NCBI GenBank assembly: GCA_031261345.1 | Contig: JAISKC010000063.1 | Span: forward strand, 7,490 to 71,489 | Length of the DNA: 64,000 nucleotides | Origin: Eubacteriales Family XIII. Incertae Sedis bacterium | Lineage (GTDB): Bacteria; Bacillota; Clostridia; Peptostreptococcales; Anaerovoracaceae | Direction: 5' to 3' | Shown here: one piece after another, positions 1-64,000 of the stretch | How positions within the stretch are numbered: the first letter of the stretch is position 1 | Layout: the number at the start of each line of letters is the position of its first letter | Position numbers and translations under genes: made by a program | The notes under the pieces: model-generated | The model's input: the letters and a program-made list of their open reading frames with translations, nothing else | Told to the model about the DNA's origin: nothing | Database searches by the model: none

Positions 1-261
1 TCGCCGCAAATATTTATAGCAAGGATCAGATTTGTAATTAGGTAAATAATGTTTTAGCCATATAATAGCAGCAGATGTATCCTTACTGAAAAACGCATCC
101 AAATCATACAACTGTTGTGCACTCAAATCTTTGGTGAGGTGCCTATCAATTCGATTGTCAAGTTCATCACTGAACTCCTGTAACAAGTCTTTTATTTCAC
201 TCTCGGAATCTCCTGTTAATTCTATTTTGTTAATCAAACTACGATTTATTCTGACATTCAC
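1..261 (-). CDS. hypothetical protein, N-terminal part only (runs off left edge)
   Basis: Open minus-strand frame from GTG 261..259 to the window edge. AGAGGA lies about 9 nt upstream and the frame is preceded by in-frame TAA TAG. It is absent from the ORF track because it is truncated. No motif recognised. Confidence 0.3.
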   Translation of the reverse strand, partial: MNVRINRSLINKIELTGDSESEIKDLLQEFSDELDNRIDRHLTKDLSAQQLYDLDAFFSKDTSAAIIWLKHYLPNYKSDPCYKYLRR

Positions 262-399
262 TATGCAAATCCTCTATTATTTATAGGTATAGCCACATAA
301 ATATGATAATTTATTAAAATATCAAAATGGAAAAACTGCTCCACATATATTTGTGAAGCAGTCCGAAAGTCTTGAAATTATTTATTGGACTATCTATCT

Positions 400-1866
400 T
401 TAGTCGTGCCTCAGAATGACTAATTGAAATTCACCGTTATCAATGAGATCATCCAGATGCTTATCATCATCGACATCTCCTCTATAACCATCTATTATTA
501 GCAACGTATCTTTCTTATGACCAAATAAAATACGCATTTTATAGCCATATAAAGCTTCCTTACTCATGTCATCCTTTAAAATACTATTTTCAACAGATAG
601 TTCTGAGACAATAGTATCCATTATTGAATCACGAAAAGGCAGCCAATAAACTGCATTGTATTTACTTCGACTATTTCTGATGTATTCCTTAAATAAATTA
701 CGTTTGACTTCATAATCGGAGGCGGGAACAATTACACATCTATTTTGTTGGAGTTTTTTCTTTATATTTATCAACTCATTTGAATGTGTTCTCTTCTTAA
801 GCGCTATAGATTCGATCTCATTACCAAAGAACTCTCTTTGCAAGCTGAGTTCATGAAGTCTACTAAACATATTAATCAGTGTATCAATATCTTGACACCG
901 ACACGAAGGTGCTGGCTCAAGTGTGGCGGATAGAATTTCTTTTACAATGCCAACGCAACGGTGATCAACATTTTCAAGATACCGATTGTCCGAACCCAAA
1001 TTCCAGTTGCCACCGGAAAACAGGATATCGTTGTTTACATCTAAATTGCGATTGGTTAAGAGCCAAAAGAAGACAGCTCCAATCGAAAACAAATCTGTGA
1101 CTTCCGTGATGTCCTTATGTCTGCCAGTTTGCCTTTGTTCAGGTGCCGCCCATTCACTAGAAAAAGAAAGAAATGCGTAGTTTCCATCTTTAATGTCGGA
1201 TACTTTCTGTATCGAATCAAAATCAAAAATGAAAACTATATTTGTGTTTTTTACTTTCAATATATTAGCTGGTTTTATATCAAGATGAACATAGTGATTG
1301 TCGGTTTTATGGTATCGCCTAATTGCCATTGATAAAGATAACATTATTTCGCTAATATCCGTTATCGTTTTAATTTCATCTCTACATTTATTGAGTGGGA
1401 TTCCCTCTGATGATTCCATGACAATATATTCTGTATTGTTACCAGAGAGTATATCTACAGGCGTTATTGTTTGATTTTGATGAACGCGCTCCATATTGGA
1501 ATGAATAATGTATCCATTGAGAAAACGTTTTCGACCTTTCTCAAAAGCGTCTCTTGCTGAATCAGCTATGGTAAGTGTGCCATCTTTCTCTCTTTTTATA
1601 GAATTAACCAGTTGAGAAGGGTAATATTCTTTTATGACCTGAATATGAGGAGCTTCAAGAACCTCATCTCGATATCGCACACTTTCAATTCGTTCTGCTT
1701 TGTAGACAATAGAACTTCCACCTTGACCAAGTACGTCGGTAATTCTGTATTTCATTTTTACTTTTGCACCATCGTCGTCAAAATCATGTAGCAACAGATT
1801 GTAATCAATAGGTAACTCTGCTTTTTCTACATTATCAAACGAGGAAAGTAAGCTATATATGTCCAT
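400..1866 (-). CDS. Hanks-type Ser/Thr protein kinase with an uncharacterised ~150-aa C-terminal domain
   Basis: Kinase motifs present: G-loop GQGGSSIVYKAE, VIKE lysine, catalytic loop HLDIKPANIL, DFD(S) in place of DFG, and AAPE. The C-terminal part (CVIVPASDYEV...TLLIIDGYRGD) looks like a P-loop-less NTPase-like remnant. Confidence 0.8.
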   Translation of the reverse strand: MDIYSLLSSFDNVEKAELPIDYNLLLHDFDDDGAKVKMKYRITDVLGQGGSSIVYKAERIESVRYRDEVLEAPHIQVIKEYYPSQLVNSIKREKDGTLTIADSARDAFEKGRKRFLNGYIIHSNMERVHQNQTITPVDILSGNNTEYIVMESSEGIPLNKCRDEIKTITDISEIMLSLSMAIRRYHKTDNHYVHLDIKPANILKVKNTNIVFIFDFDSIQKVSDIKDGNYAFLSFSSEWAAPEQRQTGRHKDITEVTDLFSIGAVFFWLLTNRNLDVNNDILFSGGNWNLGSDNRYLENVDHRCVGIVKEILSATLEPAPSCRCQDIDTLINMFSRLHELSLQREFFGNEIESIALKKRTHSNELINIKKKLQQNRCVIVPASDYEVKRNLFKEYIRNSRSKYNAVYWLPFRDSIMDTIVSELSVENSILKDDMSKEALYGYKMRILFGHKKDTLLIIDGYRGDVDDDKHLDDLIDNGEFQLVILRHD

Positions 1867-1950
1867 ACGTTTTGCTCCTTAACTAATTATACCTTACAAG
1901 CGTTGTAAATATCAGGATTTTTATAAAGTCACCCATTATTTGCACTCCTC

Positions 1951-1959
1951 TGATATAAT
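1951..1959 (+). promoter_or_regulatory. putative extended -10 promoter (TGaTATAAT) for the 389-aa gene
   Basis: TGATATAAT lies about 50 nt upstream of GTG 2011. There is no good -35 element. Confidence 0.3.
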
Positions 1960-2010
1960 ATATCTGGAAACTATATTTATTGGAAATTTCACTCCAGAGG
2001 GGGCTACGCA

Positions 2011-3180
2011 GTGCCGAATTTCAACACAATCGAAAAGGAGAAATATCTTCTACAAAATAGAGATCTTGGAACAGATGATGTAATTGCCTATATTACAGAT
2101 GAGCATAACTTCCTTTCGTTTTCAGAAAGCTTGAAACGATTGATATTAAAGGATGATCCTGCTGCCGAAGTTCTATGGAATGAAGATGTAATACATTTAC
2201 TCTTCGATAAGTTTGACAATGCAGGAATTGAGTATCTTGAGGATACTATCAGAGATTGGGTGAATAAGAACGCCAGACCAAAGAAAGAAGAAGGATATGG
2301 TATTAAACTGTGCTTTGCTTTCGATGGCTTTAAGGGGAATCCTGAGAGTGCAGATGATTTTCTACAACGAGACTGCTACCTTGATGGTCTAAGTCCTAGA
2401 GAACCAAATGAAATAATTGTTTGGCACAGTATAGCAAAATCATATACGTATGAGCAATGCGAAGAACTAATATCTCAATATAACGATGCGATATACGGAA
2501 TTACTCCTGCCGAAGCAGACAGATATGAAAGCATCCACACCAAAGTACTGGTGTCAAAATTCTTCTCAAATTCTGCCAAGAAAAACGATGATACGCTTAT
2601 CTCGGATCTTGTCGATTTTTATTCCACAGGAAAATTTGGCAGATACAGAAAGACCGCACACTATTTTTTCACGCAAGATAAAGAACAGATATTGAATGAT
2701 ATGGAAACATATGATGATAATGACAATAAAAGAGTGTCTTACCGTAAGCTGATGAATCTATTGTTTCCTCGCCCAGAAAGAAAGAAAAAGTGTGGCATTT
2801 CTGATGATCAGCAACCAAAAGGCATAGGCGAACCCCGGTCATATAAAGAATCAAAATTCCCCAAAGACATTTACAAAGGTATACCGAACAAAGGTGATCT
2901 CAGTAATTTTGAAAAAGGAAAAGTACCAGTAAGTCGCAAGGCTCTAATTCTATTGTATTTCTCCGTGTATTCTCAGCAAATTTGGACTGATAATGAAGGA
3001 TGGACTATGAAGCAGTGGTTTGATGATTTTCGTACGAAAATGAATATGCGTCTTTCACAGTCCGGAATGTACGAACTATATCATGGAAACCCCTTTGATA
3101 TGATGATCATGTTCTGCGCATACTCCGAAGAACCAGATTACTTCTTTGAAGATTTAATTCAACGTGCTTATAATTGTTGA
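2011..3180 (+). CDS. hypothetical protein (389 aa)
   Basis: Long ORF with a GTG start and AGAGGGGG 8 nt upstream. It is divergent from the kinase gene and converges on the APH-like gene with only a 3-nt gap. No motif recognised. Confidence 0.6.
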   Translation: MPNFNTIEKEKYLLQNRDLGTDDVIAYITDEHNFLSFSESLKRLILKDDPAAEVLWNEDVIHLLFDKFDNAGIEYLEDTIRDWVNKNARPKKEEGYGIKLCFAFDGFKGNPESADDFLQRDCYLDGLSPREPNEIIVWHSIAKSYTYEQCEELISQYNDAIYGITPAEADRYESIHTKVLVSKFFSNSAKKNDDTLISDLVDFYSTGKFGRYRKTAHYFFTQDKEQILNDMETYDDNDNKRVSYRKLMNLLFPRPERKKKCGISDDQQPKGIGEPRSYKESKFPKDIYKGIPNKGDLSNFEKGKVPVSRKALILLYFSVYSQQIWTDNEGWTMKQWFDDFRTKMNMRLSQSGMYELYHGNPFDMMIMFCAYSEEPDYFFEDLIQRAYNC

Positions 3181-3183
3181 GGT

Positions 3184-4023
3184 CTAATGCGCATTAAAGT
3201 AGTTTTCATAAAATTTGCGTTCTGCAGAAGACACAACCCCATTAACTGCTCTATTTAATAGGCGTATAATCAACCATCCATTAATTTTATTTACATATCC
3301 CCGTTTCGAAAGTCCCTCTGTAGCTATGTTTATCCATTCAGTTGCAGCTCCAATTTCACCATCTTCTATCATTGCACCTGCCATTGTTGCAATATCAAAT
3401 GACAACGGTCCATATCTAATGGCCTCAAGATCGATTAAGCATACACCCTTGTCGTTACTAATCAAGACATTGTTGGGTGTAAACGAACCGTGAATTAGCA
3501 CCGAAGGCTCATCCATTATCGTGCCAGTATCGATAAAGTTAATCATCTCACGTAGTGAGAATAATGATTCCGTTTCCATAATGCTACTAATAATCATTGG
3601 TATATTCGGCTTCAGAGAGAACAGATGGTCGGTTCCCGGTATTTCTTGGATATCAATTTTGCAAAGGCTAAATTGATGCAGGGAATCAGAAACCGATTGG
3701 AATGTGGTTTCATCACTTGAATTCATTTCATTCGAAGGGAAGTCCTTTGTAACTAGATAAGGGGTGCTGTCTTTTAGGGAACCTGATGCAATAATTTCAG
3801 GCACAGATGCAATACCTTGTAACTGAAAAAGGGCAGAAGCTTCTCTTTCGATACCAGCAAATACACTATGTGATTTTTCGAATTTCACCCATACATTTGA
3901 ACCATAATCCAACTCAAATTTCCAAGATTCATGCCGCTGATCAATCTCTGGACAGACTCCGTTACGGAGAAAAAACCCTTGCGTTGATAGTATCTCAACC
4001 AACTCCAAATATCTAATATCCAT
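3184..4023 (-). CDS. aminoglycoside-phosphotransferase/choline-kinase-fold protein with a substituted catalytic Asp
   Basis: APH-fold core LIHGSFTPNNVLISNDKGVCLIDLEAIRYGPLSFDIA. The Brenner motif reads HGS rather than HGD. The ATG overlaps the ATP-grasp stop (TAATG). Confidence 0.7.
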   Translation of the reverse strand: MDIRYLELVEILSTQGFFLRNGVCPEIDQRHESWKFELDYGSNVWVKFEKSHSVFAGIEREASALFQLQGIASVPEIIASGSLKDSTPYLVTKDFPSNEMNSSDETTFQSVSDSLHQFSLCKIDIQEIPGTDHLFSLKPNIPMIISSIMETESLFSLREMINFIDTGTIMDEPSVLIHGSFTPNNVLISNDKGVCLIDLEAIRYGPLSFDIATMAGAMIEDGEIGAATEWINIATEGLSKRGYVNKINGWLIIRLLNRAVNGVVSSAERKFYENYFNAH

Positions 4024-5033
4024 TAATTCTTGTTGCTACCATTGGCCAAACGTGATAGTTCAGTTGCTATTGCACAACCTATTGGTAGCCCTGCTAACTC
4101 CTCAAGCCATGCCCACTGTCCATTAGGATTTATTTCGAAGAAAACCCATTCATCATCTTGCGTTACAGCCAAGTCAACGGTTGCAAAAACTAAACCGTAG
4201 CTATTTACAAACTCAGCCAGAGCATTTCTAACTTTTTGCGGAACAATTATCGGTTCGTGCGGAACATTATCGAAATCATAATGTCTCCAATCAAGTTGCG
4301 TCTTCTCCGAAGCTTGAGAATCAATTTTGCATGCAAAAAAATTTTCTCCTACGATTACAACTCTCACTTCGAATTTTTTCGTTATTTTCTCCTGATATAT
4401 TGCCGGTGCAGATAATATCTGTTCGTCAGAGATTTTTTCTTGATTGAAATTCTGAGTGAAAATCATATATTGCTTATCGAAGCTATCGACCAATGGTGTC
4501 CCCGGAGTAATGACTTTTGTTATGAGACCATTTGGAGATGAATCTGCAAATGATTGAACCTCCTGGGGCCGACATGAACACAAAGTAGCAGGTATTTTCA
4601 AACCGTACGATAGAGCTCGATTCAGTTGTTGCACCTTTGGCTTTGCTAATGCTTGAGCATATGTGCTATTTATCCAATCAGAATGAATGAAAGATAGCCC
4701 ATTTTCAAGAAGAGCTATCTTTTGTTCACGAATGTATTGATCGGCCAATCTATCTCCAGTGCCAGTGTCAGGACTCATGGGCGATACTATTCTTCGCCTA
4801 TTCCAAACACAGCCAACTTGACTGGGCAAAACAACCTTTCCTGAATCAACTACATACTCAACATGTGTATGCTTCTCGCCGGAAGCCTCTATGATAATAT
4901 TTGTCTTTTCACCAAGCAAATCAGTCGTCAATAGCTCCCAGCTTTGACCCAGTCGGTCAAGTTGTTTTGTCACAAATGGCAAATGAGAATCTACTGCAAA
5001 AGTTACGAGTAAAACTGTTTGTGGCTCAGTCAT
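4023..5033 (-). CDS. MvdC/MvdD-type ATP-grasp peptide macrocyclase (graspetide ligase)
   Basis: 336 aa and collinear with the microviridin ligase MvdD as I recall it: VLLVTF..D at the N-terminus, CVWNRR, DWRHYD, and FFEINPNGQWAWLE near the C-terminus. The start overlaps the upstream small ORF by 8 nt. Confidence 0.8.
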   Translation of the reverse strand: MTEPQTVLLVTFAVDSHLPFVTKQLDRLGQSWELLTTDLLGEKTNIIIEASGEKHTHVEYVVDSGKVVLPSQVGCVWNRRRIVSPMSPDTGTGDRLADQYIREQKIALLENGLSFIHSDWINSTYAQALAKPKVQQLNRALSYGLKIPATLCSCRPQEVQSFADSSPNGLITKVITPGTPLVDSFDKQYMIFTQNFNQEKISDEQILSAPAIYQEKITKKFEVRVVIVGENFFACKIDSQASEKTQLDWRHYDFDNVPHEPIIVPQKVRNALAEFVNSYGLVFATVDLAVTQDDEWVFFEINPNGQWAWLEELAGLPIGCAIATELSRLANGSNKN

Positions 5034-5190
5034 CAGGTGTGAATTCTTTTACCGGACTTGTTGTCGTAGCTATGCAAGTAGTAGTTCCCTTGCACTTAAT
5101 AGACTCCACATCCGGATATTCCCTATTCTCATAGAGAAAAGGAAGTATACTTTCTGGCTCTTCTACGACAATATTTTCGTTCACATTCAT
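5026..5190 (-). CDS. 54-aa candidate graspetide precursor peptide (not in the ORF track)
   Basis: My own translation is MNVNENIVVEEPESILPFLYENREYPDVESIKCKGTTTCIATTTSPVKEFTPDD. GGGAGGG lies 7 nt before the ATG. The leader has an LPFLYE motif resembling the microviridin PFFARFL. The tail is Thr/Ser/Lys-rich and ends in acidic E..DD. The stop overlaps the ATP-grasp ATG. Confidence 0.7.
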   Translation of the reverse strand: MNVNENIVVEEPESILPFLYENREYPDVESIKCKGTTTCIATTTSPVKEFTPDD

Positions 5191-5234
5191 AATAAGACCC
5201 TCCCACTCAAAAATACTATTGCTTTAATTTTTCA

Positions 5235-5263
5235 ATTATAGAACAGATATCGTTCATTTTCAA
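5235..5263 (-). promoter_or_regulatory. sigma-A-type promoter for the precursor/ATP-grasp module
   Basis: Minus strand reads TTGAAA (5263..5258), an exact 17-nt spacer, then TATAAT (5240..5235). It sits about 45 nt upstream of the precursor ATG. Confidence 0.7.
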
Positions 5264-5299
5264 CCATCTATGCACCATACTTGTGTATGATATCTTCAA

Positions 5300-6085
5300 T
5301 TATTGATAATCCGTAATTATTCTTCTAAGTTCCGTCACCAAAAGAACTGCGGATAAGGGGTTTGGTCTGATTGACAATGCATCAGCAGGTGTATCGTCAC
5401 CCATCCCATTTAGTAGCAAATTTGCCGGATGCCCCGTGTATCTTATCACCTGATTATATACGTCTTTTTCCTTGCATATAATCATTCCGCATTCACCAAT
5501 ATCTATCTGCTTGTTGGGACCAAAACTAAATACGGCAAAATCACCAGTGGTACCACACAATTTGTTTCGATATTTGACCATAAAACTCTGCGAGCAATCT
5601 TCTATTATTTTGACATCAGGTCTATTTATTCTGCCCAATACTCTTTTAATTTTCAAGACATCCACAGGAATAGCATTGTAGTGTGTTGCCACTATAGATT
5701 TTGTTTTGGTTGAAATCAATTCTTCGATTTCATTCACGTTCACTATATTCTTTGCATTGACAGGCGCATATATAGGCTTTGCTCCAAGCGAAACAATCGC
5801 CGCCTCCGAAGCTATCCAATCCACTTCTGGGATTATTACTTCATCGTCTATCCCAACACCAGATACTTGCATGCAAACTCGAAGACCATAGGAAGCAGAA
5901 GGTATTAATCTTGCATATTGACACCCATATAGCTGACACAACAAGGATTCTGATTCCTTGACAGCTCCACTGCCCAATATTTGGCTCGTGTTTCCTAATG
6001 AGTATTCATTTTCTATTTTCAGATATTCAATATATGATTGAATCGCGCCCTCAAGCCATTTCTTATCAGGGTGATATTTATCCAT
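5300..6085 (-). CDS. DegT/DnrJ/EryC1/StrS-family PLP-dependent enzyme (short form)
   Basis: IIEDCSQSF...GDFAVFSFGPNKQIDIGECGMII matches the DegT-family active-site lysine region. I prefer ATG 6085 (4 nt after the AAA+ stop) over the track's TTG 6103. At ~261 aa it is shorter than typical family members (~370 aa). Confidence 0.65.
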   Translation of the reverse strand: MDKYHPDKKWLEGAIQSYIEYLKIENEYSLGNTSQILGSGAVKESESLLCQLYGCQYARLIPSASYGLRVCMQVSGVGIDDEVIIPEVDWIASEAAIVSLGAKPIYAPVNAKNIVNVNEIEELISTKTKSIVATHYNAIPVDVLKIKRVLGRINRPDVKIIEDCSQSFMVKYRNKLCGTTGDFAVFSFGPNKQIDIGECGMIICKEKDVYNQVIRYTGHPANLLLNGMGDDTPADALSIRPNPLSAVLLVTELRRIITDYQ

Positions 6086-6089
6086 GGAT

Positions 6090-7769
6090 TTATGCAATTG
6101 CAATTAATTCTCGAATTCTTTGTTCCAACTTGACTTGGTCAATATTGCCATAATCGTCCAATATGTTTCTGATATATTCTGCTGGAGAAGTATTTTCAAC
6201 AATCCATGGTAGATAGCGCCTAGATGATGTGTATTTCAATGCGTTTAATACTTGCAATTCCTCTCTTGGACCGAATGGGTGCAAGAAATTATCCAAGGCT
6301 TCTGTAAATTCGAATTCTGTAATAGTAGTCTTTCCCACTTCATTTGCAATAATATTTGCTTCGTCTATAATGCCAACAATTTGGCGACCCGACACTTTTT
6401 TGTTTGCTTTTGAAAAGGCATTGATTATTCCAGTCGAATCAATTTGAATATTAGCTCTTTCTGCAACCTTCTCCGCAATGCTAGCCTTCTCTTCAGGAGA
6501 ATCAGCCTCCAAAACAGGTAACACTTTCAATCTACTTCCCGCGAAAGCACTATCAATGAGCTCCGGTTTGTTGGATAGACCTATTAGCGATATTCCATTA
6601 TTGCTACCTGTGTCTCCAAGCCACTCCAGCAAAATACCTCTAAGGGCATTATCAGTTTCTGAGCTTTCAGTTCTGGAGTTCGTTCTCTCCCCAAAACCTT
6701 GGCTTTCGCACTCATCCACTATCACAAGAATTGGTGCCATACTTTCAATAATGGAAATTACTCTTCTCAGTTTCCTTTCACTTTCGCCATACCACTTGTC
6801 TTTTACTGCAGACAAAGAAACAGCCGGCACACCCATTTCCCGCGCTATTGCAACGCTTACGTAGGTTTTTCCTGTCCCGGGAGGACCTACAAGAAGAAGC
6901 CTCAAAGTTTTCCCTTTCATATCATTTACATACTTTTTGACGTTTTCCATCCCAGCAACATCTCTGTTTAAATCTGTGTCTTCTGTACGCACAAAAAGCA
7001 TTCCTTGTGCTGCCTCATTTATCAAATTCACCTTAAATTCGACAACATCACTAATTTTCAAAGGATTCTCCCTACTCGTCAATTTCCGAAGCCTAGATAT
7101 CGCATCTATTGTAAAGCCACCTGTGCTATTTGCAAGTTGATTGATATCAACTTCAGGAGAGCAGACAATTGGAGGCTTTGCAGTTGCCGCACCCATTATG
7201 GTTATCGCCTCCCTTCTCTCATCAACCCCAGGGAGTCTTAAGGATACCGACTGAATACCGATTGACTGCAAAACCGTTGAATCTATATCGTCCGTTCTGG
7301 AGATTAGTATAATTTGATGCCCCTGATTGTTCCATCTACTATCTGTAGTGGCACGACTAACAATATACTCTCGAATTGTTGAGGAGGATGGTTCATCTAT
7401 GCCACCTTGGCAAGGCATAATGTGCTCAGCAAAATCGAAGATGATTGTTGTCCTTCCTGCGCCTTCCCTCTCAAGGTTTCTAAAAATGCCAGTGATTACT
7501 TCAATTGGGCTTCTGAGATTGTCCCTATCGTCTTGTAGTTCAGAAAGCACATCCTCATTTCCAGTGACAATATTTTCAATTCCTCGCTCAAATGAATAGT
7601 AAACAGCAGGAATACCTTGAAATTCCGATTCCTCGGCGATAATCCTTCGAATCGGAACTAGGTGTCCTCCGTAAATAAACAAATCACTTGTATTGGAAGT
7701 AAAATTCAACACAGTATTTGTTTTTAATGCATCGCTGAAGCTTTTTACAATAACATCTGTTCTACTCAT
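6090..7769 (-). CDS. AAA+ ATPase (classical clade) with a degenerate N-terminal AAA-like lobe
   Basis: Walker A LLLVGPPGTGKT, Walker B ILVIVDECES, and a second-region-of-homology-like GLSNKPELIDSAF. The N-terminal ~270 aa keeps Walker-B-like TTIIFDFAE and LPGVDERREAI but has no P-loop. Confidence 0.85.
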   Translation of the reverse strand: MSRTDVIVKSFSDALKTNTVLNFTSNTSDLFIYGGHLVPIRRIIAEESEFQGIPAVYYSFERGIENIVTGNEDVLSELQDDRDNLRSPIEVITGIFRNLEREGAGRTTIIFDFAEHIMPCQGGIDEPSSSTIREYIVSRATTDSRWNNQGHQIILISRTDDIDSTVLQSIGIQSVSLRLPGVDERREAITIMGAATAKPPIVCSPEVDINQLANSTGGFTIDAISRLRKLTSRENPLKISDVVEFKVNLINEAAQGMLFVRTEDTDLNRDVAGMENVKKYVNDMKGKTLRLLLVGPPGTGKTYVSVAIAREMGVPAVSLSAVKDKWYGESERKLRRVISIIESMAPILVIVDECESQGFGERTNSRTESSETDNALRGILLEWLGDTGSNNGISLIGLSNKPELIDSAFAGSRLKVLPVLEADSPEEKASIAEKVAERANIQIDSTGIINAFSKANKKVSGRQIVGIIDEANIIANEVGKTTITEFEFTEALDNFLHPFGPREELQVLNALKYTSSRRYLPWIVENTSPAEYIRNILDDYGNIDQVKLEQRIRELIAIA

Positions 7770-7778
7770 TTTTTTCTC

Positions 7779-8444
7779 CTATACTGTGAGTTTTCCTTTT
7801 ACGGCCTTATTTTTCCCTTTTACAGTCGTCTTGCTCTTCTGCGAGACAACATCATCCGTTTTAAATTGCTTCCCCCTTGTTTCGGGAACCAAAAGAATCC
7901 CCTCTTCAAGCGAGATATTCTTTTCTCGGGCAATTGTGGCCCCTACTGCAACCAGACCTCCACCTTTAGTGTCTCTATGAGGGACATGCTTTGTTTTCTT
8001 CAGCTTGATACCGTTTTCCTCAATCTTGTCCTCAAACTCCTTTTGCTTTGCTTCACAGGAGGAGTCGGACAGACCAACCCAGTCCGTTTTTATACTTCCA
8101 GCATTCTCAACAAGAACGAAGACCGACTCGTGATTTTTCGTTGCTCCAATAACATAATTATCATTTTCATTTCTAACAATATTTGTAATGTTGAAATCGA
8201 GACTTTGCAGAGAATCCTGAACAATGAATGACGTAACCAATGATGTTACCTGCGTTGATGTCAAATCGAGACTGCCGCCATTTGATAGCAAATTACTGAC
8301 CTCCGTTTTAAGTGTTGTTGCTTCTCCTAGCAAAGTGATATTTTTGGTTTTCAAACTCTCGTTTTCTGTTGCGACTAAATTCTTTACGCAAACATCTGTC
8401 AATAGTGTGTCAAGTGAAACTGCTACTGAATCATATGTACTCAT
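7779..8444 (-). CDS. hypothetical protein (221 aa, Lys-rich C-terminal tail)
   Basis: ATG 8444 is preceded by AGGAGGAG, and the longer track start is rejected. It sits 16 nt after the upstream stop and 9 nt before the AAA+ start. No motif recognised. Confidence 0.6.
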   Translation of the reverse strand: MSTYDSVAVSLDTLLTDVCVKNLVATENESLKTKNITLLGEATTLKTEVSNLLSNGGSLDLTSTQVTSLVTSFIVQDSLQSLDFNITNIVRNENDNYVIGATKNHESVFVLVENAGSIKTDWVGLSDSSCEAKQKEFEDKIEENGIKLKKTKHVPHRDTKGGGLVAVGATIAREKNISLEEGILLVPETRGKQFKTDDVVSQKSKTTVKGKNKAVKGKLTV

Positions 8445-8460
8445 AATTTCTACTCCTCCT

Positions 8461-9723
8461 TTAATCAAATACTTCATCTCTAGGATCAACTATTAGCGGG
8501 TCTGATTCTGGCAGTGGTGGCTCTGGCTCCGGATATGATTCGACAGGTGGTGGGTCTTGAACTTGACTTTGTGCCTGCCGCCTATATAACTCCGTCAATC
8601 CAGCATCATTTATTTTACGTTCCAAGTCCGCTTGGAGATTTCGTAGGTATACATCTCTCTCATCATCTATCTCATTGACTTTGAGTGCGATATCTTCAAT
8701 GTCCGCTTTTGCATATTTAATGTTATTGAGGTGCTTGCCCTTCTTGTCCAAGATGACGCCGACGGCCTCAATAAGAATAGCCAATGTTCCGATAAAGGGG
8801 AACACCTTTTTATTTCGATCGCGTTCTTCTTCCACACCTTGTATTTCATCCTCGAATATTTTTTCAATTGCCGGAGTATATGTGCTATTTGCAATATTTA
8901 TCGTTATGCTTGCATTTATCTTGCTTAAATCACGATTGTAAATTTGTACTGCTCGGTCTGACGAAAACCAAAAGGCCGATACGATTATAATAATGAATAC
9001 GGCAACTCCTGCCACAATGCATTTGAGAAATGGGACGGTTTTCCTTTCCACAAACTCACCAACCAAGTGAAAATCATCCCATCCCACAAGAAAATAATTT
9101 GCACAACCTGCTACAGCCAACGAAACAATCAGGGAAATACCAGCGGCAAGAATCAACTGTATAGTTTGATTGTCTCCCCAGAGATTAAAGTCTTTAAAAA
9201 AAATAAATTCAAAAATGACAGTGGCAATAAACCCACCCCAATGCATCCAGGAAAGAAGCGTATTTGGGACTTTCTCAAATCTGTTTGTCTCTTTGATAAC
9301 AAGTCCGCTTGTAATCCCATGTAATTTATCCGCATCTTGGAGTCCATATATAGAATTTGATTCTCTTCCCTCAAGAAGCGCGTCTATTGCTTCTATATAG
9401 CCTTGAACGCAAACTCTTTGTGTTGCGATTTCACTTTCCAAGGTTTCATCATTGCAAAATTCCAACAGCTCATCAAAAATCGGTGGAATATAAGACAAGG
9501 TCTCTTTTTCATCTCGGAGACTATCATTGTAATTCGGACTCTCCAATAAAGTAATCCGAATCTCTTCTTGAGCCCAAAAGAGAGGATCTCTTTCCATTAG
9601 GTTTCTGTTGTTTTCCCTTGCAGCCGCAGCAGCGGCCCTGCGAAGAACATCCTGCCTTTTTTTTTCGTGCCAGTCTCTCCACCACTTCCCTGTAAAAAAA
9701 TCCACTATAATATTATCCGACAT
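8461..9723 (-). CDS. integral membrane protein (~4 TM) with coiled-coil and Pro/Glu-rich C-terminus
   Basis: RBS AGGAGAG. Hydrophobic segments WGGFIATVIFEFIFF, IQLILAAGISLIVSLAVAG, FLKCIVAGVAVFIIIIVSAFWF and VFPFIGTLAILIEAVGVIL. C-terminus reads PPPVESYPEPEPPLPE. Confidence 0.65.
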   Translation of the reverse strand: MSDNIIVDFFTGKWWRDWHEKKRQDVLRRAAAAAARENNRNLMERDPLFWAQEEIRITLLESPNYNDSLRDEKETLSYIPPIFDELLEFCNDETLESEIATQRVCVQGYIEAIDALLEGRESNSIYGLQDADKLHGITSGLVIKETNRFEKVPNTLLSWMHWGGFIATVIFEFIFFKDFNLWGDNQTIQLILAAGISLIVSLAVAGCANYFLVGWDDFHLVGEFVERKTVPFLKCIVAGVAVFIIIIVSAFWFSSDRAVQIYNRDLSKINASITINIANSTYTPAIEKIFEDEIQGVEEERDRNKKVFPFIGTLAILIEAVGVILDKKGKHLNNIKYAKADIEDIALKVNEIDDERDVYLRNLQADLERKINDAGLTELYRRQAQSQVQDPPPVESYPEPEPPLPESDPLIVDPRDEVFD

Positions 9724-9731
9724 AATCTCTC

Positions 9732-10643
9732 CTAATTAATAAATTCCGCAACCGCTACAGTAGTCTGCTCAGGATTATAGTCAATCAATCCGATGCTATA
9801 TTGCTGAAGAAATTCTTTTAGCAAAGCCAATCTTTTCTCCCCTTCACTAGCACTGTCTGGGGTGGCTAATATCAAAACAGCCTGTGCATTATCAAAAGCC
9901 CACGGTGTAATATTGTCGGGTTCGATATTATCAATCAAATCGCTTGCAATCAAAATTGACACATCTTTATTTCCTCGCAAAGCTGACAATCCAGCCTGAA
10001 TGGTATTGTAAATACCACTCCCGCCACCAACTATTTCTAGCTGTGTATTCCTTATCAGTTCGCTGGCTTCTTGTGCAGAAATTAATGCTTCCTCATAGGC
10101 TTTGTCCCAATTTTCCTTTTCAGCCTGCCAAGTTGCTGCTTCCATTGCATCATCACCTATTGGCATAGCCGCTAAAGCAGGAACACCCTTCCTGACAATA
10201 ACAACATCAGATTTATTGCCGGTTTGCTGTGGATTTGCCCCGATTGCCAGAATACGAAGCCTCAGTTCCGGAATCTCATTCACACCATCTGTAACTTGAG
10301 TCGGCTTTTCAGTAATATTAACGCTATCCGCCAAAGCCTCCTGGACACCTATATAAAAACTATAATCTGTTGAATTAGTCGTGTCGATGATTGCGAGTTT
10401 TTGTCTTACGGTTAACTCATTCGCTCCAACAGGAGTAGCCGATTCCCCAGATTCATTATTAAAGAGCGCATCTAAGTGAGTTTTTTCTAGGATTGTATCA
10501 AGCGTACTTGATGAGAACATCTTTAGGAGTACAACCACAATTGCAATTATTGCAATTATTGCAATTATCGGCTTGAAAAAGGGTCTATTTCCACGACCAT
10601 ATCGCCTTCCATTCCTTCCTCTGCTATTTCTGCCCCTACGCAT
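9732..10643 (-). CDS. N-terminally membrane-anchored protein, possible vWA-like domain
   Basis: Arg-rich N-terminus (MRRGRNSRGRNGRRYGRGNR) followed by the TM segment IIAIIAIIAIVVVLL. The vWA call rests on weak hints: the DxTxS motif AIIDTTNST and ILIASDL. Confidence 0.55.
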   Translation of the reverse strand: MRRGRNSRGRNGRRYGRGNRPFFKPIIAIIAIIAIVVVLLKMFSSSTLDTILEKTHLDALFNNESGESATPVGANELTVRQKLAIIDTTNSTDYSFYIGVQEALADSVNITEKPTQVTDGVNEIPELRLRILAIGANPQQTGNKSDVVIVRKGVPALAAMPIGDDAMEAATWQAEKENWDKAYEEALISAQEASELIRNTQLEIVGGGSGIYNTIQAGLSALRGNKDVSILIASDLIDNIEPDNITPWAFDNAQAVLILATPDSASEGEKRLALLKEFLQQYSIGLIDYNPEQTTVAVAEFIN

Positions 10644-10836
10644 AAAGATTATTCCTTTCCAATCATTAAATACAAATACCCTTTGCGGAAAGATATTGAA
10701 CTATTAGTTTCTATTTGCTAATTTTGCTATAACATTTGCATTATACACTATGCATTTCTACAATGGAATACCAAATCCACTTTATTGGCAACGCTTTTCT
10801 GCAAAATGAACTCACGAATATTCAACAAGCATTATC

Positions 10837-12858
10837 TTATGATACTCTTTTCAGTGGGAAAGAGCACGGCGATGTATCAACTGTATAGTCGCCATAGACT
10901 TGTACCCATCTGATATTATTGTTATCCTTTACAAGGATTTCAAAGTGATAATTGCTGTTTACTGCACCATATAGAGTCGTCATCATTGTGAGGATACTTG
11001 TGCCCTCAAAATTTATAGGGATAGAGTTGCCTTCTGCTTTACCAACTGTATATGTGCCTGTTTCGGCATATTCGCCCCAGTCCTCACCAAGATTCAGTGC
11101 GTATGTGAATTCTCCATTACTAAAGAATTCAAGTGTGTAATCTTGCCCTGAATCCCACTTTCCTATGAGGTTAAAGTCACCAGCATTTCTATCAGGCTCT
11201 GGTTCAGGTGTGGGCTTCTCTTCAGGGATATTCGTGTTATCCTCTTCATCATACTGTGGTGGTTCTATACGGCTACTGTTTAGATCCGTGGTGATTCCGG
11301 CTTCGGTAAATGCCTTCCTAATGTTTTCAACATCAATACTTGTCAATAGTCCATCAGACATCATGTATTCTGCCATTCGAACTGTTGCCGTTCCAAATTC
11401 ATTCATTGTGCAGTCTGAAGGAATCATATGCTCTGTGCCATACCATAACTTTGCAAACTCTGCGACTCTACCTTTTGGAGCCCCCTCAGTCCCCAAAAAT
11501 TCTACGCCAATATTATATGCAACATAGTCGATAATAAGAGAATTTGTATGCACTCCACCATTGTCTTCACTCGTCCATACGTAGTTGTCCATAGTCTTTT
11601 TGTTTGTGTAGTTGCGAATCACATTACGCCAATCGCAATGCCCGGTGACATTATGTTCAACAATCTCCCCAAAGATATCAGAGACGGCCTCATTGATTGC
11701 TCCCGACTGATCTCTGTATATCAATCCTTCGGGAGAAACGACCGTATCAGAAACTCCATGCGTAAATTCATGGGCGACAACATCCAGATTTCTTGAATAT
11801 TCCTTGCTACCTTTCTTTGACACAACAAAACTCATCCATCCCTCACCAGTATCTGAGTCGTATGAGAAGTACGCATTATCAGCTCCAAGAATATTTACAT
11901 ATATAGGCAACTTACTATTTCTATTGTCAAACTGTGTTCTATTCAAAGTATTGCTGAAAAAATCATATGTGCGAGCCATGTTGCCCATTGCATCAATTGC
12001 AGACTTGTTGTTATCCGCAGATGTAACAGGCTTGGCTGATTTAATATTTTCATATTTCTTATATTTGTTCGTATAAGTCTGGAGGTTGCGACCTTTATCG
12101 ATCATTAGTCTCTGCCCATTCTCATCTTCATAGGGAATGTCATATTCTGAGTCATCTTGTCCTCTTGCCTTCTCAAATGCACTACAGACTTCACTCAACG
12201 CATCAATAACTTTACCGGATTTCGCATCTACGAATATTGACATTGACACATATGTGTCCGAATAACCATTAGCCTTAATTTCATATGCAAGAATAGGATC
12301 CGCGCCTATAGAATATATGACTAAACCCTTTGCTGTTGAAGAAATGAAATCTTCGTTACAATCCTGCTTTTTCACAAGATATTGTTCCGCTGCATCCATT
12401 GCCTCTTGTTCTGTGACTTTAGGATTTGTTTCAATATTTGATATCGCTAGATAATTACCGCTTGCTCCTTGTGAAACACCATTGTCACCAGCAACAACTA
12501 CCATACTGCGCCCATATACTTCTATTCCATTATAAATTTGCTGAGTGTGATAATAAGTTCTTGAATCAATAGTATTATCGCCAGCCGGAATAAACACTTC
12601 GGTAGCATTCACGAATCCATAATCTTCGGAAAATACATTGAGCGAATCAATTGCACTTGCTGCATCAGTAATAAGAATATCAGTATATGTGCCATCATAC
12701 GTAACATATATTGACTCTTCTTTTTCAACATCACCTTTTGCTGAGTGTCCTTGAAAAAAAGGAATTGCAACAAACCATCCGATTGCAGCTATCGCAAGCA
12801 CAACGATAAAGGCAATAATGATACCGACTCTAACTTTTCCCGATGTAGATTTGAGCAT
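10837..12858 (-). CDS. M4 (thermolysin-family) zinc metalloprotease, N-terminal membrane anchor, extra C-terminal domain
   Basis: HEXXH motif in VVAHEFTHGV and the third zinc ligand in GAINEAVSDIFGE. TM segment VGIIIAFIVVLAIAAIGWFVAI. I use ATG 12858 (GGAGGG 7 nt upstream) rather than the track's 12921. Confidence 0.85.
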   Translation of the reverse strand: MLKSTSGKVRVGIIIAFIVVLAIAAIGWFVAIPFFQGHSAKGDVEKEESIYVTYDGTYTDILITDAASAIDSLNVFSEDYGFVNATEVFIPAGDNTIDSRTYYHTQQIYNGIEVYGRSMVVVAGDNGVSQGASGNYLAISNIETNPKVTEQEAMDAAEQYLVKKQDCNEDFISSTAKGLVIYSIGADPILAYEIKANGYSDTYVSMSIFVDAKSGKVIDALSEVCSAFEKARGQDDSEYDIPYEDENGQRLMIDKGRNLQTYTNKYKKYENIKSAKPVTSADNNKSAIDAMGNMARTYDFFSNTLNRTQFDNRNSKLPIYVNILGADNAYFSYDSDTGEGWMSFVVSKKGSKEYSRNLDVVAHEFTHGVSDTVVSPEGLIYRDQSGAINEAVSDIFGEIVEHNVTGHCDWRNVIRNYTNKKTMDNYVWTSEDNGGVHTNSLIIDYVAYNIGVEFLGTEGAPKGRVAEFAKLWYGTEHMIPSDCTMNEFGTATVRMAEYMMSDGLLTSIDVENIRKAFTEAGITTDLNSSRIEPPQYDEEDNTNIPEEKPTPEPEPDRNAGDFNLIGKWDSGQDYTLEFFSNGEFTYALNLGEDWGEYAETGTYTVGKAEGNSIPINFEGTSILTMMTTLYGAVNSNYHFEILVKDNNNIRWVQVYGDYTVDTSPCSFPLKRVS

Positions 12859-13023
12859 ATATTCGTTCCCTCCATATTGGTATATAATTAACTTACACCA
12901 ATTATATATGATGGAATTCACGAATGGAAAATAAGCTCCACCTTACCCGCCGACCTATTACATGATAAAATGGTCAATAGTAAGAACTAGGGAAACCAAT
13001 AAGTTGCAAAATCCACAATATGA

Positions 13024-13860
13024 TTAAATGTGATTCAATACGCTACACATATCATCATATCCCATCTTCGCACAGACCTCTAATTTGCTTTGATTTGCAG
13101 TAGTTCTTTTGACCATTTTTGACATATCACTTGGATGACATACCAATACCTTACTTTTATCGGCTTTGTTTTGTAAATAGTCCATCATAATATTTGATTC
13201 TCCATTTCTTTCAATAATTTCCTCAACTAATGCATCATTATATTTTGACAAAAATAACTTATATGCCTTTCGCATTAAGAACCCCATTTCCTTAGGTCTG
13301 GCACAAATATCTTTTGTCAGAATAACAATTGTCAAATCATATTCTTCGATTAATTCATCTTGAAAAGGAATTGGAGTGGCAACACCACCATCCACATAGC
13401 CTTCTCCCTCTATGTCAACAATTTTGCCATACAGAAGAGGGAGAGCCGAGGTTGCCCGTATAAGCTCATAAATATCAGCTTTTCCATCATTACGATATTG
13501 AAAAGGAGCTCCTGTTTCTGCATCAGTTAGCATAATATCAAATACAATTTTTGATTTTTCCAACAAATCTATTTCTAGCGGATTCTTAGCTTTTAATGTG
13601 TCAACCATAAAATCAATATCTACAATTTTTTTTAATCTGAGAAAATTTACAAAATCCTTATTACTCAAATATCTAACATAAAAATCCACTGCCTGCTTCG
13701 TCCTCTTTGAAATGTAATAAGAAGCATTAATTGCTCCAGCCGATGAACCCACTATATATTTTATGTCATCAGCATATTTTGATTCCGCTAAAGCATCTAA
13801 TGCTGCCATTGAATAAACACCACGCATTCCGCCTCCTTGAACAACAACCGCTATTTTCAC
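13024..13860 (-). CDS. patatin-like phospholipase (copy 1)
   Basis: QGGGMRG oxyanion motif, GSSAG nucleophile elbow and VDGGV catalytic Asp. GTG start with GAGAGGTG upstream, 1 nt after the stop of copy 2. Confidence 0.85.
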   Translation of the reverse strand: MKIAVVVQGGGMRGVYSMAALDALAESKYADDIKYIVGSSAGAINASYYISKRTKQAVDFYVRYLSNKDFVNFLRLKKIVDIDFMVDTLKAKNPLEIDLLEKSKIVFDIMLTDAETGAPFQYRNDGKADIYELIRATSALPLLYGKIVDIEGEGYVDGGVATPIPFQDELIEEYDLTIVILTKDICARPKEMGFLMRKAYKLFLSKYNDALVEEIIERNGESNIMMDYLQNKADKSKVLVCHPSDMSKMVKRTTANQSKLEVCAKMGYDDMCSVLNHI

Positions 13861-13861
13861 C

Positions 13862-14737
13862 TTAGCACCTCTCTTTGCTTTGAATATACAATAAATATTT
13901 TTTTATTTCTTTTATAACATTTTGCATATCAATATGCCCCAATGCTGAACATTTCTCTAGTTTCTCTTTATTTGAAGTAACTATCGAAGCCCTATCCTTT
14001 AAATTGGATGGAAAACACACGAAAACATTACTATTACTAATTTTGTATTGTAAAAAATCCATCGTAGCATTGTATTCAACGTTCTCACCAACAAGTTTTT
14101 CTACAACATTATCCGAATACTTCGATAAAAACACTTTGAAAACATTTTTTAAAAACCTACCCATCTTTTTTTTTCGATCATTTATATCACAAGTCAAAAT
14201 CACAATAACTAGATCTGAATGTTCTATCAATTCATTATTTAATGGTAAAGGCGATGCAATTCCACCATCACAGTATAATTCACCTTCTATAGAAACAAAC
14301 CTATTGTAAAAAAATGGAAGAGCAGCTGTAGCTCTTATTAACTCATAAATGTCAACACTGCCATCATATGTAAAAAGTTCCGGGTTAGCGGTTTTCTCTT
14401 CAGTTAATGCCACATCTAATTTGATGTTTGAAGTTCTCAACAACTCTATGTTTAAAGGATTTTCCAACTTCAGGGTGTCAACCATGAAATCAATGTCTAC
14501 TATCTTATTAAATCTATGTAAATTAATAAAATTCTTATTACTGAGATAATTAATATAGAAATCCACAGCCTCCTTTGTCCTTTTAGAAACAAAATATGAC
14601 GCATTAATAGCTCCAGCAGAACTTCCGACAATATACTCAACATCTTTCGCCAATTCCGAGTTTGCCAATGCATCTAAAGCTGCCATAGAATACACACCAG
14701 CCATACCTCCACCCTGAACAACAACAGAAATTTTCAA
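13862..14737 (-). CDS. patatin-like phospholipase (copy 2, Arg of the oxyanion motif replaced)
   Basis: QGGGMAG, GSSAG and CDGGI. It is clearly paralogous to copy 1 over its full length. The TTG start overlaps the NTPase stop (TTGA). Confidence 0.85.
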   Translation of the reverse strand: MKISVVVQGGGMAGVYSMAALDALANSELAKDVEYIVGSSAGAINASYFVSKRTKEAVDFYINYLSNKNFINLHRFNKIVDIDFMVDTLKLENPLNIELLRTSNIKLDVALTEEKTANPELFTYDGSVDIYELIRATAALPFFYNRFVSIEGELYCDGGIASPLPLNNELIEHSDLVIVILTCDINDRKKKMGRFLKNVFKVFLSKYSDNVVEKLVGENVEYNATMDFLQYKISNSNVFVCFPSNLKDRASIVTSNKEKLEKCSALGHIDMQNVIKEIKKYLLYIQSKERC

Positions 14738-16719
14738 TTTACTTTCTCCTTTTTATTTCGCTGCAGATTGTAATTGCTCAGATTAGAGAGAACAATCTCT
14801 GATTTATGAATATAGGAATTCATCCCTGAAATATGCATGTGCCTTACAGCAATGGCGAAAAAAATGAGAACAACATAACATATAAGATTTATTATATCTA
14901 AATCTAAATGAAAATAGGATAACGGTAAAAAATATGGTGGTAATATCTCATAACAATATGCAATTCCGAGAGCTAAAACAAAAGGCAGTAAGCATACTGT
15001 TAAGGCACCAATGTCATGAATTTTTGGACATTTATGTTTTTTAAAAGGACGTTCTTGAAAAAAACACAATCTAATACCTAAGGACAAACCGCCAATAGCA
15101 ATGGATATAATAAAAAATCTTTCCGAGACAAAAATTGCTGTTAAAAAAACGCAAATCGACATTATAGCTACTGTAAATAAGGAGCCTAAATTGTTATTTA
15201 AAGAATTTGTTTGATGAAGCAAAATCTCTTTGAAAAAACTATAAATATATAGTGTGAATAGTATATGAGTCATAGCCGCGCCTATATATTCACTGTGAAG
15301 ACCTAGGGATAGATTAAAGCTAAAATGATTACATTCAAATACGAATAATCTAAGGATAATCAATCCCAAAGTAACTACTTTGATAACGGTCGCAACGTTC
15401 AAAAGGTTTTTCAAAAGGTTTTCTGTTTTACTAGTATTTTGCTCGTCCAGAACTTTACTTTTCGCAATGCTTTGCATAGAATAAAATACTGATGAATCAG
15501 TATACCTTTTTGAAAATTCAGCCATTTTCAAAGAAACAAAATCATGAAACAACCTGTAATGGTATGTCCTGTCATTGATATTCATTTTCCTTTTAATAAT
15601 ACTAATTTCGGGGCTCAGCAAATAATCTAGCGTAGCTTTCAAATCGTCCGTCACCACAGTACTAGAAAAATCCAACTTGCACGAAGCATTAATCTGGCGA
15701 GGTGATAATTCACTTGCTATACTCTCACCTGAACTGAGTGCGCAAAGTACCTTTCTAGTTAAATTTCTATTCGGTGAAGCCTCAATAATTCTTTCAAAAT
15801 AGCGAACGAATGCGTCATTAGTATCTGTAAATACTATTTTTACACCCTGATTTTTTTCGAATTGAAATTGTGCGAAAGATACATTAGTTTCGATAAACAA
15901 TAAATTATCATCTTTTCCTATTATATCTATAAATACCCCTTTTTCGTCTTCATCGTCTTCCGAATTTTCTTCAGTTAAAAATGTAGATGTCCGAAAGTAA
16001 CTATCGATTAGAGTTTTATCAATCTCTGATCCCTCATTAATTAACGGCACAATTACTAAATTGTTATGCGTAAACACTAGATTAGTAATTCGTTTATCAA
16101 TCCATTGAATAATATCAAAAATTTTATCATCCCTAATGCAAAAAATTTTGAAAATTTTATCATTCTTATTATTAATAAATTTATTCAATTCATTATGGGC
16201 ACCATCTGCCTCGAGAAAATACCTTTCAAATTGGTCGAAAATAACGACTTGTTTCCCTGCAAACTTATTTTGTTCGATATCATTATAATAAACCGACTCT
16301 GTCATAAATGTTAACGGTCCACCATTTTCCCCTTTTATTTTATTATTATTGAAAATTTCTTTAACTAGGCTAGATTTACCAGAACCACTTTTCCCTGTAA
16401 CAATCGCAAAAGGCATTCCACTATTATATTTTTCTTGCAATTCATTTATAATATCGTTAAAGCATCTCCTTTCAATAAAATTTGCATTGAATGGATTAAA
16501 GGATTCGGAATTCTTTTCATTAAAATTTTTTGCACCGCCCTTTTTCCAAATAATTACAAGACCTATTCCTAATATTAGAAAAATTATGGGGTAAATAATC
16601 CATCTGATTCTAGTAGGTAATTCCTGACAAATTGAAGCCACTGGAAAAGTAAAAATCAAAATTAAAACAGTTTCTTGCTTCTGCATATTATCAATAATAG
16701 AACTCACTATTCTTTTCAT
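14734..16719 (-). CDS. transmembrane P-loop NTPase (STAND-like Walker B)
   Basis: Walker A TGKSGSGKSSLVKE and Walker B VVIFDQFERYF. There are two N-terminal TM segments and about 6 C-terminal TM segments. I prefer ATG 16719 (AAGGGAAA upstream) over the track's 16788. Confidence 0.75.
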   Translation of the reverse strand: MKRIVSSIIDNMQKQETVLILIFTFPVASICQELPTRIRWIIYPIIFLILGIGLVIIWKKGGAKNFNEKNSESFNPFNANFIERRCFNDIINELQEKYNSGMPFAIVTGKSGSGKSSLVKEIFNNNKIKGENGGPLTFMTESVYYNDIEQNKFAGKQVVIFDQFERYFLEADGAHNELNKFINNKNDKIFKIFCIRDDKIFDIIQWIDKRITNLVFTHNNLVIVPLINEGSEIDKTLIDSYFRTSTFLTEENSEDDEDEKGVFIDIIGKDDNLLFIETNVSFAQFQFEKNQGVKIVFTDTNDAFVRYFERIIEASPNRNLTRKVLCALSSGESIASELSPRQINASCKLDFSSTVVTDDLKATLDYLLSPEISIIKRKMNINDRTYHYRLFHDFVSLKMAEFSKRYTDSSVFYSMQSIAKSKVLDEQNTSKTENLLKNLLNVATVIKVVTLGLIILRLFVFECNHFSFNLSLGLHSEYIGAAMTHILFTLYIYSFFKEILLHQTNSLNNNLGSLFTVAIMSICVFLTAIFVSERFFIISIAIGGLSLGIRLCFFQERPFKKHKCPKIHDIGALTVCLLPFVLALGIAYCYEILPPYFLPLSYFHLDLDIINLICYVVLIFFAIAVRHMHISGMNSYIHKSEIVLSNLSNYNLQRNKKEKVN

Positions 16720-17147
16720 AGTATTTCCCTTATTATGGAATAGCATTATATATTTTTTTCCTTTGCTATTCTCTTTTAGCTTTAACATATAGTATATAAT
16801 AGATACATTGGATTAGCATTTTCCACTATCTCTTTGATGATTTCAGTAAAGCTCTAGCCACCAATCTTCCCAAGTCATTTGAAAAAAATCCGGCTAAGAA
16901 ACCTTTTCTTCATACACTGATACACACCTCCCTTGTTACGCGATGGATTATATGCTATCACACGCCCTTGTAATACAATAATGTTTACAGAAACAACACG
17001 CATTGCATTATGCTGTTTCAATGCTTAAATTGAAATTCTGATATTCAACATACATTCAAACCGATTCTGCTTATTATATCAAAATGTTCATATAAATAAA
17101 ATACGAAAAAATCCGTTCTTCAACCAGTGCTAATCTTGATTATACAA

Positions 17148-17173
17148 TGACTTCCATAAAGCCACGGAAATAC
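17148..17173 (+). repeat. partial copy of the GACTTATAGCCACGGAAA motif, at the composition step
   Basis: atgacttccataaagccacggaaata here versus atgacttatagccacggaaata at 19641-19662. Confidence 0.4.
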
Positions 17174-17207
17174 TACTCCAGAAAAAGCAATTATGTATTA
17201 AGATTTT

Positions 17208-18367
17208 TCAATCTTTCAGGCACCCAATCGGAACAACCCATACACCATTTTCCATTTGGAACGCAGACTCTGTGAAAGTCAATACCATCAGAAAGGATGG
17301 CTCTTGCATCTTCTTCGTGTCAATATTCTCCTTGAATTTAATCAGATTGTCTGAAGCAGCCTCAATGTAACCTGCGCCTATCTTCACTTCTACAGCACCT
17401 CAACGTCCGTCGTTGAGTTGGATAATGGCATCTACTTCTGCTCCGGTAACATCTCTGTAATAATACACATTACCATCAATACTGCTCGCATAGATGCGCA
17501 AATCGCGAATGCAAAGTGCCTCAAATAATAGACCAAAGGTATTGAAGTCTTTAAAAAGCCGCTCAGATGTTGCTCCAAATGCCGCAGATCCTCATAATTA
17601 ATACAACCGTAAGAGTACCATTGCCCCTGCAAATTCATTATAAGAATATACTCGTCTGCGAGATATTCGTTAAAAGGTTCCACCTTGCAAACTTAAGCAT
17701 GTGCAGTCTTATTTCTATATTTCAAGTAAATATATCACCACGTGAAGTTTATCACAGGAACTTGTAAAGCAAGTTTTTCATAATCACATTCTGTTCTTGT
17801 ACTTGGAACCATCATAGTAAATTCCTTTATATAAAAGGCACGAAATAAGTCCCGATTGCAGAGTACCGCCACTTTTATAAAATTGCGCACCCATTTTTCA
17901 CCTAAATCGAGATTTGGAGAATCGGCAAGGTTCTTAAGATATGGCACAGACTCAGGTCTCGATAAAAACCCCAAAGCTTGAACGAGCGATAATCTGGAGG
18001 CGGCGTCCACTTGATTCAAGCGACGATGCAATACTGAAAGTGAAGTGGCTGTGATCTTAGTCGGGTCACCAATTGAAAGTTTCCGAATGAAATCTGATGC
18101 ATAAAGATTTGCATCCTGTTCTGAAGCTTCTAAATCTTGAAGTGCATCCGTTAAATCATCAATAAGAACCCTATGTGTTTCACCCTCTAACAGAAGGGAT
18201 GGCTTTGTCTTAGCTTTCATCATATTTTCTTCACTGGTATCGGGGGCTTGCATATACAGAACGCTTTCGGCAACATGCTCGGCGGTGCTGGTCTTGCCAC
18301 ACCACTTCGATCCCTCTGTTAAAACAGCACCCATTGCCCTAAGAACCAATGTCAATTTCTCAGCCAT
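17208..18367 (-). pseudogene. decayed DUF4143-type AAA ATPase gene
   Basis: The N-terminus GAVLTEGSKWCGKTSTAEHVAESVLYM and the C-terminus KDFNTFGLLFEALCIRDLRIYASSIDGNVYYYRDVTGAEVDAIIQLNDGR*GAVEVKIGAG...VWVVPIGCLKD are typical of this family. There is an in-frame TGA at 17400-17402 where Trp is expected. At least one frameshift lies around 17.55-17.75 kb, which splits the gene into track ORFs 17432..17683 and 17735..18367. Confidence 0.7.
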
Positions 18368-18370
18368 GAG

Positions 18371-19510
18371 TCACTGCAAGGTGAATGTCATTCGCACGGG
18401 ATTGTGGTCCGACCCTAGGAAATCGCCGTCAACATTGTGCGATGTAGCCTTTACATTATCCGACACCATGAAACCGTCGAGCGTTACTTCATAGTTGACG
18501 CCCTTCTCGTATGTTATGCTGCTATCCCTGTCGGTCATAACTTCGTCGGCGTTGTCAGCTGTGAGCATGGTGAACCCGTCCGGCAGCATTTTCTCGTCGA
18601 ACGGTTGCACCCAATCAGGCCTCTTCATTCCGTTCAGATTACTGTCCTCCGTTCCTGCCAATGCGTGGTTGAAATCGCCGCCCACGATGACGTAATTCCC
18701 CTTCTCATATTCCTCAGCCATGAGCCCCGTCAGCATTTCCATTTGAGCCTTCCTGATCGTGCCGCCCTCGTCATATGCGGACATATGCGTGTTGATTAGC
18801 ACCAGAGTCTTGCTCTCGCCGGCAGCATTTTCCACAGGCAACCTGTTCACGACAAAGCAGCGATCGAGGTCAAAAAACTTCGTCGGAAACGCATCGCTGA
18901 CAGGATAACTCCGCCGCACAGCACTGTCTATTTTGTAATTGCTCACGGTGAGCAGACCCGAATCCTTGATATATCCGATGGGTTTTGTCGGTGGGTAAAA
19001 GAGGTAAGACGTGTGGAAATTCGTTCCGTAAGTCCAGTTCAACCCGTTATACAATCCGAGCCCTCCAAGCACCGGAAGCACCTGATTCACATTATGGCTA
19101 CGGTCCGCATCCACGTCCACTTCCTGAAATAGAGCGATGTCGGGCTTCTCCGCCAAGGTCTGCTCAACTATGACATCTGTGGCCTCATCGACGGACTTCT
19201 CGCTAGCCGCTCTGCTCATCGCGCCGACTGTCTCGCTCCCATCTGCCATATATCCCTCGTCCATGAAGAACGAAAAGTCGTGATTGTAGGCACCGAAACC
19301 TATGTTGAATGTGAGCATATCATACTCTTCGCCGGCCACAAGATTGTCCACCCTGTCGCTCGTCAGGCCGCCTTCCTGCACATACAAATCCTCATTGTCC
19401 GGTATGCGCTCGTAGTTCGACACGACGTAGATAACGTATCCGCCGACCACGGCCACCGCCAAAATGACGATCCCGATAACAACCTTCAATACAATTTTCA
19501 AAACATTCAT
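18371..19510 (-). CDS. endonuclease/exonuclease/phosphatase (EEP) family protein with N-terminal TM anchor
   Basis: LINTHMSAY, GGDFNH and GSDHNPVRM motifs. TM segment IVILAVAVVGGYVIYVV. ATG 19510 is preceded by GAGGTG. Confidence 0.8.
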   Translation of the reverse strand: MNVLKIVLKVVIGIVILAVAVVGGYVIYVVSNYERIPDNEDLYVQEGGLTSDRVDNLVAGEEYDMLTFNIGFGAYNHDFSFFMDEGYMADGSETVGAMSRAASEKSVDEATDVIVEQTLAEKPDIALFQEVDVDADRSHNVNQVLPVLGGLGLYNGLNWTYGTNFHTSYLFYPPTKPIGYIKDSGLLTVSNYKIDSAVRRSYPVSDAFPTKFFDLDRCFVVNRLPVENAAGESKTLVLINTHMSAYDEGGTIRKAQMEMLTGLMAEEYEKGNYVIVGGDFNHALAGTEDSNLNGMKRPDWVQPFDEKMLPDGFTMLTADNADEVMTDRDSSITYEKGVNYEVTLDGFMVSDNVKATSHNVDGDFLGSDHNPVRMTFTLQ

Positions 19511-19620
19511 ATAATCACCTCGCTGTACTTCTCGCCAGTTCACCAATGCTAAAACAATTATATCAGTAATCTCCACCGTTTATTTAAATTTCACCTGTGA
19601 TTTTGATTCGCCGCATAATT

Positions 19621-19660
19621 GGCTATAAGTGCTCAAAATAATGACTTATAGCCACGGAAA
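19621..19660 (+). repeat. hairpin repeat, copy 1 (GGCTATAAGT-13 nt-ACTTATAGCC-ACGGAAA)
   Basis: Perfect 10-bp stem between 19621-19630 and 19644-19653. Confidence 0.7.
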
Positions 19661-19735
19661 TATCATTTCTTTAGTTGAATTCCTTCAAATTACAGTATAT
19701 AATTCAATTCACAAAGGCCAAAGGGAATTTTATCT

Positions 19736-19775
19736 GGCTTTAAGTGTTCCAAAAAGTGACTTATAGCCACGGAAA
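19736..19775 (+). repeat. hairpin repeat, copy 2 (GGCTTTAAGT-13 nt-ACTTATAGCC-ACGGAAA), abutting the RBS of the ATPase gene
   Basis: About 33/40 identical to copy 1 and located 115 bp downstream of it. It ends 10 nt before ATG 19785. Confidence 0.7.
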
Positions 19776-19784
19776 GGAAAGTTT

Positions 19785-21197
19785 ATGAAAATTATTGGCC
19801 GCAATAGAGAAAAAGCTTTATTGAAATCATATTATGAGTCACAACATCCGGAGTTCGTCGCTGTATATGGCAGAAGGCGTACGGGCAAGACGTTTTTGAT
19901 CAAAGAATTCTTTGACAATGACTTTTTCTTCTTCTGTACAGGTCTTGCCAATGGAACTAAGCACCAGCAATTACAAGTCTTCAATGTCGCCATGAACAAA
20001 TATGGTTCCGGCGAATATTTGCCGCAGGACAACTGGCTCGACGCCTTCATTCAGCTATCAACTATGATTGAAAACAGTCCAAATGGGGACAAAAAGGTGA
20101 TTTTCCTAGACGAAATGCCGTGGATGGATACGCCGAGATCGAATTTTTTGATCGGCCTTGAGTACTTCTGGAACAGCTTTGCGTCCTCTCGTCCTGATGT
20201 ACTGCTGATTGTCTGCGGCTCATCTACCTCATGGATTGTGAACAAACTTTTCAGAAACACGGGGGGACTGTACAATCGAGTGACAAAACAGATGTCTATC
20301 AAACCATTCACGTTAGGGGAAACCGAGGAATTTTTTCAGGACCGCGGTATCACATTCAATAGATACCAAATGATTGAAAGCTATATGATTTTTGGTGGAA
20401 TACCCTACTATCTCGACTATTTTGATAATGAATACAGCCTTGCTCAGAATGTCGATATGCTCTGTTTTGGTGACACCGCATTACTGAGAAATGAATATTT
20501 CAGCCTATACTCAACTCTATTCAATGATTATGAAAATCATCACAAAGTTGTGGAAGCTTTATCGCTGAAGTCAATGGGGCTGACGCGAGAAGAATTGATT
20601 ACTGCCACAGGCCTCAGCAATGGCGGTGGATTCTCCCGAATATTGAAGGAGTTGGAACAGAGTGGCTTCATCAATACATATGCACCATTTTCGCGAAAAA
20701 GCAGAGGCTCGCTATATCAGCTCACGGATTCTTTCACGCTCTTCTACCACAAGTTTATGAAGAAAGGAAATAGAGATGCTCACTTCTGGACAAGCAACAT
20801 CGATGCATCCTCGCACAGGGCATGGAGCGGCTACGCATTTGAGCAAGTATGTTTCTCACATATTGAGCAGATAAAAGAGGCTCTGAAGATTGCGATAGTA
20901 GCGTCGAATGTGTCCGCATGGCGTAGCACGTCAGCGACCAAAGGCACTCAGATTGATTTGGTAATAGACAGGCGGGACCAAGTGATAAATCTCTGCGAAA
21001 TAAAGTATTCGATGTCTGAGTACTCAATTACAAAAGCGTACGATCAAATTCTCAGAGAAAGGCGAGCCACTTTCAGAGAAGAGACGAAGACAAAAAAAGC
21101 TTTGCATACAACGATGATCACGCCATATGGAGTGAAGCACAATGAATATTGGAACTCAATTCAGTCCGAGGTGACTATGGAGGATTTGTTCAAGTAA
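19785..21197 (+). CDS. ATP-binding protein, Arch-ATPase (AAA) + DUF234-type
   Basis: N-terminus IIGRNREKALLKSYYESQHPEFVAVYGRRRTGKTFLIKEF, Walker B VIFLDEMPW, and a C-terminal restriction-endonuclease-like segment. Confidence 0.75.
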   Translation: MKIIGRNREKALLKSYYESQHPEFVAVYGRRRTGKTFLIKEFFDNDFFFFCTGLANGTKHQQLQVFNVAMNKYGSGEYLPQDNWLDAFIQLSTMIENSPNGDKKVIFLDEMPWMDTPRSNFLIGLEYFWNSFASSRPDVLLIVCGSSTSWIVNKLFRNTGGLYNRVTKQMSIKPFTLGETEEFFQDRGITFNRYQMIESYMIFGGIPYYLDYFDNEYSLAQNVDMLCFGDTALLRNEYFSLYSTLFNDYENHHKVVEALSLKSMGLTREELITATGLSNGGGFSRILKELEQSGFINTYAPFSRKSRGSLYQLTDSFTLFYHKFMKKGNRDAHFWTSNIDASSHRAWSGYAFEQVCFSHIEQIKEALKIAIVASNVSAWRSTSATKGTQIDLVIDRRDQVINLCEIKYSMSEYSITKAYDQILRERRATFREETKTKKALHTTMITPYGVKHNEYWNSIQSEVTMEDLFK

Positions 21198-21230
21198 ATG
21201 CGGATTTCGAGCTGAACCGCTGAGCCTTTC

Positions 21231-22304
21231 CTAGCAGATGCGGGGGAGGCCCTCGCCGTATAGCATATCCACTCTTACCTTGCCGCCTATCTTTGTGCGC
21301 ATGTAGACCGGTGGAAGTTTGCCCGACGACTTTCCTTGCGCGGCACCCACTGATGTAGCGTCCTTTGCCACTCCGATGATTGCTGCGTCTTTCCCCACAC
21401 CTGTGCTTCGGACGATTTCGAGCGTTTCCTCCGCTTTTTCGGGGGAGACGACGAGAACCATCTTGCCTTCGTTTCCCATGTATTTTGGGTCGAGCCCCAT
21501 GATGCCGCAGAATGCCCTCACCGACGCGTCAACGGGGATTGCCGTTTCGCCCAATTCTATGCTGACGCCCGAGGAGGCCGCGAGCTCGTTCAGTACGGTT
21601 GCGAGCCCCCCTCTCGTTACGTCTCGCATCGCCTTTATGCCTATCCCTGCCTCGCGGACTTTGCTTGGGATTTCTGCGAGTATCGCGCAGTCGCTTTTTA
21701 TGTCGTTTTGTATGTTCATGCGCGCGCTGAGTATGCAGGCGTGATGGTCGCCGAGATTTCCCGATACGATAATGACGTCGCCAGCTTCAATATTTGCTGC
21801 CGATGGTCCAGTAACAGTAACAGGGCCGGTGCTCGAATCCCTTACCTGTTCGGGATACATGCCGATGCAGGTAGTATTGACGAAGAGCCCACCACTTCCC
21901 TCTATCACCTTAGTGTCTCCGGCTACGATGATGACTCCCGCTTCTTTCGCGGTCTTTGCCATCGACCCGCAAATTTGGTCGAGTAGTTCGATTTCAAGTC
22001 CGGTCTCGAGCACGAAGCCGCAGGTCAAATATTTCGGCGTGGCACCCATCATGAGCACATCGTTGACACTGCCGCAAACCGCCAGCTTCCCAATATCCCC
22101 GCCGGAAAAAACAAGCGGAGTTACTACGAAGGTGTCCGTACTCACAGCAATTTGCGGTGATTTCAAATCGAGCACGGCCCCGTCCTCCATTCGGTTAAGC
22201 ACCTCATTTGAAAAATGCTCGGCAAAGACATCACGCATCAAAACATGCGAGTCCATTCCACCGGCGCCATGTGCCATAGTTATCTTTGTGTTTAAATCAT
22301 TCAT
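21231..22304 (-). CDS. hypE: hydrogenase maturation protein HypE
   Basis: AIR-synthase-like fold sequence with the diagnostic C-terminus ...GEGLPRIC. Confidence 0.9.
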   Translation of the reverse strand: MNDLNTKITMAHGAGGMDSHVLMRDVFAEHFSNEVLNRMEDGAVLDLKSPQIAVSTDTFVVTPLVFSGGDIGKLAVCGSVNDVLMMGATPKYLTCGFVLETGLEIELLDQICGSMAKTAKEAGVIIVAGDTKVIEGSGGLFVNTTCIGMYPEQVRDSSTGPVTVTGPSAANIEAGDVIIVSGNLGDHHACILSARMNIQNDIKSDCAILAEIPSKVREAGIGIKAMRDVTRGGLATVLNELAASSGVSIELGETAIPVDASVRAFCGIMGLDPKYMGNEGKMVLVVSPEKAEETLEIVRSTGVGKDAAIIGVAKDATSVGAAQGKSSGKLPPVYMRTKIGGKVRVDMLYGEGLPRIC

Positions 22305-22379
22305 TCTATCAGTATATCAGTTATTCAACATGCCCAAAACACAGTTCAGTAATGAAGGAGCGTATTTGTAAGATTTGCT

Positions 22380-22928
22380 TCATAGGTAGATGATGTCAGC
22401 TGGCGAAGGCTTCGGCCGATCGTCCACCCGAATATCCGAGAGGACAACATCGACTCCATCTCTTTGGCAGTTCCTGTTCACTCCGGCAATCAAACTCGGG
22501 CGAAACGATTCGAGTATGGAGGCAACAAGCGAGTCGAGCTCCTCCGCCGACATGGAATCGCATATCCCCTTTATCAGCCTCGCGCTGCAATCACCCCTGT
22601 CGAGAACGCCAAAAATGGCTGCATACTGCGGGGTTTTCTTGTCCGCCTCAGGTATCATACCGTAGAGATATGTCAACACCGAAGCGTGATCGATTTTGGC
22701 AATCTCCACCCTCACCTCCAAAGGTGTAGGCAATGAAATATTATCAACGGTAATGCCAACATCATTTTCCGAAAGATACGAATTTGCCTTGTTTACAAAT
22801 AGACGATTTCCTGAAACGGCATTTGCGAGAGATTGCGGCAAGGAGCTATTCGCGATAATAGCCGGCACGCCCATCATGCGGGCGACGCTTCCCAAATCCA
22901 GTCTATGAAAAATTGCAGTCAAAATCAT
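22380..22928 (-). CDS. hypothetical protein (182 aa)
   Basis: ATG 22928 is preceded by GGTGAGGTG. No motif recognised. Confidence 0.5.
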   Translation of the reverse strand: MILTAIFHRLDLGSVARMMGVPAIIANSSLPQSLANAVSGNRLFVNKANSYLSENDVGITVDNISLPTPLEVRVEIAKIDHASVLTYLYGMIPEADKKTPQYAAIFGVLDRGDCSARLIKGICDSMSAEELDSLVASILESFRPSLIAGVNRNCQRDGVDVVLSDIRVDDRPKPSPADIIYL

Positions 22929-23004
22929 ACTTTCACACCTCACCAATTAAGTATACCAGTTATCCGCCATTCCCAGTAGTAGTGCCATCGAAATTTCGGC
23001 ACAC

Positions 23005-23070
23005 CTCGGAAAACTGGCAAATCCCGTAGTTTTTTAGCCATATTTCTACGCAAATCACCAATTTCCCGAG
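23005..23070. repeat. 66-bp palindromic intergenic repeat, copy X
   Basis: ctcggaaaactg...ccgtag...ctacgcaaat...tttcccgag. It shares both termini and the inner stem with 40367-40432, at about 76% identity in inverted orientation. Confidence 0.65.
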
Positions 23071-23172
23071 GTTTTAGGAAAATAGACGTTATTCTTGGGT
23101 GCTATTTTGCGGGCAACATCAAAATGCCCCGACCTAAGCCGAGGCACTTGATAAAAAAATGAAAAGGAAAGG

Positions 23173-23862
23173 CTACTGACCGTAGTAGGCGTCTTTGCCG
23201 TGTTTGCGTAGAAAATGCTTGTCCAGAAGTTCACGCGCAATCGGGCCGAGCGCGGGATCAGCAAGCTCGTTGTGCCACGCCATAAAAGCCACTTCCTCAA
23301 GCACGACCGCATTGTGAACGGATTCTTTTGCGTCCCTGCCCCAAGTGAAGGGACCGTGGCTAGCAACCAACACCGCGGGGATATCTAAGGGGTTGATCTG
23401 CGTGAAAGTTTCCACTATTACCTTACCCGTGAAGAGCTCATATTTTCCCTCAATCTCTTCTTTTGTCAGGAGCCTCGTGCAAGGTATTGGCCCGTAAAAA
23501 TGGTCGCCGTGCGTCGTTCCGAAAGGTGGAATCGACCGTTTTGCCTGTGCATAAATAGTCGCCCACCTGCTGTGAGTGTGAGTAATGCCTCCGACTTCCG
23601 GAAAATTGCGATAAATCTCCAGATGAGTTTCTGTATCTGAGGATGGCTTCAGGTGGCCGGAGACAACCTCGCCATTGGAAATATCAACAACAACCATGTC
23701 CTCCGGCGTCATGGCGTCGTATTCCACCCCGCTCGGCTTGATGACCACGAGCCCGAGTTCCCTGCTTATGCCGCTGACATTTCCCCATGTGAATGTAACG
23801 AGCTGATGCAAAGGGAGCTGCATGTTTGCCTTATAGACTTCTTCTTTCAATTGCTCAAGCAT
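23173..23862 (-). CDS. araD: L-ribulose-5-phosphate 4-epimerase
   Basis: [31 protein letters not shown]... ATG 23862 is preceded by GAGGTG and lies 4 nt after the araA stop. The track's N-terminal extension is rejected. Confidence 0.9.
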
Positions 23863-23866
23863 CGTT

Positions 23867-25342
23867 TCACCTCGCAAGTTTCCAAGCCAAATCGGAGAGA
23901 AAGAGTTCCTGTTCAAGCTGCACGGGATCGGTATCCTTATGAATGTGAACAAACTCTATATCCAGTATCCGCGCCCAATCGCGCATGATTTCAGCGTCAA
24001 GATCGTAGCTCAAGACGGTGTGATGTGAACCACCCGCGAGTATCCATGCCTCAGCTCCAACAGCCAAATCCGGCTGTGGTCTCCACATGACGCGAGCCAC
24101 GGGGAGATTGGGCATAGTCTGCGTCGGCAGTACGCACTCAATATCCTGAACGATGAGGCGCAGACGGCCGCCTATATCTATTAGTGAAGCGACGATTGCA
24201 CTTCCTGCTTTGCCGTCAAATACAAGACGCGCCGGCGGCTCTTTCCCACCTATTCCAAGCGGGTGAACCTCAATACGCGGTTTCTCATTCGCGATGCTCG
24301 GACATATCTCGAGCATGTGGGCTCCAAGCGACAGACCATTTTTCAAATCGTAAGTATAGTCTTCCATGAAGACTGTGCCGCCGCCGAGTCCGCGTCCCAT
24401 CTCCTTCATGATTGCAGTAAGAGCCGCAGTTTTCCAGTCGCCCTCACCCGCATAGCCGTAGCCTTTGAGCAGCAAATCCTGCGATGCGAGTCCTGGAAGC
24501 TGCCTCAAACCGTACAAATCCTGAAAGGTGTTCGAATATGCAATGCAGCCCTCGGCATCGAGCATCTGTTTCATAGCAATCTCTTCCCGTGCCTGATAGC
24601 GCACGGTTTCAAGATCGTCCGTCGCAAACTCGTAACGCTCCCTGTATTCCTCAATTTGAGCATCAATCTGCTCGTCCGTAACCGCGTCCACGGCTTCAGC
24701 AAGCTCCCCGACAGCCCACGTATTGACCTGCCAACCGAGCTTGATTTGGACCTCAACTTTGTCGCCCTCCGTTACAGCGACCTCGCGCATATTGTCGCCA
24801 AATCGCATGACCTTCGTGTTGCGGCTTACCGCCACGCCGATAGCGGATCGCATCCACCGCCCGATTTTCTTCTGCACAGCTTCATCTTTCCAGTAACCAA
24901 CGACAACCTTTCTGGGCACCCTCATTCGAGCCGCGATGAAACCGTGCTCCCTGTCCCCATGGGCACTTTGATGAAGATTCATATAATCCATGTCGATTTC
25001 TTCGTTCGGAATCTCTTCGTTGAATTGCGTATGGAAATGGAGCATCGGCTTCTGCAGTAGTGAGAGCCCGCCAATCCACATCTTACTCGGTGAAAACGTG
25101 TGGCAGAAAGTGATGATGCCGGCACACTTTGCGTCGCCGTTCGCAGCGCGGGAAAGCTGAACGAAATCATCCGCAGTCTTGACCGTATCCTTATAGACGA
25201 GCTCATAGGGAAGTAATTTTTTTGCATTGAGCCCCTCTACTATAGCACGGCTATCCTTTTCAACCTGCACGAGCGTTTCCGGCCCGTACAGAACTTGGCT
25301 ACCGACTATAAACCAAAATTCGTATTTTTCTTTCGCCATCAT
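23867..25342 (-). CDS. araA: L-arabinose isomerase
   Basis: 491 aa. N-terminus [19 protein letters not shown] is typical of AraA, and it sits between the kinase and araD. Confidence 0.9.
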
Positions 25343-25349
25343 GTCCTCC

Positions 25350-26984
25350 TTAATTACTCAAATGTTTTATGGCCGCGCGCTCTATTTCAAGCCCTGACCT
25401 ATATCTTTCAATAAATTTTTCAAATCCCTCTACATCTTCCCGCGAAGGTTCCACCTGCGTTCCTATATTCTCCGAAAAGACCCGCTCCCCAAGAAATTCC
25501 TCAAGGGAAAGATTGTCCGCACCGAAGAGCCGATACATTGCCAGAAGCGCTATCCCATAGGCTCCGCCCTCACCCGCCGAAGACATCACGGAAACGGAGA
25601 CAGAAAGCACCGCCGCCAGAAGCCTTTGCGCTACGAGAGGCGTTTTGAACAATCCGCCATGTGCATACAGCCTGTCAACACGGACATGCTCCTGCGAAAA
25701 GAGTATATCCATTCCCAATTTCAGAGTCGCCATCGCAGAATAGATGGTAGCGCGCATGAAGTTTGACAGGGTGAAACGGCTATCGGGCTGACGCGCAAAA
25801 ATCGGCCTACCCTCAAGAACCTCCGCAATGGGCTCGCCGGAAAAGTAGTTGTATGAAAGAAGTCCGCCACAATCGGGATCGCCCTCAAGTGCTATTTCAA
25901 ACAAACGCCCAAATAGCTCACCCCTCTCAGGCCGCCCGCCGAAAGCCTCAAGCGTCTCGCCAAAGAGATTCACCCACGCGTCCAAATCCGAACTTCCGTT
26001 GTTGCAGTGAACCATCGCCACGGGCTTCCCCGTAGGAGTCGCCACTACATCTATCTCCCTGTAGACGCCGCGAAGCTCCTCTTCGAGCACAAGCATGGCA
26101 AATATCGATGTGCCTGCCGATACGTTTCCCGTACGTGAAGCAACGCTGTTCGTAGCCACCATACCCGTTCCGGCGTCGCCCTCAGCAGGACAAAAAACTG
26201 CTCCCGCAGAAAGCGTCCCCGTCGGGTCGAGCAATTTTGCACCTTCCTCAGTCAGCATACCGGCATCGTCTCCAGCCACCAATACTTTGGGAAGGATACT
26301 CGGCAAAACCCAAGGAAGATTTCGCTCGCTGGCGAGCTCAAAAAACTTGTCCAGCATCGTTTCACTATACGTATTTGTTTTGCTATCTATCGGAAACATT
26401 CCGGCCGCATCGCCGACACCGAGTGCATTCACACCCGTCAAAAGACGGTGTACATAACCTGCCAAGGTGGTCAAGGATGCGATGTCCGCTACGTGTTCCT
26501 CTTCATCGAGTATGGCCTGATAAAGATGGGCAATGCTCCAACGCTGCGGAATATTGAAAGAAAATTTTTCGCTCAAAATTTCCGCCGCTTCTTCCGTCGA
26601 TGTATTTCTCCACGTGCGGAAGGGGACGAGAAGTTCACCCGCCGCGTCAAAGGCCAGATACCCGTGCATCATTGCGGACACACCGATGGCACCGACCGTA
26701 GAAAGCTTCACCTCGTAGCGGCCCAAAACGTCAGAGGCAAGCTGCGCATAGGCAGCCTGAAGCCCCAAGAGTACATCGTCCAGCGAATATGTCCAAACGC
26801 CGTCCTCAAGCCTGTTCTCCCACTCGTGGTCGCCCGAAGCGATAGGGCAAAACTCCTCGTCAATCAGCACCGCCTTGATTCGCGTGGAGCCAAACTCAAT
26901 GCCGAGACTCGTCTTCCCCTCAATAATACTCTGAATGTTGCTTCGATTTGCTCGCAATGACAACACCGCTCCCTTCATTACCAA
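25350..26984 (-). CDS. araB: FGGY-family carbohydrate kinase, probable L-ribulokinase
   Basis: FGGY N-terminal motif [16 protein letters not shown]. The function is assigned from operon context with araA and araD. The exact start is uncertain (TTG 26984, ATG 26978 or TTG 26963). Confidence 0.7.
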
Positions 26985-26985
26985 A

Positions 26986-27219
26986 TCACTGTTGTTTCGC
27001 CCGTTTCTCCTTGAAATATGCCGGCCAAAGTTTGAACGCCTGATATCCGGTCCACGCAGCGATTACCAAAACGCACACACACTGTATGGCAATGGGAACG
27101 ATATCCCTAGCCAGCTCCCCAGCAAGATAGGCGCTACGCACACTGGTAATACCCCAGATGAGCGACCCACCAAATACCAATAAGTAGAGTATTCTTGCGT
27201 ATCTGTGCTTCTCGACCAT
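26986..27219 (-). CDS. small 2-TM membrane protein
   Basis: 77 aa with two hydrophobic helices, packed between the permease and kinase genes. Confidence 0.5.
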
Positions 27220-27228
27220 CAGATGATA

Positions 27229-28512
27229 CTAGCCCCTTTTCTTTTTGCTGATGATATCTATGGCGACTGCGAACAATAATACCAAACCTTTGATTGTCTT
27301 CACCCATGCAGATGAAACGCCCATGAGCGATAGCCCTTGATTGAGCACACCCATAACCAACGCACCAATCATGACTCCGGGCACAGTTCCCTTACCACCT
27401 GTAACAGCAGTGCCTCCGATGAAACATGCTGCGATAGCATCTAGCTCAAACTCTTGCCCTGCAACAGCTGTAGCAGACGCAGACCTTGAAAGCATGACAA
27501 CGGACGCTGTCGATACGAGAAGCCCCATATATACATAAATCTTGAAATCAACAAGCTTCGTGTTGATACCGGAAAGTATTGCAGCCTTTCTATTGCCACC
27601 TACTGCGTAGATGTGCCGACCAAACGTTGTGGACGTGGTGATGAATGTCGATAAGGCAAATAGTATTCCTACTATGACAAGCGTGATAGGGATACCACCT
27701 TGTTCAGCATTTCCTGAGGAAGCGAGCAGATATGTAACAAATGCGATGAGCGCGCAACCTATGATCATCGTAAGTAATTTCCACGTCTTAGCACTTGCAG
27801 GTATATAGATACCCGCTTTTGTCTGTGCTGCCATTCCTCTGAAAGTCATCACAATGACTACCACGATAAGAAATGCACCGACCAATAAAGTGAGCAAATC
27901 AAACGGCCCGACCCAACCAAAGATATTTGGGAGGAACCCTTTCGCTATGTGTCTATACGCTTCCACCTTGATTGGGATAGACTCACCGACAAGCAAGGTT
28001 GCCAGACCTCGGAAGAGAAGCATACCCGCGAGTGTTGTGATGAATCCCGGAATGCCAACATATGCAATCCAAAATCCATGCCACGCACCGATAATCAGAC
28101 CTATAGCCACAGCGGCAAGTATCGCCCAGTACCAAGGAATACCCATTTTTTGCATCATGATAGCAAGACAGCCACCGATGAATGCGACTTGCGAGCCAAC
28201 GGACAAATCTATGTGGGTGGCTATGATGACCATCACCATACCCATTGACAGTATGAGCACATACGCATTTTGCTGTATCAAAGCTACGAATGAGTTTGGA
28301 AGTAGCAGCAAGCCATTCGTAGACACTTGGAAGAATATAACCAGCAAAATCAATGCGCCCACGATACCGTATTGTCTCAGATTTTGAGAGAGCAATTTCT
28401 TGAGCGTTAATTCTCCTTCTACAGTAGCTTCCGCCGCCACCTTCTGTGAATGCTCTTCATTCGCTTTCTTCACGTCGTCGGACATTTTCTTGAAAATACT
28501 CAATTTATTCAC
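27229..28512 (-). CDS. sugar ABC transporter permease (MglC/GguB/XylH-like)
   Basis: 427 aa and polytopic. It overlaps the ATPase gene by 8 nt. Confidence 0.85.
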   Translation of the reverse strand: MNKLSIFKKMSDDVKKANEEHSQKVAAEATVEGELTLKKLLSQNLRQYGIVGALILLVIFFQVSTNGLLLLPNSFVALIQQNAYVLILSMGMVMVIIATHIDLSVGSQVAFIGGCLAIMMQKMGIPWYWAILAAVAIGLIIGAWHGFWIAYVGIPGFITTLAGMLLFRGLATLLVGESIPIKVEAYRHIAKGFLPNIFGWVGPFDLLTLLVGAFLIVVVIVMTFRGMAAQTKAGIYIPASAKTWKLLTMIIGCALIAFVTYLLASSGNAEQGGIPITLVIVGILFALSTFITTSTTFGRHIYAVGGNRKAAILSGINTKLVDFKIYVYMGLLVSTASVVMLSRSASATAVAGQEFELDAIAACFIGGTAVTGGKGTVPGVMIGALVMGVLNQGLSLMGVSSAWVKTIKGLVLLFAVAIDIISKKKRG

Positions 28513-30103
28513 CTCTCTTTTTCGTCATGTATTTCATCAGAGACTCCTGCGTAGATTCACCAATGTCAAAGCAACCCGTGACTCTACCAAAACTGATTGT
28601 ATATATACGGTCGCAAATACCAAGTATCTCCGGAAGTTCGGAGGAGATGACTATGATGGCTTTCCCTTCGTCTGCCAGCGCATTTATTGTTTCATAAATC
28701 TCATACTTTGCACCGACATCAATACCTCTTGTGGGCTCGTCTAAAATCAATATCTCAGGCTTTGTGAATAGCCATTTCGAGAACACCACTTTTTGTTGAT
28801 TGCCACCGGAAAGTGTACCCACGTTTGCTTCTATAGATGGGGTCTTTGTGCGCATCAATTTGCGCAAACGCTCAGACTCTACTATCTCCACATTCTTATT
28901 CATGACACCGTGCCTTGAAATAAGATTGAGACCCGCCAATGCCGTATTTTCACGAATATTTTGTAACAGATTTAGACCATATACTTTTCTATCTTCTGAA
29001 ACATATCCTATACCGTGTTTGATAGCGCTTCCTGTAGTGCCAAGTTCAACCTTCTCACCGTCGATGAACACATCTCCACTGATATCTACACCGTAGCTTT
29101 TGCCGAAAAGACTCATAGCAAATTCTGTTCGTCCACTACCCATCAGACCGGCAAGACCTACTATTTCTCCGGCGCGCACTTCGATACTTACATCATCAAC
29201 TATCTTTCTTGATTTATTTTCCGGATGATATGCATTCCAATTCTTCACTTCGAGTTTCACCTTACCCGGATGTGACTCGTGAACAGGATACCTATTATCT
29301 AAAGGTCTACCGACCATCCTTGATATCAGCGCATCTTCATCCAAAGGGTGCTCTTCGTCAACACTTATTTCGTCGCCAACGCTCTCACCATCCCTGATGA
29401 CAGTCACATCATCCGTAATAATGCCTATTTCGTTGAGTTTATGTGAAATGATGATTGAGCTGATGCCCTCTTCATCTCTTAAATTCTCTATTAATTGCAA
29501 CAAATGAAGACTGTCGTCGTCATTCAGTGCAGATGTCGGCTCATCGAGTATCAGCAATTTAACATTCTTGCTCATCGCCTTTGCAATCTCTACCAACTGC
29601 TGTTTGCCAACACCTATTTGGTTGATTGGTGTATCGGGATTTTCATCGAGACCCACCTTTTTCATTATTTCCAATGCCTTCCTTCTGGTAAGATTCCAGT
29701 CAATTTTCAGACCGGATTTTTGCTCATTACCAAGGAAGATATTTTCGGCTATAGACAGGAATGGAGATAATGCAAGTTCTTGGTGAATGATGACAATGCC
29801 ATCTTTCTCACTATCTCTAAGCGAGTGAAACTTCACCAGCTCACCCTCAAAAAATATCTCCCCATCATATGACCCATATGGGTATACTCCGGAAAGGATA
29901 TTCACAAGAGTTGATTTACCTGCACCATTTTCACCGACAATACCATGGATATTGCCCTTTTTCACCTTGATACTTACATCTTTCAAAGCCACTACAGAAC
30001 CGAATGTCTTATTGATGTTTTTCATTTCCAAAAGAATTTCATCTGAGATAGGTGGTCTCTTAGATTTGTCTATTAAAGGTTTCATAATCTTCAATTCTTT
30101 CAC
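28505..30103 (-). CDS. sugar ABC transporter ATP-binding protein (duplicated ABC domains)
   Basis: Walker A GENGAGKST, signature LSGGNQQKV and Walker B ILILDEPT. It has the two ABC cassettes typical of the MglA/GguA/AraG type. Confidence 0.9.
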   Translation of the reverse strand: MKELKIMKPLIDKSKRPPISDEILLEMKNINKTFGSVVALKDVSIKVKKGNIHGIVGENGAGKSTLVNILSGVYPYGSYDGEIFFEGELVKFHSLRDSEKDGIVIIHQELALSPFLSIAENIFLGNEQKSGLKIDWNLTRRKALEIMKKVGLDENPDTPINQIGVGKQQLVEIAKAMSKNVKLLILDEPTSALNDDDSLHLLQLIENLRDEEGISSIIISHKLNEIGIITDDVTVIRDGESVGDEISVDEEHPLDEDALISRMVGRPLDNRYPVHESHPGKVKLEVKNWNAYHPENKSRKIVDDVSIEVRAGEIVGLAGLMGSGRTEFAMSLFGKSYGVDISGDVFIDGEKVELGTTGSAIKHGIGYVSEDRKVYGLNLLQNIRENTALAGLNLISRHGVMNKNVEIVESERLRKLMRTKTPSIEANVGTLSGGNQQKVVFSKWLFTKPEILILDEPTRGIDVGAKYEIYETINALADEGKAIIVISSELPEILGICDRIYTISFGRVTGCFDIGESTQESLMKYMTKKRGE

Positions 30104-30120
30104 TTATCATTATAATAATT

Positions 30121-30148
30121 GTCCAGCACCCATAATAGGATGCTGGAC
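30121..30148 (-). promoter_or_regulatory. intercistronic stem-loop between the binding-protein and ATPase genes
   Basis: GTCCAGCA-12 nt-TGCTGGAC with no clear U-run. This is typical of an mRNA-stabilising or attenuating hairpin after an SBP gene. Confidence 0.4.
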
Positions 30149-30169
30149 AAAATCTGTTAAGCTAAATCC

Positions 30170-31333
30170 TTATTCAGGCTTGATAGCATCAGCTGTTGTG
30201 TAACCGCTGTCTACAACATCCTGCACAGAAACCGTACCCTTGGCATCGCTTTCACCATTCTTTGTTACGGATACTGAATCCAAGAGGATTGATGGTACAT
30301 CAATGTTGTTGTTGTCCATTGTAGCATCTGTTGCGACTGTCTCGCCATTGAGAAGAGAAACGCAAACTTCTGCAACTTTCTTTGCAAGAACTCTTGTGTC
30401 CTTCCAAACTGTCTCGCCTTGTGTGCCTTGATTGATGTTGTAAAGTGCATAATTCGTTGCATCCTGACCTGTTATCCATGGCCAAGTCTCTGTTCCGACC
30501 TTCCAAGGCATTCCGTTTTGCTCGATAGAATTGATGACACCCTGTGAGATACCATCATATGGAGAGAGGACTGCATTGAGCTGGATTGCGCCACCGTTGT
30601 ATTTTGCAAGTCTGCTGTCCATTTCCTTCTGAGCATTTTCCATCTTCCAAGAGTCGATTGAGATGTCCTGCCAATCGTCAACTGTGAAGTCCTTAGTAAC
30701 TCTGCCGGAAGGTGATGTCAAAACGCCACTTTCAAAGTAAGGCTGTAGCAGTTCCCAAGCACCCTTAAAGAAGAACTTCGCATTGTTATCATCTGCACTG
30801 CCTGTGAACAATTCGATGTTGAACGGACCTGTGGCTCCATCTTCGAGTCCTAGATTCTCGATGACATACTCTGCTTCAAGCACTCCGACCTTCTCAAGTT
30901 GGAATGTTACATAGTAATCAACTGCATCTGTATCCATGATGAGTCTGTCATATGCGATGACCTTGATACCTGCTTCTCTTGCTTTTTCTACAGCAGGGCC
31001 TACAGCTGAACCATCTTTAGCTCCAATAACGATTATTTTTGCGCCCTTGTTGATTGCGTTCTCGATATCTGAGTTTTGCTGCTCAATCTTGTCCTGTGCA
31101 TATGTGAGCTCTGCCTTATATCCAGCTGCCTCGATACCTGCTTTAAGTTCTTCGCCATCCTTAATCCAACGTTCTTCACCCTGTGTTGGCATAGAGATGA
31201 AGACCAAATCATCGCTTGAGGCCGCCGCGTCTCCGCTACCCTCGTCGCTGCTTCTGCTACCACTACATGCTGATAGCGACAATGACAATACCATAACCAT
31301 TGCCAAACATATTAACAATAACCTCTTTTTCAT
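30170..31333 (-). CDS. sugar ABC transporter substrate-binding lipoprotein
   Basis: Lipobox in MKKRLLLICLAMVMVLSLSLSAC/SG, followed by periplasmic-binding-protein type I sequence. First gene of the ara operon. Confidence 0.85.
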   Translation of the reverse strand: MKKRLLLICLAMVMVLSLSLSACSGSRSSDEGSGDAAASSDDLVFISMPTQGEERWIKDGEELKAGIEAAGYKAELTYAQDKIEQQNSDIENAINKGAKIIVIGAKDGSAVGPAVEKAREAGIKVIAYDRLIMDTDAVDYYVTFQLEKVGVLEAEYVIENLGLEDGATGPFNIELFTGSADDNNAKFFFKGAWELLQPYFESGVLTSPSGRVTKDFTVDDWQDISIDSWKMENAQKEMDSRLAKYNGGAIQLNAVLSPYDGISQGVINSIEQNGMPWKVGTETWPWITGQDATNYALYNINQGTQGETVWKDTRVLAKKVAEVCVSLLNGETVATDATMDNNNIDVPSILLDSVSVTKNGESDAKGTVSVQDVVDSGYTTADAIKPE

Positions 31334-31366
31334 TTTACCATCCTCCTTAACACTACTTATACGAAT

Positions 31367-31418
31367 ACATTTGTCCGTATCATTGTGTCATAAATATAAG
31401 TTTTATACGGACAAATGT
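31367..31418. promoter_or_regulatory. candidate AraR operator pair 1 (ara transporter operon side)
   Basis: Perfect 14-bp inverted pair: ACATTTGTCCGTAT (31367-31380) and ATACGGACAAATGT (31405-31418), separated by 24 bp. Each resembles the Bacillus/Clostridia AraR box core ATTTGTACGTA. Confidence 0.55.
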
Positions 31419-31440
31419 CAACAATTATTTTTATTAATTC

Positions 31441-31510
31441 GTCATTGCGAGCGTAGCGCGGCAATCCACTGCACAATTCGGCTGGATTGCTTCGCAGTGC
31501 TCGCAATGAC
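31441..31510. repeat. 70-bp imperfect palindrome (REP-like element)
   Basis: The outer arms GTCATTGCGAGC and GCTCGCAATGAC are perfect. The inner arms GGCAATCCA and TGGATTGCT match 8/9. Confidence 0.6.
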
Positions 31511-31540
31511 AGTATGCCAGTATTGACCGCAATCCATCAA

Positions 31541-31588
31541 AATTTGTATGGACATATATCGCGATATGGGTTAAAATCATACAAATGT
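31541..31588. promoter_or_regulatory. candidate AraR operator pair 2 (araR side, autoregulation)
   Basis: ATTTGTATGGACA (31541-31553) and CATACAAATG (31579-31588) form inverted half-sites about 25 bp apart, 30-80 nt upstream of the araR ATG. Confidence 0.45.
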
Positions 31589-31620
31589 TGTCTGCAATCC
31601 ATATGAATTAGGAGCAAGAA

Positions 31621-32715
31621 ATGAGCCACACACCCAAATATATACAAATCTGTGATGAGATACGCGGAAAAATTCTTTCCGGTGAATATGCCATCGACGA
31701 ACAAATACCTACAGAAAGCAGTTTTCAGGATTTATGTAATGTCAGTCGCCACACGGTCAGACACGCGATTTCACTTCTGGTTCAGGACGGATATTTGCGA
31801 AGCGAAAAGGGAAGCGGCACCTACGTCAGCAATGAGTATACTCAGAAACTATCCACGGACAACAATCAAAAGAAGATTGGCATCATCACCACATATTTCT
31901 CTGATTACATATTCCCTTCCATTATCAGGGGAGTTGAGCCCGTCATCAGCGCTGAAGGTTATTCATTGACTATCGCCAGCACTGAAAACAAATTTCGACT
32001 GGAAAAGCAGTCTTTGGAAAATATGTTTCTCGCGGGCGTTGACGGCCTCATCGTGGAGCCGACCCAAAGTAGCAGTCTCAATCCAAATCTTTCATATTAT
32101 ATGCAGCTCAAGGAACTGGATATCCCGCTACTGATGATCAACGCATTTTATGAGGAACTGGAAACGCCATGCCTCAGGATAGATGATGAACTCGCAGGGT
32201 ATAAAGCCACAAATTATCTGATAGCGAAGGGTCATACGGACATCGGGGTCATCTCGAAGACGGATGATATACAGGGGAAGTACAGGCTTCGCGGCTATCT
32301 CAAATCCATAAGTGAACACAGGTTGAATTACAAACCCGATTTGACGCTCTACTACGACACCGCCACGAAGGAATCTTTGCAACTCAGAATCACGGAGTAC
32401 CTATTTGAAAACAGGGAGAAACTCACTGCCGTCGTATGCTACAACGACGAGGTTGCCCTTATCGTCATTTCCGCTTGCTGGAACATAGGCATAAAAATAC
32501 CGGAGGAACTGTCCATCATCGGAACGGACAACGCCAAGCTCATGGGAACGATGGGCGTCAATCTGACCACCCTGACTCATCCTCAGGAAAAGCTCGGCGA
32601 AGATGCGGCCCGCTGGATCATAAACAAGATAAAGAACAAGAAGGCTGATAATCGCTTGCCCCTATACGATCCCGAACTCATCGAAGGCGACAGCGTCAAA
32701 ATCATCAGGAAGTGA
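31621..32715 (+). CDS. araR: AraR-type repressor (GntR HTH + LacI/GalR-like sugar-binding domain)
   Basis: GntR-type N-terminus IPTESSFQDLCNVSRHTVRHAISLLVQDGYLRSEKGSGTYV with a periplasmic-binding-fold C-terminus. It is divergent from the ara operon. Confidence 0.85.
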   Translation: MSHTPKYIQICDEIRGKILSGEYAIDEQIPTESSFQDLCNVSRHTVRHAISLLVQDGYLRSEKGSGTYVSNEYTQKLSTDNNQKKIGIITTYFSDYIFPSIIRGVEPVISAEGYSLTIASTENKFRLEKQSLENMFLAGVDGLIVEPTQSSSLNPNLSYYMQLKELDIPLLMINAFYEELETPCLRIDDELAGYKATNYLIAKGHTDIGVISKTDDIQGKYRLRGYLKSISEHRLNYKPDLTLYYDTATKESLQLRITEYLFENREKLTAVVCYNDEVALIVISACWNIGIKIPEELSIIGTDNAKLMGTMGVNLTTLTHPQEKLGEDAARWIINKIKNKKADNRLPLYDPELIEGDSVKIIRK

Positions 32716-32722
32716 GCGTTTA

Positions 32723-33715
32723 TTACGCAAGCTCGGCGAGGGCTACCGGACGATGTTCCTTTATTGAGAGTTCCAATGCCAATGTCAATTTGAAGGTTTC
32801 CAGTGCGTCCCTGTAATCAGAGCGGATACTCGAGGTGTCTTTCGTCTTGACCGCCTCGATGAAGGTGTTCATAGCCGAATCGTGGGTGCTCAATTTGATT
32901 GGAAATTCCTTTGCCGTGCCCGCGGCTTCGCAGATGACCTTATCGTTTTGGACGAAGGAAACGCTTAGGTCCTTTGCGCTGATGTGTATACCTATTTCAG
33001 ATGACTGAGCCTCAGAAAGATAGCAACCGGAAGTCAGGCTACCGACTGTGCCGTTCTTGAATTTGATAGTACTCAGCGAGGCGCTGTCCGTCTTGACGGT
33101 GGGGTCTTCAAACACGTATGAATTTCCGGAAAAAGCATAGACCTCTTCGGCCTCGCCCGCAAAATAGCGAAGCAGGTCGATGATGTGTGTGCTCTGTTCC
33201 ACGATTTGCCCGCCGGACTTTTCCTTGTCGCGCCACCAAGGAGCCGCCGGCATATGGTCTATCCACCAGCCGGATATAGCACCAATCGGCTTGCCAGCCA
33301 GCGCTGCCCGACTCTCCGCGATTCCTTCCGCATAACGTTCCTGATAATCCACGGCGCAGACGATACCGCTCGCCTCTATTATCGCCAAATTTTCCTTAGC
33401 CTTTTCAAGGGATAGGCCGAGTGGCTTTTCGACAAACAGATGAAGCCCCCTTTTTGCCGCATCCTGCTCGATATTGCCGTGCCGGTGTGGCTGAACGCAG
33501 ACGACAAGCGCATCAAGGTCGTCTCTTTCGGCCACCATCTCCTCGTACGATCTATAAAGACCGGCCTCGGGAACCTTCCTCCCGATATTTCGCAAAGCCT
33601 CCTCGCCGCCGTTGACAACAGCAACTACTTTGACATCATCTCTTTTGATTAGCCGATCAACATGCTCGTTTCCGAACCAGCCCGCGCCGACGACGCCTAT
33701 TCTTATCTTTTCCAT
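32723..33715 (-). CDS. Gfo/Idh/MocA-family NAD(P)-dependent oxidoreductase
   Basis: MEKIRIGVVGAGWFGNEH Rossmann motif. ATG 33715 is preceded by AGGAGG, and the track extension is rejected. Confidence 0.85.
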   Translation of the reverse strand: MEKIRIGVVGAGWFGNEHVDRLIKRDDVKVVAVVNGGEEALRNIGRKVPEAGLYRSYEEMVAERDDLDALVVCVQPHRHGNIEQDAAKRGLHLFVEKPLGLSLEKAKENLAIIEASGIVCAVDYQERYAEGIAESRAALAGKPIGAISGWWIDHMPAAPWWRDKEKSGGQIVEQSTHIIDLLRYFAGEAEEVYAFSGNSYVFEDPTVKTDSASLSTIKFKNGTVGSLTSGCYLSEAQSSEIGIHISAKDLSVSFVQNDKVICEAAGTAKEFPIKLSTHDSAMNTFIEAVKTKDTSSIRSDYRDALETFKLTLALELSIKEHRPVALAELA

Positions 33716-33881
33716 AATTGCCTCCTGAGCCATTTCCGTGATGATTAATTTTACTATATGTCCTCGGTAATGTGGAGTAATAATAAAGCCGCCGGACGAA
33801 ATTGCCACCATCGGCTTTATTATTGTGTCTTTATTATTGTATACTGTACACTAATCAAGGAAATTTAGGAAATCGGAGGGA

Positions 33882-34877
33882 ATGATGAGCATACTTATAC
33901 TGGGTGGAGCGGGATATATTGGGTCGCATACGGTGCGGCAGCTCGTTCTCGCGGGAGAAGAAACCGTAGTCGCCGACAACCTCATCACCGGTCATAAGCA
34001 AGCAATCTCTTCCGGCGCAAAGTTCTACGAAGGGGACATAAGGGATACCGTTTTCCTCGATGAAATATTCACGAAGGAGAAGATTGACACCGTCGTGCAC
34101 TTTGCGGCGAGTTCACTCGTGTCGGAGAGCGTTTCGAATCCTTTAAAGTATTACGATAACAATTTGGGCGGCGCGATAAGCCTCGTGAAGGCGATGGCAA
34201 AGCATGATATCCACTCCATCGTGTTTTCCTCGACGGCCGCTACCTATGGTGAACCGGAGAGAATACCGATACTCGAGAGCGACCGCACGGAGCCGACCAA
34301 CCCGTACGGAGAGACGAAACTCGCGATGGAAAAACTCTTCAAATGGGCGGATAAGGCCTACGGAATGAGGTATGTGTCGCTTCGCTACTTCAATGCTGCC
34401 GGTGCCGACGAGAGCGGAGATATCGGCGAGGATCACAATCCCGAAAGCCATCTCATTCCGCTGATTTTGCAGGTTCCGAACGGGAAACGCAAATCGATTT
34501 CCATATTTGGCACCGACTATCCAACGAAGGACGGCACCTGCATAAGGGACTATATACACGTAACGGATTTGGCCGACGCTCATCTGAAGGCTGTGAAATA
34601 TCTGAGAGATGGCGGTGCGAGCGACATCTTCAATCTCGGCACCGGAAACGGTTTCAGTGTCAGGGAAACAATCGATATTGCCCGTCAAGTAACAGGCAGG
34701 GAAATTGCGGCAATAGACGAGGCGAGGCGTGCCGGAGACCCTGCAGTGCTTGTCGCATCGGGCGCGAAAGCGAAGGAAATCCTCGGGTGGACACCACAGA
34801 GGGCGGCTTTGAGCGAAATCATCGAATCCGCTTGGAAATGGCACAGCACACACCCCAACGGTTACGAAGATGAATAG
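33882..34877 (+). CDS. galE: UDP-glucose 4-epimerase
   Basis: ILILGGAGYIGSH and the YGETK catalytic motif. 331 aa. Confidence 0.9.
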   Translation: MMSILILGGAGYIGSHTVRQLVLAGEETVVADNLITGHKQAISSGAKFYEGDIRDTVFLDEIFTKEKIDTVVHFAASSLVSESVSNPLKYYDNNLGGAISLVKAMAKHDIHSIVFSSTAATYGEPERIPILESDRTEPTNPYGETKLAMEKLFKWADKAYGMRYVSLRYFNAAGADESGDIGEDHNPESHLIPLILQVPNGKRKSISIFGTDYPTKDGTCIRDYIHVTDLADAHLKAVKYLRDGGASDIFNLGTGNGFSVRETIDIARQVTGREIAAIDEARRAGDPAVLVASGAKAKEILGWTPQRAALSEIIESAWKWHSTHPNGYEDE

Positions 34878-36090
34878 GGCTAAGGACATGGAGGCAGTAA
34901 CCAAAGACAGAATTCAATATATCAAGACTCGACTTGAGAAGGAATTTTCGAATGATAGCACAATGTCCCCCATTATCATAAGTTCTCCCGGGCGCATCGA
35001 GATTCTCGGCAATCACACGGATCACCAACACGGCTACGTGCTCACATCAGCAATTAATCTGGACAATTTGGGCATCGCGCGAAAGAACGGCCGGAATGAA
35101 ATAAATTTGTGGACCGAAGGCTATTCGCCCTGCAACGTCGATCTCGCAAGCATCAAAATAGATGAGGCTGAATACAATTCGGCAAATTCCCTTATTCGCG
35201 GTATCGTAGATGGCTTTCGCAAGAGGGGGGTTGATGTTGGCGGCTTTGATGCTTTTCTTGTCTCGAATGTCCTGAACGGCTCCGGTCTTTCGTCTTCCGC
35301 GTCGTTTGAAGTCTGGGTCGCGACCGCGATAAACGATTTGTTTTGCGGCGGCGAAGTATCCGCCGTGGAAATTGCGAAGATTGGACAGTATTCGGAAAAT
35401 GTCTTCTTTGGAAAGCCCAGCGGCCTACAAGATCAGATGGCCTGTGCGATGGGCGGCATCCTCTTCATCGACTTCCTCGACGCGGCCGAGCCCATCACCC
35501 AAAAATTCGACGTGGACTTCTCTGGTTATTCCATCTGCATCGTTGACTCCGGCGCGGATCACGCAAATTTGACGGATAAGTATGCCTCCATCCCGAAGGA
35601 ACTGACTGAAATATCCTCCCACTTCTCTAAGAGTTGGCTTCGGGAAATACCCAAATCGGATTTCATTACTGAAATTCCGAAATTGCGCGAATCATTCGGC
35701 GACCGTGCCGTGCTCAGGGCCTTCCATATCTATGAGGAAAACGAGCGCGTGCTTCGGGCGAAGGCAGCTCTTGAGCGAGATGATATTCGGGAATTCTTCA
35801 AATGCGTCAGAGCGTCCGGAGAATCCTCGTTCATGTATCTTCAAAACGTTTCGATAGCAGGCTCGGTGTCAAATCAACCTCTCGCGATAGCACTTGCTCT
35901 TGCCGGAGACGTACTCGGGGACGAGGGAGCCTTCCGCATTCAGGGAGGCGGCTTCGCGGGAACGATCGAGGCCTTCGTACCCGACAGAAAATTGGAAGAA
36001 TTCAAAGAAGTAATTGAAGGGGCATTGGGTGTGGGCAGTTGCCATATCCTATCCATCAGGACATCCGGTGCAAGTAAAGTAGAGGAGTGA
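34870..36090 (+). CDS. galK: GHMP-family sugar 1-kinase, galactokinase-like
   Basis: Galactokinase-signature-like PGRIEILGNHTDHQHG and the GHMP motif GSGLSSSAS. It overlaps the galE stop. Confidence 0.65.
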   Translation: MNRAKDMEAVTKDRIQYIKTRLEKEFSNDSTMSPIIISSPGRIEILGNHTDHQHGYVLTSAINLDNLGIARKNGRNEINLWTEGYSPCNVDLASIKIDEAEYNSANSLIRGIVDGFRKRGVDVGGFDAFLVSNVLNGSGLSSSASFEVWVATAINDLFCGGEVSAVEIAKIGQYSENVFFGKPSGLQDQMACAMGGILFIDFLDAAEPITQKFDVDFSGYSICIVDSGADHANLTDKYASIPKELTEISSHFSKSWLREIPKSDFITEIPKLRESFGDRAVLRAFHIYEENERVLRAKAALERDDIREFFKCVRASGESSFMYLQNVSIAGSVSNQPLAIALALAGDVLGDEGAFRIQGGGFAGTIEAFVPDRKLEEFKEVIEGALGVGSCHILSIRTSGASKVEE

Positions 36091-36094
36091 AGTC

Positions 36095-37231
36095 ATGCAA
36101 TACAGAACCTTTGAAAAAACAGGCGAAAAAATATCAGCCCTCGGGTTTGGAGCCATGAGGCTTCCGACAATTACTGATAACTCACCGAAAATTGATGTGG
36201 ACGCGGCGGTCAAAATGGTTCGATCTGCCATCGATGCAGGCGTGAATTATATAGACACGGCCTACGTCTATCACGCGGGCGAGAGCGAGGTGCTCCTGAA
36301 AGCGGCCTTGGCGGACGGCTACAGGGAGAAGGTCTTTATCGCCGACAAATTCCCACTTTGGGAACTGACATCTGTGGGCGACTTGGAGCGCGTCTTTTCA
36401 GAACAGCTCGCGCGGCTCGGCACGGATCACATAGATTTCTATCTGGTACACAACATCGACGAGGGCAATTCCGCGAATTTCTACAAATACAGTGTATACG
36501 ACTTTGTCAAGCAAAAGCAGGCCGAAGGCAAAATCAAGCATGTAGGATTTTCGACACACGGAGAAACCTTCGAGTTCTTCAAGAATATCATCGATGAGTT
36601 CCCTTGGGAATTCGTCCAGATACAGCTCAACTACATGGACAAGGAATATCAAGCCGGTGTGAAGGGACTCCACTATGCGGGCGAAAAAAACATACCGGTC
36701 ATCATCATGGAGCCTCTCAAAGGCGGCAAGTTAACGGACAATATCCCGCCCACCATCCAAAAACTCTGGGCCGAGGCTGACGTGAAACGCTCACCAGCCG
36801 ATTGGGCTTTCAGATGGGCCGGCAATTTTCCCGAAGTCCTGACCATTTTGAGCGGCATGTCAACGCAGGCGCAGGTCGATGAAAACGTTGCCATTTTCTC
36901 GGATATAGAAGCATTCGGACTTTCGGACTCTGAGGCCTCCTTGATTGACAGGGTTTCCTTTGAATACAACAAGCTGATCCCCTATTCATGCACTGCCTGC
37001 AAATACTGCCTCCCCTGTCCAGCTTCTCTGAGCATACCCGACCTCATATCTATCAGAAACAGCTGGTCGCTCTATGCGGAAAATCCTAAAATGAGGGCTG
37101 ATTACTACTTCAATTTTGAGTCCGGTGCCAGAGCATCCGACTGTGTTCACTGCAAAGAGTGCGAAGCCAAATGTCCGCAACATCTACCAATTTCGGACAT
37201 AATGACCGAGGTTCAGGAGATCTTCGAGTAG
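36095..37231 (+). CDS. aldo/keto reductase with C-terminal 4Fe-4S ferredoxin-like Cys clusters
   Basis: AKR N-terminal region (LGFGAMRLP, IDTAYVYH) plus CTACKYCLPCP and CVHCKECEAKCP. Confidence 0.85.
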   Translation: MQYRTFEKTGEKISALGFGAMRLPTITDNSPKIDVDAAVKMVRSAIDAGVNYIDTAYVYHAGESEVLLKAALADGYREKVFIADKFPLWELTSVGDLERVFSEQLARLGTDHIDFYLVHNIDEGNSANFYKYSVYDFVKQKQAEGKIKHVGFSTHGETFEFFKNIIDEFPWEFVQIQLNYMDKEYQAGVKGLHYAGEKNIPVIIMEPLKGGKLTDNIPPTIQKLWAEADVKRSPADWAFRWAGNFPEVLTILSGMSTQAQVDENVAIFSDIEAFGLSDSEASLIDRVSFEYNKLIPYSCTACKYCLPCPASLSIPDLISIRNSWSLYAENPKMRADYYFNFESGARASDCVHCKECEAKCPQHLPISDIMTEVQEIFE

Positions 37232-37238
37232 CGACACT

Positions 37239-37313
37239 CCCCTATTTTTAATGATAGGGGACAGGTCCGCTGTCTTACTTTTTTCCAGAAAACAGGACAG
37301 CGGACCTGTCCCC
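37239..37313. terminator. two stacked hairpins; the second is an 18-bp perfect inverted repeat
   Basis: CCCCTAT-8 nt-ATAGGGG (37239-37260). GGGGACAGGTCCGCTGTC (37257-37274) pairs with GACAGCGGACCTGTCCCC (37296-37313). The loop carries a T-run on the plus strand. Confidence 0.6.
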
Positions 37314-37430
37314 TACTCCGTCAATATCCTTGTGCTGAAAAGTCGAGGTCTGATAAATCGGTGTAGCGATAGCCCTTGCCGAATTGTCAATACCACTCTC
37401 TGGATGAATACATAAAGTCTCAATTTTCAT
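37269..37430 (-). pseudogene. 5' stub of a Cys/Met-metabolism PLP enzyme gene (MetB/MetC/MetY family)
   Basis: My own translation is MKIETLCIHPESGIDNSARAIATPIYQTSTFQHKDID, which is the family N-terminus, with AGAGGAG as RBS. Homology then ends and the frame runs into the 18-bp inverted repeat and stops after 53 aa. Confidence 0.6.
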
Positions 37431-37496
37431 TAAATTACTCCTCTAACTAACATGCCATTAAATAGTAACGCATAGCAGTGAAAAAAAAGGAAATAT

Positions 37497-37856
37497 CTAC
37501 CGCAGAGTTCTTATGGATTCAACAATGCGCATAACTGCTGCCAACTGATTGTCGGACAAGTTGTCGAGCATATTGTTCAGTTCCGTGATGTATTCTTCGT
37601 GATATCGGTTGATGCTCTCTGTTTTTGCCGGAATTATGTCATTTGCAGTAATGCCAAAATAGTCAATCACTTCGATGGTTTTGTTCAAGCCAAGTTGACG
37701 TTCGCCCCTCTCACACATACCAAGATAGCCGGTGTCGAGACCGATAGCCTCCGCGAGCTGTTCGCGTGTAAGATGCCGCGCCTCACGATACTTTCTGATG
37801 TTCTTGCCAATAGTTGCAGATGCATTAGTATTCATTTCTTCTCCAGTATGATTCAT
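37497..37856 (-). CDS. XRE-family helix-turn-helix transcriptional regulator
   Basis: IGKNIRKYREARHLTREQLAEAIGLDTGYLGMCERGERQLGLNK. Confidence 0.85.
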   Translation of the reverse strand: MNHTGEEMNTNASATIGKNIRKYREARHLTREQLAEAIGLDTGYLGMCERGERQLGLNKTIEVIDYFGITANDIIPAKTESINRYHEEYITELNNMLDNLSDNQLAAVMRIVESIRTLR

Positions 37857-38040
37857 TTAGTAAAATACACCGAAAGTCTATGCTAAATATACATATAGTA
37901 GAAGTAACTATATGCTTATATAACTATTGCAAATTGTATAAGTAGGTGCTAATATGAATAAAAAAAGAAGTTAAGTGAGGAATTATTTGATTTTAATAAT
38001 TGAATAATTTGTACGCACTAATAGTAAGGGGGAAAATACT

Positions 38041-38598
38041 ATGGAAGATTATAAAAAGGCAAAACTGTTTGTTGGTACTGAAAAGCTGGGAACCGTTACG
38101 GAGGTTGCAAACTTTCTAACGGATTTATCAAGAACCTATAATCGTATATTGGCATACGAAATCCTTAATGAACAGAAGTTGGATGCCAGAGAATATCTTT
38201 TGGCTCTATCAAACATTGAAAAAGGGTATACGAGTAAATATCTTAATTTCGAGACGAAACTCGAATTTCTCGGGGCTGAGTTTCTTTCTTCTGGGAAATT
38301 TATATTTTCCGGTGTCGCATCTGTAATTGCAGAAATCAGAAAATGCATTGAGAATAAGCACGATACAGAAAAGGATCGTGCTTATCGGTCACGGCAAGAG
38401 GAAGAACGAGGCGATTTAATCAATCAAAAGGAGAGAATTACTTTGCTTGAGAAAGAAATACAAATTATGAAGGAAAATGGCTTTACGGATTCAGAAATAC
38501 AAACAAAAGTAAAGTCGGTATTCGAAGTCGAAACCTCAAAGCGTTTGCTAAAGTATATTGGAACAGGCTACATCAATGTTCTTGATTACGAAGAATAA
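38041..38598 (+). CDS. hypothetical protein (185 aa, predicted coiled-coil C-terminus)
   Basis: GGGGGAAAA RBS. It is divergent from the XRE gene. No motif recognised. Confidence 0.55.
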   Translation: MEDYKKAKLFVGTEKLGTVTEVANFLTDLSRTYNRILAYEILNEQKLDAREYLLALSNIEKGYTSKYLNFETKLEFLGAEFLSSGKFIFSGVASVIAEIRKCIENKHDTEKDRAYRSRQEEERGDLINQKERITLLEKEIQIMKENGFTDSEIQTKVKSVFEVETSKRLLKYIGTGYINVLDYEE

Positions 38599-38641
38599 AA
38601 GAACATTATGAATCTTCTATTTTGAAAACACGGTGGGGTAA

Positions 38642-40198
38642 ATGAGGGATCCGTACGAAATATTAGGAATACATAGGACTGCGACTCTTGATGAAATCAA
38701 GGCTGCTTACAAGAAGTTGGCTAAAGAGTTTCACCCTGATAAGCATCAGGATAATCCTTTGAAGTATTTGGCAGAGGAACAGATGAGGGAGATCAATGAA
38801 GCCTATCAGTATTTGACTGGCAAGAGTCAGAATTTTAATTATAAGAAAAGCTATACTCACAAAAGTAGCACAAGTACCAATAACAAAGCTAATACTGGCA
38901 ACAATACCAACACAAATTCTAATTCAAAATCCAAGGAGAGCCACAAATCTTCATCGTCATATGACAAGGATGGTTACGACAAAAGTGGCTATGACAGAGC
39001 TGGATACAACAAAGCAGGTTATGATAAAACTGGCTTCGACAGGTCAGGGCAAGATAAAGACGGCTATAACAAAACTGGCTTTCGCGATGGATATAATCGC
39101 GCAGGTTATGATAGTGACGGATACAATAGAAAAGGATATGACTCCTTAGGCTTTGACCGTTCGGGATATGATAAAGACGGATATGATAAACGAGGTTATA
39201 ACAAGAAAGGGTATGACCGCGCAGATTTTGACATAGATGGATATGATAGAAATGGTTACAATCGATCCGGATATGATAAAAGCGGGTTTAATAAAAATGG
39301 TTACAATCGCGAAGGCTACAATAGGGACGGCTATAATTGGAGCGGATTTGACCGAGATGGATATGACAAAGAAGGCTTCGGGCATAATGGAATAAATCGA
39401 CAGGGAGAAAGCATTGAGGATGTCGCCAAACGCATAAAAAAGAAACGGCTTCAGATGATTATTATTGCAGGGATGTGTGCAGCCACCATTTTTGCAGGGG
39501 TAAACATCAAACCTATTCTTGACTATAAAATCGCGGTTGGTTTGCTTGATGCGGAGAAGTATCAGAAGGCAATCACAAAGTTTGAGGCTATGGGTGATTA
39601 TAAGGATAGCAAAGTAAAAGCACAAGAAGCATTAAAGACCGCATTTAGCATAACTGACGTGCACGTGAGAGGTTTTGGAATTGGCGATACGATCAAATTT
39701 GGAACTTTTGGCAATCGTGTGATTGAATGGGAAGTACTATTGGTTGAAGAAAATAGAGCACTATTGGTTTCTAAAGATTGCGTATCTCAACTGGCATATA
39801 ATCAAGAGTATAAAAGAGTAACATGGGAGCAATGCTCCGTAAGGCAATGGTTGAATAATTACTTCTATAATAGATTAGAATCACATCAAAAGAACTTGAT
39901 TATTGAATCTGAGATTGAAAATGAAGACAATGAAGAATCCAGAGGTGGCAATAACACGAAGGATAAGATATTTCTGTTGAGTTTAGAAGATGTAAAGACA
40001 TACTTTAAAGACAATGAATCACGAAAAACATATTATCATGGAATTTCAGCCAATTGGTGGCTTCGGTCTCCTGGCTACGGAAGTCGTGACAATTATGCCT
40101 CAATAGTTGACATGAACGGCATCTTTAACAACTCCGGCTTCCCTGTCAGCTATGGACTTGTCGGTGTTCGCCCAGCGTTGTGGTTGAGTTTGGTGTGA
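38642..40198 (+). CDS. J-domain membrane protein with pentapeptide-repeat array and DUF6273-like C-terminal domain
   Basis: J domain [32 protein letters not shown]. About 29 G-[YF]-[DN]-[KR]-x repeats. TM segment [17 protein letters not shown]-terminus contains WWLRSPG...GVRPALWL. Confidence 0.8.
38960..39400 (+). repeat. in-frame 15-nt tandem repeat array (~29 units) encoding GYDKS-like pentapeptides
   Basis: [41 protein letters not shown]...[21 protein letters not shown]. Confidence 0.85.
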
Positions 40199-40366
40199 AC
40201 AGCTTTTTTGATAGTTTTCAGTTATAGGGTGAAAAATAAAATATAGCAATACAACAAGCATAGGATTTTTACTTGTAGACAACCAATATTATATATAATA
40301 AACTCAGCGTAAATATCTATTTTCATCTGTGTTTGCGCTGAGTTTGACTCTGAGTTTATTAAGAAT

Positions 40367-40432
40367 CTCGGAAAACTGTCGATTTCCGTAGAAAAACAGG
40401 CGAAAATCTACGCAAATTGCCAGTTTCCCGAG
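40367..40432. repeat. 66-bp palindromic intergenic repeat, copy Y
   Basis: ctcggaaaactgtcgatttccgtag...ctacgcaaattgccagtttcccgag. See copy X at 23005-23070. Confidence 0.65.
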
Positions 40433-40437
40433 CTGCA

Positions 40438-40471
40438 ACAAAAAGGCACGGCCCCATTAAGAAGCCGTGCC
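40438..40471 (-). terminator. rho-independent terminator of surface-protein gene A
   Basis: On the minus strand, GGCACGGC-11 nt-GCCGTGCC is followed by TTTTTGTTG. It lies 60 nt after the stop at 40531. Confidence 0.7.
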
Positions 40472-40530
40472 CATTGCGGACATAACCCGCAATCCATCAG
40501 TTATAACTGAAATTGTTGCAATCCGTCTCG

Positions 40531-43500
40531 CTAGTTTGCCATCGCGCCGCTGTAGTCTATCTTCTCGTTGTCGTCATCCACCTTGTTTCTTAGCTTGTAG
40601 ACGATGAACGTTACGATATGGGCGATGAACACGATGCCGACAAAGAGCGTCCACTTGTTGATCCAAACCATCGGAAGGCTCAGGTCGTCGAAGACGAAGA
40701 AGGTTATCGGCGTCAGTATACCGAAGACAATCGTCAGGACTCTCGCGATGAACGCATTCCTTTCCTTTCTCACCACTTCGGTGCCCGCGTATCTCTCGAT
40801 GTCATTGTCCTCAAATCTGCGCTTCGCAATCTGCCAGACGACCATAAGTATCGAGATGATGATGGCAGCCATCGACATGATCAGCGACAGTAGGCTCCAC
40901 GCACCCTTTCCAAGGAAATTGCCGAGCGGCACATTGCCGTTTGCAAGGTCCGAGAAGAGGTTGCCGGTCTGCGACTCAAGCTTCTGCTGAGTAACCGCAT
41001 TGAAGCCCTCAAAAGCGGTGGCCGTGTTCGTAGGTGTCTCTGAAACGTTCGCATTCGGGCTATTGCCCGCTGATGGGTTCACCGGCGGATTGGTCTCGGG
41101 CTCGGGAGTCTCAGCAATGACTTCATCCCACTGTGCAGTCAGTGTCAAATCCCCTGCCGGCATGGTCAGGGCAGCACCCGATTGATACGTTCTGCCATTT
41201 GAGCCGTTCCAAGAAACAAACTCCCAACCCGTGCGTGCGGGTACCTGCGAAGATACCGTATATGAAGCACCCTCAAGCAGGTCTGAAGTTCCGCTCGGAA
41301 GTCCGGTCACGCCCGTTCCACCCGAAACGTAGCTGACCGTATAGGTATCGGGCTGCGGCGGCTCCACTATCACCTCATTCTGTTTCCAGACAGCGTAGAG
41401 ATTCACATTTTCAGTAATGGTAAGGCTTTCTCCGCCGGTATAAGTCGCCGACGTAGCTGTCGCGCTCTTCGACCAACCAAGGAACTCATGTCCATCACGA
41501 GCAAGTGTATTCACACCCGCCACGGTAGCTTTGCCGCCGTGAATATACGTCTCCGCCTTAGGTGCCTCACCCGACGTGTGAGCGTTTCCATCATACGTTA
41601 CGGTATGACTATCAAGTCCATAGACCGCGTAGAGTGTCGTATTATCCGTGATGGTGAACTCCTTCGTTCCGTCCACTTTGTAATTCGGTGTAGTAGCATT
41701 GGCTTTTGTCGCCCAGCCGGTGAACACACGGTGACTCTTCGTCGGCAGTGGCGTGAACAGCACACTCACCTTATCGCCGTGGTGATAATCCACCTTGCTA
41801 TCTGTAGGTACAGAGCCAGTGCCCCCATTAGCCTTGTATGTTACTGAGTAATTGTCGATTTTCCATTGTGCCACCAAAGTGATGTTGTCTTCGACCGATG
41901 TGATTGTAGCCTTGTTCGCGTAATTGCCCGTGCCATAGCTCGCGCCACCGTCTGTGTATGTCGCCAGCCAACCGTTGAAGTGATAGCCGACCTTCTCGAA
42001 AACATTCGCGGGAATCTTATAGCTCTTGCTGTGTTCTACATTGAGTGCAGAAGTCATAGTGCCGGCTGTCTTCCCATTTCCATCGAATGCAACGGTGTAT
42101 TTGTGCGGAATCCACTTCGCATAAAGCGATAGAGTCGGATCCCCATTTGCACCTTGAACTCCATTCGCGATATTGAGCACAGTACCGATGTTCGCTGCAC
42201 CAAATTCCCATTCAGTGCCGGCAGGACTATTTACATGCCAACCGTCAAATGTATAACCGGTGCGCGTCGGCTCAATGTCCGGAGCACCAGTAATGGTGGC
42301 ATCATATTCGGCACTTTCCTCCTTGGTAGCAAGAAGAGAATCGTCGTTTTGGTCGGTGTAGAGCGTTTCGCCGAGATAATGATAACTGATTTCTACATCC
42401 TTTGCTTCCCACTGAGCTGTGAGCGTCACAGAACCAACCGTGTCAGCTCCTGCAAGCGTTGAATAGGTCGGGTTCAATTCAGATGTATAAACGTTTCCGT
42501 CAAAGTCCGTATCACCGCGATTCGTGAGCTTCCATCCCTTGAAATCATACCCTGGCTTGGTGATCTGAGTTGCTGACGGGAGGAAAACCGTATCGCCCCA
42601 ATGTACAAACGGCACGGGATTGGTGACAGAGCCATCAAACGTTCCGCCATCTGGCAGATACCACACGGTGTATGAATATTGCGACAGCGAAGCCGTAAAT
42701 GTCACAGCCTCGGTGATCTTTGCCTGTAGCAACTGCGTACGATTCATCGGTGTTCCTGCATTGATAACGGTATTGCTACCATCGTTCAGCGTGACTGCCT
42801 TATTCGCCGTCCACACTACTGTTGCCGGATTGTATCCAGTGATAGTGTTTACACCTTGGAATATCGGCGCAATGGTAGGTGACGGCTGTTGATTGTAATT
42901 TTTGTATTCACTTGTCTGAGGAAATGTTGCACCTGTGCCCGCTTTATATGTCACCTCAGAAGCTGCCTTGAGACCTACTCCTGCAAGCTGAGTCTGAGGT
43001 GAGCTGGAGCCTACCGTAAATTCATAAGTGGCACTCGCATGACTTGTAGAGATATTCGACTGAAGAATATCCATATGCCAATCATAATCGGGGCTTGAGC
43101 CTGAAGACCTGTCACTCGGTGTATTTGGAGTAAAACCTCTCTGTACATCGTCGTTGTATATTGTCAAGGTGTAGTCTCCCGCCTTGAGATAATATGGAGT
43201 GCCGCCGGAGGTGAGGGAGGCAAAGTCGCCATTGTCTTCCACATCTATATTGAGCAGACTGATGGTATCTCCCGCAAGAGTTGCACTCACACCGCTCAAT
43301 CCTGTGAATGATTCTCCGGCATCTTTAATTCCATCCACGTCGAGATCGTTGAAGACGTTGCCTATTACACCAGCGGTAGCCGGCTCTGCGGCAAGTATCG
43401 AACCAAAGGTCCATACGCTTGAATCGCCGTCAGCTTGTTGCCATCCTTTCTGGTAACTGCGCCAATAGTTGGGCTCTCCCATAGGTGCGTTGTTGTCAAC

Positions 43501-46500
43501 TGCCATTTCAAAGGTTGTAAAGCCTTTTGATCCCGATTCTCCGACTTTAGCAATCTGTCTGTTTGCCACGAACTTGACCATCGTTACATTTTCATATGTG
43601 TCAACCAGTCCTTCTATAGCACTTGCATCTACCCATGGTCCGTCATATGGGACCCAGTCCTTATCTACATTCCCTCCATAATTGGTTGTGCTTGATGTAC
43701 TAGTACTATAGTATGTATCAAAGCCGTCAAGACTTATCGGTCCAGTAAGATTGCCGGTCCATTGCGGCTCAGAAACCACCACATTCCCTGATGGATTTGT
43801 GATTTCCTTATTGTTGAAATAGTGATCGTAATTTATGCCTTCCTTGGGGATGGACAGATAGATTTCAGATCCCTCATAATAACTTCCCGTAGATGTATTT
43901 TCATACTGTAGCCAGATCTCTGCATTGGCATCGGGTGTAACCGGTGCCACGGTTGCAGCAGTACCATTATATGTATAATAAGGACCTGTATCGCCTACGG
44001 TGCGAATACCCAAAGAGATGGTCAACCCTTGTTTCTGCAATACGGCGATATTTTGGCTGCTGGTCGCCGCTGCCAATTTGTATGCAGTGCCTTTCCCTGC
44101 CCAATTATTGGCATCTGCAACCGATGTGCCACCGCCATCAGCTGTTGCAGACTTTCCAAGGTCATATAATACAATATCTTTGGCAAACAACTCCGGATAT
44201 TTCGCTACTGCACTCGATACATTGGCGGAAAATTTGAGAGTGAAGACATTGCTGACAAATCCATTACCGGCCATGTTACTACTGGCATTGGCGATAATGT
44301 CATTTGGATTATATACAGCCAAATGATACGTAGTCCACGGGACACTATTGACCAATTTGGTTTCTGAACCTTTTAATTGTAATTTGAAAGGCGTATCAAC
44401 ATGATTGCCCGCTTTTGAAACTACCCGAATGCTATCCACATCCAAATCAAGTCCTTCAGGAAGTGAAATATAGACATCCGGATCTTTAATGTCCTGACTG
44501 GTTCCGACATATCTATCGGTAGCGTTATATACGCTGGTAAAATACATCGTATCATCAGGGAAAAATGTTCCGTTTTCGGTCGTTGAGCTTTCACTGTGGC
44601 TGGCAACCGTAGTGGTATCGCCAGCGCGAACATTGTCCCACCTTATAACCGGAGTCCCTGTTGATGTGTAGGTGTTACCCAATGCATCAGTAATGGTCAG
44701 TGTCACAGGACCACTTTTGCCGTTTTGGAAACGACCGTAAAAGAATCCGCCCATGCTGACATAAGTGTTGTTATACCTGCCAGGACCTAATTGTGGCTGC
44801 GTAAATGTCATATCAAGAAGGTATTCATCTGCTGCGAGCCCAAGGAACTCCGCCCGAATCATGCTGGCACCCAATCCGGAGTTTATTGCACCCACCGGCA
44901 GTGTGCTGGTTCCTGACTTCGTTATTGTCCTCCCTTTGTTTGTATGTGCAACCAAATCTTTGATTCGATTGTTGTTCGCAAGGCCATTATTCGTGGAATA
45001 GGGAATGCTGATTGCTCGGATTGCCAGATTTGGGCTGAATGTATATTCATAGACGGCATTGGGTGCAGCAATTGAGCCCCAATTTTCAATATAAAATTGA
45101 CCTAAGGCATAGTCATATGGATAGTCTCCATTTTCGTTCAAATCACGACGTGCATTATTTAGCAGCCCCCAAATGCCAAGTTTAACATTTGGCGTTGACG
45201 GCGTGACAGTATAACTTGTATTGCGCAAAGGATGTACCTGTGGGTCGCCCCCTAAGGTTCCCGATGTTTCCACATATGTACCATTGAAGACAATGCCCTG
45301 GCCCCATTTAAATTGAGAGTTATCAATGGTTACGCCGTCCCAGTACAATCTGAATTGCGTATCTGCTGCGATAGTTGTCTTGTCCATTGTAAAGGTTATC
45401 GTGCGATTTGATGCATCATGTACAACTGAAAGGTGTGAGCCATATGTTGCACTTGTTGTATCGGTTGGATGATTGAATCCATCGATATAAAATCCCTTAT
45501 ATGTCACGCCTTCCGGATAGGTTATTGTCATGACGGAGTGATCGGAAAAGTGTCTTCCAACAGCCCCGTGACCTAATTTAAATACGGTTGAGAATGCGGC
45601 AATCGTGCCCTTGGTTGCATCCTCTGTATTTACAGTTCCCGCAAGAGATAGAGTATCGCCGGTAAAAGGTGTCACAGGAATTCCTGTTACAGTTGTACTC
45701 AAATGATCGCTAAAGTTTTTATCGCCGCTCTTCATGGTGACGGTAATGTCATTCATGGAAGCAGTTGTAGCGTTATGGGGGAGAAGCATTTCGTCCAATT
45801 CGAGGGTGAGCACCATGGCAACTTGGGTTACATTGGAATTGAACGTATAGACAACTTTCCCATCGTAATTTCGATATGATTCTTCGGTGTTATAATAAGG
45901 CTTGTTATACCCTGTTATGAGTTGAGATGCCCAAGCGGAGCCATCAAAAGCGGTTAGATCCGCACTTGCTATCATGGCATCGTCCTGAGCTGATAGACCC
46001 AGTTTGCCAACGCCATCAATATCCGCCGTAGTTTCTTTTGCCGTGTACTCGGTGATTTTATATCCCTTTGGAATTATTATTTCAACTTTTCTTTCCTTGT
46101 CTGAACCCTGCCCAGAAAACTTGGCTGTGATTTCTATCTGCTTTTGTCCGAAAGTTAATGGCCAAGTAATGGCATTATTAATGCCGGAGTCATCCACATC
46201 TACAAATTCTGGAGTGGAAACCTTTAGTGTTAGACTGTCATCAGAATCACCCTGAGAGAGTGAGCCAATCTCACCCTGTGTGGATTCCGGCTCGGAGCCC
46301 ACGTTCGCGCCTGTGCCCTCACTGTCATTGCGGGCTATGTGCCCCAACGGGGTATGACCCGCAATCCATTGTTCGTTTGGAAGCGCGTCCTCCGGCAGGT
46401 TTGTCTCCGTTTGATTTTCGGGTATTGCTACCTCTACCGTCTTAGTGACCTCATCATTTACCGAGGGGTCTACAGAATACCCCCCCCCCATTGGAAGAAT

Positions 46501-46603
46501 CTGCCATTACAAACTGTGGCATCACAGCTACGAATAGCATAATTACGGTCAAAATTACCGCCAGTACCCTCTTTTGATTTCTAATACTCCCTAAATTAGA
46601 CAT
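40531..46603 (-). CDS. giant surface protein A (InlB-B/Listeria-Bacteroides-repeat protein), reading frame broken at a G10 tract as sequenced
   Basis: - Track ORF 46454..46636 supplies the RBS (GGGGAGGA), ATG 46603 and a signal peptide (KRVLAVILTVIMLFVAVMPQFVMA/DSS).
- The 1986-aa ORF 40531..46491 has no signal peptide, and the two frames meet inside the G10 tract.
- Domains: SdrD-B-like VIGNVFNDLDVDGIKDAGE and 6 Flg_new-type repeats (GYDFKGW, GYTFDGW, GYHFNGW, VFTGW, HEFLGW, WEFVSW).
- It has three C-terminal TM segments and no LPXTG. Confidence 0.8.
46480..46489 (-). repeat. homopolymeric G10 (coding strand) in gene A
   Basis: Counted directly: 10 consecutive C on the plus strand. Confidence 0.95.
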
Positions 46604-46791
46604 TTTCTTGTCCTCCCCTGTTTCGTCGCAAAACACGACAATTACATAAAATTAATTTTTATTGGATTTTATTCGACATCAAAATGTAGAACGAATCCCC
46701 AAGTTCTATATATACAGACACTCCTCTCTCAAAAAACACGTCCATGTAATCGCACTTTCAATAAAGAAAATTTATTTTGATTACTATAATT

Positions 46792-46820
46792 AATATACCC
46801 AAAAAAACGCGTTTGAAACA
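46792..46820 (-). promoter_or_regulatory. putative promoter of gene A (motif shared with gene B)
   Basis: Minus strand reads TGTTTC-17 nt-TATATT with GGG directly upstream of the -10. The same geometry and flanks occur at 57667-57695. It lies about 190 nt upstream of the ATG. Confidence 0.45.
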
Positions 46821-46964
46821 TGAAAACACAAATTTGTCAAAAAAATTACAAAATCTTTACAATCACGTAGCTCCGCAATTATTGGAGGGGGTGCTCTACT
46901 CGCAAATAGATATTTCCGAAATAGGTTGACTTTTCACTATATTACAGTTAAGGTTAGAGACATA

Positions 46965-47042
46965 AGCAGTGACGTGTTCACTGTCTGGGCTGGTCGAAAG
47001 ACCCTGGTCCACCCCATGGCGGAGAATGTCTCCGCCTTTTTT
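46965..47042 (+). ncRNA. candidate structured leader or small RNA upstream of a DUF3800 gene stub
   Basis: Possible promoter TTGACT (46926) with a 17-nt spacer to TAAGGT. Hairpins CAGTGA-cgtgt-TCACTG (46967-46983) and GGTC-GAAA-GACC (46992-47003). It ends in the terminator hairpin GGCGGAG-aatgt-CTCCGCC followed by T6 (47018-47042). Confidence 0.3.
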
Positions 47043-47060
47043 ATTGAAAGCGTGTAAATC

Positions 47061-47140
47061 ATGAAAGAACTAAGCATATTCGTCGACGAGTCCGGTGACT
47101 ATGGAGAATATGATTTTAAGTCTCCCTATTACATCGTTTG
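47061..47140 (+). pseudogene. 5' stub of a DUF3800-family gene
   Basis: MKELSIFVDESGDYGEYDFKSPYYIV matches the DUF3800 N-terminal IF(I/V)DESG motif. The similarity is lost after about 27 aa and the HD-GYP gene's 3' end follows at 47191. Confidence 0.5.
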
Positions 47141-47190
47141 TCCCGTTTCAACGGTTCGATTTAGGAATATCCAAGCAAACAGTCAGCGCA

Positions 47191-47877
47191 CTATGCGGTT
47201 CGCAAAAGGGGAGCTGTGTGGACGGCCTCGAACGCGTCCGCCACGCTGGCGAAAACCGACACCAGTTTCGGGTCGAAATGGGTGCCCGAGCCATCTATGA
47301 TGATGCTCTTCGCTCTCTCAGCAGACATCGGCTCCTTGTAGGGACGCTTTGAAATCAGAGCATCGTAGACATCTGCTATAGCCATGATCCTGCCGAGCAA
47401 TGGGATTTCATCTCCGGAGAGCCCGGCGGGATAGCCGCTGCCGTCCCACTTTTCATGGTGAGTGGCGGCGAAAACCTTCGCATTTTTGAGAAAGTCGCTC
47501 TCACTCGTTTGCTCCTCAATCCGCTCAATCACCTCAACGCCGATAGTCGGGTGCTTCTTCATCACATTGAATTCCTCTTCCGTCAACTTCCCCGGCTTCT
47601 TGAGAATCGTATCGCTGATGGCGATCTTGCCCACATCGTGAAGTTGCGCCGATGGCAGGAGAAACTGCGAATCCCAACAGCTGATTTCATCGCAGTACAC
47701 GCCTTGCCTCTTCATTCCATCCAGCAGCACTTCAAGATATTTCACGGTTGCACAACTGTGATCGCCCGTATTGCTATCACGGAATTCCACCATCTCCACC
47801 AGCGTAGTTATTATTGCCTTCTGCAGTTCCATCACCTGTGCCTTCAATTTCTTTTCCGTAATATTCATAGTGTTCAT
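47191..47877 (-). CDS. stand-alone HD-GYP domain protein (cyclic-di-GMP phosphodiesterase family)
   Basis: HDVGKIAI and HHEKWDGSGYPAGL motifs. GGGGG RBS. Confidence 0.85.
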   Translation of the reverse strand: MNTMNITEKKLKAQVMELQKAIITTLVEMVEFRDSNTGDHSCATVKYLEVLLDGMKRQGVYCDEISCWDSQFLLPSAQLHDVGKIAISDTILKKPGKLTEEEFNVMKKHPTIGVEVIERIEEQTSESDFLKNAKVFAATHHEKWDGSGYPAGLSGDEIPLLGRIMAIADVYDALISKRPYKEPMSAERAKSIIIDGSGTHFDPKLVSVFASVADAFEAVHTAPLLRTA

Positions 47878-48024
47878 AGCATTACCCCCATGTTTCTTGA
47901 CGTTGTTCCTGTTCTGTTTCTGTGATTTAATAAATTTATATCAAAACGAATTGTCGCGGACTACACCCCAAGATTTTTTTTTAAATAAGTAATTTTGGGG
48001 TGATGTTTGCGACAGACATAGCGG

Positions 48025-48030
48025 TATAAT
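48025..48030 (+). promoter_or_regulatory. TATAAT box 6 nt upstream of the LuxR-family ATG (possible leaderless mRNA)
   Basis: cggTATAATaaaaacATG with no Shine-Dalgarno sequence. Confidence 0.35.
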
Positions 48031-48036
48031 AAAAAC

Positions 48037-50592
48037 ATGGTTACACAATCGACAATAAATGTGCCGGTAATTCCGGACAATAGCCTTGTTTTGCTCGACA
48101 GGCCACGCATAGACGGCCTCTTGTCTTCCGTGCTCAGTAGCCCCGTGGCGACCATCGTTGCAGGATCGGGCTATGGCAAAACTGAGGCGGTCTACTCATT
48201 TCTACGGAAACAGGATCTCACGATCATCTGGGTGCAGGTATCGGAGCACGACAACGAAATGACAAGATTTTGGGGCGATTTCTCCGGTGCCATTTTTTCG
48301 GCTAACAAAGATCTCTCAAAGCAAATGTTAGATATGGGCTTTCCGTATGACGGCATATCGTACAACAAATATGCCGACGCTGTATCGGACGCCTTGACCG
48401 TTACGAGAAATTACGCCCTCGTGATTGACGACTTTCACAATATTCACAATCCCGATATTTTGAAGTTTTTCGAGAGGGGTCTTCAGATGCCTCTTGCAAA
48501 TATGCACCGCATATTCATATCGAGGGAAAACCCGAGTATCGTAACTGCAAACTACCTACTTACGGATCATTTCGCCCATCTAAACGAGGATGATTTGCGG
48601 TTCACAAGAGATGAAATGAAACAGCTTTTTGCCCTTCAAGGGTTGAAACTTTCGCCAGATACAATAGAGAAAATCTATTCCGACACTGACGGCTGGGTCT
48701 TTGCCATACAGCTCATCGGCTTGTTTTTCAAAAGGAATCCCGGGCAGATAGGCTATGCAGTCGATGCGATGAAGTCGAATGTATCCAAGCTGATCGACAC
48801 GGAAATCTTCTCTGAGATTCCCGAAAAATTACAGCATTTTCTGATCAAAATGTCTCTGATAAACCACCTTTATCCCGATTTGCTCCGTGGGCTTGATGAC
48901 GGCGAGGCATGCATGAACGAGCTCCGCAAAATGGACTCCTTTGTCAGGTATGACGACTATTTGAACACCTATCGTATCCATCAGCTGTTCCTTGACTACC
49001 TGAAGGATAAGCAGCGGCTTTTGTCCGAGCAGGAGAAACGCAGCACGCTGGATGTTGCGGCAAACTGGTGTCTTCTTCAAGACGACATTTCCGAGGCCAT
49101 TCACTACTACGAAGAGCTCGGCGACTATGACCGGATTGTGGAACTCGCATACAAGCAGTCGATGCTCTTGCCGCAGGGTGTCGGCTCCTACATATTGAAC
49201 ATTTTTCGTAATGCGCCTGCCGAAGCGTTTGAGCGAAACGGAACGATGACGGTCGTATTCGCCAGGCTTTTGATAGCTCTCGGTCACATCAAAGAAGGCG
49301 AAAACTTTATCACATCTACGATAGAAAGGTATGAAAAATTGCCTGAATCTGGCCACAAGGATCGCATCCTCTGTGGGCTATACAACAACCTCGGGTTTCT
49401 CGGTTTGATAAAGAGTCCGACCACGTCGGAATATGATTTTGCGGCTCACTTTATGCGTGGCGATGAATACTTCAGAAAATGCGACATCAAGGTGCTCGGG
49501 GCGGTTCGGTCTGTAAATCTCAGCCCTTACATTACTAGGGTCGGGAAACCGGAGGCGGGCGGACCGGAAAAATTCATCGAAGCGGTCTCGGAATCAATCC
49601 CATATATCTCACATTCCATGAATGGCTGCATGTACGGCATGGACGATCTGGCACGCGCCGAGCTGTCGTTTTTCCGAGGTGAGCTTGAAAATTGCGAGCA
49701 GTTTTCGTTCAGTGCCCTCTACAAGGCGAGGGAACGCAGTCAATACGAAATCGAAAATCGCGCCCTGTTTTTCCTCCTGAGAACAAATCTGGCGAACGGA
49801 AAATATGAGAAGGTCCGCTCCATTCTCTATCAAATCGAGGCTCAACCGGAGATGTCCGACTACGCGACAAAGTATTTCATGAAGGATATACTGACGAGCT
49901 GGTTTTATGCACAGATTGGTCACACCGAGCGTATGGCCGACTGGATTACTAAGGACTTTGAGGAGTCAGAGGACAACTATCTGACGCGCGGACTGGAATT
50001 TTTCACAAAAAACAAATTCTACATGGTCGAAAAACGTTACCACAGACTGCTCGCAATTCTGGAAAGTCAAGACACCGAATTGGGCATCGGCTCACTCCTC
50101 TACGGAAAAATCGGAATCATGACGATGAAGGCAATCTGCCTCTATCACCTCAAGGAGCGCAAGGCGGCACTCAGGGCCTTCGAGGAAGCCTACACGCTGG
50201 CGATTCCAAACGCCCTCGACATGATTTTCATTTCAATGGGCAACGACATGCGCGTCTTGAGTGGGTACGCGCTGAAGAACGCCTGCAACATTCCTAGGGA
50301 CTGGCTGGAGACGATAGGGCGAAAATCATCCACCTGCGCAAAGCGGTATGCTCACATCAGATCCAACTTTGACAGGGACGAGGAACTGAGTAATGAAGTG
50401 AACCTATCGAGTAAGGAACTCGAGGTTCTCACGGATTTGGCGCACGGACTGTCCAGATCGGAAATCGCAACCGCACGAAACATTTCCATCAACACGGTCA
50501 AGACCATGCTGCCCCTCATCTTCCGGAAACTCGACGCGAACAGCACAATAGACGCCATACGAATAGCGGTCAAAAGCGGAATTGTGAAGTGA
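48037..50592 (+). CDS. MalT-like large ATP-binding LuxR-family regulator
   Basis: N-terminal P-loop AGSGYGKTEAV and Walker B ALVIDDFH. Central helical/TPR-like region. C-terminal LuxR HTH LSSKELEVLTDLAHGLSRSEIATARNISINTVKTM. Confidence 0.85.
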   Translation: MVTQSTINVPVIPDNSLVLLDRPRIDGLLSSVLSSPVATIVAGSGYGKTEAVYSFLRKQDLTIIWVQVSEHDNEMTRFWGDFSGAIFSANKDLSKQMLDMGFPYDGISYNKYADAVSDALTVTRNYALVIDDFHNIHNPDILKFFERGLQMPLANMHRIFISRENPSIVTANYLLTDHFAHLNEDDLRFTRDEMKQLFALQGLKLSPDTIEKIYSDTDGWVFAIQLIGLFFKRNPGQIGYAVDAMKSNVSKLIDTEIFSEIPEKLQHFLIKMSLINHLYPDLLRGLDDGEACMNELRKMDSFVRYDDYLNTYRIHQLFLDYLKDKQRLLSEQEKRSTLDVAANWCLLQDDISEAIHYYEELGDYDRIVELAYKQSMLLPQGVGSYILNIFRNAPAEAFERNGTMTVVFARLLIALGHIKEGENFITSTIERYEKLPESGHKDRILCGLYNNLGFLGLIKSPTTSEYDFAAHFMRGDEYFRKCDIKVLGAVRSVNLSPYITRVGKPEAGGPEKFIEAVSESIPYISHSMNGCMYGMDDLARAELSFFRGELENCEQFSFSALYKARERSQYEIENRALFFLLRTNLANGKYEKVRSILYQIEAQPEMSDYATKYFMKDILTSWFYAQIGHTERMADWITKDFEESEDNYLTRGLEFFTKNKFYMVEKRYHRLLAILESQDTELGIGSLLYGKIGIMTMKAICLYHLKERKAALRAFEEAYTLAIPNALDMIFISMGNDMRVLSGYALKNACNIPRDWLETIGRKSSTCAKRYAHIRSNFDRDEELSNEVNLSSKELEVLTDLAHGLSRSEIATARNISINTVKTMLPLIFRKLDANSTIDAIRIAVKSGIVK

Positions 50593-50617
50593 AGCCATTG
50601 GATAGTCGTTTTCTCCA

Positions 50618-51787
50618 TTAGGCGTCGCCGGAATAGTTGCCTATCACAAATGACCTTTCCAGAATGACGGACTTATCGTCCCTGTTTGGAAGCGTACACC
50701 TTAGGAGATATTCCCCATCATGTTTCTGACCGACAAGCCTGTCCAGCTCAGTGCTCACAGTGGCTTCGTCGCCTGAAAAAACCACGGCACCATCCGCCTC
50801 GGTTACTATTTCCCAAACCTGCGTCCCATCACCTTCCAGAAGATTCACAGCTTCAAATCCCTGTGGATTGATATGACCACATTCACAATCATCGGAGATA
50901 AGGAGAATTTCACGCCCGCCCGAATCAACCAAAATTCCAGTCGCAGCGTCCTCTGAATTACTGAGTGATAGACCCGCAAATGCGATGCCGGAGACAACGA
51001 CCATTGTCGCTATCAAACCAACTACGAAATTCCATATCCGCGGCTTCCCTGCGGCAGGCAACGCCTTACCATCGATTGCGCCCATCCATTTCTGCGCAAA
51101 CAAATCCATACTTTCGTCCGGCAGGCTGTTCATCGCCTTGAGCCGTAGCGACTTGCCCATGACCGTGGACGTGGCAGGAAGACCAGCTCCCGCGCCGCCC
51201 AGACCCACGCCGAGCAATGTGCCGATATTTTCACCTTCCTGTGTAAGTTTTTTCTTCAACATCATTCTCGCCTTCGTAATATTTGAGGAAACTGACTTTT
51301 CCGAGATTTTCTGAACTTCCGCGATTTCTTTGTAACTCAACCCCTCATAGTAATACATGATGATGGCATCACGCTTCGCCGCGGAAAGCGAAGACACATA
51401 TCCGTATAGCTTTTCACTCAAGGCAGAATCCTGTGCATACGCTTCAGGCAGAAATTCCCGATTTTCCTCTTCGAGGACGATGTCTTCATCTTCTATGTCA
51501 ATTTCCTTCTGTTTGCGCGCGTGCGTCCTGAATATCGCATAGCACTCATTTCTGACAATCCGTTCAATCCAGACATTGATAGCAACCGGATCCTTGAGCC
51601 TCCGAATGTTCTTGTGCATCTTCAAGATGGCCTCTTGTGCAGCATCTTCAGCGTCCGGATAATTTCCCATGACAGACAGCGACACGAACATCATGTCGCG
51701 CTGCTTCGCAAGGCACAGATCCTCAAATGCCTTCAAATCACCCTTGATGGCCTTCCTTGCCAATTCAACGATTTCCGCTTTAACCAA
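50618..51787 (-). CDS. sigma-70-family (ECF-like) sigma factor fused to a TM segment and extracytoplasmic C-terminal domain
   Basis: Region 2 DAEDAAQEAILKMHKNIRRLKDPVAINVWIERIVRNEC. Region 4 AIIMYYYEGLSYKEIAEVQKISEKSVSSNITKARMMLKKKL. TM segment IWNFVVGLIATMVVVSGIAFAGL followed by about 110 aa. TTG start. Confidence 0.75.
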   Translation of the reverse strand: MVKAEIVELARKAIKGDLKAFEDLCLAKQRDMMFVSLSVMGNYPDAEDAAQEAILKMHKNIRRLKDPVAINVWIERIVRNECYAIFRTHARKQKEIDIEDEDIVLEEENREFLPEAYAQDSALSEKLYGYVSSLSAAKRDAIIMYYYEGLSYKEIAEVQKISEKSVSSNITKARMMLKKKLTQEGENIGTLLGVGLGGAGAGLPATSTVMGKSLRLKAMNSLPDESMDLFAQKWMGAIDGKALPAAGKPRIWNFVVGLIATMVVVSGIAFAGLSLSNSEDAATGILVDSGGREILLISDDCECGHINPQGFEAVNLLEGDGTQVWEIVTEADGAVVFSGDEATVSTELDRLVGQKHDGEYLLRCTLPNRDDKSVILERSFVIGNYSGDA

Positions 51788-51861
51788 TTTCCCCTCTATT
51801 CCCCTTTACTACCTTAGATGCAACCAAGCAAGATTACCCTGCCATTTTCCTCAACTTTCAC

Positions 51862-51890
51862 GTGGCTACCAGTGGCTACCAATAGCTACC
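51862..51890. repeat. three direct repeats with exact 10-bp period (GTGGCTACCA GTGGCTACCA ATAGCTACC)
   Basis: Read directly from the sequence. They lie 75-100 nt upstream of the sigma-factor start and just after the stop of gene B. Confidence 0.8.
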
Positions 51891-51918
51891 TAGGAGCAAG
51901 CTACACAGCACGCTATTC

Positions 51919-54900
51919 TCATGCAATCGCTCTATTTCCCTCTTCTTCGTCCTCCGCGTATTCATGTTTCCTGACTTTGTAAACAACGAGCACTACGATA
52001 TGCAAGATGAAGACTATGCCGACGAAGAGCGTCCACTTGTTGATCCACGCCATCGGCAGGCTCAGGTCGTCTAGGATAAGCCAAACAATCGGTGTCAATA
52101 TGCCGAGGATAATAGTGGCAACCTTCAGCATCTTTCCACGCCTGCGACGTTCTTCCTCCTCATCGCGAACCCCGCCATCCCGTGCGTAGCCCGTGAGCTC
52201 ATCTTCATTATCTTCACGCCTCTTGCGGGCGATAGCTCCAACAATCAACAGTATCGAAATAACGACAGCCACCAGGGACATGATGAGGCTGAGTAGACTC
52301 CAAGCATTACTGGAGAAGAAATTCCCGAGCGGAACGTTGCCGTTTGCGAGGTCGTTAAATATATTGCCCGTCTGTGCGTCATACTTCGCCTGATCCGATG
52401 TAACAGGTGAAATCTCATTAGTAACCGTTGGAGGATTCGCCGGTGGGTTCGCTTCAGGCTCCTTTGGCTCCACAATGACCTCTTCAGGTTCGGGAGTGAT
52501 ATCCATAACACGATTCACAATCGGAGGATTGACGACCGGCGGCTCCACTATCACCTCATCCTTCTGCCAAACGGCATAGAGCTCAACATCCCGCGTCAGC
52601 GTGACGACATTTCCCTTCGGGTGGCTCACAACGCCGGAGACTGCACCCTCAGCCCAACCGAGGAATGAGTAACCATCCCTTGCGAGCGTGTTCTGCCCAT
52701 TCACTATGACTTGACTTCCGTGACTGAGAGTAACAGCGTCCGGAGCCTCACCTGATGTATGTCCATTGCCATGATAAGTCAGGCTGTGGCTATCGGGCCC
52801 ATAAACCGCATAGAGTATCGCATTTCCAGTAATATTGAAGCTTTTCGTCCCCTCCACCGTGTAGGTCGGCGCAGTAGCTGCCGCAGTCTTCGCCCAACCG
52901 AGGAACACGCCATGATCCTTCACAGGCAGTGGCGAGAACTGAACCTCCACATTATCGCCATTATGGTAGTCAACCTTGCTATCCGTAGGCACAGAACCCG
53001 TGCCCCCATTGACCTTGTAGACAACACTGTAATTGTTGATTGCCCACTGCGCAGTCAATGTGATATTCTGTGTTATCCCATTTATCGTCCCAATCGTGCC
53101 ATATGCGCTAGGCTCACATGGCGATCCGCTATCTGTAAAGGTAGCTATCCAACCCGTCAAATGATGATTTTGTAATGAAAACCCGTTTGCCGGTATATTG
53201 TAGTTTTTCCCATAGGCCACATCGCCGGGAAGCATATATCCAAATCCACCATTACCCTCAAAAGTAACTACATAGCGCAGCGGCTCAAGACTTGCAGTGA
53301 ACGTGATATTCTCCGTGATCTTCGCCTGAAGCACCTGATCGCGGGTCAATACAGAGCCTGCACCTTTGACCGTATTATTGCCATCGTTAAGCGTTACAGC
53401 CTTATTTGCTTTCCAAACAACCGTGGTATAGTCATAACCCACTTCTACTCCTTGAGCTACGTTGACTACAGGAACGACGGATGCCGTAGGCTGCTGATTG
53501 TGATTTCGATATTCACTTTCGGTAGCAAACGAAGCTCCCGTTCCGGCCTTATACGTAGCGAGTGCAGCATCATGCAAGCCGACGCCCACGAGTTCCGTAG
53601 ACAATGTAGTGTTGGAAACCGTGAAATTGAACGTGGCGGAAACATGAGTATTGGACACATTTCCCTGCGGCACATCCATGTACCAGTGATCCACAGCACT
53701 TCCTCCTACGCCGGTGGTATTTGACCTCGTTCCCGATGTTGTAGTCGTGAAGCCCCTCTGTATACTCTCATCAAAAATCGTGAGCGTATACTCCCCCACT
53801 TTGAGATAGTAAGGTGTCAGCCCGTTTGAGCTAAGCGAGGCAAAACTGCCATCTGGATTCACAACAATATTCAAGAGCGAAATCGTCCCTGTTTGGGAAG
53901 TGAGCGTCGCACTCACATGGTCAAGATTTGTAAAGTTCTCTCCTGCATCTAGGATTCCATCAGAGTCCTTATCATTGAAGATTTTGCCCTTGACGCCAGC
54001 CATAGCAGGCTCCGCCGCCAAGACAGAACCGTAAACCCAACTACCTTCGCCGGCAGCCGTCCTCCAACCCTTCTGATAACTCCGCCAGTAATCAGTCTGC
54101 CCAAGCTGCGCATCGGAAGCAACCGCGACATCAAATGTAGTTTCGCCCGAGGACCCCTCTAGCCCTGACGCCGCTATTGTTTGATTCGCCACAAACTTGA
54201 CCATCGTTACATTGGCGAAATCGCCTGAAAGGTCGGAAACCTGCGCGGCTGTAAGCCATTCGCCCGCGTAGGGTTTCCATGCATTGATTACTTCTTCCGC
54301 CGAGCCACTTTCGGGAGCAGGATTCGTCGTTCCCGAAGTGCTCACGCTATAGGTCGCCGTGAAGCCCGGAAGAGTGAGCGGACCGGTCAGCAAGGCTGTC
54401 CAAGCCGGTGCTTCATTCGTCTCGACTCCATATGGATTCGTCGTCTCAATATTGTTGAATATTCGATTGTAGCTCACGTTCTTCTTGGGAATAGGCAAAT
54501 AAATTTCCGTGCCTGGATAGTATGTATCGCCAGAGGTGTTTTCATACTTTAGCCAAACCTCGGCCGGCCGGTCGGGAGTAACAGGAGCCACTGTGGCATC
54601 ACTGCCATTGTATGTGTAATATGGATCAGTGTCGCCTGCCGCACGAATGCCGAGGTAAACATTGAGCCCGGGCTTTTGAACCACGGCGATGTTGTTGGAA
54701 TATTTCGCACCAACCAGATTGTAGCCGGTGCCATGCCCAGCCCAATCGTGGGTATCCAGCAAAACGCAATCCTCTGAACCATATGTTGCATTCACGGCAG
54801 ATGTTCCCAAATCAAGTAGGACGATATCCTCTGGGTCCAGCTCGGGAAAAGCGGTGGCGGCACTTGATACCTTAGCGGTGAAATATAGTGCTGATTCACC

Positions 54901-57483
54901 CGGGTTCCCTGTCATGTTCTCGGCTTCAGATATAATATCCTGATGTGCAGGTGCCCTAAAGTGATATGCTATCCATTCAACACCATTTATCAGTTTCGGC
55001 TCAGAAGAGCCAAGAAGTGTCAGCGGAAATTCTGCATCGCCATGATTGCCGGCAGACGAAACGGCTCTTGCACTATTCACATCCAAGTCAATCCCTCTTG
55101 GTAGTGCAACATAAATATCGGGGTCAACTATGTCAGCACTGTCACCATTCCACGTACGACCGCCATAAAACCATGAATTAATATACATCGTGTCGCCCGG
55201 ATAAAATGATCCCGTATTTGTGCCATCTGGATTATGACTGGCTACGGTATACATAGAACCGGCACCCTTGTTTGATGTAGCTTTGCTCGTCGTTGCATAA
55301 CCGGTTGCAAGCACACCTTCATCCTTGTCCTTGATGGTTAGATTGACGGTTCCGGCCTGACCGTTTTGAAGCCTTCCATAATACGTTCCGGCACCATAAG
55401 TCCAATATTCATCGTTGCCGCTTGCATAGACCGATAGACGGTCCTGTGTAATAGTAAGGTCGGTCAAGAATTCATCTTCGGCTAGCCCCAAATCTTCCGG
55501 CGTGAGTGCGTAAGCATAGTTGGTCCAAGGTAGTGTGAAAGACGTTGAATACGTTATTGTTCGTGTTGCACCGGATTTCGTCTTCGCATGTGCAACGACA
55601 TTTCTGAAGTGAGAGTCATTATACCCTCCCGGAATCCTAATCCCACGTACGGCAAGTGCATCATCAAAAGTATAGAAGTATGTGATATCCTCAGCAATAC
55701 TCGGGCCATCGTTCATGACAACGAGCTGCCCCAGACCATAGTCGTGAGGATAATCCCCGTTCCAGTTGAGATCGCGCCTTGTTCCATCGCCAGATTCTAT
55801 TCGTATGTTGACATTCGGTTTCTGAACGGTCACCCAAGTTACCACCGGACCATAATTTTGGACTACTGGATGACCTGACTCAAAGCCAGAGTTGGCGACA
55901 TATTCGGCAGGAAAAACCAAAGTATCATTCCATTTTATTAGGTCGTTATCTACTGAGCCAGTCCAATATAAGACAAAAGTATTTCCGTAACCAATAAGGA
56001 CGTTTGTATAAGAGAAAGTCACAGTTCGTGCCGTGGGATTGTCCTCTACAAGTAGATGTCCGTTGGCGTAGCTGCCGGTCGTTCCGCCTTGTTCGTTTAT
56101 TCCTTCCCAAAATCCCTTGAACTCAAGACCCTCAGGATAGTGAAATGTAAATGTTGCCGAATCTGATAAGAAATCATCAGAAGACCAATTCTGATTGATT
56201 ACAGTAAATCTTATGGAAAATTGCGGTATTTCACCTTTATCCTCATCCACATCCACAATCCCAGCTACGGTCGGGGTCTGGTCCTCATTGAATTGATTCA
56301 CCATCTGAAACTGCATCATATTTGTAGAAGTTGCCACCAGTTCATCTGACAAATTTGCGGCTCCACTCACAAGATCCACTGTAATGGCATCCAGTACGGC
56401 GGTATCGGTAGCTCTCGAAAGCATAGCGTACTGAAGATCGAGGGTAAGTGTCAACACGATGTGATCGCAGTTTGAATTGAAAGTGTAAGTCACTTTTCCA
56501 TCGGAATTATGAGGCTGCAAATCATTCGGGCCATATCCTGCATACCCCAAAACCACTTGATCTGCCCAAGATCCGCCATCAAGCGCTGTAAGAGATGCAC
56601 TTGCAACCTTGGACTCCGACTCCGAAGACAAATTTATCTTAGATACCCCTTCGATTTCAGGAGTACTCTCCTTCGCCGTGTATTCGATTATCTTGTATCC
56701 ACGTGGCACATTGACAGTGATGATTCGATCCTTATCCGTGCCCTGCTCCGAAAAGTCAGCTGTGATACGAATCTGCTTATTGCCACTTTTCCATGGCCAG
56801 TCGATTGCGTTTGATATACTACCGACTTCAACAAAAGCCGGATTGGAAACCTCGAATGTAAGATTATTACCATTACCATCGGTTTGACTCAAAGGGGCAA
56901 CATCATCACCAAGCACATCAATGTCCAGTTCCTGCACTATGGATTGGTCTTTATCATTGTCATACTGCACTTCACCCACTGGAATAAGGTCTTCAAATGC
57001 CGCTTCAAACGTGGTGTCCCTCGATACGACAAATTCACCGATAGGAGCATAGCCCTCTGTTACTGCCAGCCTTTCGTCAGCCGTGTACATAGTTTTGCTT
57101 TCATCTTGGGTATCTATCCAGCCAAGGAATCGGCTGTTTTGGGATTCGGGGATGAAGTCCAAAATGACTGTTTCTTCATCGCTTTCAGATTGCGAATCTT
57201 GGTCCGCAATGACGGATTTTACCTCTTCATCTGTCGGGAGAATGTCCATCGGCAAGTTTACTTCTACTTGTCCTTCAGGTATCGCAACTGCCTCCGTCTT
57301 AATAATATTGTCATTTACTGTAAATCTTAGAGAATATACCCCCCCCCCATTGGAATTATTTTCCAGTTCGTTATCTGTTGCCATAGCAAACTGTGGTAAC
57401 ACAATGCCTAGCAACATTACTATTGTCATTGTGATAGCCAGCCACCGTTTGTGACCCAAAGTACGATTTGTATTAGTATTCAT
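51919..57483 (-). CDS. giant surface protein B (paralog of A), intact
   Basis: - ATG 57483 is preceded by GGGGGGAA, and the signal peptide is KRWLAITMTIVMLLGIVLPQFAMA/TDN.
- The N-terminal ~1000 aa are collinear with A.
- Domains: SdrD-B-like GKIFNDKDSDGILDAGE and 4 Flg_new-type repeats.
- It has the same C-terminal 3-TM anchor (NVPLGNFF..AWSLLSLIMS). Confidence 0.85.
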   Translation of the reverse strand: MNTNTNRTLGHKRWLAITMTIVMLLGIVLPQFAMATDNELENNSNGGGVYSLRFTVNDNIIKTEAVAIPEGQVEVNLPMDILPTDEEVKSVIADQDSQSESDEETVILDFIPESQNSRFLGWIDTQDESKTMYTADERLAVTEGYAPIGEFVVSRDTTFEAAFEDLIPVGEVQYDNDKDQSIVQELDIDVLGDDVAPLSQTDGNGNNLTFEVSNPAFVEVGSISNAIDWPWKSGNKQIRITADFSEQGTDKDRIITVNVPRGYKIIEYTAKESTPEIEGVSKINLSSESESKVASASLTALDGGSWADQVVLGYAGYGPNDLQPHNSDGKVTYTFNSNCDHIVLTLTLDLQYAMLSRATDTAVLDAITVDLVSGAANLSDELVATSTNMMQFQMVNQFNEDQTPTVAGIVDVDEDKGEIPQFSIRFTVINQNWSSDDFLSDSATFTFHYPEGLEFKGFWEGINEQGGTTGSYANGHLLVEDNPTARTVTFSYTNVLIGYGNTFVLYWTGSVDNDLIKWNDTLVFPAEYVANSGFESGHPVVQNYGPVVTWVTVQKPNVNIRIESGDGTRRDLNWNGDYPHDYGLGQLVVMNDGPSIAEDITYFYTFDDALAVRGIRIPGGYNDSHFRNVVAHAKTKSGATRTITYSTSFTLPWTNYAYALTPEDLGLAEDEFLTDLTITQDRLSVYASGNDEYWTYGAGTYYGRLQNGQAGTVNLTIKDKDEGVLATGYATTSKATSNKGAGSMYTVASHNPDGTNTGSFYPGDTMYINSWFYGGRTWNGDSADIVDPDIYVALPRGIDLDVNSARAVSSAGNHGDAEFPLTLLGSSEPKLINGVEWIAYHFRAPAHQDIISEAENMTGNPGESALYFTAKVSSAATAFPELDPEDIVLLDLGTSAVNATYGSEDCVLLDTHDWAGHGTGYNLVGAKYSNNIAVVQKPGLNVYLGIRAAGDTDPYYTYNGSDATVAPVTPDRPAEVWLKYENTSGDTYYPGTEIYLPIPKKNVSYNRIFNNIETTNPYGVETNEAPAWTALLTGPLTLPGFTATYSVSTSGTTNPAPESGSAEEVINAWKPYAGEWLTAAQVSDLSGDFANVTMVKFVANQTIAASGLEGSSGETTFDVAVASDAQLGQTDYWRSYQKGWRTAAGEGSWVYGSVLAAEPAMAGVKGKIFNDKDSDGILDAGENFTNLDHVSATLTSQTGTISLLNIVVNPDGSFASLSSNGLTPYYLKVGEYTLTIFDESIQRGFTTTTSGTRSNTTGVGGSAVDHWYMDVPQGNVSNTHVSATFNFTVSNTTLSTELVGVGLHDAALATYKAGTGASFATESEYRNHNQQPTASVVPVVNVAQGVEVGYDYTTVVWKANKAVTLNDGNNTVKGAGSVLTRDQVLQAKITENITFTASLEPLRYVVTFEGNGGFGYMLPGDVAYGKNYNIPANGFSLQNHHLTGWIATFTDSGSPCEPSAYGTIGTINGITQNITLTAQWAINNYSVVYKVNGGTGSVPTDSKVDYHNGDNVEVQFSPLPVKDHGVFLGWAKTAAATAPTYTVEGTKSFNITGNAILYAVYGPDSHSLTYHGNGHTSGEAPDAVTLSHGSQVIVNGQNTLARDGYSFLGWAEGAVSGVVSHPKGNVVTLTRDVELYAVWQKDEVIVEPPVVNPPIVNRVMDITPEPEEVIVEPKEPEANPPANPPTVTNEISPVTSDQAKYDAQTGNIFNDLANGNVPLGNFFSSNAWSLLSLIMSLVAVVISILLIVGAIARKRREDNEDELTGYARDGGVRDEEEERRRRGKMLKVATIILGILTPIVWLILDDLSLPMAWINKWTLFVGIVFILHIVVLVVYKVRKHEYAEDEEEGNRAIA
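57339..57348 (-). repeat. homopolymeric G10 (coding strand) in gene B, in frame
   Basis: Counted directly: 10 consecutive C on the plus strand. It encodes GGG plus the first base of the Val codon. Confidence 0.95.
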
Positions 57484-57666
57484 TTGATTCCCCCCGTATA
57501 TAAAGAGTAGTATTGTTCTACAAACGCACAAAAACCTGTGTCATTTGCCCCCGTCGGCGAATCCGACAGTTCTATGATGTCAGAGGCCACAAATTCCCTG
57601 CCATTATCGGAAAAAAATTTGAGCCAACAACATCCTCAAGCATTACAACCCAATTGTCGTACTTAA

Positions 57667-57695
57667 TATATACCCAAAAATCAGGGCTTTAAACA
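57667..57695 (-). promoter_or_regulatory. putative promoter of gene B (motif shared with gene A)
   Basis: Minus strand reads TGTTTA-17 nt-TATATA with GGG upstream of the -10. It lies about 185 nt upstream of the ATG. Confidence 0.45.
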
Positions 57696-57749
57696 TAAAA
57701 TCCAATATTTTTACGAAAAATTTACTGTACTATACAAAAAGTTTGCTCT

Positions 57750-58829
57750 CTACAGGATATTTCTGTGCCAGATGCCGCAGGCTCCTTCGGAGGAGACCAT
57801 GCAGGGACCGATTGGATTGTTCGGCGTGCAAGCGGTAGCAAAGAGCGGGCAGTCCATTGGGTCAATTCGGCCAGTAATGATGTCAGAGCAACGGCAACCT
57901 TCGGCCTCGCCCGCCATGCCCGCGGCGGCAGATGCATCTATGGCTTTGCGCAGATGATCCGGTAGCTCGGGACTGATGTCATACTCGGCAAACTCCGGAC
58001 GTAGCCTGAATCCCGAATTTGGAATAGTGCCCAGCCCTCGCCAAGCAGCGTCATAAGGCTCAAAGTATTCGGCAAGTTTTGCCTGTGCCTTGAGATTTCC
58101 CTCACCCGAAACGACCTCTTCATATTGATTCACCACCGCGCCAGTAGGAGTTCCCAACGCCAACTTCACGAGCGTATATATCGCCCGCACAATCTGCTCC
58201 TCTTCAAACCCCGCTACGACAAACGGGCGACCATATTTTTTGGAAAGAGACACAAACGCATCAGCGCCCGTGATGACACTGACATGCCCCGGCGCGATGA
58301 AACCGGAAATCTCAGGCTCATTTTCGCAAATCCATTCAATCGCCGAAACGGTATTTTTCAAGGCGGTCAAGAGCTTTATGTTCACAAGTCCGCGGCTACG
58401 TATCTCATCGATGAGGAGTGCAAACGCCGGTGCCGTGGTCTCAAACCCAACGGCAGCCACGACAAAAGTTTCATCGGGGAATTCTTCCGCAAAGTCAATC
58501 GCCTCGAAGGGAGAATATATCATCTTGATTTCGCTGCCCATAGCAATAGCGGAAGAGAGCGTTTCACTTTCTCCCGGCACCTTCATCATATCGCCGAAGG
58601 AAAGAAGAGTGTGCCGCGGCGTATCCGAAATCTCAACACAGGCATCTATGAAAGCGGGGGGCGTTACGCAAACAGGACACCCCGGCCCCGAAACGAGCCG
58701 GATTCCCTCCGGCAAAATCGAACGAATTCCACTCTTGAAAATACTCGCGGTATGAGTCCCGCAAACCTCCATAAGCTTCAGAGGCTCCCCCTCATAATCC
58801 TCAAGAAAATCTATCATATCCATTATCAT
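57750..58829 (-). CDS. hypD: hydrogenase maturation protein HypD
   Basis: MEVCGTHT and GPGCPVCV motifs. It overlaps the hypC stop (ATGA). Confidence 0.9.
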   Translation of the reverse strand: MIMDMIDFLEDYEGEPLKLMEVCGTHTASIFKSGIRSILPEGIRLVSGPGCPVCVTPPAFIDACVEISDTPRHTLLSFGDMMKVPGESETLSSAIAMGSEIKMIYSPFEAIDFAEEFPDETFVVAAVGFETTAPAFALLIDEIRSRGLVNIKLLTALKNTVSAIEWICENEPEISGFIAPGHVSVITGADAFVSLSKKYGRPFVVAGFEEEQIVRAIYTLVKLALGTPTGAVVNQYEEVVSGEGNLKAQAKLAEYFEPYDAAWRGLGTIPNSGFRLRPEFAEYDISPELPDHLRKAIDASAAAGMAGEAEGCRCSDIITGRIDPMDCPLFATACTPNNPIGPCMVSSEGACGIWHRNIL

Positions 58830-59041
58830 ATCAAGTCCTCGATTTCTCCGAAAATTTTGAGTATCTCCGAAGCCTTCTCCTCGTTCATAGCCTCAATCGC
58901 CATGCCCGCATGGACGAGCACATAGTCTCCCACGCGGACGTCCACAACTCCGATGTTCACGCCGACAACATTACCTCGAAAATCAACCTTCGCGGTCCTC
59001 TCATCTATCTCCATCACCCTGCCGGGATAAGCCACGCACAT
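58826..59041 (-). CDS. hypC: hydrogenase maturation chaperone HypC
   Basis: 71 aa with the N-terminal MCVAYPGRV motif. Confidence 0.9.
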   Translation of the reverse strand: MCVAYPGRVMEIDERTAKVDFRGNVVGVNIGVVDVRVGDYVLVHAGMAIEAMNEEKASEILKIFGEIEDLI

Positions 59042-59058
59042 AAAATCACTCCTATTTT

Positions 59059-59868
59059 CTACACATAAATTATCGTAAGTCCTGAGAAACTCGTGTTGCC
59101 AGTAATGTTGACCGAGGGTGAATTCTCATCGAGCCTGCACCTATTTTTCTCCTCGATGCCCGAAAAGCTGCGACCGATATTGTCTGTCAGCCTCCACTCT
59201 CTGGGAATGTATATCTCCATCGCCCCAAACGAAAGATCCACGAAAATCTCCGCACCCTCAGGCGCCGGCTTAGCATTGTCAAAATACACTTTCATAGCAC
59301 CGAACGAACACTCGAGAATAGCCTTCTTCATATTCTCCGAATTGACGTACTTTATCGTCGAGCCAAAACTCGCTCTTGTATAAATTTCATCTCCATCGGG
59401 GCCATCTATCACATCCTCAAACCTTTCGTGGCCTTTTTGCTCCCTACGCTCGCCATCTCCCAGCCCCTCGCCATCAGCGTCGTATGAGACCTTCGAATAA
59501 CCACCGCCCACATATTTGCTTTTGTGAAGCGGGCGGAATAATATAGTCAATCCGACGCTCAAAAGAATCGCCGCGCCCATTATGCTCCACCATGTGATTT
59601 CCGCGGGAATTCCTATGATGTCCCTATAGAGCAGCGCCCCACCGGCGAGCGGCAAGATGATGCCGAACCAAAATCTGTTCATCAAACTTTGTATCAATAT
59701 AGCAAGCAGCAAAAGTGAAATCAGTATCGTCCAGAAATTCAATTTTGCGGCACCGATCAGGCCCACTTGATTGAGCACCAACGCGGCACCTGCCACCAAA
59801 AATCCCACGCCCCAAAACACCCTCTGGAAGTAGTTTTTTCCTCTTATATTATTCTCACCATTATCCAT
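59059..59868 (-). CDS. LiaF/YvqF-like membrane protein (4 TM + DUF2154-like C-terminal domain)
   Basis: Four N-terminal TM helices. The C-terminus carries the repeated SFGAMKVYF and SFGAMEIYIPREW pattern. Confidence 0.65.
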   Translation of the reverse strand: MDNGENNIRGKNYFQRVFWGVGFLVAGAALVLNQVGLIGAAKLNFWTILISLLLLAILIQSLMNRFWFGIILPLAGGALLYRDIIGIPAEITWWSIMGAAILLSVGLTILFRPLHKSKYVGGGYSKVSYDADGEGLGDGERREQKGHERFEDVIDGPDGDEIYTRASFGSTIKYVNSENMKKAILECSFGAMKVYFDNAKPAPEGAEIFVDLSFGAMEIYIPREWRLTDNIGRSFSGIEEKNRCRLDENSPSVNITGNTSFSGLTIIYV

Positions 59869-60325
59869 AATGCCCTCCCAATTTGTCCTGTAATATCTTG
59901 TAATACTGCCTGCTCACGCTGAGCCTCTTGTGGCTGTTTCGGAACCCGACCATGCTCGGCCCGACCGGATTTTTCTCAATGGAGAGAATCTCCTTCACGC
60001 CGATAATCGCCGATTTCGAGACCCTGATGAAGCTACTCGGCAGGATTTCCTCAAGCTCATAAAGCCGCATCTTCACCTCAAAAACATCGCCCGCTGTGTG
60101 TGCAAACGTCTTGCCACCGTCCGACTCGAAGAAAATTATATCCGTTACCGGCAGATAGAAATCCTTCTCGCCCTTGGTCAGCCGGAGTTTTGCCTTCTCG
60201 GCCAAGCCGGACAGCGCCTTGAGCACCGCGTTCTGCACCTCAAGCGCATCGTCGTTCACGCTCGGTGTGCGGATCACCACCTCAACCTCCGAAAGCTTAT
60301 CATCAATGTCAATTCGAATATTCAT
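59861..60325 (-). CDS. LytTR-domain DNA-binding protein
   Basis: RLYELEEILPSSFIRVSKSAIIGVKEI is typical of the LytTR domain. It overlaps the downstream LiaF-like gene by 8 nt. Confidence 0.75.
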   Translation of the reverse strand: MNIRIDIDDKLSEVEVVIRTPSVNDDALEVQNAVLKALSGLAEKAKLRLTKGEKDFYLPVTDIIFFESDGGKTFAHTAGDVFEVKMRLYELEEILPSSFIRVSKSAIIGVKEILSIEKNPVGPSMVGFRNSHKRLSVSRQYYKILQDKLGGHYG

Positions 60326-60416
60326 TGTGTCTATAATCTACCCTGCGAATCAATCTTTGTCCACCCACTTTCGCCATCAGGTGAAATTTCCGCGGCAAGT
60401 GGTAGGCAATCCTTCA

Positions 60417-62906
60417 TCATGCGTGCATTGCTATGTAATTTTGGCCGAAGGCGATACCTCCGTCGTTTGGCGGGACGATGATGTTGCGATAGACAGAAAA
60501 TCCTGCTTCGGAGAGAAGTCTCTCAGTCTGGTCAAGCAATATGCGGTTTTGAAACACACCCCCACTAAGGCAGACCTTGTCTATCCCGTAATTTTGCCTT
60601 GCCAACGTGCATTCATCCAAAACTTTCTCGGCAACCCTGCGGTGAAACAATAGCGCCAACTGATCAGCATCACTGGTGGCTTCGTTTGTAGCTCCATCGA
60701 GTGCCCGCTGTGCCGCGTTCTCAAGCATGATTGCGCACTCCCCCTCGTATCTGTTCACATGATGGATACCGAGAAGTGAAGCTACGGCATCGAAGAGCCG
60801 ACCGACACTAGAAGTTTCCACAAGCCCGATGCCGGAACGAATAGCGGCTTCGGCAGCAGCAATACTCCCACTTCCAGTGCCAAGCTCCAAATCCCCGTCA
60901 TTGTGAGCGCAGCAAGCGTGAGCATACTCAAATATCTCAGTCAAGTCTATCTCAAAAGTTCTCTCGGCGTATTCACTGCGGCAGACGTCCACAGCCCCGC
61001 TTGCCAACTTGTGAGACAAAGCCGACTTCCAGCCCTCCCTCATCGAGTCATCACCGCCGAGCATCTTCACATATTTCAAATGAGAAAATCTCTCAAACTC
61101 CGCCCCCTCACAGATAAGAATTTCCCCACCCCAAATCTTCCCATCAATCCCATAGCCGGTCCCATCAAAAGCAACCCCAATGACAGGCTCTTCCAAACTA
61201 TGCTCCGCCATCACCGAGGCAATATGTGCATGGTGATGCTGCACCGGAACAAGCACAACATTCCCCTCCACATAATTCTTAGCAAACCGAGTAGGAAAAT
61301 AATTCGGGTGCAAATCATACGCAACAATCTGAGGCTCAATATCAAAAAAAGTCTTCATCCGAAAAAAGGCGGACTCATACATCTGCTCAGACTCAAAGCT
61401 GCCCAAATCGCCAAAATGCTGACTAAGATAAACAGCCGGCCCCTTGCTGAGAGAAAACACAGACTTGAGATGTGCCCCTGCAGAAAATATCATCTGAGGC
61501 TTTGCAGCCACATCAGCACTTGCACCAAACCCTGACTGTACCATAATGGCCGCAGGAACATATCCCTTAGCACGACGTATCATCTGCGGCTTCCCAGAAA
61601 TCACACAGGCGACAGAATCGTCCATAGGAGTCATTATCCGGCGAGTATTATAGAGCGAGCCAGCAATCAAAGGCGCACGTCGCATCAAATCCTCCATCTC
61701 AGCCTCCTCAAAAATGATAGGAAGCCCCGAAACATTGGCACTGGTCATAACTAGCGGCCCAAGCTCATTCACAAGCAAATACTGCAGCCCCATAGAAGGA
61801 AGCATAGCCCCCACAAACCGGCTATCATTGCAAACCCCGTCAGCGAACTCCGCTTGAGAGCAGCTGCAGGCTCCCGATAATGCGGAACCTTGACGAATGC
61901 TTGAATTTACAAATCGCGCAGCTGTGATTTTCGCGAAATTTTGGCACTGTCTGAGCGAAGCGAGTTTGCCAAAATTCGAAAATCGCAACTGTGGCGATTT
62001 AAAGTAAATTCCCATTCGTTGTTGGGCCGCAGTATCGGGAGCCGGTAGCTGCTCAACCAAAACTATTGGCCGCTCAGGAGAAGCAAGCAATTCAGCCTCA
62101 AGCTCATCAACAAGACAATACTCTCGCAAAGACGAAACCGACCCAAACATCACTGCAAAAGGCTTCTGCTCCCGTTGCTTGATCAACCGAAGACGCGAAA
62201 CAGCCCCCTCATCAAAAGGCGAGCAAACCAAATAATATCCCCCAACCCCCTTCAAAGCAATCACCCCGCCGCCCCGTATAGCCTCAATAGCAACTTCAAT
62301 AGGAGTAACCGAGCGACTGCGACCCAAGTGTCCGTCCAACCAAAGAGCCTGAGGTCCACAAGCGTAGCAGGAAACGGTCTGCGCATGATACCGCCGATCC
62401 AAAGGATCGAAGTACTCCGATGAACAAGTAGAGCACATAGGAAAGTCCGACATAGTGGTAGTATCCCGATCGTAAGGAAGCGACGACATGATAGAAAACC
62501 GCGGCCCGCAATTCGCACAACTGATAAAAGGATGCCGATAACGAGGATTGGCAGGGTCAAGAAACTCCAACAAACAATCATCACACATGGCAATATCCGC
62601 AGGAATTACTGCAATTTCGTTCTCCGAACGCCGACTATTCTCAATACTGAACATAGTGAAAGGCACGAAAGAAGAAGCCGCACGATCGATGCTGTCAATC
62701 CGAGCCATAGGCGGTTTCCTCCGCCGTATCTCATCGATGAAGGCCGAAATTCGCTCCGGCGTGTCCGTCACAACGATGCGAACGACCCCGCCCTCATTGC
62801 GAACCTGCCCCTTCATCTCAAGGCCTGTAGCAATCCGAAAAACAGTAGGCCGAAACCCGACCCCCTGCACAACGCCCCGTATAGTAACGACTTCGGTTTT
62901 ATTCAT
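60417..62906 (-). CDS. hypF: carbamoyltransferase HypF
   Basis: Acylphosphatase domain GVVQGVGFRP. Two zinc-finger pairs (CDDC...CANCGPRFS and CSTC...CYACGP). YrdC-like and Kae1-like parts. At 829 aa it is long for the family. Confidence 0.9.
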   Translation of the reverse strand: MNKTEVVTIRGVVQGVGFRPTVFRIATGLEMKGQVRNEGGVVRIVVTDTPERISAFIDEIRRRKPPMARIDSIDRAASSFVPFTMFSIENSRRSENEIAVIPADIAMCDDCLLEFLDPANPRYRHPFISCANCGPRFSIMSSLPYDRDTTTMSDFPMCSTCSSEYFDPLDRRYHAQTVSCYACGPQALWLDGHLGRSRSVTPIEVAIEAIRGGGVIALKGVGGYYLVCSPFDEGAVSRLRLIKQREQKPFAVMFGSVSSLREYCLVDELEAELLASPERPIVLVEQLPAPDTAAQQRMGIYFKSPQLRFSNFGKLASLRQCQNFAKITAARFVNSSIRQGSALSGACSCSQAEFADGVCNDSRFVGAMLPSMGLQYLLVNELGPLVMTSANVSGLPIIFEEAEMEDLMRRAPLIAGSLYNTRRIMTPMDDSVACVISGKPQMIRRAKGYVPAAIMVQSGFGASADVAAKPQMIFSAGAHLKSVFSLSKGPAVYLSQHFGDLGSFESEQMYESAFFRMKTFFDIEPQIVAYDLHPNYFPTRFAKNYVEGNVVLVPVQHHHAHIASVMAEHSLEEPVIGVAFDGTGYGIDGKIWGGEILICEGAEFERFSHLKYVKMLGGDDSMREGWKSALSHKLASGAVDVCRSEYAERTFEIDLTEIFEYAHACCAHNDGDLELGTGSGSIAAAEAAIRSGIGLVETSSVGRLFDAVASLLGIHHVNRYEGECAIMLENAAQRALDGATNEATSDADQLALLFHRRVAEKVLDECTLARQNYGIDKVCLSGGVFQNRILLDQTERLLSEAGFSVYRNIIVPPNDGGIAFGQNYIAMHA
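61911..62000. repeat. 90-bp near-perfect palindromic element inside the hypF reading frame
   Basis: aaatcgcGCAGCTGTGATTTTCGcGAAATTTTGGCA...TGCCAAAATTCGAAAATCGCAACTGTGgcgattt. It encodes residues ~303-333 (SPQLRFSNFGKLASLRQCQNFAKITAARFVN). Confidence 0.7.
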
Positions 62907-63615
62907 GCGAATGCGAATGTGAATGTGAATGCGAAGATAAAGCCACGGATTTCATGTCAAGCAATACCTCCGCGACCTCCGAAAACCCCTCACCCGTCTT
63001 CCCCGAGACCTTTATCACAGGAGCCGACTTGTTCAGGGCACGAACACCCTTCATGAAAAACTCCTCGTCAAAATCCAGATGCGGAGCGAGATCAACCTTG
63101 TTCAGCAATATCAGGCCCGCCTTCTCAAACGCCAACGGGTATTTATAAGGCTTGTCGCTACCCTCCGTGACTGAACAGATGAGCAATTTCACATGTTCCC
63201 CGATGCTGAACTCCGCAGGGCAGACGAGGTTTCCGACATTCTCAATGAAGAGTATCGAGCCCCCAACGGAAGAAAAATCGATGTTGTTCACTGCGTTGTG
63301 TATCTGAGGCGCGTCGAGATGACAGGCTCCAAAAGTATTTATCTGCGAGGCGGCAATGCCCAGCGAGCGGAAGGTCTGCGTATCTATGTCGGACGCAATA
63401 TCGCCCTCGATTACTAAAGGCTTCACCTCGGGAGCAAGCACAGCGAGCCTCTCGATGATATTCAGCAAAACCGTAGTCTTGCCGATACCGGGCGCGCCCA
63501 TCACATTCACAGCAAACGCCGACTTGTGCGTGAGAGAGTGATTGACCTCAGCGGCAATACGCCCATTCTCCCCATGTATATCCTCCATCACCGAAATTCT
63601 ATTTACATCATGCAT
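62899..63615 (-). CDS. hypB: hydrogenase nickel-insertion GTPase HypB with C-terminal alternating Ser-His tail
   Basis: P-loop VMGAPGIGKTTVL. The tail ...SSHSHSHSH..HE is encoded by at least 5 tandem hexanucleotides (62905-62934). It overlaps the hypF start by 8 nt. Confidence 0.9.
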   Translation of the reverse strand: MHDVNRISVMEDIHGENGRIAAEVNHSLTHKSAFAVNVMGAPGIGKTTVLLNIIERLAVLAPEVKPLVIEGDIASDIDTQTFRSLGIAASQINTFGACHLDAPQIHNAVNNIDFSSVGGSILFIENVGNLVCPAEFSIGEHVKLLICSVTEGSDKPYKYPLAFEKAGLILLNKVDLAPHLDFDEEFFMKGVRALNKSAPVIKVSGKTGEGFSEVAEVLLDMKSVALSSHSHSHSHSHE

Positions 63616-63643
63616 GACAAATCTCCAATCAACATATTAAAAC

Positions 63644-63985
63644 CTATATTACCTCTATACTCTCAATGTAAAATTCCTTGCCTATTTCCGTTGGTGCTCC
63701 GTCTGTGCCGCATTTGGGGCAGGCGAACGACATGGGTTTTCTTTCAAACAGCGTACCGCATGACGGACACGAAAGCTTCGGGCGCACGGACTTGATGTCG
63801 AGCCTTGCACCCTCGCACAGCGTTCCCTCACTTATTATATCAAAATACATCTGAATGGACTCGCCGATATAGCCGCTCTGCTCGCCGACGACCAAGTGTA
63901 TCACCGAAACCTCAGAAGCACGGGCGTCCAACCCGTGCTTCGTAGCAATTCCTATTATCTGTTCAGTAACCGGATACTCATGCAT
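63644..63985 (-). CDS. hypA: hydrogenase nickel-incorporation protein HypA
   Basis: 113 aa with MHEYPVTEQI at the N-terminus and the CPSCG...CPKCG zinc site. Confidence 0.9.
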   Translation of the reverse strand: MHEYPVTEQIIGIATKHGLDARASEVSVIHLVVGEQSGYIGESIQMYFDIISEGTLCEGARLDIKSVRPKLSCPSCGTLFERKPMSFACPKCGTDGAPTEIGKEFYIESIEVI

Positions 63986-64000
63986 TATAGATTGCTTCGC

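Follow-up and report, generated by a model that had tools for sequence, protein, structure and literature searches.

The two giant surface-protein genes A and B, together with the sigma gene between them, are a sample of a genome-wide surface-protein system rather than a private module, and the LuxR and HD-GYP genes make up a conserved pair of their own. The explanation that we favor, and consider on balance probable, joins this view with a promoter common to the family and driven by membrane-tethered sigma factors. The window (the whole stretch of DNA that was analyzed, 64,000 nucleotides from a Eubacteriales Family XIII Incertae Sedis bacterium) contains all five genes (A, B, and genes for an HD-GYP protein, a LuxR-type regulator and a sigma factor) at the positions given in the original prediction, which had described them as a self-contained module. 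That description was not supported, since A and B belong to a set of ~42 giants and the sigma factor to a family of 27 paralogs. The link from sigma factor to surface protein is well supported, yet genome-wide.

Giant Genes, Membrane Anchor, and Poly-G Tracts

40444..40472, minus strand: terminator-like hairpin with a T-run after gene A (12-pair stem with 8 G-C pairs, then TTTTTGTT)
40531..46603, minus strand: giant surface-protein gene A (ORF and translation; Pfam; homology to B)
40573..40899, minus strand: FILTED C-terminal three-helix membrane anchor of A (NF052597, 74.6 bits; three hydrophobic segments)
46480..46489, minus strand: G10 tract of gene A, just past the signal-peptide cleavage site
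51919..57483, minus strand: giant surface-protein gene B (1854 aa from ATG 57483; read as phase-ON)
51958..52302, minus strand: FILTED C-terminal anchor of B (NF052597, 84.1 bits)
57339..57348, minus strand: G10 tract of gene B, in frame, reading NGGGVYS

The main ORF of gene A spans 40531-46491 on the minus strand (1986 aa), and translation placed the beginning of its signal-peptide frame at ATG 46603, which is the true start of the gene. Gene B also encodes a signal peptide and likely starts at ATG 57483, where the automatic ORF listing had put TTG 57531. The two proteins share 43% identity across ~1500 residues, and both contain Listeria-Bacteroides (InlB B) repeats (PF09479); Pfam matches in A comprised six to Flg_new, Flg_new_2, and weak ones to SdrD_B and pAdhesive_6. 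As predicted, both giants lack LPXTG, and they can be ruled out as LPXTG sortase substrates: A has no such motif and B has only an internal LPWTN. An NCBIfam profile search assigned both to FILTED (NF052597), a C-terminal domain of ~110 aa, with scores above the curated cut-off of 40 bits. Hydrophobic segments at the C-terminal end occupy residues 1867-1885, 1915-1933, and 1949-1967 of A, and residues 1746-1764, 1802-1820, and 1835-1853 of B. The three transmembrane (TM) helices foreseen for each protein are thus present, but the sequence AWSLLSLIMS, thought to precede them, is where the first helix begins. The anchoring mode had also been called unusual, but the anchor already has a name in NCBIfam; a literature search on the FILTED domain found no paper. 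FILTED genes number ~42-44 in this 2.4-Mb genome (44 matches in the genome's own DNA), and the proteins of the family are very large (1100-4500 aa).

The length of the G10 tract in gene A puts the signal peptide out of frame with the mature protein, and the tract in gene B is in frame. In both, the tract lies within the reading frame and its length sets the frame, as expected of contingency genes. Judged from the sequence, A would be phase-OFF and B phase-ON in this assembly, and both appear to be phase-variable by tract length. Poly-G slippage, proposed earlier as one level of control, fared well, in that the tracts proved to be a feature of the whole FILTED family. Approximately 24 FILTED genes carry a 5′ tract, with G on the coding strand in every one; the tracts are 8-11 G long, lie inside the 5′ coding region, and leave neighboring paralogs in different phase states.

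A Family of Membrane-Tethered Sigma Factors

50618..51787, minus strand: membrane-tethered ECF-type sigma factor, 389 aa (putative sigma/anti-sigma fusion, one of 27 paralogs)
50621..50920, minus strand: extracytoplasmic Ig-like domain of the sigma factor, residues 290-389 (alignments; AF2 pLDDT 87.7)
50969..51025, minus strand: single TM helix of the sigma factor, residues 255-273 (hydropathy scan)

A terminator scan found no terminator-like site in the 131-nt gap between gene B and the sigma gene, and the two are probably co-transcribed. The encoded protein has only sigma2 and sigma4, which places it among the ECF (group 4) factors; PF04542, PF08281, and PF04545 all pass, TIGR02937 scored 91.1 bits vs. 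a cut-off of 42.9, and the best PDB fold matches were SigW, AlgU, SigE, and CnrH. The TM helix (residues 255-273) and a folded domain (residues 290-386) belong to the same polypeptide, an architecture kept in 27 paralogs, and the K and R just before the helix fit an N-terminus inside and a C-terminus outside. All through the paralog family, the recognition helix of sigma4 (KTVSTN) is conserved. The full-length AF2 model resembled ECFs bound to an anti-sigma factor (SigW-RsiW, CnrH-CnrY, and RpoE-NepR) with TM scores of 0.72-0.79, vs. 0.35-0.40 for polymerase-bound ECFs, and its linker helices (residues 209-241) had pLDDT >90. The model, the prediction of which used only 26 sequences, suggests that sigma2 and sigma4 are held in a closed, anti-sigma-bound arrangement with the linker helices as a clamp. 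The protein has no zinc-finger (ZAS) anti-sigma motif.

Structure matches of the ectodomain were weak (Foldseek vs. PDB: Ig-like, PKD, and CopC folds, E>=0.006). Alignments revealed an invariant Asn307-Pro308 in it, at 50864-50869. A candidate assignment to the RsgI-PD/SEAL domain was rejected, as Foldseek against PDB gave no RsgI domain despite the position of this Asn-Pro between predicted strands 1 and 2. The genome encodes an M50 site-2 protease, and activation of the sigma factor is likely to proceed via regulated proteolysis.

Of the genome's 31 sigma-70-family genes, 27 belong to this paralog family. For 20 of the 27, a FILTED gene is no more than 3 kb away, where random placement gave a mean of 4.2 and a maximum of 12 (2000 trials), and the paralogs and their adjoining giants have co-diverged (Mantel r=0.67, p<=2e-4), with ectodomains at 20-47% identity. 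The gene order FILTED to sigma recurs in another genus (genome G001), and on a Family XIII metagenome contig a sigma gene adjoins a 2161-aa FILTED giant. Of the dedicated sigma/activator pair that had been postulated for the giants, the sigma factor is indeed linked to giant genes; LuxR is a single-copy gene whose conserved partner is HD-GYP rather than a giant. Synteny in relatives, proposed as a check, gave a divided answer along the same line: adjacency of sigma gene and giant recurs, and the LuxR/HD-GYP pair of G001 has no giant on its readable side.

A Promoter Motif Shared by the Family

46794..46821, minus strand: family promoter motif 5′ of A, ATGTTTCAAACGCGTTTTTTTGGGTATA
57669..57696, minus strand: family promoter motif 5′ of B, ATGTTTAAAGCCCTGATTTTTGGGTATA

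The motif ATGTTTMAA-N12-GGGTATA occurs at ~50 sites in the genome, vs. none for a reversed-pattern control. Upstream DNA was available for 26 FILTED genes, and in 19-20 of these cases it contains the motif; most FILTED genes carry both the motif and a 5′ poly-G tract. We take its format to be ECF-like (TGTTTC-N16-GTATA; cf. sigmaW, TGAAAC-N16-CGTA). On contig C32 of G001, a sigma-TM gene is preceded by the motif at a distance of 94 nt, which is the classic arrangement of ECF autoregulation. When 41 genomes were compared, the counts of FILTED domains, sigma ectodomains, and motifs rose in step, which favors a sigma-driven family promoter: they were 44, 29, and 31 in the genome studied here (G000), and 8, 10, and 9 in G001. 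G019 was mixed (1, 0, and 1), and the other 38 genomes had no ectodomain, with 1-2 FILTED matches in three and 1-3 isolated motif matches in four. We infer that the sigma-TM proteins are the factors that read the family promoter. However, several observations count against this explanation. An identical core motif adjoins all sigma clades, and in G000 the motif does not directly precede any sigma gene. Moreover, G019 has the motif 5′ of its single FILTED gene, yet no member of the sigma-TM family, and the exact motif is absent from the Family XIII metagenome contig.

The LuxR/HD-GYP Pair

47191..47877, minus strand: stand-alone HD-GYP phosphodiesterase (predicted), 228 aa (HD_5, 110 bits; divergent from LuxR)
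48037..50592, plus strand: MalT-like STAND/LuxR regulator, 851 aa (GerE, 40.7 bits; Walker A; single copy)

The LuxR regulator, present in one copy in the genome, has the Walker A sequence GSGYGKT. It scored 168.6 bits over residues 4-372 against the MalT model NF003420, far below the cut-off of 537, and its TPR_MalT match (27.4 bits) also fell below the cut-off (45), so that it is MalT-like in architecture only and was rejected as a MalT equivalog. Its divergent neighbor is an HD-GYP protein by PF13487 (110 bits) and by the motifs HDVGK and HHEKWDGSGYP, has no further domain, and is predicted to be a c-di-GMP phosphodiesterase. Among 40 relatives, LuxR orthologs (E<=1e-125) were confined to G001 and G019; these two and G000 are also the only three sampled genomes with the motif beside a FILTED gene. 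The divergent pair is kept in G001, a second genus, where rlmN, not a giant, is next on the readable side and the other side of LuxR abuts the contig end. Inclusion of HD-GYP in the giants' regulatory kit, as first proposed, is at odds with the distribution of HD-GYP paralogs, which are not enriched beside giants (one of five within 500 nt, P=0.41).

These genes suggest another explanation for the motif: the family promoter could be a weak housekeeping-sigma promoter that the MalT-like LuxR activates at ATGTTTMAA (GTTTnAAAC) over the -35, with HD-GYP tuning the response via c-di-GMP and the sigma-TM paralogs doing other work. The ortholog distribution is in keeping with this, particularly in G019, which combines motif, FILTED gene, and LuxR without a sigma-TM gene; however, a pattern seen in three genomes counts for little statistically and may reflect shared ancestry. 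At many sites the -35 element forms a short palindrome, albeit of just 9 bp, and at the B site a simple scan gives TTTAAA-17-TATATT (9/12). Conservation of the pair in G001 also fits, as do the six GGDEF genes of the genome, which indicate that c-di-GMP signaling exists here. Nevertheless, neither LuxR nor HD-GYP has the motif upstream, and searches for a c-di-GMP riboswitch were negative, both in the leader of A (46400-48100, permissive search) and window-wide (gathering search). The idea also leaves unexplained both the 27 sigma paralogs beside giants and the motif before the sigma-TM gene of G001, and we consider it unlikely. LuxR and HD-GYP are better viewed as a separately conserved pair, not dedicated to A and B, and at most as a global input, possibly c-di-GMP-linked.

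Breadth of the Regulon

Genes other than giants are also preceded by the motif, namely hrcA, two hybrid histidine kinases, LPXTG proteins, and an S8 protease, and the regulon is therefore wider than the giants, a further point against the favored explanation. Since hrcA encodes the repressor of the chaperone operon and the S8 protease is secreted, it is conceivable that the sigma-TM proteins are sensors of secretion or envelope stress that were duplicated along with the giants, report export or folding load, and induce a common stress and surface regulon, rather than acting as adhesin-specific switches. A core motif that is the same for every sigma clade points in this direction, as does a small, conserved ectodomain of generic fold in place of a varied ligand-binding domain. 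Yet a single sensor would suffice for such a task; the existence of 27 copies that have diverged in parallel with their neighbors suggests pairing, and the ectodomains have drifted as far apart as 20-47% identity. We therefore regard a pure stress response as quite doubtful.

That A, B, HD-GYP, LuxR, and sigma form one self-contained module for two giants is highly improbable, for although the five genes are physically adjacent and B probably shares an operon with the sigma gene, the system extends to ~42 giants and 27 sigmas, one LuxR copy is set against ~50 motif promoters, the G001 pair is flanked by rlmN on its readable side, HD-GYP genes show no enrichment near giants, and two giants bracketing a locus is not a rare event where giants occupy ~7.5% of the genome DNA.

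Proposed Mechanism

Under a sigma-driven family promoter, A and B, which are two of ~42 secreted giants, would each be held in the membrane by the FILTED three-helix anchor and driven by one family promoter (ATGTTTMAA-N12-GGGTATA), and the poly-G tract just past the signal peptide would gate translation (A OFF, B ON). Control would be exerted by a sigma/anti-sigma fusion consisting of an ECF domain, two clamp linker helices, a TM helix, and a small Ig-like ectodomain. In this scheme, the sigma domain would be kept inactive at the membrane, an envelope or surface cue would act on the ectodomain, and regulated proteolysis would follow, presumably with the site-2 protease whose gene is present. 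The freed sigma domain could then take RNA polymerase to the family promoter, and positive feedback might ensue because the sigma gene sits in the operon of gene B.

More speculatively, each tethered sigma factor could be a per-locus feedback sensor of the adjoining giant adhesin, whose state (exported, engaged, or under tension) would be read by the Ig-like ectodomain, with Asn-Pro-dependent cleavage and intramembrane proteolysis freeing sigma; we give this elaboration little credence. If true, a small genome could express and reinforce a shifting subset of ~42 adhesins, together with poly-G ON/OFF gating, and this would be an undescribed route to a variable surface, built from 27 one-component sigma sensors.

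Comparison with Known Systems

Proteolytic activation of fused sigma/anti-sigma factors has precedents in IutY and ECF48/52/53 (PMC8999054), and for fusions of this type regulated proteolysis is expected or has been shown (PMC8999054, PMC7826278). The sigma factor described here resembles IutY of Pseudomonas putida (ECF243) and ECF48/52/53 proteins such as SCO4117 of Streptomyces coelicolor in its N-terminal ECF domain and C-terminal TM and extracytoplasmic domains. Unlike them, it has no ZAS motif and no FecR-like or carbohydrate-binding domain, but a two-helix linker and an Ig-like ectodomain of ~100 aa, and it belongs to a Clostridia lineage in which 27 paralogs (27 of 31 sigma genes) are sited beside giant genes.

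A second parallel is SigI/RsgI of Clostridium thermocellum, which regulates the cellulosome and likewise features many paralogous membrane sensors with sigma factors near genes for a surface complex. The juxtamembrane domain of RsgI is cut at an Asn-Pro that lies between its first and second strands (PMC10328401), and the ectodomain described here has an invariant Asn-Pro between predicted strands 1 and 2. In contrast to SigI/RsgI, sigma and anti-sigma form one polypeptide, the sigma is ECF-type rather than SigI-type, and the ectodomain has neither a fold match to the RsgI/SEAL domain nor an appended sensor module.

Like MalT/LAL regulators, the LuxR protein begins with a P-loop NTPase, continues with MalT-like helical repeats, and ends in a GerE/LuxR HTH; it departs from MalT in its score (168.6 vs. 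537 bits for the cut-off) and in having a stand-alone HD-GYP gene as its conserved partner. Finally, the poly-G tracts recall the contingency loci of Neisseria and Campylobacter, with 5′ coding tracts of 8-11 in many surface paralogs and mixed phase states, here read from the assembly. Unlike those loci, the proteins are 1100-4500 aa in size, occur in a Gram-positive-type lineage, and have a three-helix membrane anchor, and the switch is joined to its own promoter class and an expanded sigma family.

Results

ORF and domain searches confirmed the five genes of the original prediction and their domain assignments (InlB-B, HD-GYP, LuxR/MalT-like and sigma), which lie in the window as follows:

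57669-57696, (-): promoter-like block of gene B, with the shared motif
57483-51919, (-): gene B, with a signal peptide and a G10 tract in frame
51787-50618, (-): sigma gene, 389 aa, sigma2 and sigma4 domains only
48037-50592, (+): LuxR/MalT-like gene, 851 aa, with P-loop, MalT-like repeat region and GerE HTH
47877-47191, (-): HD-GYP gene, 228 aa, HD and GYP motifs and no further domain
46794-46821, (-): promoter block of gene A, second copy of the shared motif
from 46603, (-): gene A, signal peptide from 46603 and a main frame of 1986 aa by translation
46480-46489, (-): G10 tract of A, separating the signal peptide from the main frame
40444-40472, (-): strong terminator after A

The 131-nt gap from B to the sigma gene is without a terminator-like site, and the LuxR gene is convergent with the sigma gene and divergent from the HD-GYP gene. 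The predicted paralogy of the two giant surface proteins, their lack of LPXTG and their three C-terminal TM helices all held: A and B are 43% identical and both carry InlB-B/Flg_new repeats, a motif check of the two proteins found no LPXTG, and their C-termini consist of three hydrophobic helices. The anchor had been called unusual and proves to be a named domain, since NCBIfam NF052597, "FILTED domain-containing surface protein", covers the last ~110 residues of both proteins, scoring 74.6 bits in A and 84.1 bits in B (cut-off, 40 bits). A literature search found no paper using the FILTED name. Elsewhere in the window, a DUF3800-XI RNA (Rfam RF02975; 46986-47033, (+); 59.5 bits, gathering score 37.8) has a terminator-like hairpin at its end and is flanked by the HD-GYP gene and the A promoter, both on the opposite strand; a DnaJ-DUF6273 protein is encoded directly downstream of A (38642-40198, (+)); and hypD and hypF are separated by an inserted pair of genes (59059-60325, (-)), one for a protein with a LiaF-TM domain and one for a LytTR DNA-binding protein.

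FILTED giants are numerous in the window's own assembly (G000; 2.4 Mb, fragmented into 91 contigs), with 44 matches to the domain, of which 36 exceed the cut-off; most are in open frames of 1100-4500 aa. An independent iterative search gave 42 FILTED ORFs, whose 181 kb make up 7.5% of the genome. Among relatives the domain is rare, being present in six of the 40 sampled, mostly in one or two copies; G001, a relative from another genus whose genome is 72% complete, has eight. Across the order it occurs in four of 301 genomes, G000 included, and the named homologs belong to assemblies labelled "Clostridia bacterium AGMMS49983" and "Clostridiales Family XIII bacterium". At one G000 locus a REC-HD-GYP gene (401 aa; G000:C50:50911-52116) shares 44 nt with the 3' end of a FILTED giant, an overlap suggestive of co-transcription.

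The membrane-tethered sigma factor likewise has many paralogs. Of 31 sigma-70-family genes found in G000 with Sigma70_r2, 27 are paralogs of 377-451 aa that share one architecture (phmmer). A FILTED gene lies within 3 kb of 20 of the 27 and within 300 nt of 12; with random placement the 3-kb count averaged 4.2 and never exceeded 12 (2000 trials). The layouts include the window's own order, with the giant before the sigma gene (gaps of 29-254 nt), and the order sigma, motif, giant; a third pair on the same contig, with a FILTED gene followed by a tethered-sigma gene, lies just past the right end of the window (G000:C71:76871-80414), its giant cut by the contig end. Seven of the sigma genes and many of the giants are located at contig ends. 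The more two sigma factors have diverged, the more the FILTED domains next to them tend to have diverged as well (Mantel r=0.67, p<=2e-4), and the sigma and giant genes therefore appear, from these divergences, to have been duplicated as units. Among the 41 genomes compared, the sigma ectodomain was found only in G000 (29 matches) and G001 (10), the two genomes in which the FILTED family is expanded and the motif frequent (31 and 9 sites). A FILTED gene is followed by a sigma gene on three G001 contigs, and on contig C32 of that genome the motif stands 94 nt upstream of a sigma gene of this type. On a Family XIII metagenome contig, the nearest orthologs of the sigma factor in the window (52-56% identity) adjoin a 2161-aa FILTED giant. 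A cross-species contig scan with the sigma alignment yielded 80 loci, all of generic ECF type and lacking both the FILTED domain and the sigma ectodomain. The sigma family's linker, TM helix and Ig-like ectodomain also occur by themselves, as stand-alone proteins of 218-230 aa, at G000:C37:41930-42586 (-), C45:7-699 (+), L146:1611-2291 and L149:4725-5396. In G000 and two other assemblies, three of the four (C37, L146 and L149) are divergent from a full tethered-sigma gene; such proteins might act as decoys or as separate anti-sigma partners.

A and B are preceded by blocks with a common motif, ATGTTTMAA-N12-GGGTATA, which occurs about 50 times in G000 and gave no matches in a reversed-pattern control. 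The offset from TGTTT to GGGTATA is 20 in 35 of 39 sites, and conserved sequence continues to ...TATATAnAGTA. Upstream DNA is present in the assembly for 26 FILTED genes, and in 19-20 of these it contains the motif. Since it also stands upstream of LPXTG/LRR proteins, an S8 protease, two hybrid histidine kinases and hrcA, the regulon is centred on the cell surface but wider than the giants. The two kinases are paralogs (C1:16119-17879 and C23:26267-28459), and the site at the heat-shock repressor gene hrcA (G000:C8:8057-8098) lies upstream of ORF 8166-8981. No motif was found directly upstream of sigma genes in G000, and inspection of its sites by eye revealed no clade-specific promoter variants matching the sigma clades. 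At their 5' ends, ~24 FILTED genes carry a run of 8-11 G, in every case on the coding strand, and the poly-G switching predicted for the pair would extend across the family; such runs also follow several other motif sites. G000 has 59 G/C homopolymer runs of at least 8, about half of them at FILTED 5' ends or just downstream of promoter sites.

The LuxR and HD-GYP genes, which had been assigned to A and B as part of their regulatory kit, are probably not dedicated to those two genes. In G000 the LuxR gene is single and the HD-GYP gene has five paralogs, among which enrichment beside giants was not significant. In G001, too, the orthologs of LuxR (37% identity) and of the stand-alone HD-GYP are divergent; the LuxR side borders the contig end, and on the side that can be read the next gene is rlmN and no giant. 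The two are thus, to judge from gene order, a conserved pair in their own right. Rfam found no c-di-GMP riboswitch at the gathering threshold in the whole window or at a permissive threshold in 46400-48100, A's leader; its sole hit was the DUF3800-XI RNA. G000 carries six GGDEF genes, which show that c-di-GMP serves there as a second messenger. That LuxR rather than sigma activates the family promoter is a rival that we keep alive, because LuxR orthologs are confined to G000, G001 and the relative G019, the three sampled genomes with the motif beside a FILTED gene, and because G019 has the motif upstream of its sole FILTED gene and no tethered-sigma gene. The promoter format TGTTTC-N16-GTATA, which we take to be ECF-like, fits recognition by sigma. 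G019 also encodes an 816-aa DUF6273 protein (L032:16211-18661) three genes from its LuxR ortholog.

Discussion

Our analysis corrects the local reading, in that the regulators between A and B are no private kit. The proposed link between sigma factor and surface proteins is, on the evidence of gene neighborhoods, real at the genomic level, and the adjacency recurs in G001 and the Family XIII contig; its restriction to A and B fell with the 27 sigma genes and ~42 giants, and synteny of the LuxR/HD-GYP genes with giants was not seen in G001 on the side that can be read. The window is more plausibly one instance of a genome-wide system, together with an unrelated or global LuxR/HD-GYP pair.

The AlphaFold model of full-length sigma (mean pLDDT 79.7) has confident sigma2 and sigma4 domains, two linker helices (209-241) and a C-terminal beta-sandwich with one helix, and a poorly modelled TM region. 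In Foldseek comparisons the whole model matched anti-sigma-bound ECFs (SigW-RsiW, CnrH-CnrY and RpoE-NepR) with TM scores of 0.72-0.79 and polymerase-bound ECFs with only 0.35-0.40. The better fit of the former points to a closed, self-inhibited state; this and our other structural inferences were drawn from shallow alignments. The ectodomain gave only weak Ig-like, PKD and CopC fold matches, and its profile matched generic tandem Ig-like repeats in a global library. Homology to a domain inside the giants, which would allow homophilic sensing, was rejected, as the profile had no significant match in A, B or other G000 giants.

In the model that we propose, sigma serves the family promoter: the factor would be kept sequestered at the membrane until proteolysis freed it to read that promoter, an assignment that we infer. 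With no terminator-like site after B, the sigma gene would be transcribed on from B, giving positive feedback. A site-2 protease gene is present in G000.

If the sigma-promoter link holds, 27 of 31 sigma genes and ~7.5% of the DNA of a small gut-type Clostridia genome would serve one surface-protein system, in which one-component sigma sensors tethered to the membrane and slipped-strand switching are combined with a dedicated promoter class, three layers in all. This would be a compact natural case of building and varying a surface without LPXTG-type anchoring of its giants, and would supply a large new set of fused sigma/anti-sigma factors that could serve as orthogonal regulators. Literature searches found no papers on FILTED or on the architecture seen here.

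IutY and ECF48/52/53 are known examples of fused sigma/anti-sigma factors that regulated proteolysis releases (PMC8999054). The invariant Asn307-Pro308, which falls between the first and second predicted strands, is reminiscent of the site at which RsgI cleaves itself, also an Asn-Pro (PMC10328401); an RsgI-like autoproteolytic ectodomain was considered on that account and rejected, as the fold search gave no RsgI or SEAL match, and with a different fold the likeness is one of analogy only. While their combination and scale appear undescribed in the literature searched, the components of this system are all of kinds already known.

What the first reader, a model, noticed from the sequence alone, without database searches (positions are those of the whole stretch)
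46454..46636. G10 homopolymer splits giant surface-protein gene A between signal peptide and mature protein (phase-OFF state or homopolymer error)
A run of 10 G on the coding strand (46480-46489) lies 5 codons after the predicted signal-peptidase site (..PQFVMA/DSS).

- The upstream frame, with a good RBS and ATG 46603, reads ..ADSSNGGGVFCRPLGK and stops at 46454.
- The 1986-aa frame starts inside the tract (MGGGYSVDPSVNDEV..) and has no signal peptide or RBS of its own.
- With G9 or G12 the two frames fuse to ..ADSSNGGGYSVDPSVNDEVTKTVEVAIPENQ.., which is collinear with paralog B (..NSNGGGVYSLRFTVNDNIIKTEAVAIPEGQ..).

This is the classic layout of a slipped-strand contingency locus. It would be notable for a ~6-kb adhesin-like gene in a Firmicute with about 50% G+C in this region.
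Basis: seen in the sequence. Interest (0 to 1): 0.8.

Follow-up and report, generated by a model that had tools for sequence, protein, structure and literature searches.

The report
Poly-G switch in giant surface proteins
A run of ten G's just after the export signal of a 6-kb surface-protein gene puts it out of frame; four related genes in termite-gut Clostridia carry the same run at the same spot with other lengths, so it is most likely a slippage-driven on/off switch of a well-known kind, not a dead gene.

Summary
A G10 tract (window 46480-46489, minus strand) separates a 49-codon ORF with an RBS and a signal peptide from a 1986-codon ORF. G9 or G12 fuses them into one 2023/2024-aa protein.

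The main new result is comparative. Paralog B in the same window carries its own G10 at the homologous site (57339-57348) and is in frame. These are the only G/C runs of 7 or more in the 64 kb. Three further homologs from termite-gut Family XIII/Clostridia assemblies, 41-47% identical in protein, carry G8, G11 and G9 at the same site. All three are out of frame by one base and are otherwise open for about 6 kb.

Four-fold synonymous sites are otherwise largely randomised, yet the three Gly codons of the tract are GGG in all four genes aligned codon by codon. That points to selection on the DNA run itself.

The best explanation is a translational phase-variation switch by slipped-strand mispairing, in a small family of giant InlB-B-repeat surface proteins. 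It is laid out like the G-tract pilin genes of Bifidobacterium breve and like Neisseria pilC.

No reads were available. Whether gene A is really OFF in most cells, or the assembly miscounts the tract by one base, stays open.

Verdict: real feature, new member of a known kind, moderate interest.

The parts
46480..46489 (-). G10 homopolymer tract of gene A, the proposed slippage switch; out of frame at this length
   Evidence: G9 or G12 fuses the two ORFs; G10 stops translation after 49 codons.
46454..46603 (-). 5' ORF of gene A. It holds ATG 46603, the signal peptide (codons 1-34, 46603-46502), DSSN, the tract, then 8 out-of-frame codons and a stop ending at 46454
   Evidence: The n-region has K/R, the hydrophobic core is VLAVILTVIMLFVAV, and VMA/D is the predicted cleavage site (read from the sequence; no signal-peptide predictor was run).
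46612..46618 (-). Shine-Dalgarno-like GGGGAGG, 8 nt upstream of ATG 46603
   Evidence: read from the sequence.
40531..46491 (-). 1986-codon ORF of gene A (mature protein). From N to C: a family-specific region of about 1260 aa, Flg_new / InlB B-repeats, then a hydrophobic C-terminal anchor
   Evidence: Pfam: Flg_new 1.4e-41, Flg_new_2, and weak pAdhesive_6 and SdrD_B hits. It equals P0001 / MDR0854178.1.
40444..40472 (-). Terminator-like hairpin with a T run, just downstream of the gene A stop codon
   Evidence: 12-bp stem, 8 G-C pairs. Consensus match only.
57339..57348 (-). G10 tract of paralog B at the homologous site; in frame (ON) at this length
   Evidence: AAT GGG GGG GGG GTA TAT TCT reads NGGGVYS. 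G10 gives 1854 aa; G8, G9, G11 and G12 stop after 51-57 codons.
51919..57483 (-). Paralog B, an intact 1854-aa CDS with the signal peptide MNTNTNRTLGHKRWLAITMTIVMLLGIVLPQFAMA/T
   Evidence: It equals MDR0854182.1 and is 43% identical to A.
47191..51787 (.). Neighbouring regulator genes between A and B: HD_5 (HD-GYP-type) protein 47191-47877 (-), MalT/LuxR-type regulator 48037-50592 (+), and a sigma-70-family protein with a C-terminal extension 50618-51787 (-). This is context, not part of the switch
   Evidence: A MalT/LuxR gene and a sigma gene also sit next to the homolog in L001, and a sigma-like gene sits next to the homolog in L044/L045.

Best explanation
Gene A, paralog B and their close relatives carry a hypermutable poly-G tract in the first codons of the mature protein, right after the signal-peptidase site. 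These genes come from termite-gut Clostridiales Family XIII and related Clostridia.

**Proposed mechanism**
1. During replication the tract gains or loses a G by slipped-strand mispairing (inferred).
2. Translation starts at the upstream ATG and makes the signal peptide.
3. Tract length then decides the outcome. Either the ribosome reads on into the ~2000-aa surface protein (ON), or it stops 4-12 codons after the three Gly codons of the tract (OFF). This consequence is shown by translating each length.
4. In this assembly gene A is at an OFF length (G10; ON would be G9 or G12). Paralog B is ON (G10).

**Expected consequence (inferred).** Each paralog has its own tract, so a clonal population would hold cells showing different combinations of these giant InlB-B-repeat, membrane-anchored surface proteins. 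That is bet-hedging for attachment, or for escape from phage or host.
For: **Anatomy of gene A**
- RBS, ATG and signal peptide lie in one frame, and 1986 open codons lie in the next frame.
- A single base removed from the tract fuses them.

**Same tract at the same site in every clade member with readable DNA**

| Gene | Tract | Position | State | In-frame length |
|---|---|---|---|---|
| A | G10 | window 46480-46489 | OFF | G9, G12 |
| B | G10 | window 57339-57348 | ON | G10 |
| L001 (P0002, MAG Hs463_bin135) | G8 | L001:5624-5631 | OFF | G9 gives 2303 aa |
| L002 (P0003, Clostridia bacterium MS499-83) | G11 | L002:1114-1124 | OFF | G10 gives 1957 aa |
| L046 (P0014) | G9 | L046:1589-1597 | OFF | G8 gives 2034 aa |

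Sources.

**OFF genes are not decayed**
- Every OFF gene is exactly one base from an ON length and has no other disruption over about 6 kb.
- In L001, 123 codons are open between the tract and the annotated start. In L002, 73 codons are open.

**Selection acts on the DNA run, not only on the peptide** (A, B, L001 and L002 aligned codon by codon)
- The genes are only 41-47% identical.
- All four share the same third base at only 14 of 187 invariant four-fold columns.
- Of 65 invariant Gly columns, exactly 3 are GGG in all four, and these are the three tract codons.
- Other Gly-Gly-Gly stretches in these genes are written with GGC/GGT codons, one including a single GGG; none forms a G run.
- GGG makes up only 10-19% of Gly codons.

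**The tract is the exceptional run in its surroundings**
- It is the only G/C run of 7 or more in L002 and in L046.
- It is one of two in L001.
- The two tracts are the only such runs in the window.

**A likely third paralog.** P0016 (MDR0854564.1) has an accession in the same series as A and B. Its annotation has no signal peptide, and it starts about 9 residues after the tract site.

**Experimental precedent for this layout**
- B. breve pilin genes have the Sec signal and the rest of the protein in two ORFs split by a G11/G12 tract. Tract length is heterogeneous within a culture (PMC9187656).
- Neisseria pilC has a poly-G tract in the signal-peptide-coding region (PMC13017665).
Against: - No reads, isolates or time series were available. 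Length variation within one gene in one population, and reversibility, were therefore not observed.
- All comparisons are between paralogs or orthologs that diverged long ago. No near-identical copy of gene A exists in the collections searched (cluster of one member; no close hit).
- All five sequences come from short-read metagenome, MAG or draft assemblies. G-tract lengths are known to be error-prone there (PMC9187656). The ON/OFF calls (4 of 5 OFF) may be partly artefacts.
- The conserved peptide [DN]S[SD]NGGG could also be under protein-level constraint.
- More distant family members lack the tract. These come from Coriobacteriia, Bacteroidota, Lachnospiraceae and other clostridial assemblies. 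The switch is therefore not essential to the protein family.
Confidence: 0.8

Rival explanations
1. Assembly or sequencing miscount. The genes are constitutively intact, and the out-of-frame lengths (G10 in A, G8, G11, G9 in the relatives) are one-base homopolymer errors of short-read sequencing or assembly. No biological switching occurs.
For: - All sequences are MAG, metagenome or draft contigs.
- Illumina has documented trouble with G tracts, and database tract lengths can differ from the true major length (PMC9187656).
- Each OFF gene is off by exactly one base.
Against: - It does not explain why a pure G run of 8-11 is kept at the same site across 41-47% protein identity when synonymous sites are otherwise largely randomised.
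- A tract long enough to be miscounted in four of five independent assemblies is also long enough to slip in the cell.
- Paralog B, with the same G10 in the same assembly, is in frame.
Confidence: 0.1
2. Recoding rather than mutation. RNA-polymerase slippage or programmed ribosomal frameshifting at the G run yields full-length protein from a fixed out-of-frame template.
For: - Long homopolymers can cause transcriptional slippage (general knowledge).
- A re-framing mechanism was once considered for the B. breve G-tract genes.
Against: - The correction needed differs between genes: remove one G in A, L002 and L046, add one G in L001, none in B. A single programmed shift of fixed direction does not fit.
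- I did not look for a downstream stimulatory structure. The terminator scan listed only weak G-T-wobble 'hairpins' made by the tract itself.
- In B. breve, tract-length heterogeneity was measured on chromosomal DNA, and strains engineered to in-frame tract lengths showed pilus-like structures.
- Some leaky slippage by RNA polymerase on top of the DNA switch cannot be excluded.
Confidence: 0.05
3. Pseudogene. Gene A is a decaying paralog inactivated by a frameshift, and the G run is incidental.
For: - A is split.
- An intact paralog (B) exists 5 kb away and could make A dispensable.
Against: - There is one lesion only, followed by 1986 open codons.
- The same single-site lesion, and nothing else, is seen in three other genes from other assemblies.
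- The lesion sits in a tract that is itself conserved.
Confidence: 0.03
4. Protein-level constraint only. The conserved N-terminus [DN]S[SD]NGGG of the mature protein is functional (for example a flexible or processing motif), and the G run is a by-product.
For: The peptide motif is conserved in all five genes.
Against: - Gly can be written with four codons, and GGG is the least or second least used (10-19%).
- None of the other 62 invariant Gly columns is GGG in all four genes aligned.
- A peptide constraint cannot explain out-of-frame lengths.
Confidence: 0.02

Closest known systems
Bifidobacterium breve UCC2003 sortase-dependent pilin genes bbr_0113 and bbr_1889 (G-tract replication-slippage switch; PMC9187656)
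   Same: - Gram-positive gut commensal.
- The gene for a secreted surface protein is split into a first ORF with the Sec signal and a second ORF with the rest.
- The two ORFs are separated by a G tract of about 11-12.
- The second ORF has no active translation start of its own.
- Tract length sets ON or OFF.
   Different: - Different phylum (Actinobacteria).
- Different protein: LPXTG pilins of ordinary size, as the first gene of a pilus operon.
- Here the genes are ~2000-aa InlB-B-repeat proteins with a C-terminal membrane anchor. I saw no LPXTG motif on reading the C-termini; no motif search was run.
- Switching is shown by experiment there and only inferred here.
Neisseria gonorrhoeae / N. 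meningitidis pilC1 and pilC2 (poly-G tract in the signal-peptide-coding region)
   Same: - Two paralogous adhesin genes, each with its own poly-G tract at the 5' end of the ORF in the export-signal region.
- The tracts give independent frameshift ON/OFF switching (PMC13017665).
   Different: - Gram-negative pathogen and an unrelated protein (type IV pilus tip adhesin).
- The tract lies inside the signal peptide, not just after the cleavage site.
Poly-G contingency genes of Campylobacter jejuni, and homopolymeric-tract switching in general (Orsi et al. 2010, PMC2831843)
   Same: - Intragenic G/C runs of about 8 or more in surface-structure genes.
- Length polymorphism between strains.
- A general pattern of homopolymeric tracts within coding genes used for gene inactivation (abstract only).
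   Different: In Campylobacter the tracts are spread over dozens of unrelated genes in an AT-rich genome. Here one tract position is inherited within one gene family, and I saw no other long G/C run in about 100 kb of these genomes apart from one intergenic C8.
Gardnerella NanH3 sialidase homopolymer switch (bioRxiv 10.1101/2020.09.16.300947)
   Same: A Gram-positive-type commensal, in which the gene for an extracellular sialidase is reported to undergo slipped-strand mispairing (title and abstract only).
   Different: The enzyme is unrelated. I did not read the details of tract base and position.

Membership tests
Slipped-strand (simple-sequence-repeat) contingency locus, translational type | Homopolymer or short repeat of hypermutable length (about 7-8 or more) inside the ORF, usually near the 5' end | tested here: met
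   G10 at codon 39 of about 2023 in gene A. G8-G11 at the same site in four relatives.
Slipped-strand (simple-sequence-repeat) contingency locus, translational type | Repeat-number differences between copies or strains that move the ORF in and out of frame, with the ORF otherwise intact | tested here: met
   Five genes have lengths 10, 10, 8, 11 and 9; one is ON and four are OFF. Each OFF gene is one base from ON and open for about 6 kb. Caveat: this is between paralogs and orthologs, not between alleles of one gene.
Slipped-strand (simple-sequence-repeat) contingency locus, translational type | Conservation of the repeat itself beyond what coding needs | tested here: met
   Of 65 invariant Gly columns, only the 3 tract codons are GGG in all four genes aligned. 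The same third base is shared at only 14 of 187 invariant four-fold sites.
Slipped-strand (simple-sequence-repeat) contingency locus, translational type | High-frequency, reversible length change within a clonal population, with a matching change of phenotype | not testable with these tools
   No reads, cultures or expression data. No near-identical second copy of gene A in any collection searched.
Slipped-strand (simple-sequence-repeat) contingency locus, translational type | The product acts at the cell surface or in interaction with host, phage or environment | tested here: met
   Signal peptide (read), Flg_new / InlB B-repeats, and a C-terminal hydrophobic anchor (read). Prediction only.
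Programmed ribosomal frameshift site | A fixed shift direction conserved among homologs, at a slippery site with a stimulatory element | tested here: not met
   The correction needed is one G fewer in A, L002 and L046, one G more in L001, and none in B. No search for a stimulatory structure was run.
Pseudogene | Accumulating disabling mutations (several frameshifts or stops, truncation) | tested here: not met
   A single frame break at the tract, followed by 1986 open codons.
InlB B-repeat (Flg_new, PF09479) surface proteins | Significant matches to Flg_new repeats | tested here: met
   A: E 1.4e-41, 6 stretches. B: E 3.6e-17, 2 stretches. Both are above the gathering score.

The most novel reading that the evidence does not exclude
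A lineage of termite-gut Family XIII (Anaerovoracaceae) bacteria may keep a multigene set of giant adhesin-like proteins, each gated by its own poly-G tract at an inherited position just after the signal-peptidase site. There are at least two, and probably three, per genome.

The paralogs have since fallen to about 41-47% protein identity. That would make the tract an unusually long-lived repeat switch, since such repeats are usually short-lived in evolution. It would give combinatorial surface variation in an insect-gut symbiont community, where I found no report of this kind of phase variation.

The same ~1200-aa N-terminal module occurs, without the switch, in termite-gut Bacteroidota, Coriobacteriia and Lachnospiraceae. 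The family may therefore have moved between phyla within this habitat and gained the switch once.
Probability: 0.6. Interest if true: 0.5.

Novelty: new member of a known kind. Interest (0 to 1): 0.45.

Why it matters
- **Annotation.** The genes are currently filed as N-terminally truncated proteins without signal peptides (P0001, P0002, P0003, P0014, probably P0016). The true products are about 40-180 residues longer and exported. Pipelines that split or shorten such genes hide both the export signal and the switch.
- **Biology.** If the switch works, these uncultured termite-gut Clostridia vary their largest surface proteins stochastically. That suggests strong fluctuating selection, from phage, from protist or gut-wall attachment, or from fibre binding. 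Homopolymer phase variation has hardly been looked for in this habitat.
- **Testability.** It can be tested directly with the existing read sets.
- **Mechanism.** Nothing new: the same design is known from Bifidobacterium, Neisseria and Campylobacter.

Tried and rejected
**Other copies of the same gene (led nowhere)**
- I looked for near-identical copies of gene A to compare tract lengths within one gene.
- P0001 is alone in its 90% cluster.
- The exact-product look-ups for P0001 and for B found no record.
- The genome and metagenome scans returned no hit above 50% identity.

**Third paralog**
- DNA for P0016 and P0124 is not on record. Its state is inferred from the protein start only.

**False leads**
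- P0039 (Anaerovoracaceae, 'EDSVNGGG...') looked like another tract. Its NGGG is written AAT GGA GGA GGA and lies in the middle of the N-terminal region, so it is not homologous to the site.
- More distant homologs have ordinary signal peptides and no run at the N-terminus. These include L003, L006-L043 and L044.

**RNA elements upstream of A or B**
- A whole-window Rfam scan for a riboswitch or other known RNA found only an unrelated small-RNA motif on the other strand.

**Structure**
- A profile search of the N-terminal region against PDB sequences found nothing at E up to 0.1.

**Terminator-like hits inside the tract**
- These are G-T wobble artefacts of the run itself.

**Recent gene conversion between A and B**
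- Considered as the source of the shared G10 and rejected. The flanks differ: A has G10+TATTCTGTAGAC and B has G10+TATATTCTCTAAG, and the upstream codons differ.
Full report
**1. The observation**

On the minus strand the window reads ...GTA ATG GCA GAT TCT TCC AAT GGGGGGGGGG TAT TCT GTA GAC..., with the ten G's at 46489-46480. Upstream lie a GGGGAGG Shine-Dalgarno-like motif (46618-46612) and ATG 46603.

This frame encodes MSNLGSIRNQKRVLAVILTVIMLFVAVMPQFVMA/DSSNGGG. It then runs out of frame through VFCRPLGK to a stop ending at 46454. The N-terminus has a basic n-region, a hydrophobic core and a VMA/D cleavage motif, so it looks like a Sec signal peptide. I read this from the sequence; no predictor was run.

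The 1986-codon ORF 46491->40531 begins at an ATG formed by AAT plus the first G. It has no purine-rich RBS in front of it. Translating simulated tract lengths shows that G9 gives a single 2023-aa product and G12 a 2024-aa product. G7, G8, G10, G11 and G13 stop after 43-50 codons.

**2.

Paralog B (57483->51919, 1854 aa) reads ...AAT TCC AAT GGGGGGGGGG TAT ATT CTC..., that is NSNGGGVYSL. It has a G10 at 57339-57348 and is in frame.

These two tracts are the only G/C runs of 7 or more in the whole 64 kb. A first-order Markov model of the window expects 0.043 runs of 10 or more. None of 1000 simulations produced two.

The flanks of the two tracts differ. The shared tract is therefore not a recent gene-conversion patch.

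**3. Relatives elsewhere**

The protein family is rare. There were 8 hits in the word-indexed search, and 113 clusters at E up to 0.001 (79 at 1e-30) among 1.84 billion representatives.

Named hits and metagenome contigs come largely from termite-gut material (record titles and MAG names). They include Family XIII, a 'Clostridia bacterium MS499-83', Lachnospiraceae, Coriobacteriia, Dysgonomonas termitidis and Candidatus Symbiothrix. By its NCBI protein accessions, the window itself is a contig of a Clostridiales Family XIII MAG.

I could read DNA for three further members of the close clostridial clade:

- **L001 / P0002** (MAG Hs463_bin135). Signal peptide ...LSWAPTVAMA/NSDN, then G8 at L001:5624-5631. 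The frame stops after GGGLIA. With G9 the gene is one open frame of 2303 aa.
- **L002 / P0003** (BNUG01000025). ...MTTAAMA/NSSN, then G11 at L002:1114-1124. The frame stops after 7 more codons. With G10 it is one frame of 1957 aa.
- **L046 / P0014** (same JGI sample as L001). ...VPTSATA/DSSN, then G9 at L046:1589-1597. The gene is OFF. With G8 it is 2034 aa.

In each case the database protein starts at an internal or tract-overlapping ATG and lacks the signal peptide.

A sixth protein, P0016 (MDR0854564.1), has an accession in the same series as A and B, so it probably comes from the same MAG on another contig. It also lacks a signal peptide and starts about 9 residues after the tract site. 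Its DNA could not be fetched.

The five genes are 41-47% identical to one another.

More distant homologs have ordinary signal peptides and no run at the N-terminus.

**4. Is the G run selected as DNA?**

I aligned A (G9 form), B, L001 (G9 form) and L002 (G10 form) and threaded the codons onto the alignment.

- Of 187 invariant four-fold-degenerate columns, only 14 share the same third base in all four genes. These synonymous sites are largely randomised.
- Of 65 invariant Gly columns, exactly three are GGG in all four genes. They are the three consecutive tract columns.
- GGG is only 10-19% of Gly codons in these genes.
- The other Gly-Gly-Gly stretches in these genes are written with GGC/GGT codons, one including a single GGG; none forms a G run.

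The homopolymer is therefore kept for its own sake, not merely because Gly-Gly-Gly is needed.

**5. Mechanism**

*Shown.*
- A conserved long G run sits at one site.
- Its length differs between genes.
- Tract length alone decides whether the signal peptide is joined to about 2000 residues of surface protein or to 4-12 junk codons.
- There is no other damage in any gene.

*Inferred.* The length changes arise by slipped-strand mispairing at replication, they are reversible, and each paralog switches independently.

This is the standard translational contingency-locus design. The closest described cases are two:
- The B. breve pilin genes have the Sec signal and the rest of the protein in two ORFs separated by a G tract. 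G11 and G12 co-exist in cultures, and in-frame lengths are enriched in the mouse gut (PMC9187656).
- Neisseria pilC1 and pilC2 have poly-G in the signal-peptide-coding region (PMC13017665).

**6. Rivals**

- **Homopolymer miscount.** This could explain any one OFF call, and I cannot exclude it for gene A. It does not explain the conservation of the run. A tract that defeats sequencing polymerases is also expected to slip in vivo.
- **Programmed frameshifting or transcriptional slippage as the main route.** This is unlikely, because the correction needed differs in sign between genes. Some leakiness is possible.
- **Pseudogene.** This is contradicted by 1986 open codons and by the same single lesion in three other genes.
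- **Peptide-level constraint alone.** This is contradicted by the codon test.

**7. Context**

The genes are chromosomal. The window also carries:
- arabinose and galactose utilisation genes;
- an ABC sugar transporter;
- hydrogenase maturation genes HypB, HypD and HypF.

Between A and B lie an HD_5 (HD-GYP-type) protein, a MalT/LuxR-type regulator and a sigma-70-family protein with a C-terminal extension. MalT/LuxR and sigma genes also flank the L001 homolog, and a sigma-like gene precedes the L044/L045 homolog. Transcriptional control probably acts on top of the switch.

No known riboswitch or leader RNA was found upstream of A or B.

**8. Verdict**

It is a new member of a known kind: poly-G phase variation of a surface protein. 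What is new is the setting, namely a family of giant InlB-B-repeat proteins in termite-gut Clostridia, together with the retention of the tract across deeply diverged paralogs.

Confidence that the tract is a functional slippage switch is about 0.8. Confidence that gene A is truly OFF in most cells of the sampled population is lower, around 0.5 to 0.6. That needs the reads.

Noticed in passing
window 46986-47033 (+): Rfam DUF3800-XI RNA motif (RF02975), 59.5 bits against a gathering score of 37.8. It has a terminator-like hairpin at 47018-47036. It lies in the 590-nt gap between gene A and the HD-GYP-type gene, on the strand opposite to both. I saw no DUF3800 gene nearby among the ORFs I scanned.
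   Followed up: no
window 40531-46491 and 51919-57483; loci L004-L047: The ~1200-aa N-terminal module of A and B has no Pfam family above threshold and no PDB relative by sequence. It is rare (113 clusters in 1.84 billion representatives). Its named hits come largely from termite-gut bacteria of at least three phyla (Bacillota, Actinomycetota, Bacteroidota). That suggests a habitat-specific, horizontally spread adhesin module.
   Followed up: partly
window 40531-40900 (C-terminus of A) and 51919-52300 (C-terminus of B): Both proteins end in a conserved motif, GNVPLGNF..AWSLLSLI. It is followed by about three hydrophobic segments separated by charged stretches. I saw no LPXTG sortase signal on reading; no motif search was run. 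The same tail is present in P0002, P0003 and P0005. This is an unusual C-terminal membrane anchor for InlB-B-repeat proteins.
   Followed up: no
L003:3499-3534 (P0004, Logan SRR32407040): The annotated start lacks a basic n-region. An ATG at 3499 followed by GGGG is out of frame by one base. GGGGG would give MGAAKRALGILLMLLLVFLSGEVAPLSA, a full signal peptide. This may be a one-base error or a short-tract frameshift.
   Followed up: no
L001:13206 (= L004:13269), C8 on + strand: This is the only other G/C run of 8 or more in the clade loci. It is intergenic, about 90 nt upstream of the start of the Uma2-family gene on the minus strand, in a region with a ~90-nt direct repeat. It could be a promoter-proximal tract.
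   Followed up: no
L014:5770 (G8), L025:414 (G10), L018:10050 (C9): Other long G/C runs occur in distant homolog loci. The L014 run is in frame inside the homolog (..SYNLVGGGNSPEV..). L025 has an intergenic G10 about 5.5 kb upstream of the homolog. The L018 run lies near the contig end.
   Followed up: no
window 12000-18000: G+C drops to 32-35%, against 45-52% in most of the window. The two large ORFs here that I scanned (14734-16788) or that border the region (10837-12921) gave no Pfam hit and an M4 thermolysin-type peptidase, respectively. Possibly an acquired island.
   Followed up: no
window 46479-46489, 57338-57348; L001, L002: In four of the five genes the G run is followed directly by T, giving a GnT motif. 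Such motifs are reported to raise T-to-G substitution rates more than 1000-fold (PMC12344412; title and abstract only). That could lengthen the tract by substitution as well as by slippage.
   Followed up: no
window 38642-40198 (+): A DnaJ-domain protein with a C-terminal DUF6273 lies just downstream of gene A on the other strand, in a 38% G+C stretch with strong positive GC and AT skew.
   Followed up: no

What the first reader, a model, noticed from the sequence alone, without database searches (positions are those of the whole stretch)
57331..57360. Paralog B carries the same G10 tract at the same position but in frame, owing to a compensating TA
Gene B has 10 G at 57339-57348 on the coding strand, 12 codons after its signal-peptide cleavage site. 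It reads AAT GGG GGG GGG GTA TAT TCT (NGGGVYS).

Gene A reads ..AAT-G10-TAT TCT, whereas gene B reads ..AAT-G10-TA-TAT TCT. The two paralogs therefore sit in different phases for an identical tract length. A single +1 or -1 slip would switch A on and B off, or the reverse.

Retention of a long G-run in both copies at a position that tolerates Gly insertions argues for selection of the tract rather than chance.
Basis: seen in the sequence. Interest (0 to 1): 0.7.

Follow-up and report, generated by a model that had tools for sequence, protein, structure and literature searches.

The report
Poly-G on/off switch in adhesin genes
A run of ten G's just after the export signal of a giant surface-protein gene is very probably a slippage-prone on/off switch; it is shared by several sister genes and by relatives in other uncultured gut Clostridia, so it is a well-known kind of switch in a group where I found no description of it.

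Summary
Gene B (minus strand, 57483..51919, 1854 aa) carries G10 at 57339-57348 and reads in frame as AAT-G10-TA-TAT-TCT. Paralog A carries G10 at 46480-46489 without the TA and is out of frame.

The tract is not chance:
- Two G10 runs are seen against 0.03 expected, while runs of 6-9 are under-represented.
- GGG is the rarest Gly codon in these genes.
- The same tract (G8-G11) sits at the same place, just after the signal-peptidase site, in five further genes fetched from other contigs and genomes sharing 42-47% protein identity.
- Further short N-terminal fragments that end just after Gly-Gly-Gly are on record.

Five of the six distinct genes read at DNA level are out of frame by one slip. 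Each still has an intact ORF of about 2000 codons downstream. Two assemblies of a third paralog from the same MAG differ by one G.

Best explanation: classic slipped-strand phase variation of a multigene family of membrane-anchored (FILTED domain), InlB-B-repeat surface proteins in uncultured Clostridiales Family XIII bacteria. B is the only copy ON in this assembly.

No coupling between A and B is implied, and only a -1 (or +2) slip turns A on. Switching itself is not shown, because no read-level data were available.

It is a new member of a known kind, closest to Gardnerella nanH3 and the Bifidobacterium pilus G-tracts.

The parts
57339..57348 (-). G10 homopolymer of gene B, in frame (codons GGG GGG GGG G-TA)
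   Evidence: G7, G10 and G13 give the full ORF. G8, G9, G11 and G12 give stops after 51-57 codons.
57335..57338 (-). (TA)2 directly 3' of the tract. Gene A has a single TA here, and this 2-nt difference puts B in a different phase register from A.
   Evidence: Pairwise DNA alignment; multi-locus alignment.
57379..57483 (-). Predicted Sec signal peptide of B (MNTNTNRTLGHKRW-LAITMTIVMLLGIVL-PQFAMA), with likely cleavage after AMA.
   Evidence: Read from the translation. The n-region, h-region and A-x-A are conserved in all tract-bearing relatives. No signal-peptide predictor was available, so this is inferred.
57490..57495 (-). G6 run that forms the Shine-Dalgarno-like GGGGGGA 6-12 nt upstream of B's ATG
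   Evidence: inferred function
51919..57483 (-). Gene B, a 1854-aa surface protein. Order of parts: signal peptide, poly-G, N-terminal module, a conserved central region of about 1100 aa with no Pfam family, Flg_new/TIGR02543 (InlB B-repeat) repeats, and a C-terminal FILTED membrane anchor.
51961..52302 (-). C-terminal FILTED domain (membrane anchor) of B, aa 1728-1841
   Evidence: NCBIfam NF052597, 85.4 bits against a cutoff of 40
46480..46489 (-). G10 homopolymer of paralog A, out of frame. ON would need G9 or G12.
46454..46603 (-). 5' fragment of paralog A: signal peptide, DSSN-GGG, then 9 out-of-frame codons and a stop.
   Evidence: The same fragment is on record as a separate small ORF, P0074, called from an upstream GTG start.
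40531..46479 (-). Intact downstream reading frame of paralog A (about 1983 codons), 43% identical to B. It is annotated in GenBank as MDR0854178.1, starting at the ATG formed by AAT+G.
50618..51787 (-). Context: an ECF-type sigma-70 factor with a long C-terminal extension. Homologs lie next to tract-bearing adhesin genes at two other loci, so it is a possible transcriptional regulator of the family.
   Evidence: The regulatory link is inferred from synteny only.
48037..50592 (+). Context: a MalT/LuxR-type STAND regulator, also present beside the sigma gene in L002.

Best explanation
The G10 run in gene B is the switch element of a contingency locus, that is, a simple-sequence-repeat phase-variable gene.

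Proposed mechanism:
- During replication the homopolymer gains or loses a G by slipped-strand mispairing.
- The tract lies right after the signal peptide, so any length that is not in register stops translation within about 4-12 codons after the tract.
- The cell then makes only a signal peptide plus a short tail, and the roughly 1800-aa membrane-anchored surface protein is absent.
- A later slip restores it.

B is in the ON register (G10) in this assembly. Paralog A (G10, register 9/12) and at least three other paralogs of the same genome are OFF. Each paralog has its own tract and its own register, so the population can hold many combinations of these surface proteins.

Shown: the tract, its position, the frame consequences, its conservation across genes and species, the excess of out-of-frame states with intact downstream ORFs, and a one-G difference between two assemblies of one paralog.

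Inferred: that length changes are frequent, reversible and selected, and that the proteins are adhesins.
For: (1) Frame logic. For B, A and the relatives in L001, L002, L006, L007 and L008, only every third tract length gives the long ORF. All other lengths stop 23-59 codons into the sequence read from each locus (also for B, A and L001).

(2) Conservation. The tract occurs at the same site in distinct genes:
- L001 (Clostridia bacterium MS499-83): G11
- L002 (Family XIII MAG Hs463_bin135): G8
- L006 and L007 (JGI 3300042601): G9 each
- L008 (Logan SRR14710919, paralog C): G9
Across about 79 kb of fetched loci these tracts (including L005, which is the window's own B tract) account for all but one of the G/C runs of 8 or more.

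(3) Nucleotide-level selection. GGG is the rarest Gly codon in these genes (14%). Seven of the eight other Gly triplets in the same genes use mixed codons; the eighth (L006 aa 2, GGGGGGGGC) is the tract itself. G/C runs of 6-9 are depleted in the window.

(4) Out-of-frame excess with intact ORFs. Five of the six distinct genes read at DNA level (A, L001, L002, L006, L007) are one slip from ON and have a single uninterrupted frame of 1957-2303 codons after correction. Paralog C is also OFF, but its contig ends after 107 open codons, so its ORF cannot be checked. More OFF-type N-terminal fragments are on record (P0062, P0075-P0079).

(5) Length difference between assemblies. Paralog C ends ...MGGGIS* in the Logan assembly, where G9 was read directly. 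It ends ...MGGGYLLA* in the GenBank MAG (P0073), which requires G10 on the same flanks.

(6) Surface location. B has a signal peptide, Flg_new/TIGR02543 repeats, and a FILTED C-terminal anchor scoring above the curated cutoff.

(7) Precedents with the same layout. Gardnerella nanH3 has poly-C 8-14 immediately after the signal peptide, is ON at 9 or 12, and has a C-terminal TM anchor (bioRxiv 10.1101/2020.09.16.300947). Bifidobacterium breve pilus genes have intragenic G-tracts whose replication slippage was measured (PMC9187656).
Against: - No read-level or multi-strain data were available, so the frequency and reversibility of slippage are not shown.
- B's tract is G10 in both available assemblies: the window and Logan contig L005, which is an exact substring of the window.
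- The one-G difference in paralog C could be an assembler's choice at a homopolymer.
- Only 1 of about 12 scorable genes or fragments is ON. That is fewer than the one third expected from free drift among phases (P about 0.05, with non-independent data and possible detection bias). Some copies may therefore be decaying, or expression may come from another route.
- Homologs that lack the N-terminal module (L003, L004, P0006-P0012 and others), and one that has it (P0063), have no tract, so the switch is not universal in the family.
Confidence: 0.75

Rival explanations
1. RNA-level or translational recoding. The G-run makes RNA polymerase (or the ribosome) slip, so 'out-of-frame' genes are still expressed at a low, set level. 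On this reading the tract works as an attenuator rather than a heritable ON/OFF switch. It may act together with DNA slippage.
For: Out-of-frame is the commonest state, and the downstream ORFs remain intact. Long homopolymers are known slippery templates (general knowledge). The Bifidobacterium work (PMC9187656) focused on replication slippage at comparable G-tracts.
Against: The shift needed differs from gene to gene: -1 for A, L001 and L006; +1 for L002 and L007; and either -1 or +1 for C depending on the assembly. There is therefore no conserved direction, as a programmed frameshift site would have. No stimulatory hairpin or pseudoknot was looked for or seen. The Bifidobacterium study attributed expression to replication slippage (abstract).
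Confidence: 0.1
2. Decay rather than switching. The tract is merely a mutational hot spot, and the out-of-frame copies (A and most relatives) are recent pseudogenes of a redundant family. B is simply the copy that is still alive.
For: Only one ON copy was found among about 12. The family is multi-copy and modular, so redundancy is plausible.
Against: In each of the five OFF genes with a complete downstream sequence, the only lesion in about 6 kb is at the tract. The rest is one open frame of 1957-2303 codons. The tract itself is kept as pure G8-G11 across lineages with 42-47% protein identity, although a single synonymous change would remove the liability. That pattern implies selection for the tract.
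Confidence: 0.08
3. Sequencing or assembly error at homopolymers. All copies are really in frame, the tract simply encodes a Gly3 linker, and its length is stable.
For: Homopolymers of 8-11 G are error-prone in sequencing and assembly. The one-G difference between two assemblies of paralog C could be such an error. Logan contig L005 ends 13 nt past the B tract.
Against: Out-of-frame calls recur in independent data sets and pipelines: a GenBank MAG, a separately deposited Clostridia genome (MS499-83), JGI metagenomes and Logan. B's length agrees between two assemblies. A protein-level Gly3 requirement would not keep GGG codons only.
Confidence: 0.07

Closest known systems
Gardnerella piotii nanH3 sialidase poly-C tract (bioRxiv 10.1101/2020.09.16.300947)
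   Same: The homopolymer lies immediately after the signal-peptide-coding region, about 100 nt into the ORF. Lengths are 8-14, with ON at 9 or 12. OFF gives a peptide of about 40 aa that contains only the signal peptide. Automatic annotation splits the gene or starts it downstream. The product is a large cell-surface protein with a C-terminal transmembrane anchor.
   Different: The tract is poly-C (Pro codons) rather than poly-G (Gly codons). The organism is an actinobacterium, not a member of the Clostridia. It is one enzyme gene, not a family of at least five paralogous adhesin-like genes. Length variation there was demonstrated by clone sequencing; here it was not.
Bifidobacterium breve sortase-dependent pilus G-tracts (bbr_0113, bbr_1889; PMC9187656)
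   Same: An intragenic G-tract in surface-structure genes of a gut commensal. Equivalents are conserved in several species of the genus. Expression depends on replication slippage, and one productive length was enriched in vivo.
   Different: Those genes encode LPXTG/sortase pilins. The proteins here have no LPXTG motif and carry a FILTED-type membrane anchor instead. The phylum and GC content differ. Slippage was measured there and not here.
Listeria monocytogenes inlA 5' poly(A) tract (PMC2831843)
   Same: A homopolymer at the 5' end of a gene for an internalin-type surface protein in a Firmicute. A frameshift gives a very short product. It was proposed as reversible gene inactivation.
   Different: The tract is poly-A and is present only in some strains. 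It gives an 8-aa product, so it lies far earlier in the gene than the tract here. It is not conserved across species and is not part of a paralog set.
Classical contingency loci of Campylobacter, Neisseria and Helicobacter (poly-G/C in surface-structure genes)
   Same: G/C homopolymers of 8-13 within ORFs, multiple independently switching loci per genome (a 'phasome'), and genes related to surface or host interaction (own knowledge; background in PMC9187656).
   Different: Those are Gram-negative pathogens with experimentally measured switching. Here the organisms are uncultured Clostridia (Family XIII MAGs), and the tract position is fixed directly after the signal peptidase site in every member.

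Membership tests
Simple-sequence-repeat phase-variable gene (contingency locus) | Homopolymer or short repeat long enough to slip (about 8 nt or more for G/C) inside the ORF or promoter | tested here: met
   G10 at 57339-57348 (B) and at 46480-46489 (A)
Simple-sequence-repeat phase-variable gene (contingency locus) | Length changes move the gene between a full-length frame and frames with early stops | tested here: met
   In silico length series: only every third length is open, and the others stop 43-59 codons from the start codon.
Simple-sequence-repeat phase-variable gene (contingency locus) | Tract length is polymorphic within or between populations, and reversibly so | tested here: inconclusive
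   Paralog C is G9 in the Logan assembly and G10 (inferred from the protein tail) in the GenBank MAG. Homologous genes occupy all three phases. B is G10 in both assemblies. No read-level data were available.
Simple-sequence-repeat phase-variable gene (contingency locus) | Tract is maintained beyond what coding needs explain | tested here: met
   The tract is always pure G, although GGG makes up 14% of Gly codons. Seven of eight other Gly triplets use mixed codons, and the eighth is the L006 tract itself. It is conserved in seven genes. Runs of 6-9 are depleted.
Simple-sequence-repeat phase-variable gene (contingency locus) | Observable ON/OFF phenotype that switches at high frequency | not testable with these tools
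   The organism is uncultured and no expression data are available.
FILTED domain-containing surface protein (NCBIfam NF052597) | C-terminal FILTED domain scoring above the curated cutoff | tested here: met
   B scores 85.4 bits and A 74.6 bits against a cutoff of 40.
InlB B-repeat / Listeria-Bacteroides repeat proteins (Pfam PF09479, TIGR02543) | One or more Flg_new repeats above the gathering score | tested here: met
   B scores 62.7 bits (2 stretches) and A 140.9 bits (6 stretches) against a cutoff of 27. The GenBank name of A is 'InlB B-repeat-containing protein'.
LPXTG sortase-anchored adhesins (MSCRAMM-like) | C-terminal LPXTG motif followed by a hydrophobic stretch and a positively charged tail | tested here: not met
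   No LPXTG is seen in the C-terminus of B or A (by eye in the translations). Several hydrophobic, apparently membrane-spanning stretches of the FILTED type are present instead. The SdrD_B hit is below cutoff.

The most novel reading that the evidence does not exclude
The 'signal peptide + poly-G + N-terminal module' may be an old, portable switch cassette. It has been kept for a long time in uncultured Family XIII and related Clostridia, and it is attached to different passenger domains: the conserved central region in A and B, and LRR_5 in L007/P0057. On this reading each genome carries five or more independently switching, mostly-OFF giant surface proteins, which together form a combinatorial surface repertoire. 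A conserved membrane-linked ECF sigma factor and a MalT-type regulator next door would add a second layer of control. If the relatives' record names (termitidis, MS499, Hs463) do reflect arthropod-gut origin, this would be phase variation used by gut symbionts rather than by pathogens.
Probability: 0.4. Interest if true: 0.6.

Novelty: new member of a known kind. Interest (0 to 1): 0.45.

Why it matters
Homopolymer phase variation is textbook biology for mucosal pathogens. It has only recently been shown in commensals such as Bifidobacterium and Gardnerella.

Here the same device appears in a family of very large, otherwise uncharacterised surface proteins of uncultured Clostridia. It sits at a strictly conserved position in the genes fetched, there are several copies per genome, and most copies are OFF in the assembled consensus. 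Two consequences follow.

- **Annotation.** Automatic annotation systematically mis-calls these genes. It reports split ORFs, missing signal peptides, and 48-87-aa 'hypothetical proteins'. MAG-based inventories of adhesins in such bacteria therefore understate or mislabel them.
- **A testable system.** This is a concrete case for asking whether gut symbionts use stochastic surface switching, for example against phages or for attachment. The test is a simple read-level assay on existing metagenomes.

Tried and rejected
Searches that led nowhere:
- The search for homologous proteins with B residues 1-900 returned nothing, although A's product is in the collection. I take this as a limit of the word index, not as absence of relatives.
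- The metagenome scan returned only one short homolog, without a tract.
- Exact look-ups of B, A, the A fragment, the HD protein, P0062, P0002, P0073 and P0072 were not on record. DNA for paralogs D and E and for the GenBank copy of C could therefore not be read; their state is inferred from the protein sequences.
- The first representatives job failed on profile length.
- Literature searches for SRR14710919 and Hs463 gave nothing relevant. The habitat remains unconfirmed.
- There was no PDB sequence relative.

Explanations considered and rejected:
- **Terminator-like hits over A's tract.** These are G-run/TTCTTCC pairings with G-T pairs and no real T tail, so I count them as artefacts of the scan.
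- **Two-colour-chemistry poly-G read artefact.** The tract is internal, is flanked on both sides by homologous coding sequence, and recurs in data from several sources.
- **G-quadruplex.** This is a single run only.
- **Programmed ribosomal frameshift.** There is no consistent direction of shift.
- **Mechanistic coupling or anti-correlation of A and B.** They are separate tracts 10.9 kb apart, and I found no shared element.
Full report
**1. The observation**

On the minus strand, gene B starts at ATG 57483, preceded by a GGGGGGA Shine-Dalgarno-like run. It reads MNTNTNRTLGHKRWLAITMTIVMLLGIVLPQFAMA|TDNELENNSN-GGG-VYSLRF... The Gly codons and the first base of the Val codon form exactly ten G at 57339-57348. 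The ORF is open for 1854 codons, to 51919.

Paralog A starts at ATG 46603 and has exactly ten G at 46480-46489. It reads ...VMA|DSSN-GGG-VFCRPLGK-stop, while the +1 frame continues as YSVDPSVNDE... to 40531.

A and B are 43% identical over about 1500 aligned residues. Around the tract the DNA is identical, TTCCAAT-G10-TATTCT, except that B has TATA where A has TA.
- In B, 10 codons rather than 12 separate the likely A-M-A cleavage site from the first GGG.
- A is turned on by -1 or +2, not by +1.

**2. More than chance**

From base composition the window should hold 0.034 G/C runs of exactly 10, and it holds two. Both are at the homologous codon of two paralogs. Runs of 6-9 are depleted: 5 observed against 10.8 expected for length 6, and none against about 3.3 expected for lengths 7-9.

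**3. What the genes are**

- Both proteins have an N-terminal signal peptide.
- A module of about 140-150 aa follows the tract.
- A conserved region of about 1100 aa follows, with no Pfam family above threshold. pAdhesive_6 and SdrD_B hits are weak.
- Listeria-Bacteroides/InlB B-repeats come next (PF09479; TIGR02543).
- The C-terminus matches NCBIfam NF052597, 'FILTED domain-containing surface protein', well above the curated cutoff.
- No LPXTG motif is seen, and there is no sequence relative in the PDB.

The A product is in GenBank as MDR0854178.1, 'InlB B-repeat-containing protein', from a MAG of 'Clostridiales Family XIII bacterium' on an 80,468-bp contig. It is annotated as starting at the ATG formed by AAT+G of the tract, and so without its signal peptide.

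The family is small: 71 representatives at 50% identity among 1.84 billion proteins.

**4. Relatives**

Tract state in every gene whose DNA could be read (coding strand):

| Gene / locus | Source | Observed | ON register | State |
|---|---|---|---|---|
| B (window) | Family XIII MAG | G10 | G7 / G10 / G13 | ON |
| A (window) | same MAG | G10 | G9 / G12 | OFF |
| L001 | Clostridia bacterium MS499-83 | G11 (AAC-G11-TTCCG) | G10 | OFF |
| L002 | Family XIII MAG Hs463_bin135 | G8 (AAT-G8-TCTTAT) | G9 | OFF |
| L006 | JGI 3300042601 | G9 (GATTCTTCCAAT-G9-CGC) | G8 / G11 | OFF |
| L007 | JGI 3300042601 (LRR_5 passenger) | G9 (AAT-G9-TATCTCC) | G10 | OFF |
| L008 = paralog C | Logan SRR14710919 | G9 (ACAT-G9-TATCTCC) | G8 / G11 | OFF |

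Points that follow from these loci:
- The genome-collection scan gave three loci. L001 and L002 share 42% and 47% identity with the query and carry the tract at the same place, right after ...AMA-NS(S/D)N. The third, from Dysgonomonas termitidis (L003), lacks the N-terminal module and has no G/C run of 7 or more; its N-terminus was not inspected directly.
- L007 shares the N-terminal module and the C-terminal anchor with B but has an LRR_5 passenger region instead.
- L008 belongs to the same strain as the window. A second contig of that run (L005) is an exact substring of window 57326-59046.
- Correcting the tract alone gives single ORFs of 1957-2303 codons for L001, L002, L006 and L007. L008's contig ends after 107 open codons.
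- Among all fetched loci (about 79 kb), these tracts (including L005, which is B again) account for all but one G/C run of 8 or more. The exception is an intergenic C8 in L002.

A profile of the N-terminal fragments found further small 'hypothetical proteins' of 48-87 aa. Each consists of the signal peptide, Gly-Gly-Gly and at most a few residues before a stop (P0062, P0075, P0076, P0077, P0078, P0079). P0074 is A's own fragment, which has a nine-residue tail.

Three more proteins come from the same MAG as the window:
- P0062 (LBN34_08870)
- P0073 (LBN34_04565, which is paralog C)
- P0002 (MDR0854564.1, called from a start downstream of the tract)

That genome therefore holds at least five such genes.

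Homologs without the N-terminal module (L004, P0006-P0012 and others) have ordinary signal peptides and no tract. One protein with the module (P0063) also lacks it.

**5. Nucleotide-level conservation**

In the six long genes, GGG is the rarest glycine codon (14% pooled). Seven of the eight other Gly-Gly-Gly stretches found in the same genes use mixed codons; the eighth is the L006 tract itself. At the tract every member uses only G, across proteins that are 42-47% identical and whose flanking DNA aligns poorly. A requirement for three glycines cannot explain this. Selection for the homopolymer can.

**6. A hint of length variation**

Paralog C ends ...IYMGGGIS* in the Logan assembly, where G9 was read directly. 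In the GenBank MAG it ends ...IYMGGGYLLA* (P0073). On the same flanking sequence that tail requires G10.

B's tract is G10 in both assemblies. The Logan contig stops 13 nt beyond B's tract, which is compatible with an assembly break but proves nothing.

**7. Mechanism**

The anatomy is that of a classical contingency locus:
- The homopolymer is long enough to slip.
- It lies early in the ORF.
- Stops occur in both alternative frames within a few codons.
- The product is surface-exposed.
- There are several independently phased paralogs.

The best explanation (confidence 0.75) is replication slippage that gives heritable, reversible ON/OFF expression of each surface protein. B is ON and the other copies are OFF in the consensus of this population.

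The TA difference between A and B is one of several register differences in the family. ON lengths are 8, 9, 10 or 11, which is what one expects when flanks drift around a tract that is itself hypervariable.

Nothing links A to B mechanistically. The 'toggle' reading is not supported.

Only about 1 in 12 scorable copies is ON, fewer than the one third expected from free drift (P about 0.05; the data are non-independent and detection may be biased). This may mean OFF is usually favoured, as reported for the Bifidobacterium pilus tracts outside the host (PMC9187656). It may also mean some expression comes from transcriptional slippage.

**8. Rivals**

| Rival | Confidence | Main point against |
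|---|---|---|
| Recoding at RNA or ribosome level | 0.10 | The required shift has no consistent direction. |
| Pseudogene decay | 0.08 | The tract is the only lesion in about 6 kb, in five genes, and the tract is conserved. |
| Homopolymer sequencing or assembly error | 0.07 | Out-of-frame calls recur across independent pipelines, and only GGG codons are used. |

**9. Comparison with known systems**

The closest layout is Gardnerella nanH3:
- poly-C of 8-14 directly after the signal peptide
- ON at 9 or 12
- a C-terminal TM anchor
- the same annotation problems

Bifidobacterium breve pilus G-tracts and the Listeria inlA poly-A tract are further Gram-positive precedents.

Differences here:
- The taxon is uncultured Clostridiales Family XIII and related Clostridia.
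- The protein family is FILTED-anchored with InlB B-repeats.
- The position is strictly conserved among the tract-bearing genes fetched.
- There are several copies per genome.

Keyword searches of the paper library turned up no description of this tract in this protein family or taxon.

**10. Verdict**

It is a new member of a known kind.

Interest is moderate. It is not surprising to a specialist in phase variation, but it gives a clean, testable case in gut-associated Clostridia, and it corrects systematic mis-annotation of these genes.

Noticed in passing
window 50618-51787 (-) and 48037-50592 (+); L008 4805-5968; L002 2293-4893 and 4943-6160: An ECF-type sigma-70 factor with a long C-terminal extension of about 200 aa lies next to tract-bearing adhesin genes at three loci (42% and 27% identity to the window copy). 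A MalT/LuxR STAND regulator accompanies it in the window and in L002. This suggests a dedicated transcriptional control layer for the family.
   Followed up: partly
L007 87-6023 (P0057): This protein has the same poly-G site, N-terminal module and FILTED C-terminal anchor as B, but its central region is LRR_5. The switch-bearing N-terminus and the anchor therefore appear to be shared between different passenger domains.
   Followed up: partly
window 9657-9665: An A9 run on the coding strand lies at about codon 20 of a 420-aa hypothetical ORF (8461-9723, minus strand, no Pfam hit). It could be another 5' homopolymer switch, or just AT-rich sequence.
   Followed up: partly
window 1-18000: A low-GC block (32-40%, against 45-52% elsewhere) encodes a patatin-like phospholipase, a STAND-like NTPase, an AAA ATPase and an M4 (thermolysin-type) peptidase. 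It may be an acquired island, perhaps defence-related.
   Followed up: partly
window 47974-47982: A T9 run lies in the short divergent intergenic region between the HD-domain gene (47191-47877, minus) and the MalT/LuxR regulator gene (48037-50592, plus). It could affect promoter spacing.
   Followed up: no
window 57490-57495: The ribosome-binding site of gene B is itself a G6 run (GGGGGGA), 6-12 nt upstream of the ATG.
   Followed up: no
L002 15258-15265: This is the only other G/C run of 8 or more in the fetched loci. It is an intergenic C8 just 3' of two copies of a direct repeat of about 45 nt, upstream of a 202-aa ORF, and is unrelated to the adhesin family.
   Followed up: partly
L005 (= window 57326-59046): The Logan contig of run SRR14710919 that carries hypD and the start of gene B is an exact match to the window and ends 13 nt past the G10 tract. 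That could be an assembly break at a variable homopolymer or simply low coverage.
   Followed up: no
window 51919-57483: Gene B's own product could not be found in the protein collections, neither by exact look-up nor by profile search, although A's product and A's N-terminal fragment from the same contig are there. The reason is unknown. B may be annotated as a pseudogene or with another start in the public record.
   Followed up: partly
window 38642-40198 (+): A DnaJ-domain protein with a C-terminal DUF6273 domain is encoded just downstream of, and convergent with, paralog A.
   Followed up: no
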